Assembly (NCBI GenBank): GCA_963815325.1 | Contig: CAWFGG010000002.1 | Location: 709,472-773,471 of the forward strand | From: an uncultured Gemmatimonadales bacterium | GTDB lineage: Bacteria > Gemmatimonadota > Gemmatimonadetes > Gemmatimonadales > GWC2-71-9 | Length of the DNA stretch: 64,000 nt | Direction: 5' to 3' | Part shown: positions 1 to 64,000 of the stretch, in pieces | How the letters are laid out: each line of letters opens with the position of its first letter | Numbering within the stretch: position 1 is the stretch's first letter | Translations under genes and position numbers: made by a program | Notes under the pieces: model-generated | Database searches by the model: none | What the model saw: the letters and a program-made list of their open reading frames with translations, nothing else | Told to the model about the DNA's origin: nothing

Positions 1-222
1 GTGGTGGCCAACAGCATGGCACCTACCGTGTGCCGTTGTCCTGCCCTGGAGTCATTGCTCGAGCTCGAGCTGTTGGTGACCTCGCCGGAGGACCTGCTCC
101 CCGCCATCCGACAGGACGTCGCGCCCATCGACGACATCCGGTCGACGGCCCGCTACCGCGAGACGGTCATGGCGCGGGTGCTGTACTTCGGGCTCAGGGA
201 CAGATGTCCGTTCATTCACTGA
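1..222 (+). CDS. 3' end of a xanthine-dehydrogenase/CO-dehydrogenase-family FAD-binding (medium) subunit; gene starts upstream of the window
   Basis: Frame is open from base 1 to TGA 220-222. The tail 'APIDDIRSTARYRETVMARVLYFGL' resembles the CO-dehydrogenase flavoprotein C-terminal domain. Partial gene, so this is a family-level call only. Confidence 0.55.
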   Translation: MVANSMAPTVCRCPALESLLELELLVTSPEDLLPAIRQDVAPIDDIRSTARYRETVMARVLYFGLRDRCPFIH

Positions 223-237
223 CGCCGAGGCTCGGCG

Positions 238-1581
238 ATGGGGGCTGACCTGCCCCGGCGCAGCCTCTCTCGGACCTATCTGGTCCTCTTGCTCGGCGGA
301 ATCTTTCTGTTCCGGCTGGCATTCGGGCTCATGGGCAGGCGCTGGGGCTCGAGCGCGGATGACGCTCAGGTGTATCTCCTGGGGCTCAAGTTCTACACCA
401 CAGGAGCCTGGCCCTACTTCGGACCCGATGTGGTCTGGACCAAGAGTCAAATCCCAGGAGCGCTTCAAGGGCTCTTGGTCGGCGGGCCTCTGTATCTCAT
501 ACCGATACCCGAGGCTCCGTTCGTCTTGTTGAACCTGCTGTCCTTCGGTGCCCTGGCGTTTCTTGCGTGGTACATGGAGCGTCGGGTGCCCGGCGTGCCC
601 CGGTGGTTCGTGTGGATGTGGCTCTTGCTGTCGCCCTGGACGATCAACTTCTCGACTCACGTGATCAATCCGTCCTATGTCCTCCCCGGCGCAGTGCTCT
701 TCCTGATCGGCCTCTTGGAAGGAATGCCGCGTTGGCGCCTCGGCGCAATCCCGATCACCTGGGCCTGGGCCATGATGGGATTCGGCGTTACCTGGGTCTT
801 TCAGCTCCACATGTCGTACCCAATCATGCTGCCGTTCTTGGCCTTGGCGGCGTTCGACCTCCTTCGCCGCCAGGCGGCGCACTTTCCCAAAGCACTCGGT
901 GGCCTCGTGCTGGGTGCGGCCGTTCCCGGCAGCCTCCTCTTGCCCACCTTCATGCAGTATGGACTCGGTGGAGGATTGGGTGGTACCGAAGCCAACGTCG
1001 TGACGGGCTTCGAGTTGAGTAAGCTCCTCGAATTGCTGTTGACGATCCTCGCCCGGTTTCTCTCCTTTGCGAGCTACGAGCTGCCACGTTTCTTGGGGTC
1101 ACACACCGTTGACCGGATGGCGTTTCTGAGCCGGCAGCCATGGGTCATCCCATTCGCCGCGTTCGCGGGCGTAGTCGGGTTGCTTCAGCCCATCGCACTC
1201 CTCGTGCTCTTCTTCCGGCCAAACCCGACCCCCCATTGGCAGCGCATTCGCTGGCTGGCCTTTGGCACCGTGATGCTCTTGTTCGTCTCCTTCTTATTTT
1301 CCATTCGAGGACCGCGGTCACATACGTTCTACCTGGTCTATCCCATCGCGAATCTCTTTGCCTTTGCATGTTGGGCACCCTACTTCGAGCGGCGTCTATG
1401 GCGCGGAGTCGCTATCGCGCTCCTCGTATCCGGAGTATTGGTCAACGTGAGTCAAGTGGTCGACCGATTCCCTTCCCAGTCCTTCTACCAGGACCGGCCA
1501 GCCATTAAGCGGGCGATCGACGCGCGCGACTATAGGGTATATGGCGAACGACGGGCAGATATCTGGGGATGCTGCTATTGA
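238..1581 (+). CDS. polytopic membrane protein, possibly a GT-C-type (ArnT/PMT-like) glycosyltransferase
   Basis: 447-aa ORF with its ATG 16 nt after the preceding stop. Many hydrophobic segments. Acidic 'SSADDAQVY' motif in the first predicted loop, as in GT-C enzymes. Function is inference. Confidence 0.6.
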   Translation: MGADLPRRSLSRTYLVLLLGGIFLFRLAFGLMGRRWGSSADDAQVYLLGLKFYTTGAWPYFGPDVVWTKSQIPGALQGLLVGGPLYLIPIPEAPFVLLNLLSFGALAFLAWYMERRVPGVPRWFVWMWLLLSPWTINFSTHVINPSYVLPGAVLFLIGLLEGMPRWRLGAIPITWAWAMMGFGVTWVFQLHMSYPIMLPFLALAAFDLLRRQAAHFPKALGGLVLGAAVPGSLLLPTFMQYGLGGGLGGTEANVVTGFELSKLLELLLTILARFLSFASYELPRFLGSHTVDRMAFLSRQPWVIPFAAFAGVVGLLQPIALLVLFFRPNPTPHWQRIRWLAFGTVMLLFVSFLFSIRGPRSHTFYLVYPIANLFAFACWAPYFERRLWRGVAIALLVSGVLVNVSQVVDRFPSQSFYQDRPAIKRAIDARDYRVYGERRADIWGCCY

Positions 1582-1612
1582 TGGGCGTACGCGGCCCGGT
1601 TCCCCGAGACCC

Positions 1613-2470
1613 TCATGACGTAAGTGCTGTACGATGGTCTTCGAGACGCCTGCGATTCGCTCCAGTAACCAGCACCGCTATCCCCCCGGCCACGAGCATC
1701 AAACACATCCACTGCGACGTCGAGAGCAGATCGTTTGCTGCGGCGCCTCCCCCAGCCGGATCGCGCAGGAACTCCCACGGAAAGCGCGTGGCACCGTAGA
1801 TCAGCAGGAACGACCCAAAAGTGACGCCAGGCCGGTCGCGCCAGCGCCGCCAGATCGCGGTCACGATCAGGAACACCACCAGACCATTCACCAACAGGTA
1901 CAGCTGGAACGGATGGACCGCGAGCGACGCCTCGGCGGTGGGTGGGAGTAAACCGGCAGCGACGTGAGCCTGATACGGCAGGCTCCCGGCGGGAAACTGG
2001 ACCGCCCACGCCACGTCGGTGACCCTCCCGAAGTCATCTCCCTTGAGGAAGCAGCTCCAGCGCGCGATGAACGGCCCGAGCGCGACGACCGACCCGGCCG
2101 TGTCGAGATAGGGCCAGACCGGGATTCGACTGAACCCGGTGTACAGCAGCGTCCCGATGATCCCACCGAGGTAGGCGCCCCAGGACGCCGTGCCTCGCGA
2201 GAGGTTGAACCACGCGAGGAAATCGAGCCGCAACAGGTCCCCGGTCGTGACCAGGTAGAAGAGCCGCGTGCCGATGACCGCGCCGACTGCCGCCGAGAGC
2301 ACGATCTCGAGCGCGCGCTGATGGTCGAGGCCGGCGATCCTCGCGCGGCGGAGAAACACAAATGTCAGGAGCACCAAGGCGATCCCGTACATGAGGCCAG
2401 GTCGCGGCACCAGGGCGGCGAGCCAGCCGAAGCCGGCACCCTCCAGGTATTGCATGATGGTCGGGCGCAT
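1613..2470 (-). CDS. lgt: prolipoprotein diacylglyceryl transferase
   Basis: 285-aa membrane ORF with Lgt-like blocks 'GTASWGAYLGGIIG', 'ARWSCFLKGDDFGRVTDVAWAVQFP', 'HPFQLYLLV' and 'IYGATRFPWEFLRD'. Confidence 0.75.
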   Translation of the reverse strand: MRPTIMQYLEGAGFGWLAALVPRPGLMYGIALVLLTFVFLRRARIAGLDHQRALEIVLSAAVGAVIGTRLFYLVTTGDLLRLDFLAWFNLSRGTASWGAYLGGIIGTLLYTGFSRIPVWPYLDTAGSVVALGPFIARWSCFLKGDDFGRVTDVAWAVQFPAGSLPYQAHVAAGLLPPTAEASLAVHPFQLYLLVNGLVVFLIVTAIWRRWRDRPGVTFGSFLLIYGATRFPWEFLRDPAGGGAAANDLLSTSQWMCLMLVAGGIAVLVTGANRRRLEDHRTALTS

Positions 2471-2556
2471 GGTACGTCAGCTCCCAGCGGCGCTCACTGC
2501 CTATCTAGCGCGCCTTGGCGACTCATGGATAGGTTGTCACGGAATGATGACCTGGC

Positions 2557-3555
2557 TTGCCGCCAAGGTACACCGTGGTCGTCAAAAATACAGCGAGGCG
2601 TATGCAGGCGCTCTGGCTCGACAAGCAGCACCTGACCCTTCGGGATGATATCCCCCGGCCCAAGCCGCCTACGGGCGAGGCGCTGGTCCGCGTGCTCCAG
2701 GCCGGCATCTGCAACACCGACCTGGAGCTCGTGCGGGGTTACTACCCCTACAATGGAATTCTTGGGCACGAGTTTGTGGGCCTAGTCGAACAGGGGCCAA
2801 GCGAGTTGGTAGGAAGTAAGGTGGTGGGGGAGATCAATGCCGTGTGTCACCAATGCCACGCCTGCCGCGAGGGCCGGTCGACCCACTGCGCCAACCGCAC
2901 GGTCCTGGGAATCGTGAACCGACATGGCGCCTTCGCCGAGTACCTGACGCTGCCGGTCGAAAATCTCTACATGGTACCGGACAACGTCACGACCGATGCC
3001 GCGACCTTCACCGAGCCGCTCGCGGCGGCGCTCGAGATCCAGCAGCAGATCGCCGTCACCCCCGACGACCACGTGCTGGTGGTGGGCGACGGGAAGCTGG
3101 GCCAGCTGATCGCGCAGACGCTGGCGCTCACCGGTTGCGAGCTTCTCGCGGTAGGCCGGCACCAGGAGAAGCTCGACCTGTTGGAACAACGCGGCATCCG
3201 GACCGGACTGGGCGACCGGGTCGAGCCCGGCCGCTACGACGTCGCGGTCGAGTGCACCGGCAACCCGGACGGATTCGCCCTGGCCCAACAGGCCCTCCGG
3301 CCGCGCGGCACGCTGGTCATGAAGAGCACCTATGCCGGCCAGCTGACCTTCGACGCCTCGGCGGTCGTGGTCAACGAGATCACGCTGGTGGGCTCGCGCT
3401 GCGGGCCGTTCCCTCCGGCCCTCCGGCTCCTGGCCGAACGGCGCGTGGACGTCCTCCCACTCATCGACGCGCGCTACCCATTGAGCGACGGGTTCGCCGC
3501 GATGGAGCACGCGGCCCGGAAGGGAACGCTCAAGGTGCTCCTGACGATGGAGTGA
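2557..3555 (+). CDS. zinc-dependent alcohol/threonine-dehydrogenase-family oxidoreductase (MDR superfamily)
   Basis: 332-aa ORF. Catalytic-Zn region 'GICNTDLELVRG...GHEFVG', structural-Zn Cys cluster 'CHQCHACREGRSTHC', Rossmann 'VVGDGKLG'. Confidence 0.85.
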   Translation: MPPRYTVVVKNTARRMQALWLDKQHLTLRDDIPRPKPPTGEALVRVLQAGICNTDLELVRGYYPYNGILGHEFVGLVEQGPSELVGSKVVGEINAVCHQCHACREGRSTHCANRTVLGIVNRHGAFAEYLTLPVENLYMVPDNVTTDAATFTEPLAAALEIQQQIAVTPDDHVLVVGDGKLGQLIAQTLALTGCELLAVGRHQEKLDLLEQRGIRTGLGDRVEPGRYDVAVECTGNPDGFALAQQALRPRGTLVMKSTYAGQLTFDASAVVVNEITLVGSRCGPFPPALRLLAERRVDVLPLIDARYPLSDGFAAMEHAARKGTLKVLLTME

Positions 3556-3560
3556 TGGTG

Positions 3561-3623
3561 AGCTAGTTGCTAGTCTCTGGTCGCTAGTCTCTAGTCTCGG
3601 TTCTCCTTACTCCTTACTCCATT
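3561..3623. repeat. heptamer microsatellite tracts: TAGTCTC-like units (3561-3598), then CTCCTTA x3 (3603-3623)
   Basis: Read directly: 'gctagttgctagtctctggtcgctagtctctagtctc' followed by 'ctcctta ctcctta ctccatt'. Starts 6 nt after the ADH stop codon. Confidence 0.8.
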
Positions 3624-3660
3624 ACCCTCGGTGCTGTCATCTACCCTCGGTGCTGTCATC
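3623..3660. repeat. perfect 19-bp tandem duplication 'taccctcggtgctgtcatc' x2, including the left terminus of the MITE-like element
   Basis: 3623-3641 and 3642-3660 are identical. The second unit runs straight into 'ccgagcgaagcgaggg'. Confidence 0.9.
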
Positions 3661-3793
3661 CCGAGCGAAGCGAGGGATCTCCTCAACGGTTCCCCGAAAG
3701 CGGCCTCGCCATGCGGCTCCCCGACCATGCGTTAATGAGATCCCTCGGGCACTTCGTGCCCTCGGGATGACAATTGGAGAAATGATCGACCTC
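3653..3793 (+). mobile_element. MITE-like / REP-like palindromic element, copy A (141 bp)
   Basis: Terminal inverted repeats: 'tgtcatcccgag' at the left end and 'ctcgggatgaca' at the right. Inner arms 'gagggatctc'/'gagatccctc'. A same-length, same-orientation copy lies at 8114-8254. No coding capacity beyond shadow ORFs. Confidence 0.6.
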
Positions 3794-3843
3794 CTCACTC
3801 CTTACTCCTTACTCCTTACTTCTTGCTCCTCAGTCCTCACTCC
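3791..3843. repeat. heptamer microsatellite (CTCCTYA)n, about 7.5 units; reads (TRAGGAG)n on the minus strand
   Basis: 'ctcctca ctcctta ctcctta ctcctta cttcttg ctcctca gtcctca ctcc'. Overlaps the stop codon (3837-3839) of the minus-strand amidohydrolase gene. Confidence 0.85.
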
Positions 3844-4542
3844 CCGCCAGTTCCCCGCACAGGGCAGCCACGCACCGCGCGCCGCACTTCCCGGCCGCGA
3901 GCGCCACGCCCCTTCATGTGCTTCTGGTTCACCTCGAGCTCGATCCCGAGATAGGCCGACGGGGGGAACCGGGTTCGCAGGTACGTGGTGAGGCCGTCGG
4001 TGTTGCCCCGATAGGGATAGTTCCGGCGCACGACGATCCGGGGACTCACGCCGCGGATCCTCTGCTGGATGGCTTTGCAGAACGACACTTCGAGACGGCG
4101 TGCGGGATCGTACAGGAGGCCGACGTCGGCCGTGCGGGTGACGTCGCGAAGACGAGGGGTGAAGCTGTGCACGCTCAGGTGCACCACCCGCCGACCGTCG
4201 CGGACCAGTCGCGCAAGTGCGACCATCGAGTTCGGTGCGGAACGGGACGTAGTACCGCTCGAGCACCAGGGCGCGCTCGTCGGGCCCGAGGCTGCGGGAG
4301 AACTCGGAGAACACGCGCGGGTGGTGCGGTGAGCGGTTGAGCTCGACCAAGAGTCGGGTCGTCCGGGAGGCCACGAGCGGGGCACGGAGCCGCCGGGCAA
4401 GTCTCACCGCGAGATCGAGCGCGCCCGCGTCATAGCCGCGATGGCTGGACAGGACCCGCCCGGCAGACGCGAACAAGTGGGCATAGCGCCGTGGAACCGT
4501 GTTGCCGCCGTGCTCGCACGACACCACCACGGCGCTAGGCAT
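3837..4542 (-). pseudogene. N-formylglutamate-amidohydrolase-fold (FGase/HutG-like) hydrolase, disrupted by a 1-nt frame change near 4227
   Basis: The N-terminal half 'MPSAVVVSCEHGGNTVP...ERYYVPFRTEL' is in the frame of ORF 3802-4575. The C-terminal half 'MVALARLVRDGRRVVHLSVHSFTPRL...YLGIELEVNQ' is in the frame of ORF 3837-4400. Together they give a colinear FGase-like protein. This could be a true pseudogene or an assembly indel. Confidence 0.7.
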
Positions 4543-5781
4543 CGTGGCCTGAGCTGCCTCCCCTCGGCCAGGCACGCCGCCAACTCCCGGTAGAGCGGCA
4601 CCATCCCGTCGCGAGATGGTCTACTGCCCAACCTGGCCAGCATGCGACGGGCGAGGCATCCGTCGCGCCCGATGACACCGAGCGGCGCATGCAATTCGGC
4701 CGCAATGGTGCCGTTGGTGCAGTATCGCTCCGCCAGCGCCCGCCAGAGATCCCCCACCGTGCGGCTCGGCGCGCCGCCACATCCCAACAGCATCAGGTAG
4801 TCGCCGTCCGGAACCGGTGCCGTGTCAGCCTGGTGAATGGTCGACTCCAGGAGTGCCCGCAACGCGGCACCCGGATAATCGCGCTGATCGGTCCACCGGC
4901 TGGTCTCCTCCGTGGCGAGCGCCTCGACCACCGCCGACACGAGGGCCGCGATGGCCACGTCGGCCTGGGGACATTCCTGCATGTCGATCACCCGGATCTC
5001 GACCGTGCCGCGGTCGAATCGAGCGATGGCCCCCCGGGCGTTTACCCACTCGTCCCGAAGGATTCCTTCGGGATCGAGCGGTGCCAAGTCGCGGTAGATG
5101 GGTTCGAGGATGCGTTCATTGTACTCCGCTTCCGACTCGACCGGTTCGGGAATGACCGCGCCGGCAATGGACGGGACGCGGGCGGCATTCGACTGATAGA
5201 CCGCGAGCCGGGTATCGAGCGAGCCGCTGACCACGCCGTCCGCGATGGGCGTGCTCGCGGCCAGGGCGGGGATGATCGGCAGCACTCAGACGAATAGCCG
5301 AGTGGAGCCTGGCGAACTCCGCGTCATCGGAGAAAGGCAGGTTGACGTGAACGCTTTGGAGATTGGCCCACCCGTGGCGGGCGCAATCGAACAGGCGATC
5401 GAATGTGGCGTACACCTCGTGGAACTCATGCGGCCAAATACGAAATTCCTGCTGCGGGTCCATCCAGGGGTGGGTGCCGGTTGGCAGGAGGCGCGCGTCC
5501 CACGACTCGAGCCGCTCATTGATGTACGCGACTTCGCCCTGGAATTGATCTGCGAGCCCGACGAGCGTGTCGACCGGGCCGTTGGTCTTGAGCTCGATCA
5601 GATGGAGCGCCAGCTCGTTGGACCAGCCCATGTTGCCGCGCTCGACATCGCACACGATGGTACCGGCCTCGGCTTCGAGCAGCCGGTCGGCAATGGGACG
5701 AACGACGAGAGACTCGGCATCGACGATCATGTACTCGAGCTCGATCCCGATCGCCTCGAACAGGCCGAGACGGGCGGTCAT
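4404..5781 (-). pseudogene. GCS2-type carboxylate-amine ligase (glutamate-cysteine-ligase family 2), frame change near 5286; true 3' end uncertain
   Basis: ATG 5779-5781 overlaps the upstream TGA (ATGA). 'MTARLGLFEAIGIELEYMIVD...FARLHSAIRL' is in one frame and 'VLPIIPALAASTPIADG...VEIRVIDMQECP...' continues in another. The second frame has no stop until 4404, which is 138 nt inside the next gene. The natural end is probably near 4535-4545. Confidence 0.7.
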
Positions 5782-7253
5782 AGCCTGGCCGGAGCCACGC
5801 CTCGTTCGTCGAGTTTGGTCCGGAAGTACTGCATGATGGACAGGTAGAGCTGGTCCCCCAGGATGGTGTCCTCGTACCCGGCGTCGATGGAGGGGTTGTC
5901 GTTGATCTCGATGATCCGGAACTTCCCGTCGATCTCCTTCACGTCCACACCGTAGAGTCCGTCGCCGACCAACGAGGCGGCCTTGACGCCCAACTCGACG
6001 GCGCGGGCCGGCGCGTCCTCCAACGCCACCGCTTCCACCTTGCCGTACCGTCGGCGGCCAGGGCGCCCACTGATGATCTGCCAATGGCCCCGTGCCATGT
6101 GGTATTTGCAGACATAGAGCGCCTCGCGATTCAGCACGCCGATCCGCCAGTCGAACCCGGTCGGCAGCCATTCCTGCACGATGGCCAGGTCGGACTGCTC
6201 GAACACCTGCTTCAAACACTCCACGAATTGGTCGTGCCCCTGCTCGATCTTGATGACCCCCTGCGAGAACGAGCTGTCCGGCAGCTTCACGACACAGGGA
6301 AACCCGATGGCGGCGGCGACCTCCTCGACATTGTCCTCATGAACCACCATGGTCTTCGGACACGGCAGGTCATAGCGGTCGAACAGCTCCGCCTGGTACA
6401 CCTTGTTCGAGCACCGGATGATCGATTCGGGGTCGTCCACGACAATCAGCCCCTCGGTCGCGGCGCGTTGGGCAAATCGAAATGTGTGGTGATCGACCGA
6501 GGTCACTTCGCGAATAAAGAGGGCGTCGAACTCCGCAATGCGACCGTAGTCCTCGGGACCGATGACGCTCGCGGCGATGCCGACGTCCTGCCCCGCTGCA
6601 ATGAACTTCTTGATCGAACGTTCCCAGGACGGGGCGTTTTCATCGAGTGGGTTCCAGAGAATCGCCAGATCGTAGCGGGCCACCTGGGGCTTCGCTCGGC
6701 GCGCGTGCTTCGGCTTGGCGAAGTACCGCCCCGCCTCGGCCTCCACGAAATCCTGGTGGGCTTCGGGGATTTCGCTGGTCGCAATGGCGCGGAGTCCCTG
6801 CAACTTCCAGCGCGCGTCCTCCCAGACAAAGCTGGCGCGGAGAAACGGCGCGGGAAACTGATTGAAGAGCGCACGGCTCAGCCGATCGTAGCGCTTCGCC
6901 AGGTTGCGCCCGAAGTAGATGCTCAGCTCGAATGATTCGGACTTGAGCGGCGCCAGGTTCCGTTGAATCAGATCGTCCAGGTCCTCCCCCACGATGCGCA
7001 GAATGGGCGAGAGCTGGAGCGCCTGGATGGTGGCCACCGAGGGCATGGGTTTGTGCCCCCGAGCGGCAGCGAGCAGCGATACGTAATAGCCCAGCCCTTG
7101 GTAGCCGTACCGGCGGCAGAGGTTGTAGACCGTGGTTCGGCGCAGTTCGGCGTAGCGCGGATCGGTCAGATAGGCGCGAGCCGAGACGACGTCCACGCCG
7201 GGAATCGTGAAGTGCCACCGCTTGGTGTTCTCGATGACGACGAGTGGCTTCAT
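5778..7253 (-). CDS. RimK-like ATP-grasp amidoligase with a roughly 200-aa N-terminal extension
   Basis: Intact 491-aa ORF. ATP-grasp blocks 'GFPCVVKLPDSSFSQGV', 'AIVQEWLPTGFDWRIGVL', 'GVDVKEIDGKFRIIEINDNPSID'. The N-terminal region 'YGYQGLGYYVSLLAAARGH' resembles the RimK-like ATP-grasp N-terminal domain as I recall it. Start ATG overlaps the upstream stop. Confidence 0.85.
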   Translation of the reverse strand: MKPLVVIENTKRWHFTIPGVDVVSARAYLTDPRYAELRRTTVYNLCRRYGYQGLGYYVSLLAAARGHKPMPSVATIQALQLSPILRIVGEDLDDLIQRNLAPLKSESFELSIYFGRNLAKRYDRLSRALFNQFPAPFLRASFVWEDARWKLQGLRAIATSEIPEAHQDFVEAEAGRYFAKPKHARRAKPQVARYDLAILWNPLDENAPSWERSIKKFIAAGQDVGIAASVIGPEDYGRIAEFDALFIREVTSVDHHTFRFAQRAATEGLIVVDDPESIIRCSNKVYQAELFDRYDLPCPKTMVVHEDNVEEVAAAIGFPCVVKLPDSSFSQGVIKIEQGHDQFVECLKQVFEQSDLAIVQEWLPTGFDWRIGVLNREALYVCKYHMARGHWQIISGRPGRRRYGKVEAVALEDAPARAVELGVKAASLVGDGLYGVDVKEIDGKFRIIEINDNPSIDAGYEDTILGDQLYLSIMQYFRTKLDERGVAPARL

Positions 7254-7975
7254 GGTTGGCTGGTGCCAGGCTGGATGACGAGCAGGTTAGCATCGTAGGT
7301 CAGTGCGCCGAGCAGCACCGCGCCCAACAGCCGCTGAATGCCCACCGAATAGTAGTGGGTGCCGAACCGCGGGTTGTCTTGGAAGGGATCTGCCACCAAT
7401 GCCTCGCGACTATCCGGGTCGTACCCGTAGAGCACCACGAAGTGCCCGGCCGGCTCTCCCCGGACATCGTCGTAGTAGAGCTTTTCCTTCCCACGCTCGC
7501 GCGCGCACCCGAACAGGTAGGTGGCGCTGAGCCCGGTTAGGACCGGGTGGCCACGGTTCAAGTATCGTCTTATCAAATCAGGGTTCAGTTCCTTGAACCG
7601 GATCCGGCCGCCCAGTTCGAGGAACCGGAGGTAGGCCTTCGTCGCAAAGCGAAGCTTCGCCGAGCGCTTGACCTTGGCCTGCGACCTGAGCCGTCCCGCC
7701 AAATCGACCTTCCGATCACCAAACCAGCTCGGGTCGAACACGTCGAGGTTGTAGGTGAAGATGGTGGCTTGGTAACCACGCTCGAGCGCGTGGCACGCCA
7801 AGAGGACCGCCAGGGTCCCGCCGCCTTTCAGTGGCTTGATCTCGTCGATGACCTGGCCCAGCGAGATAGTGTCGCCATAGTAGCGATAGACCGCATGCAG
7901 GCAAGTCGGCCCACAGGTCATGTCGTTGGGCTGGGGAAGGATCTCGAGGGTGAGCTTGGAGCTGCGGGGGTCCAC
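7250..7975 (-). CDS. papain-like cysteine peptidase (C39-like)
   Basis: 241-aa ORF with a GTG start. Catalytic-Cys motif 'QPNDMTCGPTCL' and His motif 'GHFVVLYGYD'. Stop overlaps the ATG of the ATP-grasp gene (7250-7253). Confidence 0.75.
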   Translation of the reverse strand: MDPRSSKLTLEILPQPNDMTCGPTCLHAVYRYYGDTISLGQVIDEIKPLKGGGTLAVLLACHALERGYQATIFTYNLDVFDPSWFGDRKVDLAGRLRSQAKVKRSAKLRFATKAYLRFLELGGRIRFKELNPDLIRRYLNRGHPVLTGLSATYLFGCARERGKEKLYYDDVRGEPAGHFVVLYGYDPDSREALVADPFQDNPRFGTHYYSVGIQRLLGAVLLGALTYDANLLVIQPGTSQP

Positions 7976-8113
7976 TGCAATTACGCCTTTCGTGCGGCAG
8001 TACGCGGGCGAGAAGTCTCAATGGTGCCGGGTCCGTCGTCAAGGGCAGGGATGTCTGACGCCTCAGCGGTTGGGCGGCCCGAAGGTTAGGCACGCACGGT
8101 TGCCCATCCCAGG

Positions 8114-8254
8114 CTGTCATCCCGAGCAAAGCGAGGGATCTCCTCAACCGTGCCCCGAACGCGGGCTCGTCCACGTAACCTACCGGCATGAGTCAGTAAG
8201 ATCCCTCGGGCGCTTCGCACCCTCGGGATGACAATCGGAGAAATACCCGACCTC
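8114..8254 (+). mobile_element. MITE-like / REP-like palindromic element, copy B (141 bp)
   Basis: Same termini and orientation as copy A. By-eye alignment shows the left ~50 nt and right ~57 nt nearly identical and the centre divergent. One compensatory a-t to g-c change in the 'gggcac ttc gtgccc' mini-hairpin. Confidence 0.6.
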
Positions 8255-8328
8255 TAAATCTTCCCACCTACCGCAGTCCGCGGCTGAAGCCGCGACTCGG
8301 CTGCTGTCGCTAAAGCGACTCCGCACCC

Positions 8329-8349
8329 CTCCCTACTCCCTACTCCTCC
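8329..8349. repeat. short heptamer tract CTCCCTA CTCCCTA CTCCTCC
   Basis: Read directly. Related to the CTCCTTA tract next to copy A. Confidence 0.6.
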
Positions 8350-8425
8350 CGCCTTCCCGCCTCGCCGTGTGCAAATCTCCCCCCTAGACGCATCTCCCGC
8401 GCGAACAGTCACTCAGGAGGACGAA

Positions 8426-10693
8426 ATGTACCGCCAACTGACGCTCGTTGCCGCCCTGACGGTGGGGGCCGCGACGGCCTTGCCCGCCCAGGGGTGGGTT
8501 GAACTCGAGACCCCCCGGAGGCCCGGCATCGTCATGGGGCCGGTCGTTCGGGTGAGTTCCAACGTCCGGACCACCATCGATGGGCGCGTCGCCCGGGTCG
8601 AGGTGGAGGAGCAGTTCAGAAACACCGGCCCCAGCATCGCGGAGGGGAGTTACCTCTATCCTCTGCCCAAGAACGCCGTGTTCAGCGACTTCTCGCTCTG
8701 GATGGGCGAGCAGGAGATCACCGGTGAGATCATGAACGCCGATGAGGCGCAGAAGATCTACGAGGACATCGTGCGCCGGCTGAAGGACCCTGCCCTGCTT
8801 TCCTTCGAAGGCCACGGTCTCATTCGCGCTCGGGTCTTCCCCATCCAGGCGGGTGAGACGCGCCGGGTGAAGCTCCGCTACACGCAGGTGCTCGACCGGG
8901 CCGGCGATGCCCTCCGGCTGCGTTACAGCATCGGGCCGCGCCATCACGGACCCGAGCACGGCCAGGGTGGAACCGACGCCTCCTTCCGCGACAACTTCAG
9001 CTATCAGGTGACAGTTCCGAGCGCGGATGACATCGGGACACCCTATTCGCCGACCCACCCGATCGAGACCGAACGACGGAACGGCCGGTTGATCGTCACG
9101 TTGAGCCCCAATGCCGTCGGCGACGTAGATCTCTTCATTCCGCTCCGCCGTGGTTTGGTCGGCACCAGCATCCTGACCCACGCCCCTGGTGGTGAAGACG
9201 GCTTCTTCATGCTGCTCCTCGCCCCGCCGCACAACGAGACGGGCCAAGTGGTCCCGCGCGACCTTTCGCTCGTGGTGGACGTCTCCGGCTCCATGTCGGG
9301 GGACAAGTTGGAGCAGGCCAAGCAGGCTATGACGCAGGCCTTGGGGACGCTGCGCCCGGCGGACCGTTTCCAGCTCGTCGCGTTCTCCTCCGGCATCCGC
9401 CATTTCCGTGAGGGGTTCACCCCTGCCACGGCGGCCAACCTTGCTCAAGCCCGCCGATTCGTGGCAAATCTGACCGCGACCGGAGGCACCAATATCGCCG
9501 GCGCGCTCGACGCGGTACTCGGCAGCGCGGTTGCCGAGGACCGGTTGCCCATCATCGTGTTCATGACCGATGGGTTACCCTCGGTTGGCGAGCGGGAACC
9601 CGATCGTATCGCCGAAGCAGCGTCGAATCGGATCGGACGCGCGCGCATCTTCACCGTCGGCGTCGGCCACGACGTCAACACCTATCTGCTCGACCGGCTC
9701 GCGGTCGAGGGGCGCGGAAGCGCCGAATACGTCGCACCAGATGCCGACGTGGAGGTCGCGGTAGGATCGCTGCTGTCCAAGATTCAATTCCCGGCGCTGG
9801 TCAACCTGCGGATCGTCAGCTCGCCGGTCGAGTTCCGCCAGGACTACCCGGCCGAGCTTCCCGACTTGTTCTACGGCGAGGAATTGGTGGTGTTCGGCCG
9901 GTATCATGGCCAGGCCACCGGGACCGTGGTGATCGAAGGCGAGCGGAACGGCCGTCGAGAGCGGTTCACCGCCCGGGCAGCCTTCCCACGAAGCGAGCAT
10001 GACAACGACTACATCCCGCGGCTCTGGGCCGCGCGCAGAATCGGCGACCTGACCCGGACCATCCGGATCGAGGGATCAACCCCCGACCTGATCAACGAAG
10101 TGCGGGACCTGGGCCTTCGGTACGGCATCATCACGGAGTACACGTCCTACCTGGTGCTGGAACCGGGCATGCAACCAGGGGTGGCTCGGGATGACATGCG
10201 CCAGAACGCGCCCATGACCCCAGCGCTGCAAGGCGGGGCGAGACAGGCCCGGGCCCAAACCGGCCGGGAAGCATTCAAACGGGCCGAGGCCAGCTCGGAG
10301 ATGGCGAGTGCCAAGACCCTGGCCGCGGCAGATGCGGTCGCGGAAAGCCGCATGCGGGCCATAGGCGGCCTGTCGGATGAGCGGGAGGGAGATGCGGTGA
10401 ACGCCCGCGAGGCCCAGGTTCGCCGAGTAGCCGGCCGCCTGTTCGTGCGGCACGGTGCGACGTGGACCGACGCACGGCACAGCGATAGCCTCACGGTCAT
10501 CGAGGTCGCGCCATTCAGCGATGCCTACTTTGCCCTGGTCCGGGCACTGCCCGAGATCAGACCTTACCTTTCAACCGACGGCAGCGTGTTGGTCGCCGGC
10601 CGGCAGGTCAGCATCAAGTTCGCAGCAGCCGGGCTCGAATCGATGTCGGAACGCCGCATCAACCAGGTGGTTCGTATGTTTCGAGGTACATGA
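8426..10693 (+). CDS. secreted VIT-domain + von Willebrand factor A-domain protein
   Basis: ATG 8426 is preceded by 'aggagg' 6 nt upstream; the track ORF starts at GTG 8369. Signal peptide 'MYRQLTLVAALTVGAATALPAQG'. VIT-like N-terminus 'ARVEVEEQFRN...YLYPLP...FSLWMGE'. vWA MIDAS motif 'VVDVSGSMSG'. Confidence 0.85.
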   Translation: MYRQLTLVAALTVGAATALPAQGWVELETPRRPGIVMGPVVRVSSNVRTTIDGRVARVEVEEQFRNTGPSIAEGSYLYPLPKNAVFSDFSLWMGEQEITGEIMNADEAQKIYEDIVRRLKDPALLSFEGHGLIRARVFPIQAGETRRVKLRYTQVLDRAGDALRLRYSIGPRHHGPEHGQGGTDASFRDNFSYQVTVPSADDIGTPYSPTHPIETERRNGRLIVTLSPNAVGDVDLFIPLRRGLVGTSILTHAPGGEDGFFMLLLAPPHNETGQVVPRDLSLVVDVSGSMSGDKLEQAKQAMTQALGTLRPADRFQLVAFSSGIRHFREGFTPATAANLAQARRFVANLTATGGTNIAGALDAVLGSAVAEDRLPIIVFMTDGLPSVGEREPDRIAEAASNRIGRARIFTVGVGHDVNTYLLDRLAVEGRGSAEYVAPDADVEVAVGSLLSKIQFPALVNLRIVSSPVEFRQDYPAELPDLFYGEELVVFGRYHGQATGTVVIEGERNGRRERFTARAAFPRSEHDNDYIPRLWAARRIGDLTRTIRIEGSTPDLINEVRDLGLRYGIITEYTSYLVLEPGMQPGVARDDMRQNAPMTPALQGGARQARAQTGREAFKRAEASSEMASAKTLAAADAVAESRMRAIGGLSDEREGDAVNAREAQVRRVAGRLFVRHGATWTDARHSDSLTVIEVAPFSDAYFALVRALPEIRPYLSTDGSVLVAGRQVSIKFAAAGLESMSERRINQVVRMFRGT

Positions 10694-11190
10694 GTCACGA
10701 CATCGGTCAGTTGTACCAAGAGTACCACGGGTCCCTCGTCCGGATGCTCTACCGCCGGACGGGGGATCCGGACCGGGCGGAAGACCTGGCACAGGAGGTC
10801 TTCGCCCGGGCGGTGCAGGCTCCGCCAAGGAATCCACGACCGTGGCTGTTTGCAGTCGCGCTCAACCTGGTGCGGGAGGACGGACGCAAGGCCGTCCGGC
10901 AGGGCCGGCGGCTGGAACTCTACCGGGCGGAGACGACGCGCTCGGCGCCGGCGCCGGATACGGAAATGGAACGGGACGAGCAAATCGCCGACGTGCGTGC
11001 CGCGCTCGACCAGCTTACCGAGCGCGATCGGGAGGCACTCTTGCTCAAGGCGGAAGGGTTCAACTACGAAGAGATCGCCGCGACGCTGGGGCTGGCAAAG
11101 GGAGCCGTGGGAACGACACTCGCACGGGCCCGCCGCCGATTGGTCGAGGCGTATCACGGTGAAGGACGGAAAGACAATGCCGCACCCTGA
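10690..11190 (+). CDS. ECF (sigma-70 family, group 4) RNA polymerase sigma factor
   Basis: 166 aa. Region 2 'DRAEDLAQEVFARA' and region 4 HTH 'NYEEIAATLGLAKGAVGTTLARARRRL'. ATG overlaps the VIT-vWA stop (ATGA at 10690-10693). Confidence 0.85.
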   Translation: MSHDIGQLYQEYHGSLVRMLYRRTGDPDRAEDLAQEVFARAVQAPPRNPRPWLFAVALNLVREDGRKAVRQGRRLELYRAETTRSAPAPDTEMERDEQIADVRAALDQLTERDREALLLKAEGFNYEEIAATLGLAKGAVGTTLARARRRLVEAYHGEGRKDNAAP

Positions 11191-12436
11191 AGAAGGAATG
11201 TTCCACGCGTTGCTCGACGGAGAGTTGACTCCCGACGAGGTGCGCATCATCGAAGCCCACGTGGCGTCGTGCGCCGCGTGCGCCGGACGGCTCGAGGACG
11301 TGCGCGCCATTTTCGACGAGTCCACGGGCCTGGTGGAACGGCTGGAACTACCAGAACGAAAAGCCTCGGGCTCCTCCGCTCCACCACCCGACCTGGTCCG
11401 CGCCAAGCGAGCCCGGACCATCCCGAGTCAACGGCTCCGCACCTTGGCATGGGCGGCCACGGTGGTCATCGCCGCCGGCGCAGGATACCTGGCGGGCGAT
11501 TGGCGTCACCGCGTGCCCGGTCAAACACCGGCCTCCGCGATGAATGAGAGGGGCCAAGTTCCGGCCGTTTCCACTGAAGAGGCGATGCGCGACGAGGCAG
11601 CGAAAGCGGTAGTCCAGGCGGAACTCCCGAGGGCTAGCGAGGCGCGGCCTGCCGAACAAGAGCAACAGCGGGCCACGGGAAAGGACGACGACGCTCCGGT
11701 CCCCACCACCCCGGCGCCGGTCGATGCCGTGGTGGGCGGCGCGGCCCAAGGTGGAGCGGCGCGAGGCAACGTGAGCGGCAAGCCCGGACCCGAGTCTCCC
11801 GCGGCGCGCCGTGACCGTCTCGCCCAGGTCGCGAGGGCCGAGGAGCGCGATGCGGGGCGCGCCGCCGATGCGCCGGCGGTCCAAGCACCCGGAGCGGATG
11901 CCGCGGCATCCCGGGCCGCTGTCTCGGGGCTGGTCGAGGACGCCCGGCGCGAGGCCGACTTTGCGAAGGCCGCCGATGCGGCGCCGGCCGAAGGATTCAG
12001 GGCCCAGGTGACTCGACCCCGGCCCGTGACCCTGGAGGAGGCGGTCGATGCCTTGAACGGAGCGATCCGCCTCGTTGATGGTGCCTCGCTCACCCGCGTG
12101 GAGACGAGCGATCCGCCGGCCGTGCCCTGGGCCGAAGTCGAGGGTCCGCTGGTCAGGGTGGTCTATCGACTCGAAGGCGCCGAGGTCGTGCTCAGTCAGG
12201 TTCGGGTGAATCCGGGACGCGAGGGAGTCGCGGAACGAGCCGCCGCCAAGCGCGCGCTGGACGCCGTTGGGGATGTTGGCACGGTCCCACACCTCGCTCC
12301 CGGCGATACCCTCGTCGTAGCAGAACCGGGCGGCGGGTACCGGTTGTGGTGGCTGGACGGTTCCCGCCGGATCCTGTCACTGTCGGGGCCACTCGGCCAA
12401 GATGCCCTGAAACGGATCGTCGATCGGATCCGTTAG
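11177..12436 (+). CDS. zf-HC2 anti-sigma factor, single-pass membrane protein with a conserved C-terminal periplasmic domain (paralog 1)
   Basis: ATG 11177 lies inside the long track ORF 10850-12436 and overlaps the sigma gene end by 14 nt. 'HVASCAACAGRL' matches the H-x3-C-x2-C motif. TM segment 'LAWAATVVIAAGAGYLAG'. Ala/Arg-rich linker, then a C-terminal domain shared with the next two genes. Confidence 0.8.
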   Translation: MPHPEEGMFHALLDGELTPDEVRIIEAHVASCAACAGRLEDVRAIFDESTGLVERLELPERKASGSSAPPPDLVRAKRARTIPSQRLRTLAWAATVVIAAGAGYLAGDWRHRVPGQTPASAMNERGQVPAVSTEEAMRDEAAKAVVQAELPRASEARPAEQEQQRATGKDDDAPVPTTPAPVDAVVGGAAQGGAARGNVSGKPGPESPAARRDRLAQVARAEERDAGRAADAPAVQAPGADAAASRAAVSGLVEDARREADFAKAADAAPAEGFRAQVTRPRPVTLEEAVDALNGAIRLVDGASLTRVETSDPPAVPWAEVEGPLVRVVYRLEGAEVVLSQVRVNPGREGVAERAAAKRALDAVGDVGTVPHLAPGDTLVVAEPGGGYRLWWLDGSRRILSLSGPLGQDALKRIVDRIR

Positions 12437-12518
12437 GCCTGTCTCGGTCCTCGCCCGGCCCCGGTCCCGCGTGGTATCTTTGTAGGACCCCTTTGATTCA
12501 GGACCAGACGCCCGGACG

Positions 12519-13454
12519 ATGGACCACGTCACCGAAGAGACCCTCAAGAGCCTCCTGGAGAACCGGATGAGCCGGGTCGCCCAGGCACAGGTGCGTCATC
12601 ACATCAGCACCTGCTTCCGCTGCGAGGAAAAGGTGCGGCAGTGGCGGGCATCCATCGACGCACTGAGTGACGCTTCGGAGAAGGCCAGGACGCCCTACCC
12701 CAAAACCGAGGGCTCCGAGCCGACCATCCTCGTTCCAGCGAAGCCTGTCATTCTATCGAAGCATTCGCGATGGGCTGTCCGCTCGGTGTTGGCTGTCGCG
12801 GCGGTGCTCGTCGTGGCACTCGCCGTCGAGACCATCCGGCAAGACCGCCAACAAGAGGGTGGTGAGGGAGCCCAGGCAGGATCGCTCATCCAACGAAGCC
12901 AGGCGGCTCTTCAAGCCGGTATGGACAGCACGCTCGCCGTCCGGGGCTCTGCCCTCCCGGTACCTCCGACCGAGAGCGGCACATCGCAGGAGCCCACCGC
13001 TACGCCACCCGCCCCGGTTCGATCGGACAGCGCAAGTCCCGCCGCCGTGCCGAGACCGGTGCCGTTGGAGCCGGCGGCACCAACGGTCACGGGGCCCGGG
13101 TTCACCATGCTGACCGTGCGTGAGGCCATCGAGCGAACCGGCGGGCCGATCCTGCTCGTGCGGGGCCTCCTGCCGGACCACCTCGAGGTTGCCCCGGCAA
13201 GCGCAGTTCCGGGTGCCCTGCCCGGAAGCGAAGTGATCCGGGTGGTGTACCGGGAGCCGGGCGGCCGGATCTTGCTTCTGGACCAGCAGAAGATCCCCGA
13301 GGCCTACCGGTCCGGGCTCGCGGCCGACACCCTCATCGATTCGGACCCGGGTGGAAGGTCCATCGCCATCTGGGTGGGCGGCGATACCCGCGTCACCCTC
13401 TCGGGCCGGATAGACCCCGAAACCCTCATGGTCTTCGTGCGCCGGGTCGACTAG
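12519..13454 (+). CDS. zf-HC2 anti-sigma-like membrane protein (paralog 2)
   Basis: 311 aa. 'HISTCFRCEEKV', TM segment 'AVRSVLAVAAVLVVALAV', Pro-rich linker, C-terminal block 'EVIRVVYREPGGRILLLDQQ...TLSGRIDPETL'. Confidence 0.8.
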   Translation: MDHVTEETLKSLLENRMSRVAQAQVRHHISTCFRCEEKVRQWRASIDALSDASEKARTPYPKTEGSEPTILVPAKPVILSKHSRWAVRSVLAVAAVLVVALAVETIRQDRQQEGGEGAQAGSLIQRSQAALQAGMDSTLAVRGSALPVPPTESGTSQEPTATPPAPVRSDSASPAAVPRPVPLEPAAPTVTGPGFTMLTVREAIERTGGPILLVRGLLPDHLEVAPASAVPGALPGSEVIRVVYREPGGRILLLDQQKIPEAYRSGLAADTLIDSDPGGRSIAIWVGGDTRVTLSGRIDPETLMVFVRRVD

Positions 13455-13490
13455 CCGGGAGAAGAGGACCCGGTCCGATCGCCCGTCATT

Positions 13491-13524
13491 GGGGCCGTGA
13501 GCTAGATCACGGCCCCTTTTTCTT
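13491..13524 (+). terminator. canonical Rho-independent terminator
   Basis: Perfect 10-bp stem 'ggggccgtga'/'tcacggcccc', 6-nt loop, then 'tttttctt'. Confidence 0.8.
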
Positions 13525-13543
13525 GCCAGCGACATCATAAGGT

Positions 13544-14446
13544 ATGAAGCACCCCCCCGACGACGCCCAGGCCCACCTCGACCACCTGGAACTGGCTGCG
13601 GCCGTCGCGGGAAGGCTGGATCAGGTGAGCACACAGCGTCTGGTGCGGCATCTCCAGCAATGTGAAGCCTGTGCCACCGAGGCATACGCATGGGGTATCC
13701 ACCTCGATGACGAGGGCAACTTGAAGACGAGCCAGCCGTCCTCGATGGCGGCCCCTCATCGGATCCTCTTCCCGGTGGGTCATGCCGGCTACGACATGCC
13801 GACCCGGAGGCCGAAGCGCTCTCCGGCCGTGTGGTTGGCGGGGGTCTTGGTCATTACGGCGCTGGGGGCGGCGCTGTTGCTGCTGCCGCCGGCCGACGCG
13901 TCGCGGCCCTTGGTCGCCCACGATTCATCCGCCCCCGCCGCCGCGGGCTCCACGAATCTGCTCGCCGGCATGTCGCCGCCCATCGTCGCCGAAGCACCCT
14001 CCCTCTCCTCAGACCAAGAGTTCCCGGCGTCAGTGGCGCAAGCGATGGTGACGGCAGAAGTCGTGACCATGCCGCAGTTCCGGGTCATCACCCCGGAAGA
14101 GGCCAAGGCCAGGCTCGCCGGGTCACTCCGGACCATTCCCGCCCTGAGTCTCACGCGGGTCGAACTCGGGCCCGGCGCCGCCGTGCCACTCGCGCTGCCC
14201 GACATCGAGGTGATTCGTCTGGTCTATCAGTCTCCGACCGGGGAACTGTTACTGCTCGATGAACAGCGGCTGCCCGTGAACGCGGACCTCGGCGACGTGG
14301 GCATCGCCCCGGGCGACACGCTCATCTACAGCGACACGCGCGGCATCACCGTCGCGACGTGGCTCGCCAGCCGCACACTCAGACTGTCGCTCGCGGGGCA
14401 AATGGATCATGAGGCCATCCGCCAAATCATGACCGGCATCCGGTAG
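13544..14446 (+). CDS. zf-HC2 anti-sigma-like membrane protein (paralog 3)
   Basis: 300 aa. 'HLQQCEACATEA', TM segment 'AVWLAGVLVITALGAALLLL', C-terminal block 'EVIRLVYQSPTGELLLLDEQ...LSLAGQMDHEAI'. Confidence 0.8.
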   Translation: MKHPPDDAQAHLDHLELAAAVAGRLDQVSTQRLVRHLQQCEACATEAYAWGIHLDDEGNLKTSQPSSMAAPHRILFPVGHAGYDMPTRRPKRSPAVWLAGVLVITALGAALLLLPPADASRPLVAHDSSAPAAAGSTNLLAGMSPPIVAEAPSLSSDQEFPASVAQAMVTAEVVTMPQFRVITPEEAKARLAGSLRTIPALSLTRVELGPGAAVPLALPDIEVIRLVYQSPTGELLLLDEQRLPVNADLGDVGIAPGDTLIYSDTRGITVATWLASRTLRLSLAGQMDHEAIRQIMTGIR

Positions 14447-14464
14447 CCCACACTCGCTCCGCCC

Positions 14465-15001
14465 TCAGCCCTCTGGCGTTCGATCCCGAGGGATGGTGGT
14501 GATGCCCATCCCAACAACAAAGAATCCGTAGCCTGGATCGGCACCCGCAAGGAAACGGCGTTCGACATCGAATCGGAGCCCGATCGACGGTGCGATTTGG
14601 ATGATCGTTCCTGCTCCCGCATAGACATTGAAGGCACCACCACCGCCACCTTGCGCGACCGCGGCCAGCACCGACGCGCCTCCGCGGGCGAACACGGTCA
14701 CCCGAGACAGCCGGGCGGGCACGACCAATCCCACGTCGGTCAAGAACACCAGAGCCCCGTCGCTGAAGCCGGCCGGAAAGAATGAGAATGCGAAGTCCGC
14801 CCCGATGCCTTCCTTCGCGAGGTTGGTCGCTCGTAGGGTGAGGGTCGATGTGGCGAACTCGTCGAACCAGCCCACCCGCTGAACCGAACCACCAATCGCC
14901 CAACCGGCCGGCATTCGGGTGGGGGAGGGTCCCTGGGCCGCGAGCGTGCCCGACAAGGTCCAGGGAAGAAACAGCGTGAGCATGAAGGTGGCCTGCCGCA
15001 T
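14465..15001 (-). CDS. small secreted, Gly-rich, probable outer-membrane beta-barrel protein
   Basis: Start chosen at 'MRQATFMLTLFLPWTLSGTLAAQ' (signal peptide) inside track ORF 14465-15115. Alternating hydrophobic pattern. Function unknown. Confidence 0.55.
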   Translation of the reverse strand: MRQATFMLTLFLPWTLSGTLAAQGPSPTRMPAGWAIGGSVQRVGWFDEFATSTLTLRATNLAKEGIGADFAFSFFPAGFSDGALVFLTDVGLVVPARLSRVTVFARGGASVLAAVAQGGGGGAFNVYAGAGTIIQIAPSIGLRFDVERRFLAGADPGYGFFVVGMGITTIPRDRTPEG

Positions 15002-15041
15002 GGGATCGTCCTGTGTCAGGGTCACCGACACGTTGCACCGG

Positions 15042-15062
15042 ACCCGTGACCTACCCGTGACC
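15042..15062 (+). promoter_or_regulatory. two direct repeats 'acccgtgacc' with 11-bp periodicity, plus an inverted 'ggtcac' at 15020-15025, in the divergent intergenic region
   Basis: 15042-15051 and 15053-15062 are identical. They sit where a -35 would be for a possible -10 'tatctt' (15067-15072), 30 nt upstream of the BTAD regulator ATG. Confidence 0.35.
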
Positions 15063-15101
15063 CACCTATCTTTGAGGGATGCCAGGCCAGACGAGCCCTG
15101 A

Positions 15102-17834
15102 ATGATCAGGCTCAAGACCCTCGGGTCCCTCGAGCTTCTGGGCGCCGGGACGTCCGATTGTGAGGCCGTCCTGCGTCAGCCCAAGCGGCTGGCCCTCCTG
15201 ACCTACCTGGCCTGCGCCGCGCCGCGCCGCTTTCATCGGCGCGACTCCCTGCTTGCTCTCTTCTGGCCGGACCTCGACACCTCGCACGCCCGCGGCGCAC
15301 TACGCCGGGCGTTGTACTTCCTGAGAAATGCCCTCGGTGATGACGTCGTGGTCGGACGGGGCGAAGAGGAGATCGGCGTCGACGACGACGTGCTCTGGTC
15401 GGACGTCCGGGCCTTCGAGCGCGCACTGGCCGACGGCCGGCGCGACGAAGCGCTCGGGCTCTATCACGGCGATCTGCTCGAGGGGTTCTTCATCAGTTCC
15501 GCACCGGACTTCGAGCGGTGGCTGGACACCGAGCGCGCCGCCCTCAGGACCGCAGCGGCCCGGGCGGCGTGGTCGATCGCCGAGGAAATGGAAACGACAG
15601 ACCCTCGGAAGTCGCTCGAGTGGGCCAAGCGCGGAGCCGATCTCACTCCATACGAGGAAGAACCGCTTCGCCGCCTGATGGAGTTACTCGACCGCCAGGG
15701 CGACCGCGCAGCCGCGCTGTCGTCCTTCACCGCATTCGAGCGGCGGCTGGCCGAGGAGTTCGAGCTTACGCCGTCGCAGGAGACCGTAACGCTGGCCGAC
15801 CGGATTCGGGCGCAGAGCGCTACACCGGAAGTCGTGCCAGGCGAGACAGTCCCGGTCGCGCCGTCACCGGACCTCGTTGCGGTCCTGCCATTCACCGTAT
15901 CGGCCCCGGACAAGTACGCCTACCTGGCCGAGGGCATGGTCGACCTGCTGAGTACCAAGCTGGATGGCACCCGCGCGCTGCGCGTGCTGGACCCGCGAGC
16001 ACTCCTCGGCTGGCTGGCTCAACACGGGCAGCCAACGGCAGTGCCCGGTGACGTCTCGGCGCGCTTCGATGCGGCCCACGTTTTGACTGGCAGCGTGGTA
16101 GTAGGCGGCGATCGCGTTCAGCTCTCGGCCACGCTGTACGATCGGCGTGGCACGGTCGAGCTGGTGGCGGAGGCCGCGGGTGAGGCCGAGAATGAACTGT
16201 TCGATTTGGTCGACGAGATCGCGCGCCAGCTGTTGGCCTCCCGGAGTGCCGGGCCGGCCGGCCGGGTGGCCCGACTCGCGGCGCGCACGACCCGGTCACT
16301 GCCGGCCCTCAAGCATTATCTGGAAGGCGAGCATGCATTCCGAGGGGGAGAGTACTTCCAGGCAATTACGGCATATCAACAGGCCGCGGCCACCGATCCG
16401 GATTTCGCACTGGCGCACTACCGGTTAGCAGCGGCGCTCGCCGCGTGTGCCATGCCCGAAGGCGCGCGCCTCGCGGCAAATCAGGCACAGACACATCGCT
16501 CACGCCTCGCGCCTCACGATCGCTTGTGGTTGGACGCCCAGTTCGCGTGGCTCGAGGGACGCTCAACCGAGGCCGAGCGATTGTACTCGGACATTGTTGC
16601 CCTCTACCCCGATAACGTCGAGGCCTGGTATCTCCTGGGCGACTTGTTGTTCCATCACAATCCGTACCGCGGTCGGTCCATCACCGAGGCGCGAGTGCCG
16701 TTGGAACGGGCCATCGCGCTCGATCCGGATCACGTGAGCGCCATGGGGCACCTCGCGCGGATCGCGGCGCTCGAGGGCCGTTCGGACGATGTCGCCGATC
16801 TGGTGGACCGGATCTTCGTCACGAACCCAGCGGGCGACCAGGGGCTCCCCATGCGCGCCCTAAGGGCGTTTACCGTGTCCGACCTTCGTGAAGAGTCGGA
16901 TGTGCTCGACGGATTGAAGAATGCCCGTGCCCTGACGATCGGGATCGCCTTCTCGGACGTGGCCCTATATTCGGGCAACCTGGCAGGGACCGACCGCTTC
17001 GCGCGACAGTTTCTCGCGGTGGCCCGATCACCGGAGCTTCAGGCGCTGTGCCACATCATCCTGGCCCACATGGAGGCCATGCGCGGACGGCACGCCCTCG
17101 CGCTCGAGGCATTGGACAGGGCACAGGAGCTCGACCGCGCCTGGGCGCTCGAGATGCGGGGACTGTTCGCCGCCTGGCCGTTCTTCATCATTGAACCCGA
17201 CCAGGTGGCCCGGATCCGTGACGAGCTGGGCGAGTGGGATGCCGCGGCGACCCCACCGAGCCCACAGCTGCCGTTACGCGTCCACAACGACCAGCACCCC
17301 CATCTCCGTTTCTACCTTCTCGGACTTCTCAATGCCCGGCTTGGTCATTTCGATCGAGCGAGTGAGTGCGCGGCTGCCCTCGAGTCGGCAGCTGAGGCCG
17401 GAGCAGTTGGCGCATTTCCGGCATCGCTCGGTGCCGGGGTCAGGGCCCGGATCGCCTGGGAAGAGGGAGATCACGCGAACGCCCTACAGGCGCTCGAGGC
17501 CGATCGCCCGGAACTCTGGTTTCAGCAGGCGGTGAGCTCTCCCTTTTTCGGCCGGATTCTCGAACGCTTCATGCGGGCCGACTTGCTTTGGAGCCTGGGA
17601 CGACACGCGGAATCGGCGTCGTGGTATCGGAGTCTGGTCCAACGCTCGCCGTTTGAGCTGGCGTACCGCCCCATGGTCGAGGCCCGCCTGTACGAGCTGG
17701 CCCTGGAAGACGGCGACGCCGCGGCGGCCCGCACCCACGAGATCCGCGTGCGTGCCATGTTGGAGGATGCGGACGCTCGGCTCCTCGATACCATGGCGAG
17801 GTATGCGCCAACGCTGTTCGCTGGAGGGAAATGA
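15102..17834 (+). CDS. SARP/BTAD-family transcriptional regulator with a C-terminal TPR region
   Basis: 910 aa. OmpR-type winged helix 'LRQPKRLALLTYLA...SLLALFWPD', then BTAD 'DVRAFERAL...ALGLYHGDLLEGF...ERW', then a 'LVAVLPFTV...' module, then TPR-like repeats. Confidence 0.8.
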   Translation: MIRLKTLGSLELLGAGTSDCEAVLRQPKRLALLTYLACAAPRRFHRRDSLLALFWPDLDTSHARGALRRALYFLRNALGDDVVVGRGEEEIGVDDDVLWSDVRAFERALADGRRDEALGLYHGDLLEGFFISSAPDFERWLDTERAALRTAAARAAWSIAEEMETTDPRKSLEWAKRGADLTPYEEEPLRRLMELLDRQGDRAAALSSFTAFERRLAEEFELTPSQETVTLADRIRAQSATPEVVPGETVPVAPSPDLVAVLPFTVSAPDKYAYLAEGMVDLLSTKLDGTRALRVLDPRALLGWLAQHGQPTAVPGDVSARFDAAHVLTGSVVVGGDRVQLSATLYDRRGTVELVAEAAGEAENELFDLVDEIARQLLASRSAGPAGRVARLAARTTRSLPALKHYLEGEHAFRGGEYFQAITAYQQAAATDPDFALAHYRLAAALAACAMPEGARLAANQAQTHRSRLAPHDRLWLDAQFAWLEGRSTEAERLYSDIVALYPDNVEAWYLLGDLLFHHNPYRGRSITEARVPLERAIALDPDHVSAMGHLARIAALEGRSDDVADLVDRIFVTNPAGDQGLPMRALRAFTVSDLREESDVLDGLKNARALTIGIAFSDVALYSGNLAGTDRFARQFLAVARSPELQALCHIILAHMEAMRGRHALALEALDRAQELDRAWALEMRGLFAAWPFFIIEPDQVARIRDELGEWDAAATPPSPQLPLRVHNDQHPHLRFYLLGLLNARLGHFDRASECAAALESAAEAGAVGAFPASLGAGVRARIAWEEGDHANALQALEADRPELWFQQAVSSPFFGRILERFMRADLLWSLGRHAESASWYRSLVQRSPFELAYRPMVEARLYELALEDGDAAAARTHEIRVRAMLEDADARLLDTMARYAPTLFAGGK

Positions 17835-17863
17835 ACCGCCCTACCTGAGGCACACGGGCGGTT
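17834..17863. terminator. hairpin between convergent genes
   Basis: 8-bp stem 'aaccgccc'/'gggcggtt' overlapping the regulator stop codon. No clear T-tract. Confidence 0.3.
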
Positions 17864-17903
17864 GGGTCGTTACGAGGAGAGCGTCGGTCCGGACTCCGAG
17901 CGG

Positions 17904-19106
17904 TCAGCGCCGTTGCCCGGCGCCGTTGCCTTGTTCCTCATCGTGGGCCAGTATGAGCCCTTCCGGCCCGATGAGTACCACCTGCCGTTCCATCCGTCGC
18001 ATGAAGCTGACGAACGTGCTGGCAACGCCAGTGTCAAAAATGGTTCCGGCTCCCTGTTCGATATACCGGAGCGCTTCGGCCGGTTCCCAGGCGGGACGAT
18101 AGCTCCGCGGCGTCCGGAGCGCGTCATAGGCATCGCACACCGAGATCACCTTGCTCACGTAGTGGAAGTCACGGGTGTAGTGCAGATCGGGATACCCGTG
18201 GCCATCCGGCCGGCCGTGGTGCTCGTAGGCCGCGATGGCAGCCAGCTCGAACTCCGACTCGCGCCGGAGCAAGAGCCGGGCACCTTCCTCTGGATGCCGT
18301 TGGACCAGCTTCCGATCCGCTTTCGAGAGGGTGTGTTGCTGCAGCAGTTTTTGGGGCACGCGGCTCATGCCGATGTCATGCAGCAGTCCGGCGGTCCCAA
18401 AGGCGCGGATGTCCTTTGATCCCATGCCGAGCGATTCGGCGAGCGTCATCGCCAGGACGGCCACGTTGATGGCGTGCATGGTGGAGTAGTCGTCGTGCGA
18501 CTGGAGGTCGAGGAGCGGGATCAGCACCTCGCCTTCCGCCCGCATCGCGACGGCCAGCGATCGGATCACCGCCTCCACTTCGTCAAGCGGGACCATCTCC
18601 TCGAGTGCAGCTCGCTGGTACAGCCACCGCACGGTTTCGGTCTCTTCGCCGAGGCGATACGGAATCGTGGCGGTCCGGAGGAACTCATCGGACAGCTCGA
18701 GGTCTCCGTCTCCGGTCACGCGGAGCATGCCGGAGGTGATGCCGGGTCGAGCCGGAAGTTTTTCGGACGGGCCGGTCGTGCCCAAGCGCGAAAAGACATC
18801 GTCGAGGAATTGGCCGTACGCTTCGCGTGCTACCTCGGGTGCAAACTCCATGCGTTGGGCCCCGAGCGCGCCGAACCGTTCGGCCCACGGCCATTGATGC
18901 ATGTCGTGCAGGGTGCGCTGGCCATAGATGACCGAGCCGTCGATGAAGGAGAACGTCGCGGGCGATTCCTCGTCGAGGAGTTCACGGAGTTTTTCGAATG
19001 ATCGATCGACGACCCGGGCGCGCGCCGGGTGGCCCTCGCCGTAGAGCTGCATGGCGGACAACACATGGGCCATGGAGTGCAGGAAGAGGACGGGGCGCTC
19101 ACTCAT
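17904..19106 (-). CDS. HD-GYP domain protein (putative c-di-GMP phosphodiesterase/receptor)
   Basis: 400 aa. 'HAINVAVLAMTLA', 'AGLLHDIGM', 'HHGRPDGHGYP'. About 190-aa N-terminal domain of unknown function. Confidence 0.85.
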   Translation of the reverse strand: MSERPVLFLHSMAHVLSAMQLYGEGHPARARVVDRSFEKLRELLDEESPATFSFIDGSVIYGQRTLHDMHQWPWAERFGALGAQRMEFAPEVAREAYGQFLDDVFSRLGTTGPSEKLPARPGITSGMLRVTGDGDLELSDEFLRTATIPYRLGEETETVRWLYQRAALEEMVPLDEVEAVIRSLAVAMRAEGEVLIPLLDLQSHDDYSTMHAINVAVLAMTLAESLGMGSKDIRAFGTAGLLHDIGMSRVPQKLLQQHTLSKADRKLVQRHPEEGARLLLRRESEFELAAIAAYEHHGRPDGHGYPDLHYTRDFHYVSKVISVCDAYDALRTPRSYRPAWEPAEALRYIEQGAGTIFDTGVASTFVSFMRRMERQVVLIGPEGLILAHDEEQGNGAGQRR

Positions 19107-19108
19107 GG

Positions 19109-21295
19109 CTAGACGATCACCTTGAGCCGCGGGTCGTCGGTTACCTGCCGGAGCTGGAGGTGCGCGCCTGCCGCGTCCCGCACCTGCTTGTCACGATGCC
19201 GTTCGGCGCGGCGCAACAGCGGCAGCGCCTTCGGATTCCAGCGCCAGTGAATGGTCAACGCCGTGATGGCGGCCAGCATTGTCGGAGACTTGGGGGCGAT
19301 GCGTCGGAACCAATACCACCGCCGCGGACCCATGGCCGTGTCGATCAGGCATTCGAGCACCGACGGATCATCCGACGGTGCGATGGCTCGCACGGCCAGC
19401 GGCACCAGATCTTCCGGCAGGTCGTTCTTCCGCATCCGATCCACGATCGCCTGCACGGCCTCGGGCGGGCACCCTTCGCCCGCGGCGACCAATCCCAGAC
19501 GGACGGTGGGCGGATCCGGTGCGCCGACCGCTTCCCGGATGGCGCGGCCGCGGTTCGCGGGGTCCTGCAGCAGCAGCTTGAACCCTTCATGCCGCACACG
19601 GGCATCGGCGTGTGCCAGGCATGCCGTTGGCGAGAACTCCGGAGGCAACTCCGGCAGCATCGACAGGAGTCGGATGAGATTGCGCTGCACGTACCAGGGC
19701 GCGCCGCCGATTCGCTCCACGGCTTCCGGGCCGACCTCCGACCCAAACCGCGCTAGATATTCGAGCAGCTTGGCCCGAACCTTTCGATCCTGGGACGTCG
19801 CCAGGGCGTCGAACATCACGCCGGCCGCGTCCGGCCCGCACGCCGGCACCATGCGGCCCAACGTTTCGGTATCGACCGACGTCTCGCTGAGGAGCACGCC
19901 GACCGTATAGGGATGCACCACGCGGGCTCGCAGCTCCTGGACGACCGCATCGCCCTCCGGAGCCTGATCGATCACATCCAGCAATTCACCGGCCCGCCCG
20001 GTGGCAATCAGATAGTCGGCCGCACGCAGGGTGCCGGCCTCCATCACATCACCTTCCAGGCTCATCTGCACGATGCGCGCGGGTTCCGGCGCGTAGGCCG
20101 ACACCTCGTCGAGTTCATCGGGGAGGAACCGCGGCAGGCGGGCCAGGGTGCGTTCGTAGACGGCCGGCAGGGTGCCCTGAGCGTCCTGCTTGTCCCAGCG
20201 CTCGAGGAGCTGACGGATCATCTCCCGCAACGAATCGTCGGCCGCCTGACGCCGCGGACCGCCGTCATCCTCCGCGTGCGTGGCCAGCTTCTGCAGCAGC
20301 TGCAGCAGCGCCGGTGACAGGCTGCGATTCGAGGCGTTCGCCGCGGCTTCCACCAGCCGGATCACCACCTTCGCCGCCATCACGTGGGAGCTTTCGAGCA
20401 GGAAACGACGCTGCGTCCTTCCGTTGTCGCGCATGGCCAGCAACCGCTTGAGCGCATCCTCCGAGAGCTGGCCGATCAACTTGGCCAGGTGCTTCTGCAC
20501 GGCGACGGACTCGCCCCGGCCGCGATCGCGGCACGCCTCGGTGGACTCGGTCAATGCGCCGAGGACTCGGGTGACGTAGTCCGGGTTCTCACAGTGTTCT
20601 TCGATAGCCGCGGCGAGGGCCTCTGCGTCCAGCGCCGACCCCTCGTCGTCGGTCAGCTCGTCTGATACGGCGGCCCGGGCCAGCCCAAGCCAGATGAGTT
20701 TCGACCACGCCTCCGCCGCCGACGTGTCCTGCTCGTCGTCGTCCGAGTCGTCGAAGAGGATGAGATGATCGTAGGAAGGCGGATAAACCCGAATGTGCGG
20801 CCAGTGCGAGCGTGGCTTCGGCTCGCCCGGTTGCTCCGAGTCGTCACCGGAGGACCGGAGCAGCGTGGCGAAGAGTTCCGTCAACTCCGTTCGCTTGACA
20901 CCGCGCAGCAGCTTGACGCCGCCGACGTCGCGGCGGTGCAAGTGATCGGCGAGGTCGCGCAGCAGGACGTGCTTCGGGTCGGTCGGAATTCCCGCCACCA
21001 GCAACTGGCCCGGGGCGACCCCAACCGCCACCGCGCCACGGTCGAGGAACACCATTTCCAATTTCTTGGCGAGATTGTGGATGGCCGTTTCGAGCGCCGG
21101 GTGCCCATCCGGATACATCGAGAAGCGCTGGAAGGCGCCGGAGAAGGCCACGACGAACTCCGCCAGCTCTCGCGAGAGCACCAACTTGTCGCTGCTCCCG
21201 CTTCGAGTCAGCGCATCCGTCATCGCGCCTGGATCGCCGAGCTCGGCGTCATAGCGTTGCTCCGAGAGCCGGTGCTCGAGCGGCTGTTGCGTCAC
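19109..21295 (-). CDS. large alpha-helical (HEAT/ARM-like) protein of unknown function, coupled to the HD-GYP gene
   Basis: Long ORF (track 19109-21427). Stop lies 2 nt before the HD-GYP ATG. Start uncertain: GTG 21295, ATG 21223 or ATG 21427. The N-terminal segment resembles the HD-GYP protein's N-terminus. Confidence 0.6.
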   Translation of the reverse strand: MTQQPLEHRLSEQRYDAELGDPGAMTDALTRSGSSDKLVLSRELAEFVVAFSGAFQRFSMYPDGHPALETAIHNLAKKLEMVFLDRGAVAVGVAPGQLLVAGIPTDPKHVLLRDLADHLHRRDVGGVKLLRGVKRTELTELFATLLRSSGDDSEQPGEPKPRSHWPHIRVYPPSYDHLILFDDSDDDEQDTSAAEAWSKLIWLGLARAAVSDELTDDEGSALDAEALAAAIEEHCENPDYVTRVLGALTESTEACRDRGRGESVAVQKHLAKLIGQLSEDALKRLLAMRDNGRTQRRFLLESSHVMAAKVVIRLVEAAANASNRSLSPALLQLLQKLATHAEDDGGPRRQAADDSLREMIRQLLERWDKQDAQGTLPAVYERTLARLPRFLPDELDEVSAYAPEPARIVQMSLEGDVMEAGTLRAADYLIATGRAGELLDVIDQAPEGDAVVQELRARVVHPYTVGVLLSETSVDTETLGRMVPACGPDAAGVMFDALATSQDRKVRAKLLEYLARFGSEVGPEAVERIGGAPWYVQRNLIRLLSMLPELPPEFSPTACLAHADARVRHEGFKLLLQDPANRGRAIREAVGAPDPPTVRLGLVAAGEGCPPEAVQAIVDRMRKNDLPEDLVPLAVRAIAPSDDPSVLECLIDTAMGPRRWYWFRRIAPKSPTMLAAITALTIHWRWNPKALPLLRRAERHRDKQVRDAAGAHLQLRQVTDDPRLKVIV

Positions 21296-21593
21296 AACAA
21301 CACCCTGGCGAACCCGGACTGGTCTGGGGCAGTGGCCGTCACGAAACGTCCCCCCTAGAATAGCGGCAAATGCCATCGAGAGCGAGGTTTGGCAATGCAA
21401 GGCATGGCACGCTGTACCGCCCCACACCCCAAGGCCCGCTCACTCAGGCTTACCCGCTTGAAAGAGCAGGAGTTATGCCGCAGCGCGGCGGTCTGAAGAC
21501 GTCCACGGATTCGGGCAGGATTCGCTCCCGGATGGGCTATATTCCGTCGTTCGTCAGCGGCTTAACCCTCGCATCCTTACCCGTGAGCCACGC

Positions 21594-22850
21594 ATGTCGA
21601 CCACCGCGCGCCCTACCTTCGAGAGCCTAAAGCCCCCAACCGGCGGCAGCCCAATCACCGTGAAGGACGGCGTCCTCACCGTCCCCACCCACCCGATCAT
21701 CCCGTTCATCGAAGGAGACGGCACGGGCCCCGACATCTGGCGGGCCTCCCAGCTGGTGTTCGACGCGGCCGTTGAGAAGGCATACGGCAGGGAGCGGTCG
21801 ATCGTGTGGTTTGAGGTCCTGGCGGGCGAGAAGGCCAAGGACCAGACGGGCAACTGGCTTCCGGACGACACCCTTCACGCGATCCGCCACTACCTGATTG
21901 CCATCAAGGGTCCGCTCACCACGCCAGTGGGCGGTGGGTTTCGGTCGCTCAACGTGACGCTGCGCCAACGGCTGGACTTGTACGCCTGCGTCCGGCCGGT
22001 GCGCTACTTCAGCGGCGTGCCGTCGCCGGTCAAGTCTCCCGAAAAGGTCGACATGATCATCTTCCGGGAGAACACCGAGGACATCTACGCCGGAATCGAG
22101 TACCAGGCCCAGACCGACGATGCGCGCAAGCTCATCGCTTATCTGCAGGACACGCTCGGGGTCAAGTCGATCCGCTTCCCGAACACCGCCGGCATCGGCA
22201 TCAAGCCCGTCTCGGCAGAGGGAACCAAGCGCCTGGTGCGTGCGGCGATCGAGCATGCCGTGAACCGTGGTCGCAAGAGTGTCACGCTGGTGCACAAGGG
22301 CAACATCATGAAGTACACGGAAGGCGCGTTCCGTGACTGGGGCTACGAGCTGGCACGTGAGGAATTCGGTGCAACGCCGATCGACGGCGGTCCGTGGTGC
22401 ACACTGCCCAACGGAATCGTGATCAAGGATGTCATCGCCGACGCGTTCCTCCAGCAGATTCTCACCCGCCCCGCCGAGTATGACGTGATCGCCACCCTCA
22501 ATCTGAACGGCGACTACATCTCCGACGCGCTCGCTGCCCAAGTGGGCGGCATCGGCATCGCGCCGGGCGCCAACATCAACTACCAAACCGGGCACGCCAT
22601 CTTCGAGGCGACGCACGGGACGGCACCCAAGTACGCCGGGCAGGACAAGGTGAACCCCGGATCGCTCATTCTCTCGGGCGAGATGATGCTCCGGCACATG
22701 GGCTGGGAGGAGGCCGCCGACCTGGTCATCAAGAGCCTCGAAGCGACCATCAGCCAGAAGCGGGTGACCTATGATTTCGAGCGCCTCATGACGGGGGCGA
22801 CACTCCTCAAGACCAGCGAATTCGCCCACGCCATGGTCGGCAACATGTAG
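21594..22850 (+). CDS. icd: NADP-dependent isocitrate dehydrogenase
   Basis: 418 aa. '[14 protein letters not shown]', '[20 protein letters not shown]', '[25 protein letters not shown]'. Confidence 0.9.
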
Positions 22851-22863
22851 CGCCCGCTCCGCC

Positions 22864-24339
22864 ATGCCCGCCACGGCCGCGGCATCCCCAGCTTCCCGCT
22901 TGCAGCGACTGGCCCGCTGGGCCGGACCGGCCGGGTACGGCGCGACCATCCTCCTCGCCCCGCAAAGCCTCAACCCCGACGCCCGACACGTCCTCGGGAT
23001 CACCGTGTGGATGGTGATCTGGTGGGTCACCGAGGCGCTGCCGCTCGCCGCGACCTCACTCCTCCCCCTGGCCCTGTTCCCACTGCTCGGCGTCGCGAGC
23101 CCGCAAGAAGCCGCCCTACCCTACGCCAACCAGCTCATCTTCCTGTTTCTGGCGGGCTTTCTGCTCGCGGCCGCCCTCCAGGCGTGGAACGCGCACACCC
23201 GCATGGCCTACGGCATCGTCTCCCGCATCGGCTTCGGAGGGCGGCGCGTGGTGCTCGGCATCATGCTGGCGACCGCCTTCTTGTCGATGTGGATCTCGAA
23301 CACGGCCACCGCCGCCATGATGTATCCCATCGCCATGGCCATCGGGGGCCTGCTCGGCCACAGCAAGGAGGCCGACACCACCCGGACCGCGCTCATGTTG
23401 GGAGTGGCCTACGCCGCGTCCATCGGCGGCATGGCAACGCTCATCGGCACGCCGCCCAACCTGATCTTCTCGGCCTTCGTCGCGCAGGAGACCGGCCGAA
23501 CGATTGGCTTCGGCGAGTTCATGGCCATCGGCCTCCCGACGGCGGCGGTGCTCCTACCGCTCTGTTGGGTGCTCCTGGTCTTCGTGGCCTTCCGACATCA
23601 TGCGAGTATTCCGGCCGAAGCGGCCGCCGCCATTCAGCGACGGCGGGCCGCGCTTGGCGTCCTCCGCGGCGGAGAGGCAAAGACCCTCGTGGTCTTCGTC
23701 GTTACGGCATTGGCCTGGCTCTTCAGAGCGCCCAAGGACTTCGGCGCCTTCCGCATTCCGGGGCTCAGCGACGTCGCGCCCGGCATCGGGGACGCCACCA
23801 TCGGGATCACGGGCGCACTCCTGCTCTTCCTGATCCACACCACGCGAGACGGCAGCCGTCGACCACTGCTGACGTGGGACGAGGCCCGGGCCATCCCGTG
23901 GGGTGTGCTCCTGCTGTTCGGCGGCGGGCTGTCCCTCGCCGCCGCGATGGAATCGACCGGGCTCACCAATTGGCTCGGTCAGCACATGGCGATCCTTCGT
24001 TCGCTCCCGACTCTGCTCCTGCTTGGTGGGTTGGCGCTCACCGTGCTGGCCCTCGGCGAGCTGGCATCCAACACCGCCCTGGCCGCCATGGCCATGCCGC
24101 TGGTCGCCTCGCTCGCCGCCGGCATCGGGCAGCCGCCGCTCCTCTTGTTGCTGGTGACGGCGCTGGCCGCATCGACCGGGTTTGCCCTCCCCATCGCGAC
24201 CCCGCCCAACGCCATCGTGTTTGGATCGGGACAAGTCAGGGTTCGCGACATGGTCCGGGCCGGCCTCATGCTCGACGTGGCCGCCATCGTGGTTGTCGTC
24301 GTGATGGTGAGCCTACTGTTCCCCATCGTGCTGGGATAA
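22864..24339 (+). CDS. DASS/SLC13-family anion (di/tricarboxylate or sulfate):sodium symporter
   Basis: 491-aa polytopic ORF. 'WWVTEALPLAATSLLP', 'SNTATAAMMYPI', 'GTPPNLI', 'ATPPNAIVF'. Confidence 0.8.
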   Translation: MPATAAASPASRLQRLARWAGPAGYGATILLAPQSLNPDARHVLGITVWMVIWWVTEALPLAATSLLPLALFPLLGVASPQEAALPYANQLIFLFLAGFLLAAALQAWNAHTRMAYGIVSRIGFGGRRVVLGIMLATAFLSMWISNTATAAMMYPIAMAIGGLLGHSKEADTTRTALMLGVAYAASIGGMATLIGTPPNLIFSAFVAQETGRTIGFGEFMAIGLPTAAVLLPLCWVLLVFVAFRHHASIPAEAAAAIQRRRAALGVLRGGEAKTLVVFVVTALAWLFRAPKDFGAFRIPGLSDVAPGIGDATIGITGALLLFLIHTTRDGSRRPLLTWDEARAIPWGVLLLFGGGLSLAAAMESTGLTNWLGQHMAILRSLPTLLLLGGLALTVLALGELASNTALAAMAMPLVASLAAGIGQPPLLLLLVTALAASTGFALPIATPPNAIVFGSGQVRVRDMVRAGLMLDVAAIVVVVVMVSLLFPIVLG

Positions 24340-24357
24340 CGCCCGGTCCCTACTGAA

Positions 24358-25622
24358 TCAGGACGCTGACACCGGGGCGATCAAGCGATCCAGTGCATCA
24401 TCGGCCGGGGCACGGCCCTGTCTCGTGTAGCGCTCGAAGAAAGCCCGGGTAACCTCGAGGTCTCGCCCGGCGACGAACTCCGGCCCGAAGCGGCCGCATC
24501 CTTCCAAGGCAATTGCGAACAGGTCCGAGGCCACGTCCGCAATGTCCGGATCGGCCAGGCCATCGATTCCCGCTCGGAGGAGGAGTTCAGGATCGGGTGT
24601 GCCGATGAGATCGGCCGCCGCGTGGAGGCTCACGTGGTCGTACACGATGCCGGCGAGGAAACAGATGGGCACGGCATACCATTCGGGTGGAAGGGCGTCG
24701 ACCGAGCGGCATTCGAGATACCCCCTCGGCCGGACCTCGGGAAACAGGGTGGTGAGATGCGCGTGCCAATCGTCGAGGCTGGCCCCGCCCTCGGTCCACC
24801 ACCAGCTGAACGGACGGTATGCGCCACCGTCGAGCGGCAGCAACATGGCCGGCGCGTTCAGGGCAAATTGGAGATACTCCCCGACCGGGTCGGCAGATTG
24901 TGCCAAGAGTCCGGTCCGGCTCCGATCCGTGTTGCGCCATGTCTCCGCCCGGTAACTCTGGCATCCGGTGGGCACACCCCGGTAGATCGGAGAATTGGCG
25001 AAGATGGCAGTGAGGTAGGGGGCCAACGCGTTCAGCACCGTCCACCGCAGCGTCGGCTCTTCCAGGAAATCGAGGTTCACCTGGATGGCGGCGGTTTGAC
25101 GCATCATGCGCACACCGGTCCCACCGCGGGCCTCGAAATAGGCTGTCATCTTCCGATATCGAGGGGCGGAAAGCTGGAGCGGCACCTGGGCGAGGTCGTT
25201 CAGGGGGTCGATGCCTGTCGAGAGCATGGCAATGCCGGCATCTGATGCCGCCCGCACCAACGGCTGCATGGCACTCGCCATGCGCGGCATGAGCTCCGTG
25301 ATCGAACGGCACCGGGGAGAGCTGTACTCCAGCTGACCGCCGGGTTCCGGTGTCAACGTCCCTCCATCGGGAAGGCGAAACATCCAGGCGCCGCTGGGAT
25401 GCCGTGTCTCGACCCAATCCCGGGATGCACCATAGTGGCGCAAGAACGCGAGGCTCGAGCGACCCGACTCGGACTCGAACCGGCATACGGCACCTGATTC
25501 GGCGTCGACGGGGATGACCTCGACCTCGGCTCCAATGCCCCGGAGGGGCCTTCTGCCGCCTGGGTCGGAAGGCGTGCCGTTCCAAATCGATCGGCGAGGG
25601 GATCGGTGGCTCGGGTGGTCAT
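24358..25622 (-). CDS. egtA: EgtA-type glutamate-cysteine ligase; 5' end ambiguous (possible frameshift at 25545-25548)
   Basis: Body 'IGAEVEVIPVD...GGQLEYSSP...AAIQVNLD...TTLFPEVRPRGYLECRSVD'. An ATG at 25620-25622 overlaps the egtD stop (ATGA) but is in a different frame from the body. The in-frame ATG is at 25650. Confidence 0.75.
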
Positions 25623-26539
25623 GACGCGCCCTCCGCGAGCGCCAGGGCAAACCACTCCTTGGCGTCGGTCTTCCACTTGGTCAGCCGCAGGCCGGCGGCC
25701 TCGAGGAGGGCTGCGATGCTCTCCCGGTCGTACTTGCAGCTGATCTCGGTCCGGAGCGGCTCATTCTGTTTGAATCGGATCGCCCCGACGCCGGGAATCG
25801 TCACGCGTTGCTCCCGGAGGGAGTCCAGGTACATCTCGATCCGGTGCGCATTCACGTTGTAGACGGCGCGGTGCCGGAACTGCTCGAGATCGAAATCCGC
25901 ACCGAGCATGCGGTTGAGCACGCGCAGCACATTGCGATTGAACTCGGCGGTCACTCCTTCCGCATCGTTGTACGCGGCCTCCAGTACGCTCGAGTCCTTG
26001 CGCAGGTCGATGCCGAGGAGGAAGTAGTCGCCGCGATTCATGGCGGCGTGAACCCGCCGGAGCAGCGCTGTGGCCTTCTTCGGGCGGAAGTTGCCGATCG
26101 TGCTTCCGAGGAAGGCAAACAGGCGCGGCGCGGGAAGCGCGGTCGGGAGCACCAGCGGATCGGCCAGGTCCGCCACGGTTGGAAGCACCTTGAGTCCTGA
26201 GTATTCCAGCCGGAGGCGGTCGGCGGAGGCCTCGAGAAACTCGGCGCTCACGTCGATCGGTAGGTAGACAATCGGCGAGTGATCGGCCAGCATCGCATCG
26301 AGGATCGCGCGTGCCTTCTCGCCGCTGCCCGCTCCTAACTCCACCAACGTGCGGACGCCAAGGTGGGGAATGAGCTCAGGCATCCAGGTATCGAGGATTT
26401 CACGTTCGGTCCGGGTGGGATAGTACTCGGGTAGCTCGGTGATCCGTTCGAAGAGCTCGGACCCGCGGTGATCGTAGAAATATTTGGGCGGAATTTCTTT
26501 TGGCGAACGGGCGAGACCTGCCCGGATTTCCTCCGCCAT
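25619..26539 (-). CDS. egtD: L-histidine N-alpha-methyltransferase
   Basis: Start at 'MAEEIRAGL' within track ORF 25619-26803. 'IPPKYFYDHRGSELFERITELPEYYPTRTE', 'LVELGAGSGEK', 'FLGSTIGNF'. Confidence 0.9.
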   Translation of the reverse strand: MAEEIRAGLARSPKEIPPKYFYDHRGSELFERITELPEYYPTRTEREILDTWMPELIPHLGVRTLVELGAGSGEKARAILDAMLADHSPIVYLPIDVSAEFLEASADRLRLEYSGLKVLPTVADLADPLVLPTALPAPRLFAFLGSTIGNFRPKKATALLRRVHAAMNRGDYFLLGIDLRKDSSVLEAAYNDAEGVTAEFNRNVLRVLNRMLGADFDLEQFRHRAVYNVNAHRIEMYLDSLREQRVTIPGVGAIRFKQNEPLRTEISCKYDRESIAALLEAAGLRLTKWKTDAKEWFALALAEGAS

Positions 26540-26579
26540 GGAGGAGCCGATCGCCGCACGTCGGGAGGTGCCGGAACGG

Positions 26580-27887
26580 CTAGGCATCGGCCGCACAGCG
26601 GAAGCCACTGAAGATCTGCCGCCGGATGGGGTAGTCCCAGTTCCGGAAGGTGCTCCGGATGGCGCCGGCGCGCGTGGCCCAGGAGCCGCCGCGCAGCACC
26701 TTGTACTCCGACCCGAAGAACACCTCGGAATACTCCGGATAGGGATACGGCTGAAAGCCTGGATAGCCGCGGAAGTCGCTGCTGGTCCACTCCCACACGT
26801 CACCGATCATGCCATAGCACCCCAGCGGTGAGACATTCCGAGCGAACGAGCCGATCACGGCGGTGTCGAAGGCCGATTGGTCGACGTTGGCCAGGTCGGG
26901 AGTTGGGGGCGCCTCGCCCCAGGGAAACGCCGCGGCTCGTCCCGTTGCCGGATCCCACGTGGCGGCAACCTCCCACTCGATTTCGGTCGGCAACCGCTTG
27001 CCTGCCCACCGCGCATAGGCCTCCGCCTCATGGTAACACACATGGCACACCGGTTTGTTCCCCTCGATCGGCCCGGTGGCGTCCATGACCCGGGTGTGCC
27101 ACGCTCCATCCCGCTGGAACCAGTACTTCGGGGCGTTGACGTCGGATTCCGTCCGCCAACGCCAGCCCTCGGGAGACCACAGCTCCGGGCTGTCGTAGCC
27201 GCCCGCCGCCATGAACTCCAGGTACTCGCCGTTCATCACCGGCGTGCGATCGATGCCAAACGGCCGGAGTTGCTCGTGGTGCCGGGGACGCTCGTTATCG
27301 TACGCGGCGCGCCGGTCTTCGGTCCCGATTGAAACGTCACCGCCATCGAAGCGTGCTATACCGCTCGGCTCCAACTTTGGAGCGGGGAGAACACGCCGCC
27401 CAACCGGGTGATACGGCTCACCCTGCTTCAGCTGGAGCGTCTGCAGGATGGTCTCATTGTGCTGGTACTCGTGCTGGAGCACCATGTGATACACATACCC
27501 GTTGCGCAGCAACGGGTGAGCCGACCCGAGATCCGCCCGGGCGAGACGGTCCAGCACCCGATGGCGGATGTCGGCCATGCGCCGGATGATCTCCGCGAGG
27601 TCGGGCAGTTTCAGCGACGCGCGCTCGCTCCGCGGGTGTTCCATGGGGTTGAACAGCCCGGGCATCTCCACGAACTTGATGTCACCGTCCACATTCCGGG
27701 TCAGCCACAGCTCCTCGAAATGCGAGATGTGGCCGAGGTCCCAGAGGATCGGGCTCATGAGCGGGTCGTGCTGGATGCTGAGATCCTCGCGTGTGAGCGG
27801 GCGGATCAGCTCGAGCGTGCGGGCGCGCGCCTCGCCCAGCCGTTCGGCGATGTGCTCGTTGAGTGAGGAAGTCGTGCTGAGGGACAT
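26580..27887 (-). CDS. egtB: hercynine oxygenase / sulfoxide synthase (DinB_2 + FGE-sulfatase fold)
   Basis: Start at 'MSLSTTSSLNEHI' within track ORF 26580-28016. 'SPILWDLGHISHFEELW', 'NVWEWTSSDF', 'KVLRGGSWAT'. Confidence 0.9.
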   Translation of the reverse strand: MSLSTTSSLNEHIAERLGEARARTLELIRPLTREDLSIQHDPLMSPILWDLGHISHFEELWLTRNVDGDIKFVEMPGLFNPMEHPRSERASLKLPDLAEIIRRMADIRHRVLDRLARADLGSAHPLLRNGYVYHMVLQHEYQHNETILQTLQLKQGEPYHPVGRRVLPAPKLEPSGIARFDGGDVSIGTEDRRAAYDNERPRHHEQLRPFGIDRTPVMNGEYLEFMAAGGYDSPELWSPEGWRWRTESDVNAPKYWFQRDGAWHTRVMDATGPIEGNKPVCHVCYHEAEAYARWAGKRLPTEIEWEVAATWDPATGRAAAFPWGEAPPTPDLANVDQSAFDTAVIGSFARNVSPLGCYGMIGDVWEWTSSDFRGYPGFQPYPYPEYSEVFFGSEYKVLRGGSWATRAGAIRSTFRNWDYPIRRQIFSGFRCAADA

Positions 27888-28110
27888 CGGGGATGGAACT
27901 CCGCGCTGAGCCGGAAGTCTAGGGAATCTGGCCGGCTGCGTCGGATGTGCAAGGCCGGTGCACGGTGTGAGGGGCACGTCCATGACACCGTGAGCCACGA
28001 CTGCGGCGGCACCCACCGCGAACGTATCCAGAATCGGTGCCGGCGGTTATGATGATGGGAGTCCCTGCCCATTGCCTCTCAGCCGGAGTCCAGGCCACCA
28101 GGAGTCCAGC

Positions 28111-29742
28111 ATGATACGCCGAGATTTTCTCCATCGAGGCACCGTTGCTGCCGGCATCCTCGGCATCCATCCATGGGGTAGACGGCTTGGCGACTGGGTT
28201 GGAGCACTCACCCCGATTCCGACCGCCGACAAGAAGCGCCTCGCCGATGTGGCCCTCGAGGCCGCCCGCTCGGCCGGGGCGAGCTATACGGACGTGCGCA
28301 TCGGCCGATACCTGAACGAGTCGCTGAGCGCCAGGGAAACCAACATTCAGAGCATAACCACCAGCGAGTCCTATGGCGCCGGCATTCGCGTCATTGCGGA
28401 CGGTACCTGGGGGTTTGCCGCTACCAATGATGTGACGGAAGACGGAATGGCCGCGGCCGCGCGTCAGGCGGCCGCGATGGCCAAGGCCAATGCGCCACTT
28501 CAATCCGAACCAGTCAGGTTGGCCCCCCAACGCGGCTTCGGCGAGGTATCGTGGCGCACGCCCATCGAGACCAATGCCTTCGAGGTGCCGATCGGGGAGA
28601 AGGTCGACCTCCTGCTCGAGACCAACAATGCGGCGCTGTCCGCCGGAGCGAGCTATATCAGCTCGGCGCTCTATTTCGTCAATGAGCAGAAATACTTCGC
28701 CTCGAGCGACGGATCGTACATCGACCAGGACGTCCACCGTCTTCGACCAGGCTTCACGGTCACGGTGGTGGATCCCGAGTCTGGTCGCTTCGAGACCCGT
28801 GAATCCCTTAGCTCACCCATGGGGATGGGCTACGAGTACCTCTCCGGGAGAGCGAGCGGTAAGATCGCGGGGCCGGCCACCACGGTCTACGGCCAGTATT
28901 ACGACATGATCGAGGACGCCAGGAACGCGGCAGTCGAGGCCCGCGCGAAACACGACGCGACCTCCGTCGCGGCCGGGACATACGACCTCGTGCTCGACCC
29001 CAGTCATCTCTGGCTCACCATCCACGAATCGGTGGGCCACCCGTTGGAGCTCGATCGCGTGCTCGGCTATGAGGCGAATTACGCCGGGACCAGCTTCGCC
29101 AGTCTCGACAAGTGGCGGAGCGAGAGTTTCCAGTATGGCAGCCCGATCGTGAATTTTGTCGCCGACAAGACCCAGGCCACGTCGCTTGCCGCGGTGGGGT
29201 ACGACGACGAGGGCGTCCAAACCAAGCAGTGGGATCTGGTCCGGAATGGCATCCTGGTCAATTACCAAGCGACCCGTGATCAGGTGCACGTCCTCGGTGA
29301 GGCCGAAGGACAGGGATGCTCGTTTGCCGACCATTGGAGCACGATCCAGTTCCAGCGCATGCCCAACGTCTCGCTCGAGCCCGGCACGGCCCCGCTGACC
29401 GTCGCGGAGATGATCGCCGGCGTGGAGAAGGGCATCTATATCCTGGGTGACGGTTCCTACTCCATCGACCAGCAACGCTACAATTTCCAGTTTGGTGGCC
29501 AGCTGTTTTATGAAATTCGGAACGGCCGCATTGCCGGCATGCTCAAGGACGTCGCCTACCAAGCGAACACCCAGACGTTCTGGAACTCCTGCAGCCGGAT
29601 CTGCGATCAGCGCGATTATCGGCTGGGCGGGTCGTTCTTCGACGGGAAGGGCCAGCCCGGCCAGGTCAGCGCCGTCTCCCACGGGACGTCGACCGCGCGG
29701 TTCGATGCCGTCAATGTGCTGAATACGGCCCGAAAGGTCTGA
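28111..29742 (+). CDS. TldD-family metalloprotease with a twin-arginine (Tat) signal
   Basis: 'MIRRDFLHRGTVAAGILGI' matches the Tat consensus. TldD blocks 'SYGAGIRVIADGTWGFAAT' and 'HESVGHPLELD' (HExxxH). Confidence 0.85.
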   Translation: MIRRDFLHRGTVAAGILGIHPWGRRLGDWVGALTPIPTADKKRLADVALEAARSAGASYTDVRIGRYLNESLSARETNIQSITTSESYGAGIRVIADGTWGFAATNDVTEDGMAAAARQAAAMAKANAPLQSEPVRLAPQRGFGEVSWRTPIETNAFEVPIGEKVDLLLETNNAALSAGASYISSALYFVNEQKYFASSDGSYIDQDVHRLRPGFTVTVVDPESGRFETRESLSSPMGMGYEYLSGRASGKIAGPATTVYGQYYDMIEDARNAAVEARAKHDATSVAAGTYDLVLDPSHLWLTIHESVGHPLELDRVLGYEANYAGTSFASLDKWRSESFQYGSPIVNFVADKTQATSLAAVGYDDEGVQTKQWDLVRNGILVNYQATRDQVHVLGEAEGQGCSFADHWSTIQFQRMPNVSLEPGTAPLTVAEMIAGVEKGIYILGDGSYSIDQQRYNFQFGGQLFYEIRNGRIAGMLKDVAYQANTQTFWNSCSRICDQRDYRLGGSFFDGKGQPGQVSAVSHGTSTARFDAVNVLNTARKV

Positions 29743-29744
29743 CC

Positions 29745-31061
29745 ATGACACTCATTTCCGAACGCGACGCGCGGCGTCTGCTCGAACGGGTCCTGGCGTT
29801 CTCGCGCGCCGATTCCTGCGAAGCTCGGGTCACGGGACGCCGTGGCGGTAACATCCGATATGCCAGAAACACCGTGACCACCAGCGGGAGCAGCGACAAC
29901 GCCACTCTCGACGTGACCTCCACCTTCGGCAGGCGAAGCGGCACCGCGTCCATCAACGAGTTCGACGCCGACAGTCTCGAGCGTGCCGTGCGGCGGTCCG
30001 AAGAGTTGGCGCGGCTCGCGCCCGAGAACCCCGAGTTCATGCCGTTCCTGGGCCCCCAATCGTACGTCGACACCTCGCCCTGGGCCGATGCCACGGCGGC
30101 CATCACTCCCGACGTCCGGGCCCGGGCCGCCGGGGCCGGCATCGCGGGTGCCAAGACGAGCGGACTCGCCGCCGCGGGCTTCTGGGAGGATGAAGCGTCG
30201 ACCCGCGCTCTCATGAATACCGCGGGGCTGTTCGCCTACTCCCGGGACACACACGTTGATTTCTCGGTCACGGCCCGCACGCCCGACGGCACCGGATCCG
30301 GCTGGGTGGGCCAGAGCTACAATGACGTCTCCAAGCTCGACGCCGGGCAGGCCTCCGAGATCGCACACCAGAAGGCGATCGCCTCAAAGAACCCCACGAC
30401 GCTCGAGCCAGGGCAGTACACCGCGGTTCTCGAGCCAGCGGCCGCGGCGCCACTGGTCGGCAACCTGCTCTACAACATGGACGCGCGGCAAGCGGACGAA
30501 GGCCGGAGCTTCTTGTCGATGCCGGGCGGTGGGACCAAACTCGGCGAACGGGTCCTGGGAACGGACATCACCATCGCGTCCGATCCCACCCACCCCGACG
30601 TGCCCACGGCGGCATGGGCGTCCGACGGCCGGCCCCTCCAGCCCATCACCTGGATCAATCGCGGCGTGGTCGAGTCGCTGTTCTCTTCCCGGTTCTGGGC
30701 CGACAAGCAGGGCGTCAGCGCCACGCCCCGACCGTCCAACATCATCCTGTCCGGCGGGACGGACTCGCTGGAGGACCTCATCGCCACCACCGAACGGGGC
30801 GTGCTGGTCACGCGGACATGGTACATTCGGACGGTCGATTCGCAGACGCTTCTGTACACCGGGCTCACGCGAGACGGGACGTTCTGGATCGAAGGCGGGG
30901 TGGTGCGCCACGCCATCAGAAACTTCCGGTTCAACGAGAGCCCCATCGCCATGCTCAACAACGTCGAAGCCCTCGGTCGATCCGTCCGGACCGGCCGGCA
31001 TATGATTCCGCCCATGCGGGTAAGCAATTTCACCTTTTCGAGCCTCTCCGATGCCATCTGA
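29745..31061 (+). CDS. PmbA/TldE-family partner protein (no signal peptide)
   Basis: 438 aa, ATG 2 nt after the TldD stop. 'NIRYARNTVTTSG' and 'RGVLVTRTWYIR' are PmbA/TldD-fold blocks. Confidence 0.8.
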   Translation: MTLISERDARRLLERVLAFSRADSCEARVTGRRGGNIRYARNTVTTSGSSDNATLDVTSTFGRRSGTASINEFDADSLERAVRRSEELARLAPENPEFMPFLGPQSYVDTSPWADATAAITPDVRARAAGAGIAGAKTSGLAAAGFWEDEASTRALMNTAGLFAYSRDTHVDFSVTARTPDGTGSGWVGQSYNDVSKLDAGQASEIAHQKAIASKNPTTLEPGQYTAVLEPAAAAPLVGNLLYNMDARQADEGRSFLSMPGGGTKLGERVLGTDITIASDPTHPDVPTAAWASDGRPLQPITWINRGVVESLFSSRFWADKQGVSATPRPSNIILSGGTDSLEDLIATTERGVLVTRTWYIRTVDSQTLLYTGLTRDGTFWIEGGVVRHAIRNFRFNESPIAMLNNVEALGRSVRTGRHMIPPMRVSNFTFSSLSDAI

Positions 31062-31593
31062 TATGAACCGACTGCGCTGCGCGATCTCCTGGGCCGTCCT
31101 GCTAAGCCTCACGGTCCTCGTCACCACCAATCTGACCGCGCAGGCGCGCCGGGGTCGGGCGCCAAATACCTTCGAGCGCACCATCGAGGCCGGCATCCGA
31201 ACCGGGTATGACTTCGACACCAAGGACTGGGCGCTCGGCCTTCAGGTCCGACTGCCAGTCGCCAGTATCATCGAGCTCATCCCGAGCGGTGATTATTTCC
31301 TGGTAGACAACGGCAGCAGCTTCCAGGTCAACGCCGATCTCGCCGTGCCTCTCGCACCCCGCGGGGCACTCTACGGCGGTGCCGGTGGCGGATTCTTCGT
31401 GCGCGACCCGGGGCTCCCCGGAGTCGATACCCGGACGAAGCTGGGGCTCAACCTGTTCGTGGGGCTCGAGCCTGGACGGCTCCGGCAGTCCCGGCTTCGC
31501 TGGTTCGCCGAGGCACGCTGGTTCGTGATCGAGGGGGATAACCTGTTTCGCCTGGCGGTCGGGGTGAACTTCCCGTTGGGCGGGCGGCGCTAA
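31051..31593 (+). CDS. small secreted probable beta-barrel protein
   Basis: 180 aa, overlaps the PmbA end by 11 nt. Signal 'AISWAVLLSLTVLVTTNLTAQA'. Alternating-hydrophobic strands ending 'FRLAVGVNFPL'. Confidence 0.55.
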   Translation: MPSDMNRLRCAISWAVLLSLTVLVTTNLTAQARRGRAPNTFERTIEAGIRTGYDFDTKDWALGLQVRLPVASIIELIPSGDYFLVDNGSSFQVNADLAVPLAPRGALYGGAGGGFFVRDPGLPGVDTRTKLGLNLFVGLEPGRLRQSRLRWFAEARWFVIEGDNLFRLAVGVNFPLGGRR

Positions 31594-31631
31594 TCCTCCA
31601 GCGACCCCCTGGGTCGGCCCTCGCCGGCTCG

Positions 31632-33740
31632 TTAGGGAATGGCGATCATCACGCGCCCATCAACGGCCGTGACCCCGTCCGCAAAGGCCAGGAGCGGGTT
31701 GATGTCCAGCTCACGGATCTCCTTGTTGTCGACCGCCAGCTGGGAGACACGAAGCAGCACCTCCTCTAACGCGGCGAGGTTGGCGGGGGCCTGCCCGCGA
31801 ATGCCCGTCAGAATCTTGAATCCGCGGAGCCCGCGCACCATGTCGCAGGCGTCGTTTTGTGACAGCGGGGCAATCCGGAACAGGACGTCCTGAACCGCCT
31901 CCACCAGCACTCCACCCAAACCGAACATCACCATCGGTCCGAACGAAGCGTCGCGGGTCGCGCCGACGATGGTCTCCCGCCCACCCTTCACCATGCGCTG
32001 CACCAACACGCCGCTGATCGTCGCGTCGGGACTGGTGGCCCGTACACTTGCGACGATCTGATCGAAGGCCTCGCGTACCTCGTGCGCCTCATCGCACCCG
32101 AGCACCACACCACCCACGTCGGTCTTATGGATGATTTCCGGTGATACGATCTTCAGGGCCACCGGGTACCCGAGCTCCTCGGCGATGGCCGCCGCCTGTG
32201 GGGCGCTGCTGGCAAGCCGCGCCGGCGCCACGGGAATACCATAGGCATCGAAGATGTCGAGCGTCTCGATCTCGCTCAGCTTGCTGAGGCCAGCCGCGAC
32301 CGCGCGATCGAGGATGGCGCGCGCCCGAGCCGCGTTCACCGAATAGACCGGCGTCTCGAGCCGAGGACGCTCCTTCCATTCCCGATACCGACAGAGGGTC
32401 GCCAAGGCGCGAGCCGCCGACTCGGGAAAGATGTACGCCGGAATGCCCACCTCGTGAAGCTCGGCCTTGCCCTGGGGAAGCCCCTCACGACCCATGAGGA
32501 CCCCCAGCACCGGCTTGTCCTTGTGGATCAGTCCGATTTCGGCAATGGCTTCGGCCACATCCGCTTGCTTGATGCCGAGGGGAGGCACGAAGATGGCCAT
32601 GGCAGAGTCGATGTTGGGGTCGCTCAGGAGCGCATCGAGTGCCGCCCGATAGCCCGATGGCTTGGCCGAGGCGATCATGTCCAGGGGATTGCCGATGGAG
32701 GCCTCGGCTGGAAAATGCGGCCGGAGCCGCTCGAGCGTCTCGAGCTGGAGGCGGGGAAGCTCGAGCCCGTTCATCACCAGCGCGTCAGCGGCGAGAATGC
32801 CCGGCCCGCCGGAATTGGTCATCACAGCGGTACGCCGGGACTTCGGCAGCGGCTGGCCGCTGAAAGCCATGGCGATATCGAAGACCTCTTCCACCGAGCC
32901 CGCGCGGATGACCCCCGCCTGCTGCATCAGGGCGTCCACCGCCGTATCGCTCGCCGCCAGGGCGCCCGTGTGCGAGGACGCCGCCTGGGCGCCAACCGCC
33001 GACCGGCCGGACTTCACCACGATGATGGGCTTGTGTTTGGAAATTCGCGTGGCGATCTCGAGGAAATTCCGCGGATTGCCGAAGTTCTCGACGTACATCA
33101 AGATGGTATCGACCGTGTCGTCATGCTCCCATTGCAGGAGCAAGTCGTTGCCGCTCACATCCGGCTTGTTCCCCATCGACACAAATTGCGAGATCCCGAT
33201 GCCGTACTCGCTCGCGTAGTCGAGGACGCTCAGCCCCATCGCGCCGGACTGCGACACGAACGCCAACCGGCCGAACGGCGGCCAGCTCGGCGCAAACGTG
33301 GCATTCATGGAGAATTCCGGGTTCGCGTTCAGGACGCCCATGCAGTTCGGACCGATCATGCGCATTCCGTACCGCCGAATGACCTTCACCAGTTCCCGCT
33401 CGCGCTCGGCGCCCTCGGTCCCCACCTCCCGGAACCCGGCCGAGATGACCACCAACCCCTTCACCCCGTTCTGGCCGCATTCTTCGGCTGCGGGGATCAC
33501 GGCCTGTTTGGGGACCACGATGATGGCCAGATCCACCGGTTCCGGCACGGCGCCTATGCTCGGATAGGCCCGGACCGAATGGATGGCGTGCGCGTGGGGA
33601 TTGACCGGATACACCGCTCCCGTGAAGCCGCGGCTGATCAGGTTGGCCAGAATCTCGTGGCCGATGGTGTAGCGAGACCGGGAGGCACCGATCACCGCGA
33701 TGGTCTTGGGCTTGAGGATGGGGTCGAGGGCGTTTGCCAT
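31632..33740 (-). CDS. ADP-forming acetyl/acyl-CoA synthetase (fused alpha/beta, NDP-forming)
   Basis: Roughly 700 aa. 'IAVIGASRSRYTIGH', 'GPNCMGV', 'SQSGAMG' and a C-terminal ATP-grasp_5-like region. ATG 33740 preferred over TTG 33749. Confidence 0.85.
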   Translation of the reverse strand: MANALDPILKPKTIAVIGASRSRYTIGHEILANLISRGFTGAVYPVNPHAHAIHSVRAYPSIGAVPEPVDLAIIVVPKQAVIPAAEECGQNGVKGLVVISAGFREVGTEGAERERELVKVIRRYGMRMIGPNCMGVLNANPEFSMNATFAPSWPPFGRLAFVSQSGAMGLSVLDYASEYGIGISQFVSMGNKPDVSGNDLLLQWEHDDTVDTILMYVENFGNPRNFLEIATRISKHKPIIVVKSGRSAVGAQAASSHTGALAASDTAVDALMQQAGVIRAGSVEEVFDIAMAFSGQPLPKSRRTAVMTNSGGPGILAADALVMNGLELPRLQLETLERLRPHFPAEASIGNPLDMIASAKPSGYRAALDALLSDPNIDSAMAIFVPPLGIKQADVAEAIAEIGLIHKDKPVLGVLMGREGLPQGKAELHEVGIPAYIFPESAARALATLCRYREWKERPRLETPVYSVNAARARAILDRAVAAGLSKLSEIETLDIFDAYGIPVAPARLASSAPQAAAIAEELGYPVALKIVSPEIIHKTDVGGVVLGCDEAHEVREAFDQIVASVRATSPDATISGVLVQRMVKGGRETIVGATRDASFGPMVMFGLGGVLVEAVQDVLFRIAPLSQNDACDMVRGLRGFKILTGIRGQAPANLAALEEVLLRVSQLAVDNKEIRELDINPLLAFADGVTAVDGRVMIAIP

Positions 33741-33999
33741 GGACGGCAAAATAACACGTCTTGGGTGTCAATTCCTGGTGCACCATGTGGAGATGAAGGC
33801 CGCTTGCTGTCCCGCGGGTCGCCTGGAGCAGGCTCAGGAAGGATTCCTCCACGAGAGACCGCAGCGATCCTCGACCGCACGGGCGACCGTCGAGCTGCGA
33901 CGCTGTTCGCCGGAGGAACATCACCTAGTTTGAGTCAGGTCTACTCCCTGCCTCGCCGCATAGACTGACTGAACTCTGTCTCGAGGTCCTGATGCGCCC

Positions 34000-35229
34000 A
34001 TGCAGCATGGCATTCGTGTGCTCCCCCCTGCTCTGCTGGCAGGATGCAGCGACGCCGGTGGGGCGGCCGCCGCCGCCACCGTCCGCGACAGCGCGGGCGT
34101 GACCATCGTGGAGAACGCCGGCCCCGTGTGGCCCGAGGGCCTGGGTTGGCACGTGGCCGAGGAGCCCGCCTTCGAGATCGGTGGCGAGTTGGACGACCCG
34201 GCCTACGACCTGAATCAAGTACGGGCCGTGCTCCGGCTCAGCGATGGCCGCGTCGTGGTAGCAGACGGGGAGACCCGCGAACTCCGCTTCTTCGATGACG
34301 CCGGCGAGCATCTCACGACGACGGGTCGTCAGGGCGGCGGCCCGGGGGAGTTCCAGAATATCGGCCTGGTGTGGCTCGGCCCGGCGGACACGCTGTGGAT
34401 CTACGACTTCAATTCCCGCCGGCTCTCCACCCTGGACGCCAATGGCGCGTATCTCGATGGCTACGTTCTCAGGCCGCCGGGGCAGTTCCAAGCCGTGGTG
34501 CCGGCGGGGCGGCTGTCCGATGGCCGGCTCGTTGCCCCGGTCTTCGTGTTCGACACCACGGCCAAGTCCGGCGTCTATCGTGACCCGCGGCCTCACGTGG
34601 CTTACCAGGTCGACGGGACCGTGAGCGACACGCTGGGCATGTTCCCCGGCCCCGAGATGTACACCACCACCATGACCTTCAACGACCAGACGTTTCCTCG
34701 GCCGACCCAGCGGCCGTTCGGACTGAACACCCAGGTGACCGTCTTTCAGGATGAGATCTTCGTCGGGACCAACGAGGGCTATGAGATCCAGGTGTATGAC
34801 GCGACGGGAAGCCTCCGGCGAGTGATCCGTGCGGCGCATCCGCGCGAGGCTGTCGGGCCAGATGACGTCGCCGAGTATAAGCGGTTCATGCATGAGCTCA
34901 TCCTCGACAATCAGGGCAACATCCCCGAGCAGGTGCGGGAACAACTGGAGGAACAATTCGAGGATGCCCCCTACCCCGATGCGTTCCCCTATTACAGCGG
35001 CATTCGTACCGATACCGAGGGAAATCTCTGGGTCCAAGCCGGAACCCAGCGTCACCAGCGTGACGTCCACCGCTATACCGTCTTCGATACGACCGGGCAG
35101 GAGCTGGGACCGGTCACCATGCCGGAGCGGTTCATACCCATGCAGATCGGCGGGAGCTTCGTGCTGGGAGTCTGGCGGGACGACGACGACGTGGAATACG
35201 CGCGGCTGTACGACCTGATCAAGGAATAG
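34000..35229 (+). CDS. beta-propeller lipoprotein (6-bladed, NHL/TolB-like), paralog 1
   Basis: Lipobox 'LLAGC'. Repeated 'GxGPGEF' and 'DG...V.D' blade motifs. Confidence 0.7.
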   Translation: MQHGIRVLPPALLAGCSDAGGAAAAATVRDSAGVTIVENAGPVWPEGLGWHVAEEPAFEIGGELDDPAYDLNQVRAVLRLSDGRVVVADGETRELRFFDDAGEHLTTTGRQGGGPGEFQNIGLVWLGPADTLWIYDFNSRRLSTLDANGAYLDGYVLRPPGQFQAVVPAGRLSDGRLVAPVFVFDTTAKSGVYRDPRPHVAYQVDGTVSDTLGMFPGPEMYTTTMTFNDQTFPRPTQRPFGLNTQVTVFQDEIFVGTNEGYEIQVYDATGSLRRVIRAAHPREAVGPDDVAEYKRFMHELILDNQGNIPEQVREQLEEQFEDAPYPDAFPYYSGIRTDTEGNLWVQAGTQRHQRDVHRYTVFDTTGQELGPVTMPERFIPMQIGGSFVLGVWRDDDDVEYARLYDLIKE

Positions 35230-35235
35230 GGAATC

Positions 35236-36474
35236 ATGCTCACGTGGATGCTCGCGCGACGGGTGGGATTGGGGTGCGTGATCGGCATGATGATCAATGC
35301 CGGGTGCAGCGGCTCGGACCGACCCGGAGACCGGGTAGCGGTCCGGGACAGCGCCGGCATCACCATCGTCGAGAGCACGGCACCCGCCTGGGCCGAAGGA
35401 GCGGGCTGGCGCGTGGTCGACACGCCGAGTGTCGACATCGGGGGCCGGGCGGACGAGTCGGCATACGACCTGTTTCAGGTCTTTGGCGCGCTCAGGTTGA
35501 CGGACGGCCGGGTGGTCATCGCCGACGGCAGCACCCAACAGCTGCGGTTCTACGCCCCGGACGGGGCTCACCTGCATACCGTAGGGGGTGTTGGAGAGGG
35601 CCCAGGAGAATTCACCGGGCTGGGCCTACTGGTCTCCGCCCCCGGCGACACACTCCTGGCGTTCGACTTCCGTCAGCTCCGCATTTCACGGTTCGATCCA
35701 AACGGGAGCTTCCTCGATGCGCATTCGCTCGCCGGAATCGAGAGGGCAACGCTCCAGATGGTCGGGGTCCTCGACGATGGTACCGTCCTCTCCCGGTCCG
35801 GGGGAGCGTTTGCCCCGGGGAGTAAGCCCAGTGGTCTGGGTCGCGACTCGGCCCTCTACGTGTTCCACCAACTCCCGCTCACGCACCTCGACACGCTCGG
35901 CTGGTTCCCTGGCAGTGAGGCCTTCACAAAGAGCACGGACGGGGGAGTGTCCGTAAGGACGCTCCCGTTCGGAAAACACACGACCGTTGCTGTTCACGGA
36001 CCTCGGGTCTTCGTGGGGACAGCCGACGCGTACCGGATCATGGCATTCGACAAGAACGGCGCACTCCAGATGGACATTCGGCGACCGCACCAGCCAATCC
36101 CCGTGTCCGCGGATATGATCGCAACCTACAAACGGAGCCAACGAGACAATGCGGCGGTCCAAGGAGAGATGGCTCCCAACTTCAGGGCCATGTTTGACGC
36201 AATGTTGGAGGAAATGCCATATCCCGACGTGCACCCACCCTATCAGGAAATCACTTCAGATCGCGCCGGCAATCTGTGGGTGTTCGACCCGATAGTCTTA
36301 GGTGACGGCGCCCGCACCTACCACGTGTTCGACGCGACCGGCAGTTGGCTCGGACCCGTAAAGATGCCGATGCAATTCAAGCCCACCGATATCGGTTCCG
36401 ATTACGTCCTCGGAATTCGGTGGGACGAGGACCTCGTCGAGCACGTGCGGCTCTACCCGCTCCTCAAGCCGTAG
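35236..36474 (+). CDS. beta-propeller lipoprotein, paralog 2
   Basis: Lipobox 'INAGC'. Colinear similarity to 34000-35229, e.g. 'VRDSAGITIVE' vs 'VRDSAGVTIVE' and 'GEGPGEF' vs 'GGGPGEF'. Confidence 0.7.
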   Translation: MLTWMLARRVGLGCVIGMMINAGCSGSDRPGDRVAVRDSAGITIVESTAPAWAEGAGWRVVDTPSVDIGGRADESAYDLFQVFGALRLTDGRVVIADGSTQQLRFYAPDGAHLHTVGGVGEGPGEFTGLGLLVSAPGDTLLAFDFRQLRISRFDPNGSFLDAHSLAGIERATLQMVGVLDDGTVLSRSGGAFAPGSKPSGLGRDSALYVFHQLPLTHLDTLGWFPGSEAFTKSTDGGVSVRTLPFGKHTTVAVHGPRVFVGTADAYRIMAFDKNGALQMDIRRPHQPIPVSADMIATYKRSQRDNAAVQGEMAPNFRAMFDAMLEEMPYPDVHPPYQEITSDRAGNLWVFDPIVLGDGARTYHVFDATGSWLGPVKMPMQFKPTDIGSDYVLGIRWDEDLVEHVRLYPLLKP

Positions 36475-37737
36475 CCCCGGACTCCACGCCGCCGCTCACC
36501 ACCCCCGCGAAATCACGCCCGCTCGGGTTCTGGAACACCCGGAGGTCGAACTGCGGGGCGATCGAAAGAATGTGATCGAAGATGTCGGACTGGATACTCT
36601 CGTACGACGCCCAGCGGTATCATTCGAAAAGCAATAGAGCTGCATGGGCAGGCCGTGGGGCGTCGGCTCCAGTTGCCGCACGATCTGGGTCATCCCCTGA
36701 TGCACCTTCGAGTGACGGCGAAGATACTCGACCAGATACGCGCGGAGCGTGCCGACATTGGTGAGCCGCTTGGTGTTCGAGATGATCTCGGGATCCTGCA
36801 CGTGGGTGGCGTTGTACTCCGTCAGCTCCCGGCGTTTCGTCTTGATGTAGTCCTCGAGCAGCGCGAAGCGCTCGAAATAGGCGAGGTCATCGTCGTCGAG
36901 AAAGCGGATCGAATTGGTGTCGATGTAGAAGGTCCGCTTGATCCGTCGACCGCCCGATTCCGACATCCCACGCCAGTTCTTGAACGATTCGCTGATCAGC
37001 CGGTGGGTGGGAATCGTGGTGATGGTCTTGTCCCAGTTCTGCACCTTGACCGTGTGGAGCGCGATGTCGATCACGTCGCCATCGGCCCCGAAGGTCGGCA
37101 TTTCGATCCAGTCGCCCACGCGCACCATGTCGTAGCTGGCCAACTGCAGGCTGGCCACAAACGACAGAATGGTGTCGCGGAAGATCAGGAGAACCACCGC
37201 GGTCATGGCCCCGACGCCGCTCATCAGCACCAGGGGCGATTGCCCGGTGAGCGTGGCAATGATGAGCACCGCCCCGATCACGTAGATGAAGATCTTGGCG
37301 AGCTGGAGATGGCCCTTGATGGGCTTCCCGTCGGCGAGCGTGCTGGTCTCGTAGATGGCGTTGACGGCCGTGATGAGCGCCCCGGCCGCGAGCAACACCG
37401 CCAACACCATGAGGGCGAGCGCCATCCGCTGGATGATGAGCACCGCCGTATCCGACAGGCCCGTGACCAAGCCCAGGCCGAGATAGACGGTGACCACCGG
37501 GGCGAGATACGCAGCTCGCTCGAACACCCTCGCCTCGAGGAATTGATCGTCCCACTTGACGGTGGAGGTACGGACGACACGGCGCACCAGCACGAGGAGC
37601 ACGCGTTTCGTGACCAGGTACACCACGATCGCCAGGAGCCCCAAACCGAGGACTCCCACCCAGTCCGTGAGATAGGCCTGAGCCGTCAGCCGGTCGAGGA
37701 TCGATGTCGGAGTGTTTGCTGCCTGGATCGAGAGCAT
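36464..37737 (-). pseudogene. MscS-family (YbdG/MscM-like) mechanosensitive channel with a 1-nt frame disruption near 36613
   Basis: Intact through '...PMQLYCFSNDTA'. The conserved C-terminus 'WASYESIQSDIFDHILSIAPQFDLRVFQNPSGRDF' is readable only after shifting one base (observed 'gctgggcg', expected 'gcttgggcg'). The called ORF ends at 36496; the shifted frame ends at 36464. Confidence 0.8.
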
Positions 37738-37905
37738 GTGAACTTCCCGGTCAACGTCGGGCCGTCAGCGGATCGGATTTTCCAAATGTAGCATCGAATG
37801 GCCGCACACAGGTGAATCGAGGATGATAGGTGTCCGGCTGCCGGCTTCTGGCCTTTTCTGCCGAGCCCCTGGCATGAGACACCGTTCGGCTCTAGGCTTC
37901 CGGGC

Positions 37906-38670
37906 ATGACTCCCTGGGTAACCCGCATTCTGTTCGCCACCGTGGGCATGTACTTCGCAAGCCGGGCCGCGCCCAGCCTGGCATCGGCGCTGGTCCTGGT
38001 GCCCCGTGCAATCGTCCTCAGACCCTGGACCCCGATTACCTATATGTTCCTGCATGCCGACTTCTGGCATCTGGCCTTCAACATGCTGGGCCTCTACTTC
38101 TTCGGGCCCAGATTGGAGTTGCGCCTGGGCGGGCGGCGGTTCCTGTGGCTCTACTTCCTGAGTGGCATCAGCGGTGCGCTGCTCTCGTTGATCTTCACGC
38201 CGTCGGCTGCGATCATCGGAGCCTCGGGCGGCGTGTTCGGCGTCTTCCTGGGCTTCGCGATGTTCTGGCCCCGCGAACGAGTATTCATCTTCGGCATCCT
38301 GCCGATGGAGACATGGCTCTTGGTCACGCTGATGACCGTGGCGGCCCTCTTCGGCGGCGTCACCTCCTCACGCGGCGGCATCGCGCATTTCGCCCACTTG
38401 GGCGGCTTCCTGGGCGCCCTGCTCTACCTCAAATTCCTCCAGCGCACCTCACCAGCCCGCAAATTCAAGCAGCGCGCTAAGGCTTCGCCCGGGCGGACCA
38501 GCGGCAGCGACCGGACCAGCCTGGAGCGCTGGGCCAAAATTCCCCGCGAATCCATGCACGAGATCAACCGCTCTGAAGTCGAGCGGCTGCTCCACAAGGC
38601 CCAAACGCAAGGCGTGAGCAGCCTCACCCAGAGCGAACGGGACTGCCTCGACCGATTCAGCCCCTCGTAG
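37906..38670 (+). CDS. rhomboid-family intramembrane serine protease
   Basis: 254 aa. 'HADFWHLAFNM', 'GASGGVFG' and 'HLGGFLGG'-type motifs. Confidence 0.85.
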   Translation: MTPWVTRILFATVGMYFASRAAPSLASALVLVPRAIVLRPWTPITYMFLHADFWHLAFNMLGLYFFGPRLELRLGGRRFLWLYFLSGISGALLSLIFTPSAAIIGASGGVFGVFLGFAMFWPRERVFIFGILPMETWLLVTLMTVAALFGGVTSSRGGIAHFAHLGGFLGALLYLKFLQRTSPARKFKQRAKASPGRTSGSDRTSLERWAKIPRESMHEINRSEVERLLHKAQTQGVSSLTQSERDCLDRFSPS

Positions 38671-38690
38671 GAGCGTGTGTGTCATGCGAA

Positions 38691-38732
38691 AGCCCGCCCG
38701 CTGTCGCTCTCGTGCCGGACAGCGGGCGGGCT
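38691..38732. terminator. strong hairpin between convergent genes
   Basis: 15-bp perfect stem 'agcccgcccgctgtc'/'gacagcgggcgggct' with a 12-nt loop. Weak T-tract. Confidence 0.5.
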
Positions 38733-38754
38733 CGTCTGTGGGAGGAATCGGCGG

Positions 38755-39354
38755 CTAGTGCTGGTGCTCGGGGGAGTTCAAGTACTGCTCCGGAATCGGG
38801 AGGTCCGGGTATTCCGGCTGCCAGAAGATGGTCACGACCCACCAGCGGCCCTTCTCGTGCAACAACTGGAAGCTGTTGATCCCCCGCATGAAAGGCTCGG
38901 CGTCGTCCGCGCTCCGGCGCGATTCATAGGTGCTGAACACGTGCACTACGTTCCCGTATCGCTCCATGCGGCGGGCAACCTCCACCTCGAAGAACCCACC
39001 GCCCTCGAGCTGAGGCCCGGCGCGCGAGACGTAGTCCCCGATGGTCATGATGCGGTGACCCGTTTCACCTGTGTCGCGGTTCCGCCCGGTAGGAATGAGC
39101 CGTGCGCCGTCGATGAACAGCGATCGGAACCTGTTCCAGTCCCGTTTCTGACCGGCGGGCCCGGAGATGACGTCGTACACCGCCGTCATGATGGCGTCCA
39201 CCGATGCCACGTCCGCCGGATTCGCCGCGACGGGGGCGGCGGGAGCTGGCGCAGGCGCCTCTTGAGCCGAGCCGGCTGTTGGATTCGTGGCGATCAGCCC
39301 CAGCGACAAGAGGGCGGCAGGAACGGATAGAGCAATGCGCATTGCGGTCCTCAT
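38755..39354 (-). CDS. secreted SnoaL/NTF2-like (DUF4440-like) protein
   Basis: Start at ATG 39354, or ATG 39342 behind 'gagga'. Signal 'MRIALSVPAALLSLGLIA'. Core 'RFRSLFIDGARL...VFSTYES...INSFQLLHEKGRWWV'. Confidence 0.6.
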   Translation of the reverse strand: MRTAMRIALSVPAALLSLGLIATNPTAGSAQEAPAPAPAAPVAANPADVASVDAIMTAVYDVISGPAGQKRDWNRFRSLFIDGARLIPTGRNRDTGETGHRIMTIGDYVSRAGPQLEGGGFFEVEVARRMERYGNVVHVFSTYESRRSADDAEPFMRGINSFQLLHEKGRWWVVTIFWQPEYPDLPIPEQYLNSPEHQH

Positions 39355-39445
39355 TATTCGGGAAACGTCCGGAAGGCGACGGACACTGCCTCGCCCGGCA
39401 TTCCCTACGGAAGGGCCGGCCTGAAGATTCGAAGTCCTCATAACG

Positions 39446-39479
39446 GAGCGGGTGGCCCAGGAGACAGGGCCACCCGCTC
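39446..39479 (-). terminator. hairpin downstream of the 39503-40762 gene
   Basis: 13-bp perfect stem 'gagcgggtggccc'/'gggccacccgctc' with an 8-nt loop. No T-tract. Confidence 0.35.
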
Positions 39480-39502
39480 AGAGGACAGAGCCTACTGCTG
39501 AA

Positions 39503-40762
39503 TCAATTCGGCGCGTGTACCGTCGGTCCGCCGTAGTTTCGGTTCCGGCCTATCGCGGGGCCGCTCTCCAACACGATGTCGTTGTCGATCGTGGCGATCA
39601 CTTGGCGGATGGAGCCCGGGAAGGGCTCGGTCCTGGCGTTCTTGCCGAATGGATCGGAGTACCACACGTCCGGACCGTCCGCGTTGGTGATCCGGTTGCT
39701 GTTGATGTCGACGAATCGTTGGACGCCGTCGAAATCCGACCGCGGATCGTCGAATGTCACGCCGAGGAGTGTGCCGTCGGCCGTCGAGTTGTCGCAGAGG
39801 GAAGTCTGGGCATAGTCGCCGTTCGGCTCGACCTCGTAACAGGCGTCTAGGGGCCGCCCCACTCCGTTCGGCAAGGCCGGGTCGTAGAACCGGCTGGGAT
39901 GGAGCACCTGGTAGTACGGATTGATGCTGGCGATGGTCTGCCCGCCCTCCGTCCGGATACTCTGGGAAATCTGCCAACTCTCGCGAAGCGCCGTACCGAT
40001 GTTGGACGACTGTCCTGCGGGAACCAAGAAGAACTCCTCGATGCATCCACGGTCTGGGAGAATCCGCTTGCCGCCTCCGGACGGCGAGCCGGCCGGTGTG
40101 GCGGGTCCCACCTGAACATGCGCGTCGCGATCGCACGAGCGGACGAACTCCCCGGGCGTTCCGATGGCCGCCATCATGGTGAGATGCATCTCTGTGCCGT
40201 CGATGCACCGGATGTGATACACCAATTCGTGCAGGTTGTTGGTGAAGGCATCCTTCGAATGGGTGCCTTGATGCAGCTTGGTCAGCACGTCGCAGGTGAT
40301 GCGCAGGCCGGCCGAGGCGGCGTCCCCGTTCAGCCGCATCTCGACGTCGTTCTCCCATTCGACCTTGTGGCCCACGTGGTCCTCATGCCGCGGGGTCGCC
40401 GGATCGTAGATGTCGAGCGCCTCGTTGGCGTACCCGAATGCAATGTCTCCGACTTCCTGATACAGATCCGACCCGCGCGGATCCCGACCATGTTCGTGGC
40501 CGAAGGAACATCCCGTCGCCGGATCGACCGGTGGATGCCAGGTGGGGTAGAGCTGCCGATCCGGCCCGACCACCGAGTAGGCGTCGTGAATGGCCGCCGA
40601 GCATTCGCCCGGGCCCGGAGTCCACTTGCCAAACGCCGTCGCCGGACCGGTCGCCGTCTCGGGCCCGGTCGACTTGTCAAACGCCGAGGAACATCCGGCG
40701 AGCATGATGGTCAGCGGCAGGATGACGGCACCCAGCATTCGGTTCCCACGAATCGAACCCAT
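39503..40762 (-). CDS. His/Cys-rich lipoprotein of unknown function
   Basis: ATG 40762 behind 'ggaggag'. Lipobox 'IMLAGCSS'. Motifs 'CSFGHEHGRDP' and 'PRHEDHVGHKVEWEND'. Confidence 0.65.
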   Translation of the reverse strand: MGSIRGNRMLGAVILPLTIMLAGCSSAFDKSTGPETATGPATAFGKWTPGPGECSAAIHDAYSVVGPDRQLYPTWHPPVDPATGCSFGHEHGRDPRGSDLYQEVGDIAFGYANEALDIYDPATPRHEDHVGHKVEWENDVEMRLNGDAASAGLRITCDVLTKLHQGTHSKDAFTNNLHELVYHIRCIDGTEMHLTMMAAIGTPGEFVRSCDRDAHVQVGPATPAGSPSGGGKRILPDRGCIEEFFLVPAGQSSNIGTALRESWQISQSIRTEGGQTIASINPYYQVLHPSRFYDPALPNGVGRPLDACYEVEPNGDYAQTSLCDNSTADGTLLGVTFDDPRSDFDGVQRFVDINSNRITNADGPDVWYSDPFGKNARTEPFPGSIRQVIATIDNDIVLESGPAIGRNRNYGGPTVHAPN

Positions 40763-40932
40763 CGACTCCTCCTCACGAAACGGCGTGCCGGCCAACGCCG
40801 TGCGACGATGACCGGACATAGTGCAATGCGTTGCATGCACTTACACTTTCAGGATGTGTCAAACTGCTGGTGCGACGGATGCTGCACCGTGATCCGTGTC
40901 ACAGGGAAAGCATTGCGCCCCTTTGCGGCGGC

Positions 40933-41502
40933 TCAGTGCCAGGTCATACCGAGGCCGACTTGGAGAAAGCTGAGTGTGGCGTCGCCGGCGATGCGGGTGC
41001 CGTTGAAGTTGCGATTGCCGTGGGCCGATCCGATGGCCGTCACAAACGGCACGAGGGACATGTTGCGGCCAACCTGGAACTCGTAGCCCACCCCGAGCTG
41101 GGCCGCCAGGGCGCGGGAGGTCAGCGCGTCGGCATCATCGTCCAGCCGGTCGGCAATGACGCCGAGGCCGCCTTTGACGTACCACGACCCGCGGTTGGGA
41201 TACCAGAGCGCGATGGCGCTGAGCGAGCCCATGGCCCGGTCGATGGCGTTTTCATCATGCATCCACCCGTTTGCCTCGACACCCAGCAGGAACCCGGGTG
41301 TGATGGTCCCACCCAATCTGAAGTACGCGGAATACGAGCTGTGCCGATCGCTGACGCAAATGGTACAAGCCGTCTTGGCAAAGCCCACACCGAGTCCGGC
41401 ACCATACCAGAAACCTTGATTGAGACTGCTCTGCGCGGCAGCCGGCGAAGCGCCCGCGCCGAAGGCGAGGGCACCCGTGATGGTGAGGGAGCTGAAACGC
41501 AT
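40933..41502 (-). CDS. outer-membrane beta-barrel protein (OmpA-N/OmpW-like small barrel)
   Basis: Signal 'MRFSSLTITGALAFGAGASPAAAQ'. Ends 'LSFLQVGLGMTWH', with an aromatic near the C-terminus. Gly/aromatic strand pattern. Confidence 0.65.
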   Translation of the reverse strand: MRFSSLTITGALAFGAGASPAAAQSSLNQGFWYGAGLGVGFAKTACTICVSDRHSSYSAYFRLGGTITPGFLLGVEANGWMHDENAIDRAMGSLSAIALWYPNRGSWYVKGGLGVIADRLDDDADALTSRALAAQLGVGYEFQVGRNMSLVPFVTAIGSAHGNRNFNGTRIAGDATLSFLQVGLGMTWH

Positions 41503-41779
41503 CGAATCCTCGAGGCAACGGTTCATGGCTTGCCGGGCGGCCGGGCGGCGCGAACAAGCCTGTGCCAAAAGCAGAAACCGTGCCCTCGCGGCGTGCGCCG
41601 GCGCAACACCGGGCGCATCTCATTGCCTTGAGACGGCATATCCGACAATCTCATAGCTGGCGCGCCGCGAGCCCCACGCTCTCGAGCGAGCCGCCACTCT
41701 AGCAGAGTGCCCGAGTCCCAAGGGTCCACCCCAGCGTCCCGGGCGGAGCCACCGCAATTCCTGCATGGAGCCTTCGACA

Positions 41780-42784
41780 ATGCACCGGCTGCTGCACTAT
41801 CACCCGCGCTCGAGTCTGGGTCTCGCGTTCGCTGCGGCGGTACTCCTGCACCCAGGATCACCCCTGGTGGGCCAAGCCGACGCCCCGTACCTGATCGTGC
41901 TCGGCATCGCCCAGGACGGTGGTGTTCCCCAGGCCGGTGCCAGGCCCAGTGGAGACCAGGAATCCGACGAGTTTCGCCGACATGTGGTATCACTCGCGGT
42001 GGTCGATCCCGAGACCGGTGAGCGCTGGATGTTTGAGGCCACGCCCGACTTTCCGGCCCAGCTCCGCGCGCTCGATCGCATCGCGCCCGCCCCCGCTGCA
42101 CCCGGGCTCCAGGGCATCTTCCTGACGCACGCGCACATCGGCCACTACACCGGGCTGATGCATCTGGGCCATGAAGCGATGGGAGCCCGAGGGATTCCGG
42201 TGTACGCCATGCCCACGATGGCCGAGTTCCTTAGCACCAACGGCCCGTGGAGCCAACTCGTCCGCTTCGAAAACATCACCCTCCGGCTCCTCGAAGACGG
42301 CGTGCCCGTCCAACTGAATGAGCGGCTGTGGGTCACGCCGCTCTTGGTACCGCACCGGCAGGAGTATTCCGAAGTGGTCGGGTATCGCATCCAGGGACCG
42401 GACCGGAGGGCGCTGTTCATTCCAGACATCGACCGGTGGGACGCATGGGATCGCGAGGGACATCGCATCGAGGACGTGCTCGCCGGCGTCGACGTGGCGT
42501 ACCTCGACGGCACCTTCTTCGCGGATCGTGAAGTCGGGGGACGCGACATGTCGTCCTTCCCGCATCCTTTCATTACCACCACCATGGAACGACTCGGCAC
42601 GCTCCCGCCGGACCAGCGCGCCAAGGTGCGCTTTATTCATCTGAACCACACCAATCCGGCGCTGCAGGCATCGAGCCCGGCCCGAGCGGCCATCACCAGA
42701 GCGGGCTTCAGGGTGGCCGAGGAATCCGAGCGGGTGCCTCTCGGGAAGGTTGGCCCAGCACAACCCAACAGGGGCGGTAGGTGA
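41780..42784 (+). CDS. MBL-fold metallo-hydrolase (PqqB-like)
   Basis: 'LGIAQDGGVPQAG' and 'FLTHAHIGHYTGL' (HxHxxH-type). Probable signal peptide. Track ORF starts at 41765. Confidence 0.75.
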   Translation: MHRLLHYHPRSSLGLAFAAAVLLHPGSPLVGQADAPYLIVLGIAQDGGVPQAGARPSGDQESDEFRRHVVSLAVVDPETGERWMFEATPDFPAQLRALDRIAPAPAAPGLQGIFLTHAHIGHYTGLMHLGHEAMGARGIPVYAMPTMAEFLSTNGPWSQLVRFENITLRLLEDGVPVQLNERLWVTPLLVPHRQEYSEVVGYRIQGPDRRALFIPDIDRWDAWDREGHRIEDVLAGVDVAYLDGTFFADREVGGRDMSSFPHPFITTTMERLGTLPPDQRAKVRFIHLNHTNPALQASSPARAAITRAGFRVAEESERVPLGKVGPAQPNRGGR

Positions 42785-42882
42785 TGATCAAGCATTGCCG
42801 CACCAATGGGTTACCTGGCGTAGGTATCAAGATGAAACAAGCAGGAACGGTTCATCGTATGGGAAGGCAACGGAGAACCACG

Positions 42883-43146
42883 ATGACCGCATTCGCCCTG
42901 CCGCTCGACCAGGTAGTGTGCTCGGGAGCCTTCGACTCCATCGCCGCAACGGCGCTCGAGTTCCTGAGCCGGACCCGGGCAGATGCGCGCCCTCGAGTGG
43001 CCAAGGCCGAGCGCGGGATCACGCTCGAGCGCAAGAACTACGTGTTGCTGACGCAGGAGGGCGAGCGGATCGGCATTATCCCGGTTCCCGAGCGGCGGCC
43101 GGTCCTGGGCCGGCTCCAGCCGACGCTATTGCTGCGACGCTGTTGA
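42883..43146 (+). CDS. small hypothetical protein (87 aa)
   Basis: ATG 42883 inside track ORF 42781-43146. No recognisable motif. The upstream 100 nt are visibly less GC-rich. Confidence 0.35.
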   Translation: MTAFALPLDQVVCSGAFDSIAATALEFLSRTRADARPRVAKAERGITLERKNYVLLTQEGERIGIIPVPERRPVLGRLQPTLLLRRC

Positions 43147-43267
43147 CCTCGGGCTTCAGACGGAGCTCCTACTTCCCTGCCCGGTCCTAGTGCGAGGCCC
43201 GCAGGATCCCTACCTTCCTGTTCCACGTCTCTGCACAGCGATCGACATTCCAGCACTGGAGCATTGA

Positions 43268-43747
43268 ATGGCGAGCAGGTCGGCGTCTCCCGGGACTCTC
43301 ATGTTGAATTCCTGGGAGCGGCTCCGGTCGAAGCCCGGCGGGAAATGGCTGTTCAATCGGTTCCTCGCGTTCCGCGTGCCCTACACCGGCACCGCGGGCC
43401 CGAGTGTCCAGGAGCTTCGACCCGGCTACGCCAAGGTGTCGATGCGCGACCGACGCCGGGTGCGGAACCACCTCAACTCGATCCACGCGATTGCAATCGC
43501 CAACCTGGGTGAGGTCACGAGCGGCCTGGCGATGCTGGTCGGACTACCGGCGAGTGTGCGTGGCATCGTACTCGGCCTTTCGGTCGAGTACCTGAAGAAG
43601 GCCCGCGGCACACTGGTCGCCGAGTGCGCCACCGACATACCGCAAGTAGCGGAGCCGACGGAGCACTCGGTCGTGGCGGACATCCGCGATGCCGAGGGCG
43701 ACACGGTGGCGCGGGTCACCGCCCGATGGCGGCTGAGCCCCAGTTAG
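43268..43747 (+). CDS. hotdog-fold protein (DUF4442 / PaaI-like thioesterase family)
   Basis: 159 aa. '[20 protein letters not shown]' and '[12 protein letters not shown]' are typical of the DUF4442 hotdog family as I recall it. Confidence 0.6.
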
Positions 43748-43828
43748 CAGCGGCTCGCTGGTTCGCCACCCTCCTACTCCCGCAGCACGGCCCTTGTAAA
43801 CGCACCGCCCTCGAGCAGCGTATCATCA

Positions 43829-44455
43829 GTGCATGAACGAGAGACCGGACTCATCGTGAGCGCGCTCCGGGACCTCAACGAATCGGTTGCGCCGCTGATC
43901 GTGCGGGCCCAGCACGGCGACGCGGCGGCCTTTGCCGACCTCGTTCGGGCCTGCCGGCCCCTGGTCTACCGCTGGTCGGTGGTGGCCTCGGGAGATCCGG
44001 ACGAAGCCGAAGACGTGACCCAGGAGGTGCTAGTGCGGCTCTACCTCTCGCTCGATCGGTACCGAACCGACGCAACCTTCACGACCTGGCTCTATCGTAT
44101 GACGCGCAATGCCGCGACCGACCGGTTCCGCCGGTACCAGAGCCGACTGAGGCTCATCCGATCGAACGAGGCGTTGCCTGGCACCTCGGAGCGCGATCCC
44201 GGCACCAGCCCGTCCGCCGGGGTGCTCGCGACCGAGGCGCGTGGCATCGTCCGCCGATTTCTGGCGTGGCTCCCCGCGCGGCAGCGGCAAGTGCTGGACC
44301 TGGTCGACCTGCAGGACTTCACACCGGCGGAAGCGGCGGACATGCTCGGCCTCGACGGCGGCACCGTCCGGGCCCACCTCCACCGGGCCAGGCGGACCCT
44401 GCGGTCGAAGATCACCGAGCGCTATCCCGAATATGGAAAAGGAGAAGGCGAGTGA
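43829..44455 (+). CDS. ECF sigma factor (second in window)
   Basis: GTG start (alternative GTG 43856). 'DEAEDVTQEVLVRLY', 'FTTWLYRMTRNAATD', region 4 'TPAEAADMLGLDGGTVRAHLHRARRTL'. Confidence 0.85.
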   Translation: MHERETGLIVSALRDLNESVAPLIVRAQHGDAAAFADLVRACRPLVYRWSVVASGDPDEAEDVTQEVLVRLYLSLDRYRTDATFTTWLYRMTRNAATDRFRRYQSRLRLIRSNEALPGTSERDPGTSPSAGVLATEARGIVRRFLAWLPARQRQVLDLVDLQDFTPAEAADMLGLDGGTVRAHLHRARRTLRSKITERYPEYGKGEGE

Positions 44456-44901
44456 CCTGTACCCAGATCCAAGACCAACTGCTCGAGGCCGCTCCATCGG
44501 AATTGCGGGGCGAAGGCGAGTCGGCGGTGGCGCAGCACGTGCGAAGCTGCCCGCGCTGTCGCCAACTGGCCGAGCGGATCGTGGCGGAAGAGCGCCGCCT
44601 CCAGAGTGCCCTGGCCGCGCTCGAGCCACGGCAACCGGTCGATGACGCCGTACGTACCGCCGTCAGGCAGGCGCGGCAGCGCCGGCGACGGCGACGGGTG
44701 TTGGCGGCGGGCCTAGCGGCGGCGGCCATCGCGACCTTTGCCCTCTGGCACAGCGGTCGGTCGGCACTGCCACCCTCTCCGCCACCAACCGCCATGGCCC
44801 AGCCGTTTGTCCAAACCAGTGCGGACCAGAATGTCATCGTGTACCAAACCGCCAACCCCGACATCGTCGTGGTCTGGCTGTATCAACGGAACGGGAGCTG
44901 A
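44452..44901 (+). CDS. zf-HC2 anti-sigma factor (short)
   Basis: GTG 44452 overlaps the sigma TGA (GTGA). 'HVRSCPRCRQLA'. TM segment 'VLAAGLAAAAIATFALW'. Confidence 0.7.
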   Translation: MTCTQIQDQLLEAAPSELRGEGESAVAQHVRSCPRCRQLAERIVAEERRLQSALAALEPRQPVDDAVRTAVRQARQRRRRRRVLAAGLAAAAIATFALWHSGRSALPPSPPPTAMAQPFVQTSADQNVIVYQTANPDIVVVWLYQRNGS

Positions 44902-44904
44902 TTT

Positions 44905-45573
44905 ATGCGTCTACTCACCCTCGTACTCGTGGCTGCGATCGCGGCCGCCTGCGGGACCGCGCCCTCACTCGACACGGAGACCTTCACCCTCGACCACATC
45001 GGCGGGGGCCAAGCCGCCACCCTCGTCGAGCCGTATGTTTTTGCCGACCGTCCGAATGCGCCGGGATCGATCAGTCACTCGGGCAACATGCTGACCGTGA
45101 GGGAGACGCGCGATAACCTCGACAAGATCCGCCGCGTCCTCGGCGAGATCGACCTACCCCGACCAACCGTCCGGCTCCACTTCCAGCTGATAGAGGCCGA
45201 CGGCGCTGGGAAGTCCGACCCCGCCATCGCCGAGGTCGAGACCGAGCTACGCAAGCTGTTCCGCTATCGAGGTTACCGCCTGTTGCACGACGCGGTGGTT
45301 GGGGGGACCGAGGGCAGCCACATCGAGCAGGTCGTCGGGCGGGAGGACGATGCCAATGCCGGATACATGCTCATCGCGAACATCGGCGCGGTCCGGGCGT
45401 CGGGAGACTCCGGTACGGTGCAACTGGATGTCGGCGTCCGGAACCCCATGCGCGGCGCGCTCATGACCAGCGTCAATGCTCGAGCCGGTCAGACGCTGGT
45501 GGTGGGCAACGCCCAGCTCATCCAAGGCGGCGGGACACTGATCCTCACCGTACGGCCGGAGTTCATGCGCTGA
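44905..45573 (+). CDS. lipoprotein with a secretin-N (NolW-like) module and a secretin-like C-terminal segment
   Basis: Lipobox 'AIAAACG'. 'MLTVRETRDNLDKIRRVLGEIDLPRPTVRLHFQLIEA' and 'GQTLVVGNAQL...LILTVRPEF'. Only 222 aa. Confidence 0.6.
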   Translation: MRLLTLVLVAAIAAACGTAPSLDTETFTLDHIGGGQAATLVEPYVFADRPNAPGSISHSGNMLTVRETRDNLDKIRRVLGEIDLPRPTVRLHFQLIEADGAGKSDPAIAEVETELRKLFRYRGYRLLHDAVVGGTEGSHIEQVVGREDDANAGYMLIANIGAVRASGDSGTVQLDVGVRNPMRGALMTSVNARAGQTLVVGNAQLIQGGGTLILTVRPEFMR

Positions 45574-45667
45574 GTAGCATGCGCGCCGTACCACATTGGG
45601 CTGCTACGGTCTAGATTTCCGCCGTAGAGGGTCGGCGGCGGACCTGTCGGACCGTGAGGAGGCACCA

Positions 45668-45958
45668 ATGTACCCAGCCAGCGCAGCCGCAGGCGGAGCG
45701 GCCGCGGCCGCGGCCATCGCCCAGGCCATCAAGGCATCGGGCGTCATCGTCGGACTGGAACCCGATGAGTTCCAGAAGATCCTCCGCCGCCAGGAGGCTC
45801 CACTCGTGGTGGAGGCCCTCGGCGGATTCCGGAACAAGACCAGACACTACTTGACGAGCTACAAGGGACTCGCCTTCCACACCAAGACCAAGGACCGCAT
45901 CATCCTGCCGTCGCGGGCCGAGGTGGTGCTCGCTAAGAAGATCTGGCTGCCTGCGTAG
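45668..45958 (+). CDS. small conserved-looking protein with an Ala-rich N-terminus (96 aa)
   Basis: ATG 45668 behind 'gaggagg'. 'MYPASAAAGGAAAAAAIAQAIKASG...YLTSYKGLAFHTK'. Function unknown. Confidence 0.55.
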   Translation: MYPASAAAGGAAAAAAIAQAIKASGVIVGLEPDEFQKILRRQEAPLVVEALGGFRNKTRHYLTSYKGLAFHTKTKDRIILPSRAEVVLAKKIWLPA

Positions 45959-46652
45959 CGCTTTCGGGCACCGGGACGTCCGCCGGGACGACCTCGAAGT
46001 GCGCGATCGAAAGCTCGAGCCCGTGGTTGACCCGTAACCCAACGATCCCGTCCACATCGATGTCCGACCGAGGGAGGCGGGCCACTTCCTCGCCGTTGAT
46101 GCTGAACGTCACAGCGTCAGGGCCCGCATCGATCCGCAGGGTGTTCTCGGGAGCATCGCCACCGTCCGGCTGGCGCGCGATCGCAGCATGATCGGTCCAG
46201 TCCTCGATGGTGGATGTCTCGGCGCCGATCCGGCGCTTGATGAGGAACTTCCCGTCCTGCCGTATCATGAAATACACGTACGACTGCACCACCGACTGTA
46301 AGTCCTTCCCGCCGACGAACAGGCCGTAGGCCTCGCCATGTGCCGTGGGCTTCAGCTGGACGAAGCGCGCCACGGCATAGAAGTCCTCCGAGATGGTCAG
46401 CACCGGGTTGAACAGAATGGCGGCGGGGCCGGTGCGCACCATGTAGCCGGGCTCGGCGTTCCGGAACTCGACGCCGGAAGGGTCGTCCCCCGGCTGATCG
46501 AGTCGGACCTCCCAGCCCGTGGGAAGTCCGGTCGTGGACTCCGGGACTGCCGCGTCGGGGGTGGTGTTCGACCGACGATCACTCTGACACGCAACGGCTG
46601 CCAGGAGGAGTAACGCGGCACCGGCCGTTCGGAAGCGTGGGTAAGAACTCAT
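45933..46652 (-). CDS. lipoprotein with a DUF1080/LamG-like (3-keto-disaccharide-hydrolase-like) domain
   Basis: ATG 46652 inside track ORF 45933-47075. Lipobox 'LAAVACQ'. 'YGLFVGGKD...YFMIRQDGKFLIKRR...VGLRVNHGLELSI'. Confidence 0.6.
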   Translation of the reverse strand: MSSYPRFRTAGAALLLLAAVACQSDRRSNTTPDAAVPESTTGLPTGWEVRLDQPGDDPSGVEFRNAEPGYMVRTGPAAILFNPVLTISEDFYAVARFVQLKPTAHGEAYGLFVGGKDLQSVVQSYVYFMIRQDGKFLIKRRIGAETSTIEDWTDHAAIARQPDGGDAPENTLRIDAGPDAVTFSINGEEVARLPRSDIDVDGIVGLRVNHGLELSIAHFEVVPADVPVPESATQAARSS

Positions 46653-46754
46653 TGGGTACTCCGCAAACGATGTTAGGTTAGGACACATGGACCGGCACGA
46701 ATGTAGTCCGCTGCCCTGGCCTGAGCCAGCGCCGCCTGCGTGGAGGCTGACATC

Positions 46755-47330
46755 ATGACGCGCGATCCGGCTCCCGTCCAGATCACCCTCCCGCCCTGGG
46801 TCGACGAGGTGGTGGAGTGGACGAAGCGATACCCCGCGGATGAGGACCGGATGCGGCTCGCCATCACGCTCGCGCGCGAGAACGTTGCCCGCAATACAGG
46901 GGGGCCGTTCGGGGCGGCGATCTTCGTGGAAGAGACCGGTGAGCTGGTGGGCGTCGGGATGAACAGCGTGCAGCGCCTTACCAACGCCACGCTTCATGCC
47001 GAGATGATGGCCTTCATGATGGCCCAGCACGCAGTGGGTGCCTATTCCCTGAGCGCACCGGGCCTCCCCCACCACACGCTGGTCACTTCCTGCGATCCCT
47101 GCGCAATGTGCCTGGGTGCCGTCCTGTGGAGCGGGGTACAGCGGGTGGTCTGCGGTGCCAGCCGGGACGACGCGACCCGGCTCGGCTTCGACGAGGGCCC
47201 GGTCTTCCCGGAGTCCTATCGCTACCTCGAGGATCGCGGCATTACGATTGTGCGCGGGGTGTTACATCACGAGGCGCGCGCCGTGCTCGAGTTATATCGC
47301 CAGCGCAGCGGAATCATCTACAACGGCTGA
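46755..47330 (+). CDS. CMP/dCMP-type zinc deaminase (guanine/nucleoside deaminase-like)
   Basis: ATG behind 'ggagg'. 'HAEMMA' plus 'PCAMCLGA' zinc-binding motifs. Confidence 0.8.
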   Translation: MTRDPAPVQITLPPWVDEVVEWTKRYPADEDRMRLAITLARENVARNTGGPFGAAIFVEETGELVGVGMNSVQRLTNATLHAEMMAFMMAQHAVGAYSLSAPGLPHHTLVTSCDPCAMCLGAVLWSGVQRVVCGASRDDATRLGFDEGPVFPESYRYLEDRGITIVRGVLHHEARAVLELYRQRSGIIYNG

Positions 47331-47346
47331 TGCTGGATGGGTGCGC

Positions 47347-47871
47347 TCAGCCGCCGGTCTTACCCCGCCCGGTCCATCGATCCGAACCGACCACATCATC
47401 GATCAGGCGTTCGAGCGCGGTGAGCGCCCGCGGCACATCGGCACAGCCGTAGTCGTGCTCGACCCGCTTGGTCGCGCCGCTCCGGGTGAGTGAGGTGATT
47501 GCGGTGGGTGAGTCGGGCACGTACGAAGGACAGCTGGCCTGGCCGGCGGTGTAATGATCCGCCAGCTGGTCAAAGCCCGCGCGTTCGAACTCCACAAGCA
47601 GGCGGCGCACCTCGCTTTGGGGAATGCCCGCCGAGTCCTGGCCGACCACCGCGACGTGCGCTTTGCCCTCGTACCGGACCTGGCCGGCTCCGTCCACTGT
47701 GAGTCGATACACCGGGCAGGTGCCGAAGCACGATCCACGCTCCAACGTGATCAGGACATCCTCGAGCGACGCCGGTGTCTGGACGGCCGGCCGCGGCGCG
47801 CACGCGAGCAGTGCGAGAGCGGCGGACCACGGAGCCCATGCCGCGGCGCGCGAGATCATGGGAGTTCTCAT
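47347..47871 (-). CDS. small lipoprotein (DUF6438-like)
   Basis: ATG overlaps the upstream TGA (ATGA at 47868-47871). Lipobox 'ALLAC'. 'ERGSCFGTCPVYRLTVDGAG.VRYEG'. Confidence 0.6.
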   Translation of the reverse strand: MRTPMISRAAAWAPWSAALALLACAPRPAVQTPASLEDVLITLERGSCFGTCPVYRLTVDGAGQVRYEGKAHVAVVGQDSAGIPQSEVRRLLVEFERAGFDQLADHYTAGQASCPSYVPDSPTAITSLTRSGATKRVEHDYGCADVPRALTALERLIDDVVGSDRWTGRGKTGG

Positions 47872-50354
47872 CGACCGGAGACGGTGACTCTGGCGGGAGT
47901 GCTTCGGACGCCGTCCGAGTACAGTAACTCGACCTCCCGCCCCGTGGTCCACACGGTGGCGGCGCCACCGCGGGCGAAGGAGAGGATTTCGCGGGTCCGC
48001 GGATCGCGAACGAGGAGCATCGGGAATTGCGAGCGATCCCACCGAAGCTCGATACGGTCGGGGGCGACGGACTCGACCGACGCAGCCGGCGGCTGCTGCA
48101 GCGCTTGCGCACCGGGCGCCGCGCCGCGGGACATCGCGACCGCCTGCCCTGCCGGACCCGTCACCCTGAGGCTCGCAGGCCGAGCGCGGATCGGCACGGT
48201 AAAGGCAAAGTGGCCTTCCCACTGCGGCGCATCGGCCACCGTCCGGGGCGAGAACGCATAGCGGAAGAGCCGGGTGCCATCGGCGGCCAAACCCTCGAGC
48301 GTGTAGGGCCCCGTGCCGGACGGGGTCACGGGCGCGGCATCGAGTTCGAAGGCCGGCTCGAGCTCGATGGTCCCACTGCGCACCCGTCCCCAGACCAGGA
48401 GCACCGGCTGCCGGGCCGCGCCGGGTTGTGACACCGAGAAGCTCGCCTGGACATGGTTGACCACGCCGGTATAGGTGTAGTCGCTGACCCAGTCGTTGGA
48501 GCAGTACCCCATGATGTCCGGGCGCGTCGGTGGTATCAGCGTCGCCGAGCCCACATCGTAGCCCCAGACTCCGATCACGCCGCCGGGGTACGGGTAGTTC
48601 GGATCCGGGTTCCCCGCCCCGCCGCACGGCGCATGCTGCCGCCCCCAGTTGTGACCCCACTCGTGCGCCGCGACACCGCTCGCGCTCGGCAGCTTGTCCC
48701 ATCCCACGGCCGCCTTGCCGGGCACGTAGCCGATGCCGGCGATGCCGCTCGAATACGTCGTATTGACCACGCCGAAATAGTACCGGGAGCTGGCGTCCGC
48801 GGTTCTCAGCGCGTTGATCTCGCTCAGCACCCGGCTCCAGGTTCCGGTCGCGTTGTCGCTCTCGATGGGGATGGTATCGGTGAAGGTGTACGGCGCCCGG
48901 ATGTCGGCGCTGTACGACTCGAGCGGGAAGAGCTGCTGCGTCACGGCCAAGAATTGATCTTGATTGCCGACCGTGACATTGCCGGTCAGACCGTTCACAC
49001 TCTGGAGCACCGGCACGAAGCGCAGGGTGAACGGATTGATCGAGCGCACGTCCATCGCCTGCGGCGTACCGGAGGCTGGGAAGTTGTTGTCGCCCTCGTC
49101 CTGCTCGACGATGGCATTGCTCGGGTCGACGTCCGCCACGAGTTCCAGCCCGGGTCCGATGGCCGACGCCGGAAGGGCCAGGTTCCACGATTTGTTCAGA
49201 TCGCCTTCATCGACAATGGTCGGGACCCCGATGGTGGGTGCCGGAATCGTCGACGTGGTAACCAGCGAACCATTGTCGTAAACCCTCAGCCGGACGTCCG
49301 GCTGCTCGACGTTGGTTTGGTTGGCCCGGACGAAGATCCGTACGAATCCGTCACGCCCGGCCACCAGGGGCACATTGCCACCATAGTCCTGGACGCTCTG
49401 CGTGACGTACATCCCGTCGATGAACAGATTGAGCGTGGCTGGCGATGCCACCTGGTAGGTGACCGATGCGGAAGCTGTGGCCCCCGCCGTGACCGACACG
49501 GTCTGGGTCGAAGGGTTGGGGACATAGGCGACCGCACCGTCCGATACGTTGCGCGCATCGACCGTGTAGCCACCGGCCGCGATGTTCGACAGGGTCGTCG
49601 TCTGCGTGACCGCCGCGCTGTACCCCGGTCCGGTTACCGTGACGTCCGCATCGACCCCATTGGGCAGGCCCGTGATCGTCACTGCGAGCGACCCCGAGGA
49701 CAGGACGTAGGTCACGCTGCTGGTGGCCGGCGTGGGCGTGGCAGTGACCGCGACGGTTTGCATGGGCACGGTGGCATCGTACGTCGAGCTGCCCGCTTGG
49801 ACTCGTGCCGCCGCCACCGTGTAGGTGCCCGGTGTCAAGTTCGACAACGTGGTCGTGGCCGCGAGTGCGACCGAGAAGCCTCCCGCACGCGTGACGGTGA
49901 CGCCGGCGGCCGCGCCGCTCGGGAGTCCAGCAACGGTCACCGTCAGGCTCCCCGTTGAGAGAGCGTAGCTCACGGTCACTGCCACCGGGGCATCAGCTGC
50001 AACGATGCTCACCGGCTGCGACGCCAGGGCGGGAGAGTAGGTCGCCGATGGGGTGCTGACAGCGGTGGCGCTGACGAGGTACTGCCCGGGAACCAGGTCG
50101 GCGAGGGTTTCCGATCCGGTCAGGGAGCGGTTGAAGCCGCCCGGACCACTGATAGTGATGGCGGCGGCCGTTCCCTGGCCCAGGCCACCGACCGTAACGG
50201 CCAGGCTGCCGGTCGTCGGGCCGGCGACCTTCTCCCCGCCCCCACAGGACACCGCGAGAACGGCCACGGCGGCCACGAAGGCTACCCGCGCCCGCGCCCG
50301 AACCGAGTGCCGGATCGGGACCGATAGACTGTGGGGGCCGAACAGGACAGACAT
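47868..50354 (-). CDS. secreted metzincin-type zinc metalloprotease lipoprotein with three N-terminal Ig-like repeats
   Basis: Start 'MSVLFGP...LAVSCGGG' inside track ORF 47868-50483. Three ~85-aa repeats 'GSL.VT..GLP.G....VT..G.GF......TTTLSNL.PG.YTV'. Zinc motif 'HEWGHNWGRQH' (HExxHxxGxxH). Confidence 0.75.
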   Translation of the reverse strand: MSVLFGPHSLSVPIRHSVRARARVAFVAAVAVLAVSCGGGEKVAGPTTGSLAVTVGGLGQGTAAAITISGPGGFNRSLTGSETLADLVPGQYLVSATAVSTPSATYSPALASQPVSIVAADAPVAVTVSYALSTGSLTVTVAGLPSGAAAGVTVTRAGGFSVALAATTTLSNLTPGTYTVAAARVQAGSSTYDATVPMQTVAVTATPTPATSSVTYVLSSGSLAVTITGLPNGVDADVTVTGPGYSAAVTQTTTLSNIAAGGYTVDARNVSDGAVAYVPNPSTQTVSVTAGATASASVTYQVASPATLNLFIDGMYVTQSVQDYGGNVPLVAGRDGFVRIFVRANQTNVEQPDVRLRVYDNGSLVTTSTIPAPTIGVPTIVDEGDLNKSWNLALPASAIGPGLELVADVDPSNAIVEQDEGDNNFPASGTPQAMDVRSINPFTLRFVPVLQSVNGLTGNVTVGNQDQFLAVTQQLFPLESYSADIRAPYTFTDTIPIESDNATGTWSRVLSEINALRTADASSRYYFGVVNTTYSSGIAGIGYVPGKAAVGWDKLPSASGVAAHEWGHNWGRQHAPCGGAGNPDPNYPYPGGVIGVWGYDVGSATLIPPTRPDIMGYCSNDWVSDYTYTGVVNHVQASFSVSQPGAARQPVLLVWGRVRSGTIELEPAFELDAAPVTPSGTGPYTLEGLAADGTRLFRYAFSPRTVADAPQWEGHFAFTVPIRARPASLRVTGPAGQAVAMSRGAAPGAQALQQPPAASVESVAPDRIELRWDRSQFPMLLVRDPRTREILSFARGGAATVWTTGREVELLYSDGVRSTPARVTVSGR

Positions 50355-50660
50355 GCGTACCCTTCCCGATGAGTCATCGCGGGGCGTGCCGAAGCCTAAG
50401 CTAATCCCAATCCGGGGAGCAACAGGTGTGCCAGGGAAGGCCCAGACCGGCACTTCAGCCCTAAGATATTGGTACGGCAACACCTCAGGGGTGAGCAGCG
50501 GCGTCTCGCCGCGGCGCCCGGATGTCCACCATCAGAATCTGCAGTGGATATGTCCAGACAGCAAAGATATCGTGGCAGGCCTCTGGGCGCTCCCGCCCCC
50601 CGGAGACTCGCTGTATCTTCTCTGCGTCACCACTCGCTCTCTCGACCAGGGCCGCTTGCG

Positions 50661-50813
50661 ATGGAACCGATCATCTTCGTGGTATTGCTCGCTCTTGGCG
50701 TCTACCTGGCCTTCAAGGTCGTGAAGGTGATCGTGCGACTCGCCATCGCGACCGGCCTGGCCCTGGCGTTTTATTTCTTGCTCTATCCTCGGATCGCCAA
50801 CTTCCTGCAGTAG
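50661..50813 (+). CDS. 50-aa two-TM small membrane protein
   Basis: 'MEPIIFVVLLALGVYLAFKVVKVIVRLAIATGLALAFYFLLYPRIANFLQ', followed by a terminator. Short, so tentative. Confidence 0.4.
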   Translation: MEPIIFVVLLALGVYLAFKVVKVIVRLAIATGLALAFYFLLYPRIANFLQ

Positions 50814-50859
50814 CCTGGCCCTCCCCATGGGAAGGGCCGCAGCCTACCAGGAAAGCACA

Positions 50860-50898
50860 GGCCCGGCTTCCGCAAGGGAGGCCGGGCCCAGTTTGTGT
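50860..50898. terminator. bidirectional intrinsic terminator
   Basis: Stem 'ggcccggcttcc'/'gggaggccgggcc' with a GCAA tetraloop, followed by 'tttgtgtg' on the plus strand. Lies between convergent genes. Confidence 0.65.
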
Positions 50899-50914
50899 GC
50901 GCCACGGCATCGGC

Positions 50915-51427
50915 CTAGGTGAACACGATGTGACCGCCGCCGGCCATTTCGTAGAATTCCCCAACGGTGATGACACGCTCGACCTGCGGAATGAAGTCGT
51001 CCATCGACCAGCCGAACATGTCGACCGAAGCCTTGCAGGCAAACAGCTTGCCACCGGAATCGGAGATCATCTCGAGGAACTCGGGAATCGGCGGGATGTC
51101 GAGCTTCTCCATGGTCTTGGACATTTGCCGGGTCACCATGGCCGACATTCCCGGCACGCCGCCGAGCCAGGTCATGAGATGGAGCCCGGGATTGCCCACG
51201 GTCGCGACCTTCACGCGGTGGGTCCGATCCTTGTGGATGGCATCCATTCCGAAAAAGGTGAAGAACACGTTGGCCTCGATACCCTCCATCCGGGCTCCGT
51301 TCGCCATGATCAGGCCGGGATAGATCCCTTCGAGCGATCCCTTGGAAACAATGATCGAGACTTTCTTGATCGCCTCATCCACCGGTGTGGGCACCGCCGT
51401 GGATTCGGGCATGATCGTGCTGGTCAT
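50915..51427 (-). CDS. DsrE/DsrF-like sulfur-relay family protein (COG2210-type)
   Basis: 170 aa. 'VSIIVSKGSLEG', 'FFTFFGMD' and the conserved Cys block 'KLFACKASVDMFG'. Confidence 0.7.
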   Translation of the reverse strand: MTSTIMPESTAVPTPVDEAIKKVSIIVSKGSLEGIYPGLIMANGARMEGIEANVFFTFFGMDAIHKDRTHRVKVATVGNPGLHLMTWLGGVPGMSAMVTRQMSKTMEKLDIPPIPEFLEMISDSGGKLFACKASVDMFGWSMDDFIPQVERVITVGEFYEMAGGGHIVFT

Positions 51428-51442
51428 GGACTTCTCCTCCTC

Positions 51443-51769
51443 TTAGATACACCCGCGCGGCTTGGGAATCCCGGCGATCCTGGCGGCCAGTTTGGCCGGA
51501 CCCTTGGGAAACAACTGGTAGAGTTCCTTGATCGGCACGCCCGATTCCTTACCGAGGGCCCGGATCGAGGGCGCACTGCCGGCCTCGAGAAACCGCTTTC
51601 GCATGAATTCGATGACCATCCAATGCTTCGGGGTGAGTTCGCCAATCCCGATGTCGTCAGCGATTTCCTCGGCAATCGACTTGGTCCACTGCTCTGGCTT
51701 CTGCATGTACCCTTCGCCGTCGACATCGACGGTCTGTCCGGCAATTGTGGTCTGGCTCGTCGCGGTCAC
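51443..51769 (-). CDS. TusE/DsrC-family sulfur carrier
   Basis: 108 aa. 'LTPKHWMVIEFMRKRFLE' and the C-terminal arm 'GIPKPRGCI', which has a single Cys (TusE-like). Confidence 0.8.
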   Translation of the reverse strand: MTATSQTTIAGQTVDVDGEGYMQKPEQWTKSIAEEIADDIGIGELTPKHWMVIEFMRKRFLEAGSAPSIRALGKESGVPIKELYQLFPKGPAKLAARIAGIPKPRGCI

Positions 51770-51790
51770 AGGCTTGACTCCTTCTCGTAA

Positions 51791-53104
51791 CTAGGCAACC
51801 TGACTGGGGATTTCTTCGGGTGATACCTCTGGTACCGGCTCCTGGGGTGTATGCGGGAGCGGTCGCTTGCCGCGCATCGACATGTGGCTCGACGTGCCTG
51901 GAATGTGCCGACCAGGCAACAGCATGTTCCAATAGATCCACCGAAACGCCAACTTGCCGATGTGGTTGAGCCGGCTCTCCTTGAGAAGCGGCAACGGACC
52001 GAGCACGGGAATGGGAAACATCCCCGGCAACGGCTCAACATTGTAGTTGAAGTCGATCAGCAGCGCCTTGTTGAATCCGGTTTCGATGAAACAATTGGCA
52101 TGGCCGTCGAAGCCATGCTCGAGCGGGCTGTCCTGCAGGTAGAGTCGGACATTGTGCTCGAGGATTTCCGCCTGGAAATGCGCCACCGATCCGGCCTTGG
52201 AGGCCGGTACGTTGGTGGCGTCGCCGATGGCGAAGATGTTCGGCTTGACCTCGGCCTGCAGGGTCCGCTGATCCACTATCACAAAGCGCTGATCGTCGCC
52301 AAGCCCATCCGTCTCAGCAATAAACTCCGCGCCCATATGCAGCGGAACGCTCACCAGGAGATCGAAGTCTACCACGCGGTCGTCCCACGACACTAACCGT
52401 CCGTTGGGACCGTCGACCTCCCCCGCGTTGAATTCCGTCACGAGACGGACACCCTTCTCGGTCAGGAGATGGGTCAGGGCTTTGGCACACGTCGGCTTGG
52501 TAAACGCGCTATCCAACGGTGTCACATAGGTGATGTCGACCTTGTCCCGAATCCCGCGCTCGGTGAAGTACCAGTCCGCCAGAAATGCGAACTCGAGCGG
52601 GGCCACCGGACATTTGATCGGCATATCCACGATGTCCACCACGAGGCGCCCGCCCTCCCACCGCTCGAGGGCGTCCGCCAAGGCTACCGCGCCTTCCAGG
52701 GTGTAGAACTCGAATATGCGTTCACCCCATCCGGCACCGGTCAGCCCAACCGTCTCTTCGGGAGCGATCTGCGTGCCCGTTGCGATGATGAGCACGTCAT
52801 AGGGCAGCTTCCGCCCGTCTGCCAGCACGACCTCATTGGTGTCCGTCAGGACACGACGGATCCCGCTCTCGATCCGGTTCACTTCGCTCGGAAGGCAATC
52901 TACCTGACGCCGGACGAGATCCTCCGGTTGGTAGATCCCGAAGGGAACGAACAGCAATCCCGGCTGATACAGGTGAGTCCTATCCTGATCGACGATGGTG
53001 ATACTCAGGGCCTCGCACTTGATCTCCTTCCGGTAGAGCCGTGAGAGGCGATTGGCCATGATGGTCCCAGCAGTTCCCGCTCCCAAGATCACAATTTGCT
53101 TCAT
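51791..53104 (-). CDS. sulfide:quinone oxidoreductase-like FAD-dependent disulfide reductase
   Basis: ATG 53104 'MKQIVILGAGTAGT' inside track ORF 51791-53332. 'IKCPVAPLEF', 'IFAIGDATNVPASKAG', 'HANCFIETG'. Confidence 0.75.
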   Translation of the reverse strand: MKQIVILGAGTAGTIMANRLSRLYRKEIKCEALSITIVDQDRTHLYQPGLLFVPFGIYQPEDLVRRQVDCLPSEVNRIESGIRRVLTDTNEVVLADGRKLPYDVLIIATGTQIAPEETVGLTGAGWGERIFEFYTLEGAVALADALERWEGGRLVVDIVDMPIKCPVAPLEFAFLADWYFTERGIRDKVDITYVTPLDSAFTKPTCAKALTHLLTEKGVRLVTEFNAGEVDGPNGRLVSWDDRVVDFDLLVSVPLHMGAEFIAETDGLGDDQRFVIVDQRTLQAEVKPNIFAIGDATNVPASKAGSVAHFQAEILEHNVRLYLQDSPLEHGFDGHANCFIETGFNKALLIDFNYNVEPLPGMFPIPVLGPLPLLKESRLNHIGKLAFRWIYWNMLLPGRHIPGTSSHMSMRGKRPLPHTPQEPVPEVSPEEIPSQVA

Positions 53105-53122
53105 CGGTGCGGCACTCCAGGG

Positions 53123-53161
53123 TCGAATTGGGCGAATCGCCAAAACCCAATTGCGATTCGA
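53123..53161. promoter_or_regulatory. interleaved inverted repeats in a GC-poorer divergent intergenic region
   Basis: 'aattggg' (53126-32) with 'cccaatt' (53146-52). 'cgaatcgc' (53133-40) with 'gcgattcg' (53153-60). Outer 'tcgaat' (53123-28) with 'attcga' (53156-61). Begins 19 nt upstream of the SQR ATG. Confidence 0.35.
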
Positions 53162-53391
53162 GTTGCCGGAAATTGTCATGAAACCTATAAAGACAGCCCC
53201 AATGCCATCTGAAGATATCTTCATTCTTTGAGCCTGAGCCCTCCTCACGGTTGCCGCTTCGAGCGTTCCGGAACGGCGCCACAGGGGCCTGGGGCATGGA
53301 CATTGCGCCGCTCCTGGCCAGCCTGCGTGCAAGAATGAGAGGCCCCGGCATCTCCCCCTCGAGCACGCTCGACCCGAACCCGGGAGCCCTC

Positions 53392-53973
53392 ATGCTTCGA
53401 GTCCACTACATCCTGGGCGCCGCCTACCTGGCCCTCTGCATCATGTTGCTCCGGGGCTCGGCCTCTCGACCGGAGTTCCTGCCCCATCCGACGGGTACGA
53501 CCCAAATCGTCCCCGCGACCGGCGAGGCCGGCGCATGGTTCGCGAGCATGAAGCCCTATTGCAACGCGGTCGAAGTGGAGACCCGGCAACGGGCCACGCC
53601 CCCACCCGGGACGCTGGAAGGATTGGGCTACAGCGCCGGCTGCTACGCGTTGGGCGGGAAGATCGACCTCGCGCGCGAAACGATCCGACGCGCTCCCGCC
53701 GATCAGCAGTACAAGGCAGCCGGTATTGTGTTCGCTCTGGCGCATCCGGTGGCAGACGCCGGTGACGACAAGTCGGCCGGACCGATCATGGAGCTGGTCC
53801 TGGAGTTCTGGCCCAACCACTACCAGGCACGCTATCACGCCGGGATGTCGTCCTACATCCTCGGCGACGCCGGACGGGCCCGCCTGCATCTCACGCAGTT
53901 CGTCGAGGAGTATCGGCAGAACGACGGCTGGCGCCGGAATGCAGAGGCCGTGCTGCAACGCCTCGGCAACTGA
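53392..53973 (+). CDS. membrane-anchored hypothetical protein
   Basis: ATG 53392 'MLRVHYILGAAYLALCIMLL' (TM) inside track ORF 53251-53973. Stop lies 5 nt before the kinase ATG. Confidence 0.5.
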   Translation: MLRVHYILGAAYLALCIMLLRGSASRPEFLPHPTGTTQIVPATGEAGAWFASMKPYCNAVEVETRQRATPPPGTLEGLGYSAGCYALGGKIDLARETIRRAPADQQYKAAGIVFALAHPVADAGDDKSAGPIMELVLEFWPNHYQARYHAGMSSYILGDAGRARLHLTQFVEEYRQNDGWRRNAEAVLQRLGN

Positions 53974-53978
53974 CGGTT

Positions 53979-55841
53979 ATGGCTACCCCGGCAGCGTATC
54001 TCCCCCTCGGGACCGTGCTTGCGGATCGCTATGAGATCCTGCGGGAGATCGGCCGCGGGGGATACTCGGTCGTGTTCGCGGCCCGGGATCGCGACCTGGG
54101 CGCCGACGTCGCCATCAAACTCCTGGTGCCGCCTCCCGCGGTCGCCCACATTGCGCGGGAGCGCATGCGACGCGAGGTCCAGGCCGTCCGGGGACTGGCT
54201 CATCAACATATCGTTGCGGTCCACGATTTCGTAGAGGACGGCCCGCACAGCTTCATCGTCATGGAGTTGATCAATGGGTCCGATCTCGGCGTCCGTGTGG
54301 CTGAGCGGCAGCCGCTCGCTATCGACGAGGTCGCCCGAATCGGAGAAGAGGTGGCGGAAGCCCTGGCCTTCGCCCATGCACGCGGCGTCCTCCACCGCGA
54401 CGTCAAGCCGCAAAACATCCTGATCGACTCCGAGGGCGGGGGCCGCGCTCGCCTCACCGACTTCGGCTCAGCCAAGCTCGATGGTCAGATGACGGTGACC
54501 CAGACCGGCGGGCTGGTCGGAACGATCCCGTACAGCGCTCCCGAGGTCCTGAGTGGGCACCGCGGCGACGCGCGCGCCGACATCTATGCCCTCGGCCTGA
54601 CACTGTTCTACGCCGTGACCGGACGACTGCCTGGAAACCCAGGCTCTCGCCTCCCGCCGCCTGCCATGCCGGGCGGACACCATCCCGGCGAGTGCCGTGA
54701 CGGGGTCCCGGACTGGCTCGATCAGATCATCGCGCGCGCGACGGAGGCGGAGCCCGGCTTTCGATTCCCCGCCGCCACCGATCTCCGCGCGGCACTCGAA
54801 GCCCGCGCCGGAGGACACCTCGCCATTTCGTCGGCAGGGCCTCGGACAGTCGAGTTCTGCCTGAGCTGCGGCAGCAGCGACACGTTCGGGATGAGTCCCT
54901 GCCCGGAGTGCGGAGGGACGAGACCGAGACACGCCGACACGTTGGTCTTCGTAGTCCCTCCCGCCAAGCGGAAGGACCGGCTCGCGGTTGCCCTCAATCT
55001 TGCGGGGTTATCCCCGCACCCGGTCTCCCAGGCCGAACTCAGGCACGCCACCCGTGGACGCAGGGCCCTGGTACGCATTCCGGCGCACCGCGCGGCATCC
55101 GTGGTCAGGCACCTCACTGCCCGGGATATCCCGGTGCAAGCAGTCCCCAAGGCCCACGCCTGGGCGGCGGTTCCCCTCCCGCTCTACGCTCTGGCGGGCG
55201 CCATCGTCGTGGTCGGAAGCCTGGCCGGCATGCTCGCGTTGCCCGTTATGCTCTGGACCAGTCCGGTCGTGGCCGTGCTCCTCGTCATCGGAGGGCACCG
55301 GACCGCCCACACACCGATTCTCCACGCCGCTCGCGACAACGCTGCGAAACTCCCGCACGAACTCGCGTCCCGCGTCACTCGCACCATGGCGAGGCTCGGC
55401 CCTGGAGCGACGCGCCGCATGGTGGCGGACATTGTGACATTGGGCCAGGCTGTCCTGGCGGATTTTCCCGCGACCGATGGAAACGGCGATCAGCACGCAG
55501 ATATTATCGAACTCCTCGCACGTGTCAGCGACGTTGCCGATGACCTGGCGAATCTCGAGCGAGCCCTGGCCACGCTCGAAACCCATCGCGATCGCTTTGC
55601 CGCCGACCCCGCTCGATGGCTCGACGCGTTGTCGCAATGCGAGCGGGCGCACGATCGCCAGGTACAGCAGCTGCTCGACGTGCTTTCGATCCTGGCCCGA
55701 CTCAAGGCGCAGGGAACGATGTCGGACGCGACGTCGAAGGAGGAATTCGGCGAGTTGACCCGGCGGCTCGAACGAGACGCCGACGCACAGGCACTTGCAG
55801 AGGCGGAAATCGAGGAACTGCTTGCACCGGACGGTGCGTGA
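53979..55841 (+). CDS. Hanks-type Ser/Thr protein kinase with zinc-ribbon, two TM segments and a C-terminal coiled-coil region
   Basis: 'GRGGYSVVFAA', 'HRDVKPQNILI', 'DFGSAK', 'YSAPEVL'. Then 'CLSCGSSD...CPECGG'. Hydrophobic 'AAVPLPLYALAGAIVVVGSLAGMLALPVMLWTSPVVAVLLVIGG'. Confidence 0.85.
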   Translation: MATPAAYLPLGTVLADRYEILREIGRGGYSVVFAARDRDLGADVAIKLLVPPPAVAHIARERMRREVQAVRGLAHQHIVAVHDFVEDGPHSFIVMELINGSDLGVRVAERQPLAIDEVARIGEEVAEALAFAHARGVLHRDVKPQNILIDSEGGGRARLTDFGSAKLDGQMTVTQTGGLVGTIPYSAPEVLSGHRGDARADIYALGLTLFYAVTGRLPGNPGSRLPPPAMPGGHHPGECRDGVPDWLDQIIARATEAEPGFRFPAATDLRAALEARAGGHLAISSAGPRTVEFCLSCGSSDTFGMSPCPECGGTRPRHADTLVFVVPPAKRKDRLAVALNLAGLSPHPVSQAELRHATRGRRALVRIPAHRAASVVRHLTARDIPVQAVPKAHAWAAVPLPLYALAGAIVVVGSLAGMLALPVMLWTSPVVAVLLVIGGHRTAHTPILHAARDNAAKLPHELASRVTRTMARLGPGATRRMVADIVTLGQAVLADFPATDGNGDQHADIIELLARVSDVADDLANLERALATLETHRDRFAADPARWLDALSQCERAHDRQVQQLLDVLSILARLKAQGTMSDATSKEEFGELTRRLERDADAQALAEAEIEELLAPDGA

Positions 55842-55940
55842 GGAGAAGAGCGGCGCGACTTCTCTTGACATCCCCACCGACTTTGCGTTCTAGTTCTCCT
55901 GCCAGCCCAACTTTCCACCGCCACCACACCGGTTCGACTC

Positions 55941-56675
55941 GTGACTGCTGATCACCCGCTGCTTGCCGTCATTTGGGACTTCGACGGGACTCTCATCGAC
56001 ACGCACGCGAAGAACCTGAACGTCACGCGGACAATCTTCGCGCTCCTCACCGGAAGGGATCCGGACGGCGTTCCAGCACTTACGTCCGTCGAAACGTACG
56101 GTCGGCTGATTCGAAAGACGTCGAACTGGCGGACGCTCTATATGGACGAGTTCGGGTTTAGCGCCGAGCAGACCGATCAGGCCGGTAACCTCTGGGCCGA
56201 GTATCAGTTGAGGGATGGCACTCCCGCCCTCCTCTATCCGGGCATTCCGGAGGTGGTGCAGGCCCTCGCCCACACCCCGCAAGGCATCTTCTCCCAAAAC
56301 AGCCGCGAGACCATTTCAGGGGTGTTGAAGCGAGAGCGCCTCGCCGGGCATTTTCGGATGATCGTGGGGTACGAGGAAGTATCCTGGGAGAAACAGAAGC
56401 CGGAGCCGGACGGGCTGCTCGCATGCATCGAGGCGCTCACCGACCGTACCGCCGGCTCTGTGTTGTACGTCGGCGACCACGAAACCGACGCCCGCTGCGG
56501 ACAGAACAGCAATCGCGCATTGGCATTGCGGGGCGTGGATATCCGAGTCCGGGTGGTCGGTGCGGCGTATGGGGGCGGAGCTCCCGAAGATTGGACCTCG
56601 GGCGTTGACCACACCGCGACGACGGCCCACGACGTCCTTGCGATCGCGCACCACTACGCGGGCACCAATCGCTAG
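55941..56675 (+). CDS. HAD-superfamily hydrolase (phosphoglycolate-phosphatase-like)
   Basis: GTG start. Motif I 'VIWDFDGTLID', 'GIFSQNS', 'YVGDHETD'. Confidence 0.75.
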   Translation: MTADHPLLAVIWDFDGTLIDTHAKNLNVTRTIFALLTGRDPDGVPALTSVETYGRLIRKTSNWRTLYMDEFGFSAEQTDQAGNLWAEYQLRDGTPALLYPGIPEVVQALAHTPQGIFSQNSRETISGVLKRERLAGHFRMIVGYEEVSWEKQKPEPDGLLACIEALTDRTAGSVLYVGDHETDARCGQNSNRALALRGVDIRVRVVGAAYGGGAPEDWTSGVDHTATTAHDVLAIAHHYAGTNR

Positions 56676-56698
56676 CGCTGAGGCGAGACTCTGGAATG

Positions 56699-56731
56699 AC
56701 GAAAGCCCCGTCCAGCGACGGGGCTTTCGTT
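56699..56731. terminator. bidirectional intrinsic terminator
   Basis: Perfect 14-bp stem 'acgaaagccccgtc'/'gacggggctttcgt' with loop 'cagc'. Lies between convergent genes. Confidence 0.65.
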
Positions 56732-56757
56732 CACCCTCGGGCCCGCGAAGGTCCGAT

Positions 56758-57204
56758 CTATAGAGGGAATTCGCGCCGCGCGGTGTTGCCGCGGGCGTCC
56801 TTGTAGCTCATGATGCCGCGCCGCACGCCGGCCTGGAACACGGCGACAATGCCCGAACCGCACGTGACCCGGGCAATCACGGTCTCCTGGGAGCCGGTCG
56901 AGCGGCGGCGCAGCGCCTCCCGAACCGCCACCGCCCGGCACACTTCATCCGAGTCGGTGTGGAAGCGAAGCTCGCACACGGTGGCTGCCGCGCCTGGCTG
57001 GCAGTCCACCCTGAGGCCCTGTTCGGGGATCTCCGCCAGACGTGTGGCGGGAATGCCCAGGCGCCTGAGGACATCGGGTGTGTCAGGGTCACCGGCCTGG
57101 CCGGCAAGCAGCCGGGGTGTCCCCAGAGCGATACAGATGATCGATAGCGCGACGGCCTTCAGGCCCATCGAGCCTCGTTTTTGCCCGTTCGGTATGCAGA
57201 ACAT
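56758..57204 (-). CDS. small secreted Cys-containing protein of unknown function
   Basis: ATG 57204 behind 'ggagg'. Hydrophobic N-terminus 'MGLKAVALSIICIALGTPRLLAG'. Four Cys residues. Confidence 0.5.
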   Translation of the reverse strand: MFCIPNGQKRGSMGLKAVALSIICIALGTPRLLAGQAGDPDTPDVLRRLGIPATRLAEIPEQGLRVDCQPGAAATVCELRFHTDSDEVCRAVAVREALRRRSTGSQETVIARVTCGSGIVAVFQAGVRRGIMSYKDARGNTARREFPL

Positions 57205-57412
57205 TGCACTCCTCCCTTCCAGGGCGGTCCAACACCATAGGGTAGGGGCAAGGGGCATACCGTGACCGTGATTACTTCGGGTTATATTCGGTGTTCCAGG
57301 ACGAGCCTGGCTCGAGCGGCTGAGGAGGTAGTGAAACGGGATCTCTTTACCCATATTGGCAGTGCGCCGTCCGTTGGCGCACCGGTGTCCGCGCCCAATG
57401 TGTCCCCGAACC

Positions 57413-57426
57413 AAGGAGGTGATCCA
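57413..57426 (+). promoter_or_regulatory. extended Shine-Dalgarno 'aaggaggtgatcca' (14 nt complementary to the canonical 16S rRNA 3' end)
   Basis: Read directly. The reverse complement 'tggatcacctcctt' equals the conserved bacterial 16S 3' terminus (established knowledge). A TTG follows at optimal spacing. Confidence 0.45.
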
Positions 57427-57489
57427 TTGTCTAGTCCGTGTACCGTCTGCGTCCCGGCATGGGCAAGCGATCGCCGTCTCGGTAGCTAA
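57427..57489 (+). CDS. candidate 20-codon mini-ORF 'MSSPCTVCVPAWASDRRLGS'
   Basis: TTG 7 nt after the GGAGG core, TAA at 57487-57489. In frame with track ORF 57262-57489. Very short and speculative. Confidence 0.2.
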   Translation: MSSPCTVCVPAWASDRRLGS

Positions 57490-57555
57490 CGGGTAGCAAT
57501 CGCGAATCTCCGCGACGTTCGGTGCCGATCGGCATCGTGCCGGGTCGCAGAGGTG

Positions 57556-57592
57556 AAGAAGCGCCGTGGCCACTCGAGCCTCGGCGCTTCTT
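57556..57592 (+). terminator. strong hairpin in the long intergenic region
   Basis: 11-bp stem 'aagaagcgccg'/'cggcgcttctt' with a 15-nt loop, followed by 'gtgt'. Could terminate a short transcript. Confidence 0.3.
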
Positions 57593-57740
57593 GTGTCGAC
57601 GGACCGGCCTCGCGGGGGACTGGCGCAGGGCCAGGACCATGTTATTCCTTCATCCGCTCACGAGCGACCATGCCGGCCACGTGGGAGCGGGGGCCGACGT
57701 CATACATCATCTCCCTACAATTCGGTGTTGTGGAGGCAGT

Positions 57741-58322
57741 ATGTTTTCGAAGTCGCTGCATACCGTGGCGGCGGTAGGTGCCCTCATGTTCCTGGCCGGC
57801 TGCGCCAACCAACGTGTGCCAGCCGAGGCCGCCCTCCAGGCGGCAGAGCAGGCCGTGGCGGCGGTACGCCCCGAGGCCGAGCAGTATGCTTCGGACGGCC
57901 TGAAGGCGGTGGACGACGAGCTCGCGTTCATCAAGGAGAGCATGGACGAGAAGAAGTACGGAGCCGCCATGAGCGCGGCCAAGGACTTGACCGCCAAGGT
58001 CACAAAGCTGGAGCAGGCGGTGACGGCCAAGAAGGACGAGCTGACCCAGGGCTGGGGTCCGATGGCCGACAGCCTGACCACCATGGTCGGTCAGCTGGAG
58101 GCGCGGGTGGCCCAGCTCGCGTCGTCCCGCCGCCTGCCGGCCGGGATGACCAAGGGTCAGGTTTCCGAGGCCCAAGCATCAGTTCAACAGCTCAAGGATT
58201 CGTGGACCCAGGCCGCGGAGAGCTTCAAGGGCGGTAAGCTTGCCGAGGCCGTGACCATGGCCGCGAGCGTCAAGTCGAAGGCAGCCGAGCTGATGAACAA
58301 GCTCGGGTCGACGGGCGCCTGA
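57741..58322 (+). CDS. alpha-helical lipoprotein of unknown function
   Basis: ATG behind 'ggagg'. Lipobox 'FLAGC'. Ala/Lys/Glu-rich helical sequence. Confidence 0.65.
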   Translation: MFSKSLHTVAAVGALMFLAGCANQRVPAEAALQAAEQAVAAVRPEAEQYASDGLKAVDDELAFIKESMDEKKYGAAMSAAKDLTAKVTKLEQAVTAKKDELTQGWGPMADSLTTMVGQLEARVAQLASSRRLPAGMTKGQVSEAQASVQQLKDSWTQAAESFKGGKLAEAVTMAASVKSKAAELMNKLGSTGA

Positions 58323-58351
58323 CCTAGACCGAAGAGATGTCGCAGCTGGGG

Positions 58352-58386
58352 ACGCGGGGCCCAGCCTACCAGGCTGGGCCCCGCGT
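58352..58386. terminator. hairpin between convergent genes
   Basis: Perfect 16-bp stem 'acgcggggcccagcct'/'aggctgggccccgcgt' with loop 'acc'. Confidence 0.55.
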
Positions 58387-58392
58387 TCGTCA

Positions 58393-58677
58393 CTACCCCT
58401 GACGCAGAAGCGCCAGCTTGCGCGCGCGGGAGAGCCGCTTGATCTCGGCCTCGCGTTTGAGCGCCGCGGAACGGCTCGGGCTGTGTTCCCGATATACCAC
58501 CGAGACCGGTGTGCGGGCTCGGGTGTACTTGGACGCGGTTCCGTCCCGGTGTGCCGCGAGCCGCTGGGCGACGTCCCGAGCGATCCCGGTGTACAGCGAG
58601 CCGTCGCGGCACTCGAGCATGTAAACCCACCAGCCGTCGGCCTTCACCCGGCTGGTGGCCACCGGCTTCCGGATCAC
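58393..58677 (-). CDS. small GIY-YIG nuclease-family protein (UPF0213/YhbQ-like)
   Basis: GTG 58677 overlaps the upstream TGA (GTGA). 'WWVYMLECRDGSLYTGIARDVAQRLAAH...KYTRARTPVSVVY...REAEIKRLSRARK'. Confidence 0.8.
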   Translation of the reverse strand: MIRKPVATSRVKADGWWVYMLECRDGSLYTGIARDVAQRLAAHRDGTASKYTRARTPVSVVYREHSPSRSAALKREAEIKRLSRARKLALLRQG

Positions 58678-59435
58678 TCGGGCTGGGTGAGCGCCCGAAC
58701 TTCGTCGGGCAACGCGAACATCGAGTCCGGCACTTCGCCGCTCTCCATGCTGGTAAAGGTCATGATCTGCTCCATGCCCATGACCCGCTGCACCGTCTTG
58801 TGCGGCAGCAGTACCCCACCCACGGGCTGCCAATCCGACACGAGCGACGTGGCTTCCATATCGCCCATCGCGGTCGAGCGGGTTCGGACAGAGCCCACGA
58901 GAAGACCGGTCGTGCGATCGAAGAAGTCGAAATATTCCTCGCCACCCGCGGTGGTTACCTTCACGCGGTAACAGGGGGTGCCCTCGAACTCCTCCTCGCC
59001 GATGGTCTCGACCGCCGCGAAGAGCCGCTTGGGATAGAGCATGCTGTAGAAATCGGCGCTTTGCTGCATCTGCTGGAGGGACAGCCCATCGAGAAGCATG
59101 GGTCCTTCCATCGGATTGAGCGTCCAACCGACCGTTCCGTCGTAGCCATTCTTGACGGTAACCATCCCGGGGATCACGACCGTGACGGCCAGCTTGTTCG
59201 GGGCCTTCGCATATACCTCGAGATCACCGACGACACCTTGGGCCGGCACCTCGAGGCGACCCGTCACATGGCGCGCGGTCTGCTGCATGACGGCCGCTTC
59301 GCCGCCAACGGCCTCGACGAACCGGCGGATGACGGCGGGCCCATCGGGCAACGTTGCCCCCTGGGCGACAACCGTCGTGGGGAGCAGGGCAAGCAACAGG
59401 GCACCGGGTACCAACTGCACGCGAAGCTTCATCAT
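58674..59435 (-). CDS. secreted LolA-like / lipoprotein-sorting-fold protein
   Basis: ATG 59435 behind 'aaggag'. Signal 'MMKLRVQLVPGALLLALLPTTVVAQG'. Fold call is a weak by-eye impression. Confidence 0.5.
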   Translation of the reverse strand: MMKLRVQLVPGALLLALLPTTVVAQGATLPDGPAVIRRFVEAVGGEAAVMQQTARHVTGRLEVPAQGVVGDLEVYAKAPNKLAVTVVIPGMVTVKNGYDGTVGWTLNPMEGPMLLDGLSLQQMQQSADFYSMLYPKRLFAAVETIGEEEFEGTPCYRVKVTTAGGEEYFDFFDRTTGLLVGSVRTRSTAMGDMEATSLVSDWQPVGGVLLPHKTVQRVMGMEQIMTFTSMESGEVPDSMFALPDEVRALTQPE

Positions 59436-59729
59436 AAGTAAAGACTCCTTCATAGTCTCTTCGGGCGTCGTCGCGTAATCCAAACAGCCGTTCCACAGAT
59501 ACGCCGAAAACGCCGGCAAGTTTCAACGTCGAGAACCTCGGGATCTCGAAACCCACCCCGAACGAGAGCATCGGAGCTGCCGCCAATCCCGGCCGAAGGG
59601 TAATGAATCCCTGCCGTGGCGCCAAGGAACACGGGAGTGGTGCCGGTGCGGCTCACGACTATCTTCCACACTGCGGCCGATTCGGAGTTCGATCGTGCCG
59701 GCATCCGTGCATATCATGGAGGAGTGGCA

Positions 59730-60515
59730 ATGGTACAGCGCACAACACTCGTGAGCGCCGGGTTTGTGTTCAGTCTTCTCGCAATCCCTGGTGTCGCGTC
59801 GAGCCAGGCTCCGCCCACTCAGGTCATGGTCCGTGTCACCTCCCACGATGCGAAGATCATCGGGTCGGGCGTCGGCGGGGCGACGGTGACGATTCGCGAC
59901 GCCGTGACCGGACAGGTTCTCGCCCTCGGCAAACAGGAGGGCTCGACCGGTGACACCCGCCGCATCATGACCGAGCCGCGCGTGCGGGGCGGCACCGTCT
60001 TCGATACCGAGGGCGCTGCGGGGTTCCTCGCCACGCTCGAACTCGACGAGCCGACCCTGGTGGAGATCAGCGCGGAAGGCCCCCTCGGCACTCCGCATGC
60101 CAGTCAGCGGGCCTCGAAGACGATGCTCCTCGTACCCGGCAAGGACGTATTGGGCGAAGGCGTCATCCTCGAACTCATGGGCTTTACGGTGGTCCTGGAG
60201 GCGCCGAGCGACACAGGATCGGTGAAGGCGGGCCAGACATTCGAGGTGCGCGCGAGCGTGACGATGCTGTGCGGCTGCCCCACCGAGCCCGGCGGACTGT
60301 GGAACGCGGACGATATCGAGATCGTGGCGGTCCTCAAGCGCGCGACGCACGTCTTGACGACGGTGCCGCTCGCGTACGCGGGGAAGCGGAATACCTACCA
60401 TGCGACGGTCGTGGTGGACCAGCCGGGGCCACTGCTGATCCAGGTGTTGGCGATGAATCCGGCCACGGCCAACTTCGGCATGGCCACAGGCGCCCTCGAC
60501 GTGCTGCCGCGTTGA
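59730..60515 (+). CDS. secreted hypothetical protein (Ig-like/beta-sandwich impression)
   Basis: ATG behind 'ggaggag'. Signal 'MVQRTTLVSAGFVFSLLAIPGVASSQA'. Confidence 0.55.
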   Translation: MVQRTTLVSAGFVFSLLAIPGVASSQAPPTQVMVRVTSHDAKIIGSGVGGATVTIRDAVTGQVLALGKQEGSTGDTRRIMTEPRVRGGTVFDTEGAAGFLATLELDEPTLVEISAEGPLGTPHASQRASKTMLLVPGKDVLGEGVILELMGFTVVLEAPSDTGSVKAGQTFEVRASVTMLCGCPTEPGGLWNADDIEIVAVLKRATHVLTTVPLAYAGKRNTYHATVVVDQPGPLLIQVLAMNPATANFGMATGALDVLPR

Positions 60516-63326
60516 TCACCGGCCGATAGACGCCGGGTCGCTTTCGAGCGCGATCTCCACGGTAACGATGCGATGCGGCGCGACCGTCACCCGGAGTCGC
60601 CTGCCCTCCGCAACGAGCTCCTCCTGGCGCGCCTCGAGAAGATCCACCATCCACGCTCCCACGATGTTCTGCCCAAGGGTAAGCGTTTCTTCGACAGGGT
60701 CTGCCGTGAGATTGTAGAGCCGGACGACCAACGAGTCGCGGGCCGCGTGCTGTTTCACGGCACTGATGGCCGTCGACGCGGATGCTTTCCGTAGGAAACT
60801 CACCCCGCCCGCGATGGCGTTGTCGGCAACGCCCTGGACCACGAGCACCGGGGTGCGCCAGCCCGCGGCCATGCCTTTGATATCCGCACTGATGCAGTCA
60901 CCTGCAAAGGGCACCACGGCGTAACGGAACCGGTGTCGGCCGAGGCACTGCGCATCCGGCGTCGCGAGCGTCGGGCCGGCGTTCGCGAAGTTTCGCGTAG
61001 GGAAGTCGTCCCTCGAAAGCCACCCGACAGCCCGCAGCAGTGTCAATACCAGGACGACCCCCGAAGCCGGTGGCGTTGCTTCAACCGCCTGGATCTCCGG
61101 GAGGCCCCGGTTGAGCACCGCCAAGCCGCGTCCTTGCCCCTCCACCAACGAGAAGTCCTGCTGAGGATAAGTCCCCGGTGGCGGCTGGGCCCAACCGGCT
61201 CCGTCGGGCTGCTCAACCGGGCGTCGGTTCAAATAGAAGTGGCCGTCCGAGACGACCGTGTCACTTTCGATTCCGGTGGGAAAGGCGAGCCGAAGCCGGT
61301 GGTCTTCGGCTCGATTCTCGATGGTCGTCTCGACGTCGACGAGCGGACTGCCGCGTGTCAGCCGCACGCGGGTGGTGACCAAACAGGCGACACGTTCCTC
61401 GCTTCTCCGGCGACGATCCGCCTGGATACGCGCCGGCAGCATCAACTCGAAGATCGTCTCCACGGCCCCTGCGAGACCGGTGGCCTCGACGATCGTCGTC
61501 TGCCCGCTCAGGCTTTCCGCGGTGACCGTCTCCGACTGCTCGGACGGCGAATAGTCGTACTCGTCGCCGACGTCCTCGGTGTCCTCCAGGAGGTTGAGCC
61601 CGCTGTAGCGATGCCCGGTGACCTTGTCGACCAGATCGAACGTCCCGTTCGGATAGAGGCGAAGCGCACAGCATTCGTTTTCGATCGTCTCGTTGGTGAC
61701 GGTCACGCCACCAGCGAGCGGCGCGGGTCCATCCGCTGTCGTGGTCTCCCGCAACGCGAAGGTGGCGTGCCCCAGAGCCGGAAGATCCTCCGCCAAGAAC
61801 TGGATCGTCAGGAAGCAATCGGTGGCGGGGGTTTGCTGTGACTCCTTCCGCATGCGGTCGGGAAACCGGTCACGACAGACCCTGAATTGCTCGCGCTGGT
61901 CGCCGAACCAGAGCTGGGTGCGATAGTCGATGCCCCAAAACCGTTCCATGAAACGTGTTTCAACCACTACGAACGGAACCCGTCGCCCGGCTTCATCGAA
62001 CAGGCCGAGCCGTTCGATGTCGTAGCCCAGCGGCTGCAACACGACGAGCCGGTCGACGACCTGCGTCCGGCCCGCTGGCAGGGCATTGGCCACGCAAAGG
62101 ACCGTATCCCGATCCGCTGCGGCATGGCGCCCGAACGAGGGGGCCAACCGTGTCAGCTGGGTTCTGAGCTCTTGTTCCGCGGTCTGGATGACGCCGTCGA
62201 ACCGCGGGCCCATGTCACGATGGACCTCGTCGGTGCTGCAGCCACAAATGGAATCGTGCGGGTGGTTCTGGAGCAGGAGCCTCCAGGCGTACCCGGCCAG
62301 CCCCGCGGGATATGGCAGGCCAAGGACGAAGTGCCCATAGGACGACCACGGCTCCAGGTACTGGGTCAGCATGGCCTGGGCGGCGTCGTTCTGCTGCTTC
62401 AAGTACATCCGGGCGGACCAGACCCCCGACAGGATGAAGTGGAGCCTGCCCTGAACCAGCTCGCCCGCGTAGCGGTGGGTCACGAAGCCGGCGGATCGGA
62501 CGGCCTCGAGGTAATCGGCCAAACTCGCATGCCGGAACGCCGTACCCGGAAAGGCCTGGCGCAACGCGTCGAGGATCGGCCCGAGTTTCGGCTGCGGCGG
62601 ATAGTGATCGCAGCCATTGTTCACGAGGTAGATATCGCCCGCTGAACGCACGGCGAGCGCGTCGAACAACTTCCGGACTTGGTGCACCGCCAGGGCCGGA
62701 TCCACCTCGCGCTCTGTGTGGGCGTGCCATCCCTCTTCGAGACCGAGTGCTCCGGCATTGCAGTAGCCGCCGCATTGGTTGATGGCCAGCACCTCGCTTC
62801 CGTCCGGCGCTTCCCACCAATACTCGTGTCCCAGGTCGTCGATCTCCGCCCCGTTGCCCCGCGTGTAAATGAAGGAATCGATACCAGCCTGCCTCAGGAT
62901 CTGCGGCATCTGCGCGATATGGCCGAAGGAGTCCGGCATATAGCCGACCTTCTGCACCGGCCCGACCCTCGCGCCGGCAGCATGGCCCAGCATGAGGTTC
63001 CGGACCGTCGCCTCCGCGCTCACCAAGAATTCATCGGGCAGGATGTACCACGGGCCGATGGAGAGGGCTCCCCGGCGCACGAGCGCCGCAATTCGCGACT
63101 CGTCTTCCGGACGGACTTGGAGATAGTCATCCAGCAGGATCGACTGACCGTCCAGCAGGAAATGCTCGAAGGCGTCATCACGTTCCAGCCGCTCCAGCAC
63201 CTCCTGGACGACGTTCACCAGCATGCCGCGGAAGCGATGAAAGGTCAGGTACCACTCGCGGTCCCAATGGGTGTGGGACACCACGTAGGCGGCCTTCGGG
63301 GCGGGGCTCACGGATTCCTCACGCAT
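60516..63326 (-). CDS. GH38 alpha-mannosidase (cytoplasmic, mannosylglycerate-hydrolase-like)
   Basis: 'VVSHTHWDREWY', 'GPWYILPDEFL', 'GYMPDSFGH'. ATG 63326 inside track ORF 60516-63392. Confidence 0.85.
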   Translation of the reverse strand: MREESVSPAPKAAYVVSHTHWDREWYLTFHRFRGMLVNVVQEVLERLERDDAFEHFLLDGQSILLDDYLQVRPEDESRIAALVRRGALSIGPWYILPDEFLVSAEATVRNLMLGHAAGARVGPVQKVGYMPDSFGHIAQMPQILRQAGIDSFIYTRGNGAEIDDLGHEYWWEAPDGSEVLAINQCGGYCNAGALGLEEGWHAHTEREVDPALAVHQVRKLFDALAVRSAGDIYLVNNGCDHYPPQPKLGPILDALRQAFPGTAFRHASLADYLEAVRSAGFVTHRYAGELVQGRLHFILSGVWSARMYLKQQNDAAQAMLTQYLEPWSSYGHFVLGLPYPAGLAGYAWRLLLQNHPHDSICGCSTDEVHRDMGPRFDGVIQTAEQELRTQLTRLAPSFGRHAAADRDTVLCVANALPAGRTQVVDRLVVLQPLGYDIERLGLFDEAGRRVPFVVVETRFMERFWGIDYRTQLWFGDQREQFRVCRDRFPDRMRKESQQTPATDCFLTIQFLAEDLPALGHATFALRETTTADGPAPLAGGVTVTNETIENECCALRLYPNGTFDLVDKVTGHRYSGLNLLEDTEDVGDEYDYSPSEQSETVTAESLSGQTTIVEATGLAGAVETIFELMLPARIQADRRRRSEERVACLVTTRVRLTRGSPLVDVETTIENRAEDHRLRLAFPTGIESDTVVSDGHFYLNRRPVEQPDGAGWAQPPPGTYPQQDFSLVEGQGRGLAVLNRGLPEIQAVEATPPASGVVLVLTLLRAVGWLSRDDFPTRNFANAGPTLATPDAQCLGRHRFRYAVVPFAGDCISADIKGMAAGWRTPVLVVQGVADNAIAGGVSFLRKASASTAISAVKQHAARDSLVVRLYNLTADPVEETLTLGQNIVGAWMVDLLEARQEELVAEGRRLRVTVAPHRIVTVEIALESDPASIGR

Positions 63327-64000
63327 GGCAGGACGCGAGCAGGTCGCGAATGGTCGTGGTGGCAAGCCCGACACAGGTATCGGCCGCGCCATAGTACACC
63401 AACACCAGACTGTCAGGCTCGGCGAAGCCTGCCTCGTCGTACCGCTCGACGATCATGCCGCTGGGAAAGACGACGTTGGGCACCTGCCCCACCAACTCAT
63501 AGAGCTCCCGCGGCTCCAGAATGTTGTTCCGGCTCCGCGCAAGTACCCGGGACGGATCGTCGAGGTCCAGGAGGGCGACGCCGGCCTGGTAGATGTTGCA
63601 GCTTCCGAAATGCGTGGCGATCCCGTGGTACAGATGGAGCCAGCCCTGTTTGGTCTTGACGGGTGGCGGACCGGACCCGATGCGCTCGTCCCAGTACTGC
63701 GGGCGCCCTCGCATCACCCCACGGACCGCGGTCCAGTCCACCAAGTCGGTCGACTCGGATAGCCGGATCTCGTCTCCCGACGTCGGCCCGCCCGGGAGGG
63801 ACACCCGGTTGGGACGGTCGAGTCGCACATACTTCCCGCCGATGCGCTCCGGAAACAGCACGCCGTTCCGAATGTCCGGCTCGGCGCCGAAGCCCAGGAA
63901 GTCGAACCGCTCGAACGTCTCCGTGCGCGCCACGCCAAGCCGGCATCCGTCGTCGGTGTCGGCCGCGAACATCACGACGTAGGCGCCGTCGATCTCCGTG
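63319..64000 (-). CDS. GH130-family beta-mannoside phosphorylase/hydrolase, 5' end outside the window
   Basis: 'NGVLFPERIGGKYVRLDRP', 'GWLHLYHG', 'LVLVYYGAADTCVGLA'. The frame continues to the window edge. Confidence 0.75.
   Translation of the reverse strand, partial: TEIDGAYVVMFAADTDDGCRLGVARTETFERFDFLGFGAEPDIRNGVLFPERIGGKYVRLDRPNRVSLPGGPTSGDEIRLSESTDLVDWTAVRGVMRGRPQYWDERIGSGPPPVKTKQGWLHLYHGIATHFGSCNIYQAGVALLDLDDPSRVLARSRNNILEPRELYELVGQVPNVVFPSGMIVERYDEAGFAEPDSLVLVYYGAADTCVGLATTTIRDLLASCHA

What the first reader, a model, noticed from the sequence alone, without database searches (positions are those of the whole stretch)
11177..14446. Array of three paralogous zf-HC2 anti-sigma-like proteins behind a single sigma factor
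Three consecutive genes share one architecture.
- Each has an N-terminal H-x3-C-x2-C motif: 'HVASCAAC', 'HISTCFRC', 'HLQQCEAC'.
- Each has one TM helix and a Pro/Ala-rich linker.
- Each has a roughly 110-aa C-terminal domain with shared blocks.

Shared blocks in the C-terminal domain:
- '[TV]x[ER]EA...' near the start
- 'VIR[VL]VY..P.G..LLLD[QE]Q'
- 'GDTL' or 'DTLI'
- 'L[ST]L[SA]G......[AE][LI]' near the end

Only the first gene is coupled to the sigma gene. One sigma with three potential partners could mean competitive or combinatorial sequestration, decoy anti-sigma factors, or three sensors with different periplasmic specificities. The C-terminal domain is not one I can name.
Basis: seen in the sequence. 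Interest (0 to 1): 0.6.

Follow-up and report, generated by a model that had tools for sequence, protein, structure and literature searches.

The report
Three tandem anti-sigma paralogs, one sigma
A Gemmatimonadales bacterium carries one stress-type (ECF) sigma factor gene followed by three intact, selectively maintained copies of its membrane anti-sigma factor, each ending in an unnamed outward-facing domain whose predicted fold resembles the envelope-stress sensor RseB/MucB; this is an unusual variant of an ordinary regulatory module, not a new kind of system.

Summary
Three consecutive + strand genes share one architecture: A1 11177-12436, A2 12519-13454 and A3 13544-14446. Each has an N-terminal H-x3-C-x2-C zinc motif with a fourth His 25 residues upstream, one TM helix, a low-complexity linker and a ~125-aa C-terminal domain. 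C-domain BLASTP E-values are 9e-9 to 5e-23.

The domain has no Pfam or NCBIfam model. It defines a family of about 460 50%-identity clusters. Of 128 full-length representatives, 120 have the same zf-HC2 architecture. All named members are Gemmatimonadota.

An AF2 model (pLDDT 91) finds only RseB/MucB in PDB with high probability. There is no sequence-level support.

The locus is a conserved operon: GTGCAA-N15-GCATCTCC promoter-like motif, then VIT-VWA, ECF sigma and anti-sigma. Of 57 species-level loci, 47 carry one anti-sigma, 9 carry two and none carries three. Three copies occur only in the window's narrow lineage (one NCBI MAG, three metagenome contigs). There, an invariant terminator-like hairpin separates A2 from A3.

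All three genes are under purifying selection (dN/dS 0.2-0.3).

The most likely reading is three functional sensor/anti-sigma paralogs gating one sigma. Binding is not shown. I rate it a new variant of a known kind, of moderate interest.

The parts
8369..8397 (+). Promoter-like bipartite motif GTGCAA-N15-GCATCTCC. It is the candidate autoregulated ECF promoter of the operon.
   Evidence: In 65 loci the motif occurs exactly once per locus, on the + strand, at the operon 5' end (the remaining loci with a sigma ortholog had no match; some end short of the operon's 5' end). It lies upstream of VIT-VWA when that gene is present and directly upstream of sigma when it is absent. Chance expectation in the window is 0.02.
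8426..10693 (+). Secreted VIT + VWA domain protein, the first gene of the operon. The ORF lister starts it at GTG 8369. The likely start is ATG 8426, behind an AGGAGG ribosome-binding site.
   Evidence: Pfam VIT E = 6e-23 and VWA_3 E = 2e-18. The gene is conserved upstream of the sigma gene in about 45 of 80 loci. Its stop overlaps the sigma start by 4 nt.
10690..11190 (+). ECF (group IV) sigma factor, 166 aa.
   Evidence: Sigma70_r2 E = 2e-11 and Sigma70_r4_2 E = 1e-14. TIGR02937 scores 76.7 bits against a cut-off of 42.9. Eighty orthologs at 65-80% identity were found, all in Gemmatimonadales/Gemmatimonadota MAGs.
11177..12436 (+). A1, the type I (sigma-adjacent) ZAS anti-sigma factor. Layout: anti-sigma domain residues 1-~60, TM ~88-107, long Ala/Glu/Arg/Pro linker, C-domain at nt 12008-12433.
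   Evidence: zf-HC2 scores 33.7 bits against a cut-off of 22.2. The C-domain HMM gives E = 4e-40. The 14-nt overlap with sigma is conserved in orthologous loci. dN/dS is 0.23-0.27.
12519..13454 (+). A2, a type II paralog with the same architecture. C-domain at nt 13092-13451.
   Evidence: H3/H28/C32/C35 and W42 are shared with all second-copy proteins. The C-domain HMM gives E = 1e-44. Orthologs follow A1-type genes in 9 of 57 loci after gaps of 38-120 nt. dN/dS is 0.20-0.30.
13491..13521 (+). Terminator-like hairpin: a 10-bp stem with 8 G-C pairs, loop GCTAGA, then TTTTT. It lies 22 nt upstream of the A3 ATG.
   Evidence: Found by the terminator scan and present in the MFE fold. It is 100% identical in L088, L105, L111 and L116, while flanking intergenic DNA diverges and dS exceeds 1 against L088. 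It is a single copy in the window.
13544..14446 (+). A3, the lineage-specific third paralog (type II-like). Zinc motif at H11/H36/C40/C43; C-domain at nt 14069-14443.
   Evidence: The C-domain HMM gives E = 4e-45. zf-HC2 scores 19.2 bits, below the cut-off. Orthologs are found only in L088, L089, L105, L111, L116 and P0031. dN/dS is 0.20-0.28, and 0.11-0.16 for the C-domain. The AF2 model of the C-domain has pLDDT 91.

Best explanation
**What it is.** This is a Gemmatimonadales-specific ECF sigma / class-I zinc anti-sigma (ZAS) signalling operon in which the membrane anti-sigma factor gene has been duplicated twice.

**Transcription.**
- A promoter-like motif, GTGCAA-N15-GCATCTCC, sits at the operon's 5' end. 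I infer that it is recognised by the operon's own sigma.
- It drives VIT-VWA, sigma, A1 and A2 as one transcript.
- A3 follows a strong conserved hairpin with a U-run. It is therefore expressed at a different, probably lower or separately controlled, level.

**Protein layout.** Each of A1, A2 and A3 has three working parts:
- a cytoplasmic His/His/Cys/Cys zinc anti-sigma domain;
- one membrane span;
- a periplasmic ~125-aa beta-rich domain with an RseB/MucB-like predicted fold.

**Proposed mechanism (inferred).**
- All three sequester the single sigma at the membrane.
- Each is inactivated, most likely by regulated proteolysis, when its own periplasmic domain meets its ligand or loses its protective contact.
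- The sigma is therefore freed only according to the combined state of several diverged envelope sensors.
- Because A1 and A2 are in the sigma's own operon, induction also replenishes the inhibitors (negative feedback).

**Shown versus inferred.**
- Shown: paralogy, architecture, conservation of the ligand residues, operon layout, purifying selection, copy-number distribution, and fold similarity.
- Inferred: sigma binding by A2 and A3, periplasmic ligand sensing, proteolytic release, and use of the promoter motif by this sigma.
For: **Paralogy.** C-domain BLASTP E-values run from 9e-9 to 5e-23.

**Architecture is the family norm.**
- 120 of 128 full-length representatives have H-x3-C-x2-C at about residue 28.
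- 100 of 105 members hit Pfam zf-HC2.
- H3, H28, C32 and C35 are invariant or nearly invariant across those 105 members. They also hold in the second-copy proteins, including A2 and A3.
- The type II N-terminal profile's best PDB sequence matches are RsiW and ChrR. Both are non-significant (E = 0.066 and 0.34). The ChrR match covers profile positions 2-40 and chain residues 5-43.

**Operon layout.**
- The sigma-A1 overlap is conserved.
- A1-A2 gaps are 38-120 nt, and no terminator was found between them.
- There is one promoter-like motif per locus, and it tracks the operon's 5' end.

**Purifying selection on all three genes.** dN/dS is 0.20-0.30 overall, 0.07-0.17 for the C-domains, and 0.17-0.22 for the anti-sigma domains of A2 and A3 against the divergent L088.

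**Repeated retention.**
- Two-copy arrays occur in 9 of 57 species loci.
- The three-copy array is kept between genomes only 50-62% identical in protein sequence.

**Periplasmic domain.**
- The AF2 model has pLDDT 91 and pTM 0.86.
- In Foldseek against PDB, the only matches with probability of at least 0.8 are nine RseB/MucB chains. The best has E = 2e-3, and TM is 0.40-0.54 normalised to the query.
Against: **No binding or expression data.**
- No interaction, expression or ligand data exist, and no complex prediction could be run.
- A2 and A3 score below the Pfam zf-HC2 gathering cut-off.
- The A2 N-terminal model is only moderately confident (pLDDT 77, pTM 0.37), and its Foldseek hit to RsiW is not significant.

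**The RseB/MucB similarity is structural only.**
- hhalign against an RseB alignment gives probability 1%.
- The profile search of PDB sequences finds nothing.
- Pfam finds nothing at E<=10.
- TM scores are borderline.

**A3 expression is unresolved.**
- A3 lies 22 nt behind a strong terminator-like hairpin.
- It has no copy of the operon's promoter motif.
- It may therefore be poorly expressed, or controlled by something unrelated to this sigma.

**Phylogeny is weak at depth.** Bootstrap support is 38% for type II monophyly and 30% for an A2+A3 grouping.
Confidence: 0.5

Rival explanations
1. **Built-in RseB model.** Only A1 is the working sigma sequestrator. A2 and A3 act mainly through their periplasmic RseB/MucB-like domains as membrane-tethered modulators. 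They bind the periplasmic linker or domain of A1, or of each other, and shield it from the site-1 protease, as soluble RseB shields RseA. Their cytoplasmic zinc domains are secondary.
For: - The only confident PDB fold matches are RseB/MucB.
- In MucB and RseB, the concave sheets of both domains form the cavity that holds the anti-sigma periplasmic segment (PMC7400510).
- The C-domains are the most constrained part of all three proteins, with dN/dS of 0.07-0.17.
- One locus, L001, keeps a type II TM + C-domain gene without an anti-sigma domain or an adjacent sigma.
Against: - The anti-sigma domains of A2 and A3 keep all four zinc ligands. They are under purifying selection against L088, with dN/dS of 0.17-0.22. 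That is not expected for a dispensable domain.
- A1 itself carries the same C-domain, so the domain is not specific to an accessory role.
- The L001 contig shows split genes, which suggests sequencing frameshifts or a rearrangement.
Confidence: 0.15
2. **Cross-regulation.** A2 and/or A3 are anti-sigma factors for a different ECF sigma encoded elsewhere in the genome. They sit next to this operon only because they arose there by duplication.
For: - A3 is separated from the operon by a strong conserved terminator-like hairpin and lacks the operon's promoter motif.
- The type II anti-sigma domains have their own signature (EEWRD / W42) that is absent from the type I consensus. This could reflect a changed partner.
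- According to the literature, Gemmatimonadetes have many ECF sigma factors associated with class I anti-sigma domains (PMC7406223).
Against: - Type II genes are found directly after the type I gene in all nine two-copy GTDB loci, in L002 and in four further contigs. The gaps are 38-120 nt and suggest co-transcription with this sigma.
- The other ECF sigma in the window (43829-44455) has its own adjacent zf-HC2 partner.
Confidence: 0.2
3. **Decaying duplicates.** A2 and/or A3 are non-functional remnants of recent tandem duplication.
For: The Pfam zf-HC2 scores of A2 and A3 are below the cut-off. A3 lies behind a terminator-like hairpin.
Against: - The ORFs are intact.
- dN/dS is 0.20-0.30 overall, and lower in the domains.
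- Orthologs of all three are retained in a genome only 50-62% identical.
- Zinc ligands and C-domain invariant residues are kept.
Confidence: 0.03

Closest known systems
ECF sigma / class I zinc anti-sigma (ZAS) pairs such as SigW-RsiW (B. subtilis) and SigE-ChrR (R. sphaeroides)
   Same: - A small two-domain ECF sigma is followed by a translationally coupled anti-sigma gene.
- The anti-sigma has an N-terminal H-x3-C-x2-C motif plus an upstream His. My own knowledge, not a tool result, is that ChrR's zinc ligands are H6/H31/C35/C38, the same spacing; the non-significant profile match covers ChrR residues 5-43.
- It has a single TM helix and an extracytoplasmic C-terminal domain.
- The operon has a conserved promoter-like motif that looks autoregulated.
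   Different: - There are three paralogous anti-sigma genes instead of one.
- The C-terminal domain is unrelated in sequence to the RsiW or ChrR (cupin) C-terminal domains and has no family model.
- The operon starts with a VIT-VWA protein.
RseB / MucB (periplasmic regulators of the RseA and MucA anti-sigma factors; LolA-like superfamily)
   Same: - They are the best, and the only high-probability, structural matches of the C-domain model.
- Both sit in the periplasmic compartment.
- Both are linked to an ECF anti-sigma factor.
   Different: - RseB is a separate, soluble, two-domain ~300-aa protein. Here a single ~125-aa domain is fused to the anti-sigma factor itself.
- There is no sequence-level similarity.
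- Which RseB domain the fold corresponds to is unresolved. A non-significant 25-column hhalign match and the terminal strand-helix point to the C-terminal domain.
Systems with paralogous anti-sigma factors for one ECF sigma, e.g. RsiA1/RsiA2 of Sinorhizobium meliloti RpoE2 (from my own knowledge, not checked here)
   Same: More than one paralogous anti-sigma factor is proposed or shown to control a single ECF sigma.
   Different: - Those are small cytoplasmic NepR-type proteins working through partner switching with PhyR-like anti-anti-sigma factors.
- They are not membrane ZAS proteins arranged in tandem with diverged periplasmic domains.

Membership tests
ECF (group IV) sigma-70 factors | Only the sigma-2 and sigma-4 domains are present, and the protein scores above the family cut-off. 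| tested here: met
   Sigma70_r2 scores 44 bits and Sigma70_r4_2 scores 54 bits. TIGR02937 scores 76.7 bits against a cut-off of 42.9. No subgroup equivalog reached its cut-off.
ECF (group IV) sigma-70 factors | An autoregulated promoter lies upstream of the sigma's own operon. | tested here: inconclusive
   The bipartite motif GTGCAA-N15-GCATC(T/C)CC occurs once per locus at the operon 5' end in 65 loci. Recognition by this sigma was not tested.
Class I anti-sigma domain / ZAS (Pfam zf-HC2, PF13490) | An H-x3-C-x2-C motif plus an upstream fourth zinc ligand. | tested here: met
   A1 has H3/H28/C32/C35, A2 has H3/H28/C32/C35 and A3 has H11/H36/C40/C43. H28, C32 and C35 are invariant and H3 is conserved in at least 90% of 105 family members.
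Class I anti-sigma domain / ZAS (Pfam zf-HC2, PF13490) | The score exceeds the Pfam gathering cut-off of 22.2 bits. | tested here: inconclusive
   A1 scores 33.7 bits (met), A3 scores 19.2 bits and A2 scores 12.4 bits (both below). At family level, 100 of 105 members hit at E<=0.1, and the A1-A2 N-terminal BLASTP gives E = 3e-6.
Class I anti-sigma domain / ZAS (Pfam zf-HC2, PF13490) | A helical anti-sigma domain fold that binds sigma-2 and sigma-4 of the cognate ECF sigma. | not testable with these tools
   The A2 N-terminal model is helical (helices 6-13 and 19-55) but has pLDDT 77 and pTM 0.37. Its best Foldseek hit is RsiW at E = 3. No complex prediction was available.
Class I anti-sigma domain / ZAS (Pfam zf-HC2, PF13490) | The gene is adjacent to, and co-transcribed with, an ECF sigma gene. 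| tested here: met
   A1 overlaps sigma by 14 nt. A2 follows after 82 nt with no terminator between them. A3 follows after 89 nt but behind a terminator-like hairpin, so for A3 the feature is only partly met.
RseB/MucB (Pfam MucB_RseB PF03888 and MucB_RseB_C PF17188) | A sequence match to the family models or to an RseB profile. | tested here: not met
   No Pfam hit appeared among 34 C-domains at E<=10 or 105 full-length members at E<=0.1. hhalign against an RseB alignment gives probability 1%. The profile search of PDB sequences returned 0 hits.
RseB/MucB (Pfam MucB_RseB PF03888 and MucB_RseB_C PF17188) | Fold similarity to solved RseB/MucB structures. | tested here: inconclusive
RseB/MucB (Pfam MucB_RseB PF03888 and MucB_RseB_C PF17188) | A separate, soluble, two-domain periplasmic protein of ~300 aa with a signal peptide. 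| tested here: not met
   Here a single ~125-aa domain sits at the C-terminus of a TM anti-sigma protein.
RseB/MucB (Pfam MucB_RseB PF03888 and MucB_RseB_C PF17188) | Binds the anti-sigma periplasmic segment and lipid or LPS signals. | not testable with these tools
   This requires biochemistry.

The most novel reading that the evidence does not exclude
The unnamed C-terminal domain is an RseB-type module fused to the anti-sigma factor itself. The paralogs interact through these domains, each shielding another's (or its own) juxtamembrane cleavage site. One ECF sigma would then be released only when several distinct envelope signals coincide. That would be a hard-wired combinatorial gate built from tandem anti-sigma paralogs, with the invariant hairpin setting the dose of the third subunit.
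Probability: 0.12. Interest if true: 0.65.

Novelty: new variant of a known kind. Interest (0 to 1): 0.4.

Why it matters
ECF sigma / anti-sigma pairs are normally treated as one-to-one switches. This locus differs in three ways.

- **A natural copy-number series.** The same operon exists with one, two or three diverged anti-sigma paralogs for a single sigma, and each paralog is under selection. That makes it a tractable case for asking how several sensors are integrated on one sigma factor.
- **An unmodelled domain family.** The periplasmic domain defines about 460 clusters at 50% identity. Every member that carries a source name is from Gemmatimonadota. Its predicted fold points to the RseB/MucB envelope-stress sensors. 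This gives a first functional lead for an abundant soil phylum in which, as far as my literature search shows, no anti-sigma factor has been characterised.
- **A testable regulon handle.** The conserved promoter-like motif gives an immediate way to test the regulon.

None of this overturns current understanding. It extends a known kind of system.

Tried and rejected
**Tools unavailable**

**Null results**
- The search for related loci with the diverse C-domain alignment failed because it had no conserved stretch. I used the sigma alignment instead.
- The word-indexed protein search found only 15 C-domain homologs and 5 N-terminal homologs. The exhaustive HMMER search showed the family is much larger.
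- The C-domain profile search of PDB sequences returned no hits.
- hhalign against an RseB alignment was not significant. That alignment had low diversity (>=82% identity), which limits the test.
- Pfam at E<=10 on 34 isolated C-domains gave only scattered chance hits.
- The sigma-70-type promoter scan of 8000-15300 found none.
- Rfam at gathering thresholds found nothing in the whole window.
- Literature searches found no description of this family or of any Gemmatimonas anti-sigma factor.

**Ambiguous or partly useful results**
- The A2 N-terminal model is helical but of low confidence, and its fold search was uninformative.
- The metagenome scan for the hairpin stem returned 35 contigs. Only 3 are this locus; the others are unrelated hairpins.
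- The NJ bootstrap on the C-domain alone does not resolve the order of the duplications.

**Rejected explanations**
- The compositional-similarity explanation is rejected on shuffle z-scores of 13-32.
- The pseudogene explanation is rejected on dN/dS.

Full report
**1. Observation check**

| Gene | Coordinates | Length | Relation to previous gene |
|---|---|---|---|
| ECF sigma | 10690-11190 | 166 aa | start overlaps the VIT-VWA stop by 4 nt |
| A1 | 11177-12436 | 419 aa | overlaps sigma by 14 nt |
| A2 | 12519-13454 | 311 aa | 82-nt gap |
| A3 | 13544-14446 | 300 aa | 89-nt gap |

- The quoted motifs HVASCAAC, HISTCFRC and HLQQCEAC are present.
- Each protein has one hydrophobic span preceded by basic residues, which implies an N-in, C-out topology.
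- Each has a Pro/Ala-rich linker and a C-terminal domain.

The similarity is real, not compositional.
- C-domain BLASTP with composition correction gives E = 5e-23 for A2-A3 (40% identity), 2e-14 for A1-A3 and 9e-9 for A1-A2.
- Smith-Waterman scores lie 13-32 standard deviations above shuffled controls.
- The N-terminal regions of A1 and A2 also match (E = 3e-6).
- The block 'VIR[VL]VY...LLLD[QE]Q' is literal only in A2 and A3. A1 is a looser match and carries a ~20-residue insertion.

**2. What the proteins are**

*Sigma.* It has Sigma70_r2 and Sigma70_r4_2 domains and passes the generic ECF model TIGR02937. It passes no subgroup equivalog.

*Zinc anti-sigma domain.*
- A1 passes Pfam zf-HC2 (33.7 bits; cut-off 22.2).
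- A3 (19.2 bits) and A2 (12.4 bits) do not pass on their own.
- The family context settles the question. An exhaustive HMMER search with a C-domain profile found 461 representatives of 50%-identity clusters (322 at E<=1e-10), and the domain is almost always at the C-terminus.
- 120 of 128 full-length representatives carry H-x3-C-x2-C at about residue 28.
- 100 of 105 members hit zf-HC2.
- H28, C32 and C35 are invariant, and H3 is conserved in at least 90% of members.
- My own knowledge, not a tool result, is that ChrR's zinc ligands are H6/H31/C35/C38, which is the same spacing. The type II N-terminal profile matches ChrR residues 5-43 over profile positions 2-40, though not significantly.
- That profile's best PDB sequence matches are RsiW (E = 0.066) and ChrR (E = 0.34). 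Both are weak but top-ranked.
- A3 and its orthologs keep a His at -25, in the motif H-[VL]-D-H.

*Taxonomy.* Every member that carries a source name comes from Gemmatimonadota MAGs. The names are 'zf-HC2 domain-containing protein', 'anti-sigma factor', 'anti-sigma factor RsiW' or 'hypothetical protein'.

**3. The C-terminal domain**

- No Pfam or NCBIfam model matches it. Pfam gave nothing for 105 full-length members at E<=0.1 or for 34 isolated C-domains at E<=10, and NCBIfam gave nothing for the window's own proteins.
- A profile search of all PDB sequences finds nothing.
- The AF2 model of the A3 domain, built on a 12-sequence alignment, is confident: pLDDT 91 and pTM 0.86. Its elements run short strand, helix, six longer strands with one short intervening helix, then a C-terminal helix.
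- Foldseek against PDB returns RseB and MucB chains as its top six hits (E from 2e-3 to 3.6e-2, probability 0.99-1.0, TM 0.43-0.54 normalised to the query).
- Three more RseB chains have probability 0.80-0.85. Every other hit has probability of 0.28 or less.
- RseB and MucB are the periplasmic partners of the anti-sigma factors RseA and MucA. They have a LolA-like N-terminal half-barrel and a smaller C-terminal domain made of a six-stranded and a two-stranded sheet plus a helix. The two domains together form the cavity that holds the anti-sigma periplasmic segment (PMC7400510).
- Profile-profile comparison with an RseB alignment is not significant (probability 1%). Its only local match pairs the last strand and helix of my domain with RseB 288-312.
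- I therefore claim fold-level resemblance only. I do not claim family membership, and the RseB domain it corresponds to remains unresolved.

**4. Genomic context and distribution**

*Orthologous loci.*
- A scan of one genome per GTDB species with a sigma alignment returned 80 loci with sigma orthologs at 65-80% identity. All are Gemmatimonadales or Gemmatimonadota MAGs.
- Six-frame HMM and phmmer mapping shows a conserved core of sigma followed by an overlapping A1-type gene. A VIT-VWA gene precedes the sigma in about 45 loci.

*Copy number.*
- Among 57 loci with at least 3.5 kb downstream of sigma, 47 have one C-domain anti-sigma, 9 have two, 1 has no detected C-domain, and none has three.
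- Typical two-copy operons read VIT-VWA, sigma, a 358-aa zf-HC2 protein, a 344-aa paralog after 38 nt, then two small OMP beta-barrel genes.

*Three-copy arrays.* They exist outside the window only in the following.

| Locus | Source | Protein identity to the window |
|---|---|---|
| L088 | NCBI MAG GCA_013003805.1 | A1 51%, A2 62%, A3 ~50% |
| L105, L111, L116 | JGI metagenome contigs | 83-95% |

*Phylogeny.*
- An NJ tree of the C-domains separates sigma-adjacent copies (type I, including A1) from second copies (type II). A2 and A3 both fall in type II.
- Bootstrap support for the deep nodes is weak: 38% for type II monophyly and 30% for A2+A3. The A2 and A3 ortholog groups each get 100%.
- Independent support that A3 is type II comes from the invariant Trp of the type II anti-sigma domain (EEWRD / AYAWG). 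It is shared by A2 and A3 and absent from the type I consensus.
- A3's highest C-domain identities are to the A2 ortholog group.
- My reading is that the type I / type II split is old and the A3 copy arose later in a narrow lineage.

**5. Selection**

Codon-level comparisons (NG86) give the values below.

| Region | dN/dS |
|---|---|
| A1, whole gene | 0.23-0.27 |
| A2, whole gene | 0.20-0.30 |
| A3, whole gene | 0.20-0.28 |
| C-domains | 0.07-0.17 |
| TM + linker segments | 0.17-0.56 |
| Anti-sigma domains of A2 and A3 vs the divergent L088 | 0.22 and 0.17 |

None of the three is a decaying duplicate.

**6. Operon signals**

*Promoter-like motif.*
- A bipartite motif, GTGCAA-N15-GCATC(T/C)CC, occurs exactly once in each of 65 loci, always on the coding strand.
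- It lies 55-60 nt upstream of the first start codon of the operon.
- It sits before VIT-VWA where that gene is present (window 8369-8397, followed by AGGAGG and ATG 8426). It sits directly before sigma where VIT-VWA is absent.
- This is the behaviour expected of an autoregulated ECF promoter, but recognition by this sigma is inferred.
- No copy precedes A2 or A3.

*Terminators.*
- No terminator-like site lies between A1 and A2.
- Between A2 and A3 lies a 10-bp, 8-GC hairpin followed by TTTTT (13491-13521). It ends 22 nt before the A3 ATG.
- This 30-nt element is identical in all four other three-copy loci, including L088, where synonymous sites are saturated and the rest of the spacer has diverged.
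- A3 is therefore either expressed by partial read-through or from an unidentified promoter. Either way its dosage is uncoupled from A1 and A2.

**7. Mechanism**

*Best-supported reading (confidence about 0.5).* Three functional membrane ZAS anti-sigma paralogs act on one ECF sigma.
- Each has a diverged periplasmic RseB/MucB-like sensor domain, so several envelope inputs converge on the sigma.
- A1 and A2 are replenished by the sigma's own operon.

*Rivals.*
- A2 and A3 act mainly as tethered RseB-like protectors of A1 (0.15).
- A2 and/or A3 regulate another sigma in trans (0.2).
- A2 and/or A3 are decaying duplicates (0.03; disfavoured by selection and retention).

Sigma binding, ligand identity and proteolytic release are all untested.

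**8. Comparison and novelty**

- The system works like a standard ECF / ZAS module (SigW-RsiW, SigE-ChrR) and meets that family's sequence-level criteria at family level.
- It resembles RseB/MucB only in predicted fold and fails the sequence tests, so I do not file it as a member of that family.
- Literature searches found no description of this family, and none of any Gemmatimonas anti-sigma factor.
- I rate it a new variant of a known kind. The new features are an unmodelled periplasmic domain and a natural series of one, two or three tandem anti-sigma paralogs.
- Interest is 0.4. It is a good experimental entry point but not a conceptual surprise.

Noticed in passing
window 53327-53355 (+), with genes 53392-53973 and 53979-55841: A second exact copy of the operon's promoter-like motif (GTGCAAGAATGAGAGGCCCCGGCATCTCC). 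It lies 37 nt upstream of a 193-aa membrane protein with no Pfam family, which is followed by a Ser/Thr protein kinase (Pkinase E = 1.6e-44). Chance expectation for the motif in the window is 0.02. This is a candidate regulon member of the sigma.
   Followed up: partly
window 13491-13521 (+); also L088 2581-2610 and the A2-A3 spacers of L105, L111 and L116: The A2-A3 hairpin and its U-run, including the loop GCTAGA, are 100% identical between genomes whose flanking proteins are only 50-62% identical. There are no compensatory changes. This is more constraint than an ordinary terminator needs. It could be a protein-binding near-palindrome or a regulated attenuator.
   Followed up: partly
window 43829-44455 (+) and ~44266-44901 (+): A second ECF sigma factor (Sigma70_r2 E = 3e-17). 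An overlapping downstream ORF carries HVRSCPRC and a TM helix, so it has its own zf-HC2 anti-sigma partner. That partner has no copy of the C-domain described here.
   Followed up: partly
window 14465-15115 (-): A convergent gene immediately after A3. It has a signal-peptide-like N-terminus from an internal Met (MRQATFMLTLFLPWTLSGTLAAQ) and no Pfam family. It is conserved next to A3 in L089, L111 and L116 (83-91% aa identity, dN/dS 0.14-0.26). In two-copy loci this position is taken by two + strand OMP beta-barrel genes.
   Followed up: partly
L001 9893-10681 (ENA ERZ25039524 contig_9209): A type II TM + C-domain gene with no zinc anti-sigma domain, no adjacent sigma and no VIT-VWA. It is still followed by the two OMP beta-barrel genes and the HI0933-like gene seen in two-copy loci. 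This is either a rearranged or truncated copy or an assembly with frameshifts.
   Followed up: no
window 15102-17834 (+) and 17904-19106 (-): A 910-aa BTAD + TPR transcriptional-activator-like protein and an HD-GYP-type (HD_5) protein flank the array. Relatives of the BTAD protein lie upstream of the operon in L002 and L056. Relatives of the HD_5 protein lie downstream in L009, L059, L067, L070, L078 and L081. The neighbourhood is therefore shuffled but recurrent.
   Followed up: no
L090-L124 (metagenome contigs from the hairpin-stem scan): About 19 of the 35 contigs share a different recurring element around the same stem: TGCCCGTTAGCCTGG-GGGCCGTGAC...GTCACGGCCCC. It sits in unrelated soil contigs with no anti-sigma genes. 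It looks like a dispersed or widely conserved hairpin element of unknown nature.
   Followed up: no
P0081 (552 aa) and P0035 (360 aa), from the representatives search: Rare family members place the C-domain internally or near the N-terminus. One member of alignment A6 combines it with a CarboxypepD_reg domain. The domain is therefore occasionally used outside the standard anti-sigma architecture.
   Followed up: no

What the first reader, a model, noticed from the sequence alone, without database searches (positions are those of the whole stretch)
57205..57740. 535-nt non-coding gap with a 14-nt anti-16S Shine-Dalgarno, a 20-codon CxxC mini-ORF and strong hairpins
This is the longest gene-free stretch in the window and is visibly less GC-rich. 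Features read directly:
- 'aaggaggtgatcca' (57413-57426) is the exact reverse complement of the canonical 16S rRNA 3' terminus 'tggatcacctcctt'. This is far longer than ordinary SD sites.
- A TTG lies 7 nt after the GGAGG core and opens 'MSSPCTVCVPAWASDRRLGS' (57427-57489).
- Hairpins: 'gtgcgcc gtccgtt ggcgcac' (57362-57382), the 12-nt palindrome 'tgccgatcggca' (57522-57533), and an 11-bp stem 'aagaagcgccg'/'cggcgcttctt' (57556-57592) followed by 'gtgt'.
- 'attcggtgtt' occurs at 57286 and again at 57720, just before the SD of the downstream lipoprotein gene.

Together these could be a small-protein gene, a leader-peptide attenuator for the 57741 lipoprotein, or an sRNA. I could not match it to RNase P, tmRNA, SRP, 6S or a riboswitch consensus by eye.
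Basis: partly seen in the sequence, partly recalled or inferred. Interest (0 to 1): 0.55.

Follow-up and report, generated by a model that had tools for sequence, protein, structure and literature searches.

The report
Ribosome-docking mini-mRNA with self-masking start
The gap holds a free-standing gene for a roughly 235-base RNA in a Gemmatimonadota bacterium. Its ribosome-binding site matches nearly the whole free tail of 16S rRNA and precedes a conserved 20-codon reading frame, making it a previously unreported relative of the poorly understood alphaproteobacterial 'rre' small mRNAs.

Summary

The element is not a lone oddity. It is one member of a large family of stand-alone small genes in Gemmatimonadota. 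A search that did not select for the ribosome-binding site (RBS) gave 111 unique relatives:
- 101 carry GGAGGTGATCC.
- 110 start with TTG.
- 100 have exactly 20 codons, ending in varying stop codons.

Flanking genes differ and point either way, so this is not a leader for the lipoprotein gene. A long helix and the terminator covary strongly.

The invariant motif GGGCAAGCGAUCGCC inside the ORF is complementary to the 3' half of the Shine-Dalgarno sequence (SD) plus the UUG. It gives two near-isoenergetic folds, one with the RBS masked and one with it open.

The closest known systems are:
- the rreB/rreR small mRNAs of alphaproteobacteria (Hahn et al. 2016), which bind 30S subunits, are weakly translated and have no known function;
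- Rfam CC2171.

The window element fails their formal criteria: 14 nt rather than at least 16, 19 bits against a threshold of 75, and a different phylum. I call it a new variant of a known kind. The CxxC and the 10-nt repeat are not conserved.

The parts
57329..57357 (+). Putative promoter: -35 TAGTGA (57329-57334), 17-nt spacer, -10 CATATT (57352-57357)
   Evidence: The two hexamer blocks are conserved in L003 and L004 while the spacer between them diverges. The match to consensus is weak, at 7 of 12, and the consensus scanner did not call it. This is inference only. Other family members show CTTGC-N17-(A/T)ATACT-like boxes about 35-45 nt upstream of the SD.
57362..57382 (+). 5' terminal hairpin GUGCGCC-GUCCGUU-GGCGCAC, a lineage-specific 5' extension
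   Evidence: It forms an 8-bp stem in every fold. It is conserved in L003 and L004 with one loop change. It is absent from most other family members, whose promoter sits directly upstream of the leader.
57383..57412 (+). 5' leader with the near-invariant GCGCCC(A/G) block (57391-57397)
   Evidence: GCCC is at least 90% conserved across the 68 aligned members. It is complementary to the GGGC of the bulge, but the flanking position shows no covariation: 47 of 122 paired against 46.9 expected. Its role is unexplained.
57413..57426 (+). Extended Shine-Dalgarno AAGGAGGUGAUCCA, complementary to the 16S rRNA 3' tail UGGAUCACCUCCUU
   Evidence: The match is exact. In 111 SD-unbiased relatives, GGAGGTGATCC is present in 101. 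Contiguous complementarity to the canonical tail has a median of 13 nt and a range of 8-16. The predicted duplex with a canonical tail is -24.8 kcal/mol.
57427..57489 (+). Mini-ORF: TTG start, 20 codons (MSSPCTVCVPAWASDRRLGS), TAA stop
   Evidence: Among SD-unbiased relatives, TTG is the start in 110 of 111 and the ORF has 20 codons in 100 of 111. Stops are TGA 56, TAA 29 and TAG 15. Indels come in multiples of 3. The peptide sequence varies except where the RNA is constrained.
57461..57475 (+). Intramolecular anti-RBS GGGCAAGCGAUCGCC (codons 12-17), which pairs with 57418-57432 (GGUGAUCCAUUGUCU)
   Evidence: It is the only invariant block besides the RBS. Thirteen of 15 positions pair, as 7 bp, a 2x2 internal loop and 6 bp. 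Natural variants fall in the internal loop or keep wobble pairs. Mean pair probability is 0.32 across 68 members. No synonymous variation is seen, and in L044 the motif lies out of frame.
57446..57459 (+). 5' strand of the long closing helix P1 (ORF codons 7-11)
   Evidence: It pairs with 57538-57551. Covariation is strong in 68 sequences.
57530..57551 (+). 3' strand of the rod. 57538-57551 pairs with P1. 57530-57537 (CGGCAUCG) pairs with GCGAUCGCCG of the anti-RBS and so acts as an anti-anti-RBS.
   Evidence: Shown. Helix 2 is 94.9% paired. The duplex between the anti-RBS and this strand is -15.8 kcal/mol.
57556..57592 (+). Intrinsic-terminator-like hairpin (AAGAAGCGCCGUGGC / GCCUCGGCGCUUCUU), followed by GUGU
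   Evidence: Compensatory changes occur in L004. Ten of 11 pairs covary across the family and 94.8% of cells are paired. Many relatives have a U-tract, but the window copy has only GUGU. The consensus scanner therefore did not call it.
57362..57597 (+). Inferred whole transcript, about 235 nt
   Evidence: The block at about 57355-57595 is nearly invariant between the window and L004, while the flanks and the adjacent protein (74% aa identity) diverge. The fold z-score is -3.84. The ends are inferred, not mapped.

Best explanation
The gap encodes a stand-alone, roughly 235-nt small mRNA/sRNA hybrid of Gemmatimonadota that works like the alphaproteobacterial rre ('ribosome-regulated expression') RNAs.

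Its 5' part carries an SD extended on the 3' side (A-GGAGG-UGAUCC). This can pair with essentially the whole single-stranded 3' tail of 16S rRNA. A weak UUG start and a 20-codon ORF follow.

The RNA is bistable.
- As it is made, the invariant intra-ORF motif GGGCAAGCGAUCGCC pairs with the 3' half of the SD, the UUG and codon 2. This is the closed form, in which only about 5 nt, AAGGA, stay free as a toehold.
- Once the 3' strand (57530-57551) is transcribed it can capture the ORF and the anti-RBS in a long rod. This frees the RBS.

A 30S subunit then docks through a duplex (about -25 kcal/mol) that is stronger than the internal mask (about -17 kcal/mol). The over-long SD duplex, the UUG start and the rod make initiation and escape slow. 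The RNA would therefore mostly sit on 30S subunits and be translated only weakly. A ribosome that does translate unzips the rod up to the apical stop codon.

Shown here:
- family-wide conservation of the RBS, UUG, ORF length and stop position;
- covariation of the rod and the terminator;
- the anti-RBS complementarity and its balanced energies;
- independence from neighbouring genes.

Inferred from rreB experiments, not tested here:
- 30S binding;
- weak translation;
- ribosome-dependent decay.

The physiological output is unknown. I think the RNA-ribosome interaction is more likely to be the functional product than the peptide. The only conserved residues (M, S, and W/R-A-S-D-R) coincide with RNA pairing elements.
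For: **Family and conservation**
- The 20-mer found at least 120 species genomes where about 3 would be expected. They span Gemmatimonadota, Alpha-, Beta- and Gammaproteobacteria and Nitrospinota.
- An SD-unbiased metagenome scan gave at least 120 loci. Among 111 unique sequences, GGAGGTGATCC occurs in 101 and TTG in 110. The ORF has 20 codons in 100, with stops TGA 56, TAA 29 and TAG 15.
- The 57355-57595 block is nearly invariant against L004, whose adjacent protein is only 74% identical.

**Structure**
- The fold z-score is -3.84.
- In RNAalifold, 17 of 26 pairs carry compensatory changes.
- 87.8% of cells are paired against 74.0% in shuffles (0 of 500 reached it). There are 300 double-change cells against 96, and slid controls give 32-46%.

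**Anti-RBS**
- Ensemble pairing of cols 70-83 with 121-134 has p about 0.32. The rod has p about 0.55.
- In the window RNA, the closed form is -111.1 and the rod is -114.3 kcal/mol.
- Prefixes up to 57530 fold closed.
- Across the family, closed minus rod has a median of +1.35 kcal/mol, and the closed form is better in 28 of 68.

**Stand-alone unit**
- The downstream gene is on the same strand in 53 loci and the opposite strand in 47. The largest neighbour family covers 21 loci.

**Analogy**
- Hahn et al. 2016 (PMC5711450) describe rreB, with 17-nt complementarity and a 14-aa sORF. It co-sediments with 30S subunits and is weakly translated. Its start codon is needed for turnover. All but 5 nt of its SD region, and the start codon, sit in a conserved hairpin.
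- Rfam CC2171 shares AAGGAGGUGAUCCA-N-UGUCU and a terminal hairpin. It also scores rreR-like and Rhizobium elements significantly.
Against: - No transcript, 5'/3' end, ribosome-binding or translation data exist for this organism.
- The organism's 16S 3' end was not available, so the tail sequence is assumed to be canonical.
- Both strands of the RBS:anti-RBS helix are invariant, so no compensatory change can prove it. In the single window sequence, 20 of 500 dinucleotide shuffles give an equally good RBS partner.
- The two conformers are mutually exclusive only in a nested-structure model. A pseudoknot combining both was not evaluated.
- The promoter assignment is weak: 7 of 12 consensus positions, and it was not called by the scanner.
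- The window terminator lacks a U-tract, so read-through into the lipoprotein gene cannot be excluded for this lineage.
- Homology to rre/CC2171 beyond the RBS is undetectable. The resemblance could therefore be convergent.
Confidence: 0.7

Rival explanations
1. It is primarily a small-protein gene. The 20-aa peptide (MSS...[W/R]ASDR...) is the effector, and the extended SD and the structure only tune its synthesis.
For: The start codon, the 20-codon length, the frame and the stop position are conserved, with all three stop codons in use. Hahn et al. regarded RreB and RreR as conserved small proteins.
Against: - The conserved residues map onto RNA elements. UCU pairs with GGG, and ASDR is the anti-RBS.
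- That motif shows no synonymous variation in a high-GC clade. Its few variants are non-synonymous (S>N, D>G, S>T), and in L044 it lies out of frame with a 14-aa ORF.
- The two differences between the window and L004 inside the ORF are both non-synonymous.
- The middle of the peptide varies together with its helix partner.
- The CxxC is not conserved.
- Synthetic RreB and RreR were unstructured, and overproduction gave no phenotype.
Confidence: 0.17
2. It is a leader-peptide transcription attenuator, or 5' regulatory region, of the downstream lipoprotein gene at 57741.
For: The lipoprotein gene is on the same strand, 145 nt after the hairpin. This synteny holds in L001-L004. The window hairpin lacks a U-tract, so some read-through is plausible.
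Against: - Across 116 family loci the downstream gene is on the same strand in 53 and convergent in 47, and it belongs to many families.
- More distant lipoprotein homologues (42% identity) sit in another context without the element.
- No run of regulatory codons is present.
- The terminator hairpin is intact in both the closed and the rod conformer, so no antiterminator appears.
- Many relatives have strong U-tract terminators.
Confidence: 0.05
3. It is a purely trans-acting base-pairing sRNA or sponge. The SD-like stretch is a seed that titrates CU-rich (anti-SD-like) sRNAs or mRNAs rather than ribosomes, and the ORF is incidental.
For: It has its own promoter and terminator, a rod-like structure and an exposed purine-rich 5' segment. 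CC2171 is catalogued and detected as an sRNA.
Against: - An incidental ORF would not keep TTG in 110 of 111 relatives, a fixed 20-codon length and a stop that alternates among three codons.
- The conserved stretch matches the 16S tail well beyond the CCUCC core (UGAUCC), which typical anti-SD sRNA motifs would not require.
- rreB binds 30S subunits directly.
Confidence: 0.07
4. It is an ordinary strong SD of an unannotated or spurious ORF in a long promoter-rich divergent intergenic region, and the 14-nt match is chance.
For: Divergent intergenic regions are long and AT-richer. No Rfam family reaches its gathering score.
Against: The motif is hugely over-represented across genomes. It is also conserved in SD-unbiased homologues, and there is strong structural covariation.
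Confidence: 0.01

Closest known systems
rre small mRNAs: rreB of Bradyrhizobiaceae, rreR of Rhodobacterales, and analogues in Caulobacterales, Rhizobiales and Rhodospirillales (Hahn et al., RNA Biol 2017;14:1353, PMC5711450)
   Same: - It is a stand-alone small transcript of about 165-235 nt with its own promoter and terminator.
- The SD is extended into near-complete complementarity with the 16S 3' tail.
- A very short sORF of 14-20 codons follows immediately, with a weak non-AUG start.
- The 3' part of the SD and the start codon are predicted to sit in a conserved internal helix, leaving about 5 nt free as a seed.
- The genomic context is not conserved between clades.
- The peptide is not conserved between clades.
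   Different: - The phylum is Gemmatimonadota, not Alphaproteobacteria.
- Complementarity is 14 nt in the window, with a clade median of 13 and a conserved core of 11-12. rre has 16-17 nt.
- The 5' extension (GAAA), which is crucial in rreB, is not conserved here.
- The complementarity stops before the start codon rather than including its first base.
- The start is UUG, not GUG.
- The ORF has 20 codons.
- The anti-RBS motif is different (GGGCAAGCGAUCGCC, inside the ORF).
- A long covarying rod is present.
- No sequence similarity is detectable beyond the RBS.
- None of the rreB experiments has been done for this clade.
Rfam RF01867 CC2171 (Caulobacter sRNA of unknown function)
   Same: The consensus begins cAAcaAucGAAAGGAGGUGAUCCAGUGUCUCAU. 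It therefore shares AAGGAGGUGAUCCA-N-UGUCU, a closing helix around the ORF region and a 3' terminator hairpin. The window hit spans the whole model, positions 1-159. The model also scores Rhodobacterales 18-codon (rreR-like) and Rhizobium elements at E of 1e-5 to 4e-4. By inference it is therefore the Caulobacter branch of rre.
   Different: The window scores 19.4 bits against a gathering score of 75 (E 0.079), driven by the RBS and the terminator. Another Gemmatimonadota member (L097) gives no hit at E<=0.01. Rfam treats CC2171 as a non-coding sRNA.
Dual-function sRNAs and liberated leader RNAs (for example rnTrpL/peTrpL of Sinorhizobium; SgrS/SgrT and RNAIII/hld from general knowledge)
   Same: It is a small structured RNA that also carries a translated mini-ORF. 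Translation and RNA conformation are coupled.
   Different: - No target mRNA or regulated operon is evident.
- The peptide is not conserved independently of the RNA.
- The defining feature here is pairing with the 16S tail itself.
Translational riboregulators with an RBS, anti-RBS and anti-anti-RBS three-part switch (general principle, for example thermosensors and riboswitch expression platforms; from general knowledge)
   Same: Three mutually complementary segments give a masked and an open RBS. The two states have near-equal predicted energies, and the masked form folds first.
   Different: - No ligand or aptamer is evident.
- The anti-RBS lies inside the very ORF it controls.
- The presumed 'ligand' is the ribosome's own rRNA tail.

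Membership tests
rre small mRNAs (Hahn et al. 2016) | Stand-alone small transcript with its own promoter and terminator, not tied to a fixed neighbour | tested here: met
   The conserved block is bounded by a promoter-like footprint and a covarying terminator. Neighbouring genes vary, with 53 on the same strand and 47 on the opposite strand. The transcript itself was not observed.
rre small mRNAs (Hahn et al. 2016) | At least 16 nt of perfect complementarity to the 16S 3' end, reaching the first base of the start codon | tested here: not met
   Complementarity is 14 nt in the window and ends just before the UUG. The clade distribution is 8-16 nt with a median of 13, and only 3 of 111 reach 16. 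This assumes a canonical 16S tail.
rre small mRNAs (Hahn et al. 2016) | Very short sORF directly after the extended SD, with a weak start codon (GTG; ATG in Azospirillum) | tested here: met
   A 20-codon ORF is present in 100 of 111 relatives and a TTG start in 110 of 111. The start codon differs from GTG but is likewise weak.
rre small mRNAs (Hahn et al. 2016) | Most of the SD region and the start codon lie in a conserved internal helix, with about 5 nt free at the 5' side | tested here: met
   57418-57432 pairs with 57461-57475, leaving AAGGA free. This is a prediction supported by invariance, not by covariation.
rre small mRNAs (Hahn et al. 2016) | Strong association with 30S subunits, weak translation and start-codon-dependent turnover | not testable with these tools
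   These are experimental properties of rreB only.
rre small mRNAs (Hahn et al. 2016) | Detectable sequence or structure homology to known members | tested here: not met
   nhmmer with the Gemmatimonadota body profile finds no proteobacterial element at E<=10. The CC2171 model scores 19.4 bits.
Rfam RF01867 CC2171 | Covariance-model score at or above the gathering threshold of 75 bits | tested here: not met
   The window scores 19.4 bits with E 0.079. Nothing reaches the gathering score in the window or in 18 motif loci.
Ribosome-dependent transcription attenuator (leader peptide) | A conserved regulated gene immediately downstream on the same strand | tested here: not met
   The downstream gene is on the same strand in 53 loci and the opposite strand in 47. 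The largest same-strand downstream family covers 19 of 116 loci.
Ribosome-dependent transcription attenuator (leader peptide) | Mutually exclusive terminator and antiterminator helices controlled by ribosome position | tested here: not met
   The terminator hairpin is intact in the MFE fold and in both the closed and the rod conformers. Only this one sequence was examined, and only with nested folding.
Ribosome-dependent transcription attenuator (leader peptide) | Regulatory codons (runs of one amino acid) in the leader peptide | tested here: not met
   The peptides are variable and show no conserved codon runs.

The most novel reading that the evidence does not exclude
Small RNAs that pair with the whole free 3' tail of 16S rRNA are not an alphaproteobacterial curiosity. 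They would be an ancient, or repeatedly invented, class spanning several phyla: Gemmatimonadota, Alpha-, Beta- and Gammaproteobacteria and Nitrospinota.

On this reading the Gemmatimonadota version is a bistable 'ribosome-sensing' RNA. Its own RBS is unmasked by the 30S tail or by completion of the transcript. Its real function would be to report or modulate the pool of free 30S subunits. Examples are parking or protecting the tail, or coupling RNA decay to ribosome availability. Making a peptide would not be the point.
Probability: 0.3. Interest if true: 0.8.

Novelty: new variant of a known kind. Interest (0 to 1): 0.6.

Why it matters
The rre/CC2171 RNAs are documented to sit on 30S subunits, yet no function is known for them. 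The only paper describing them in the literature I could search reports them only from Alphaproteobacteria.

This window shows the same design in an unrelated, mostly uncultured phylum, with hundreds of members. That design is an extended SD, a weak start, a mini-ORF and a self-masking RBS.

The breadth of the family argues for a basic role linked to translation. The conserved anti-RBS gives a concrete, testable switch model. The finding also shows that the conserved 'protein' residues can be explained by RNA pairing, which redirects the search for function from the peptide to the RNA-ribosome complex. It adds a well-supported unannotated gene to Gemmatimonadota genomes as well.

Tried and rejected
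- **Rfam.** At gathering thresholds there were no hits in the window or in 18 related loci. E-value mode gave only the weak CC2171 lead and a spurious P17 hit on the terminator.
- **Consensus promoter and terminator scan.** It found nothing.
- **Literature search for the motif string.** It returned only an unrelated YbeY paper. Searches by the name rreB and by citing papers found no follow-up outside the original laboratory.
- **First neighbour analysis.** Stop-to-stop ORFs were swamped by spurious high-GC frames, and Pfam found almost nothing. I replaced it with GC3-filtered ORFs, which remains crude.
- **Brute-force terminator finder.** It timed out.
- **Leader GCCC to bulge GGGC pseudoknot.** The flanking position shows no covariation, so I dropped it as unsupported.
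- **Covariation between start codon and anti-start motif across clades.** It is clear in Gemmatimonadota (UUG:CAA) and in two Nitrospinota (CAAUGG). It is not general in Proteobacteria, where 66 of 91 sequences lack a simple motif. I do not claim it.
- **The 75-aa in-frame upstream extension (57262-57489).** It has no Pfam hit, and its 5' part lies in non-conserved sequence.
- **RiPP precursor or type I toxin readings.** I rejected both. There are no conserved biosynthetic neighbours, and the peptide is neither hydrophobic nor conserved.
- **No covariance model was built.** A model of about 230 nt would exceed the calibration limit.
Full report
**Observation.** The sequence is as described.
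- AAGGAGGTGATCCA lies at 57413-57426.
- TTG lies at 57427.
- A 20-codon ORF (MSSPCTVCVPAWASDRRLGS) ends with TAA at 57487-57489.
- There is a hairpin at 57362-57382, a palindrome at 57522-57533 and a long inverted repeat at 57556-57592.

The 14-mer is unique in the window. The gap is a divergent intergenic region between a minus-strand 148-aa gene starting at 57205 and a 193-aa lipoprotein gene at 57741. Public gene calls on near-identical contigs leave the gap empty. GC falls to 0.59-0.63. No Rfam family reaches its gathering score anywhere in the window.

**First lead.** In permissive mode, Rfam gave a weak full-length match of 57408-57591 to RF01867 CC2171, a Caulobacter sRNA of unknown function (19.4 bits, gathering score 75, E 0.079). 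The alignment shares AAGGAGGUGAUCCA-N-UGUCU and the 3' hairpin. A preprint confirms that CC2171 is expressed as an sRNA in Methylorubrum and that its function is unknown.

**Close relatives.** The lipoprotein has homologues at 88% and 74% identity in syntenic MAG contigs L003 and L004. In the alignment of the three intergenic regions, the block at about 57355-57595 is almost invariant while sequence on both sides diverges. The 3' hairpin carries compensatory changes in L004. The only two differences inside the mini-ORF are non-synonymous (R17P, L18F). The ATTCGGTGTT repeat is not conserved.

**A large family.**
Hits came from Gemmatimonadota, Alpha-, Beta- and Gammaproteobacteria and Nitrospinota. 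The window organism is a Gemmatimonadales MAG.
- The ORF after the motif has 20 codons in Gemmatimonadota and mostly 23-26 in Proteobacteria. The peptides are poorly conserved.
- That set was selected for the SD. I therefore scanned metagenomes with a pattern containing neither SD nor start codon (TCTAGT-N23-28-GGGCAAGCGATCGCC). This again gave at least 120 loci.

Among 111 unique sequences from the unbiased scan:

| Feature | Count (of 111) |
|---|---|
| GGAGGTGATCC upstream | 101 |
| Spacer to start of 7 nt / 6 nt | 83 / 27 |
| Start codon TTG | 110 |
| ORF of exactly 20 codons | 100 |
| Stop codon in those 100: TGA / TAA / TAG | 56 / 29 / 15 |

Contiguous complementarity to a canonical 16S tail has a median of 13 nt and a range of 8-16. 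Length changes come in multiples of three. A stop that stays in place while its identity changes, plus a conserved weak start, indicates that the ORF is really translated.

**RNA-level constraint.** The block GGGCAAGCGAUCGCC (window 57461-57475, codons 12-17) shows no synonymous variation in the SD-selected genome set. Its few variants are non-synonymous. In L044 it lies out of frame in a 14-codon ORF. The CxxC of the window peptide is specific to this lineage.

**Structure.**
- The window RNA folds much better than shuffles, with z = -3.84.
- I aligned 68 non-redundant Gemmatimonadota-type members (A3). RNAalifold found a closing helix between ORF codons ~7-11 and the segment just 5' of the terminator, plus the terminator itself. 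Seventeen of 26 pairs carry compensatory changes.
- For my extended model of 30 pairs, 87.8% of cells are paired against 74.0% in shuffles (0 of 500 reached it). There are 300 double-change cells against 96. Slid controls give 32-46%.
- In the window the helix is 57446-57459 with 57538-57551. It continues as 57468-57476 with 57530-57537. UGGGCAAG is bulged, and the stop codon lies in the inner part of the rod, towards its apex.

**A self-masking RBS.**
- Averaging base-pair probabilities over the 68 sequences revealed a second structure competing with the rod. GGUGAUCCAUUGUCU (57418-57432: the 3' half of the SD, the UUG and codon 2) pairs with the invariant GGGCAAGCGAUCGCC. Thirteen of 15 positions pair, as 7 bp, a 2x2 internal loop and 6 bp. 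Mean probability is 0.32, against 0.55 for the rod.
- The positions that vary naturally are the internal-loop positions: the base(s) between GAUC and UUG in the RBS, and G126/C127 in the motif. The other variants (A>G, C>U) keep wobble pairs.
- For the window RNA (57362-57597) the rod is the MFE at -114.3 kcal/mol. The closed form is only 3.2 kcal/mol higher.
- All transcript prefixes up to 57530 fold closed. The rod wins only when its 3' strand exists.
- Predicted duplex energies are -17.4 (RBS:anti-RBS), -15.8 (anti-RBS:3' strand) and -24.8 (RBS:canonical 16S tail).
- Across the family, closed minus rod has a median of +1.35 kcal/mol (IQR -1.5 to 5.0). One of the two is the MFE.

Caveats on this helix: it cannot show covariation, because both strands are invariant. 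In the single window sequence, 20 of 500 shuffles offer the RBS an equally good partner. Two Nitrospinota members have an analogous CAAUGG-GAGC-CUCC. Many Proteobacteria carry CCUYC-containing motifs near the ORF end, but a general anti-start motif is not evident there.

**Independence from neighbours.** I used GC3-filtered ORFs in 116 Gemmatimonadota-type loci. The nearest downstream gene is on the same strand in 53 and convergent in 47. The largest neighbour family covers 21 loci. Together with the terminator, which persists in both conformers, this argues against an attenuator of the lipoprotein gene. Read-through in this particular lineage cannot be excluded, because the window hairpin is followed only by GUGU.

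**What is known.**
- A literature search found Hahn et al. (RNA Biol 2017, PMC5711450). rreB of Bradyrhizobiaceae is a 165-nt mRNA with 17 nt complementary to the 16S 3' end, a GUG start and a 14-aa sORF.
- It co-sediments with 30S subunits. It is translated weakly because of the extended SD and the GUG. It is stabilised when the start codon is removed.
- All but the first 5 nt of its complementarity region, and the start codon, are predicted to lie in a conserved hairpin.
- Analogues with at least 16 nt were reported only in Alphaproteobacteria: rreR in Rhodobacterales, and others in Caulobacterales, Rhizobiales and Rhodospirillales. The function 'remains elusive'.
- No follow-up was found.
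- The CC2171 model scores Rhodospirillaceae ATG variants at 67-73 bits, Rhodobacterales 18-codon elements at 40-42 bits and a Rhizobium element at 36 bits. It gives nothing for a Gemmatimonadota member. By inference, CC2171 is the Caulobacter branch of rre.
- A profile of the Gemmatimonadota RNA body finds every Gemmatimonadota member but no proteobacterial one.

**Verdict.** The finding is a genuine, unannotated gene. It is a Gemmatimonadota counterpart of the rre/CC2171 ribosome-binding small mRNAs.
- It works like them: an extended SD, a weak start, a mini-ORF, a masked RBS with a 5-nt toehold, and a stand-alone unit.
- It fails their formal membership criteria: 14 nt rather than at least 16, no homology beyond the RBS, and another phylum.
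- It has features of its own: the UUG start, 20 codons, an intra-ORF anti-RBS and a covarying rod.

I rate it a new variant of a known kind. The function is unknown. The best-supported mechanism is docking on the 16S tail, controlled by a two-state RBS. 30S binding and weak translation are inferred from rreB and were not shown here.

Noticed in passing
window 57670-57698 (palindrome CCACGTGG at 57677-57684): Between the element's terminator and the lipoprotein start, the block ATGCCGGCCACGTGGGAGCGG(G/C)GGCCGAC is nearly conserved in L003 and L004 while its surroundings diverge. It contains an 8-nt palindrome. It may be an operator or promoter element of the lipoprotein gene.
   Followed up: no
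L011, L014, L025, L038, L040, L043, L067, L069, L070, L081, L116 (Azospirillum and relatives): Here the same perfect RBS (GAAAGGAGGTGATCCAATGTCTCAT) precedes a 57-60-codon ORF with a signal-peptide-like N-terminus (MSHGASPVVAALFGLATLLTAGIANADC...), not a mini-ORF. Hahn et al. noted that the Azospirillum rre gene is plasmid-borne and starts with ATG.
   Followed up: partly
L047 and L068 (contigs labelled Klebsiella MAGs): Two contigs binned as Klebsiella carry a proteobacterial-type element (MSSEINQVS...) resembling those of uncultured Gammaproteobacteria. Either the contigs are mis-binned or the element has an unexpected host.
   Followed up: no
Proteobacterial loci, e.g. L018, L029, L085, L094: Two motifs recur in these loci. 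One is GGAGCAGCCUUCG, or GGGGCAGCCCUCG, near the ORF end, often presented as a hairpin loop. The other, in Rhizobiales-like members, is ACCUCCUUCGG just after the stop, which is identical to part of the 16S tail. Both may be intramolecular mimics of the 16S tail.
   Followed up: partly
L027:5129-5280: An FMN riboswitch (115 bits) lies roughly 60 nt downstream of the element's terminator in Pelagibacterium luteolum. This is probably coincidental adjacency.
   Followed up: no
window 51443-53332, minus strand: This is a lower-GC stretch (0.59). It holds a 513-aa FAD-dependent oxidoreductase-like ORF, which looks like sulfide:quinone reductase by eye, next to a 108-aa ORF that looks DsrC/TusE-like. 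My GC3 filter missed both, and the composition hints at horizontal acquisition.
   Followed up: partly
window 57427-57435 and family-wide: Codons 2-3, UCU AGU, are shared by Gemmatimonadota and many proteobacterial members, and the CC2171 consensus also has UCU as codon 2. UCU is explained by pairing with GGG in Gemmatimonadota. The AGU is not explained, and part of this conservation was forced by my search patterns.
   Followed up: partly
L064 and L080 (the same MAG, bin.319): Two contigs of one MAG carry identical copies of the element, one of them at a contig end. This is either a duplicated region or an assembly split. All other genomes showed a single copy.
   Followed up: no
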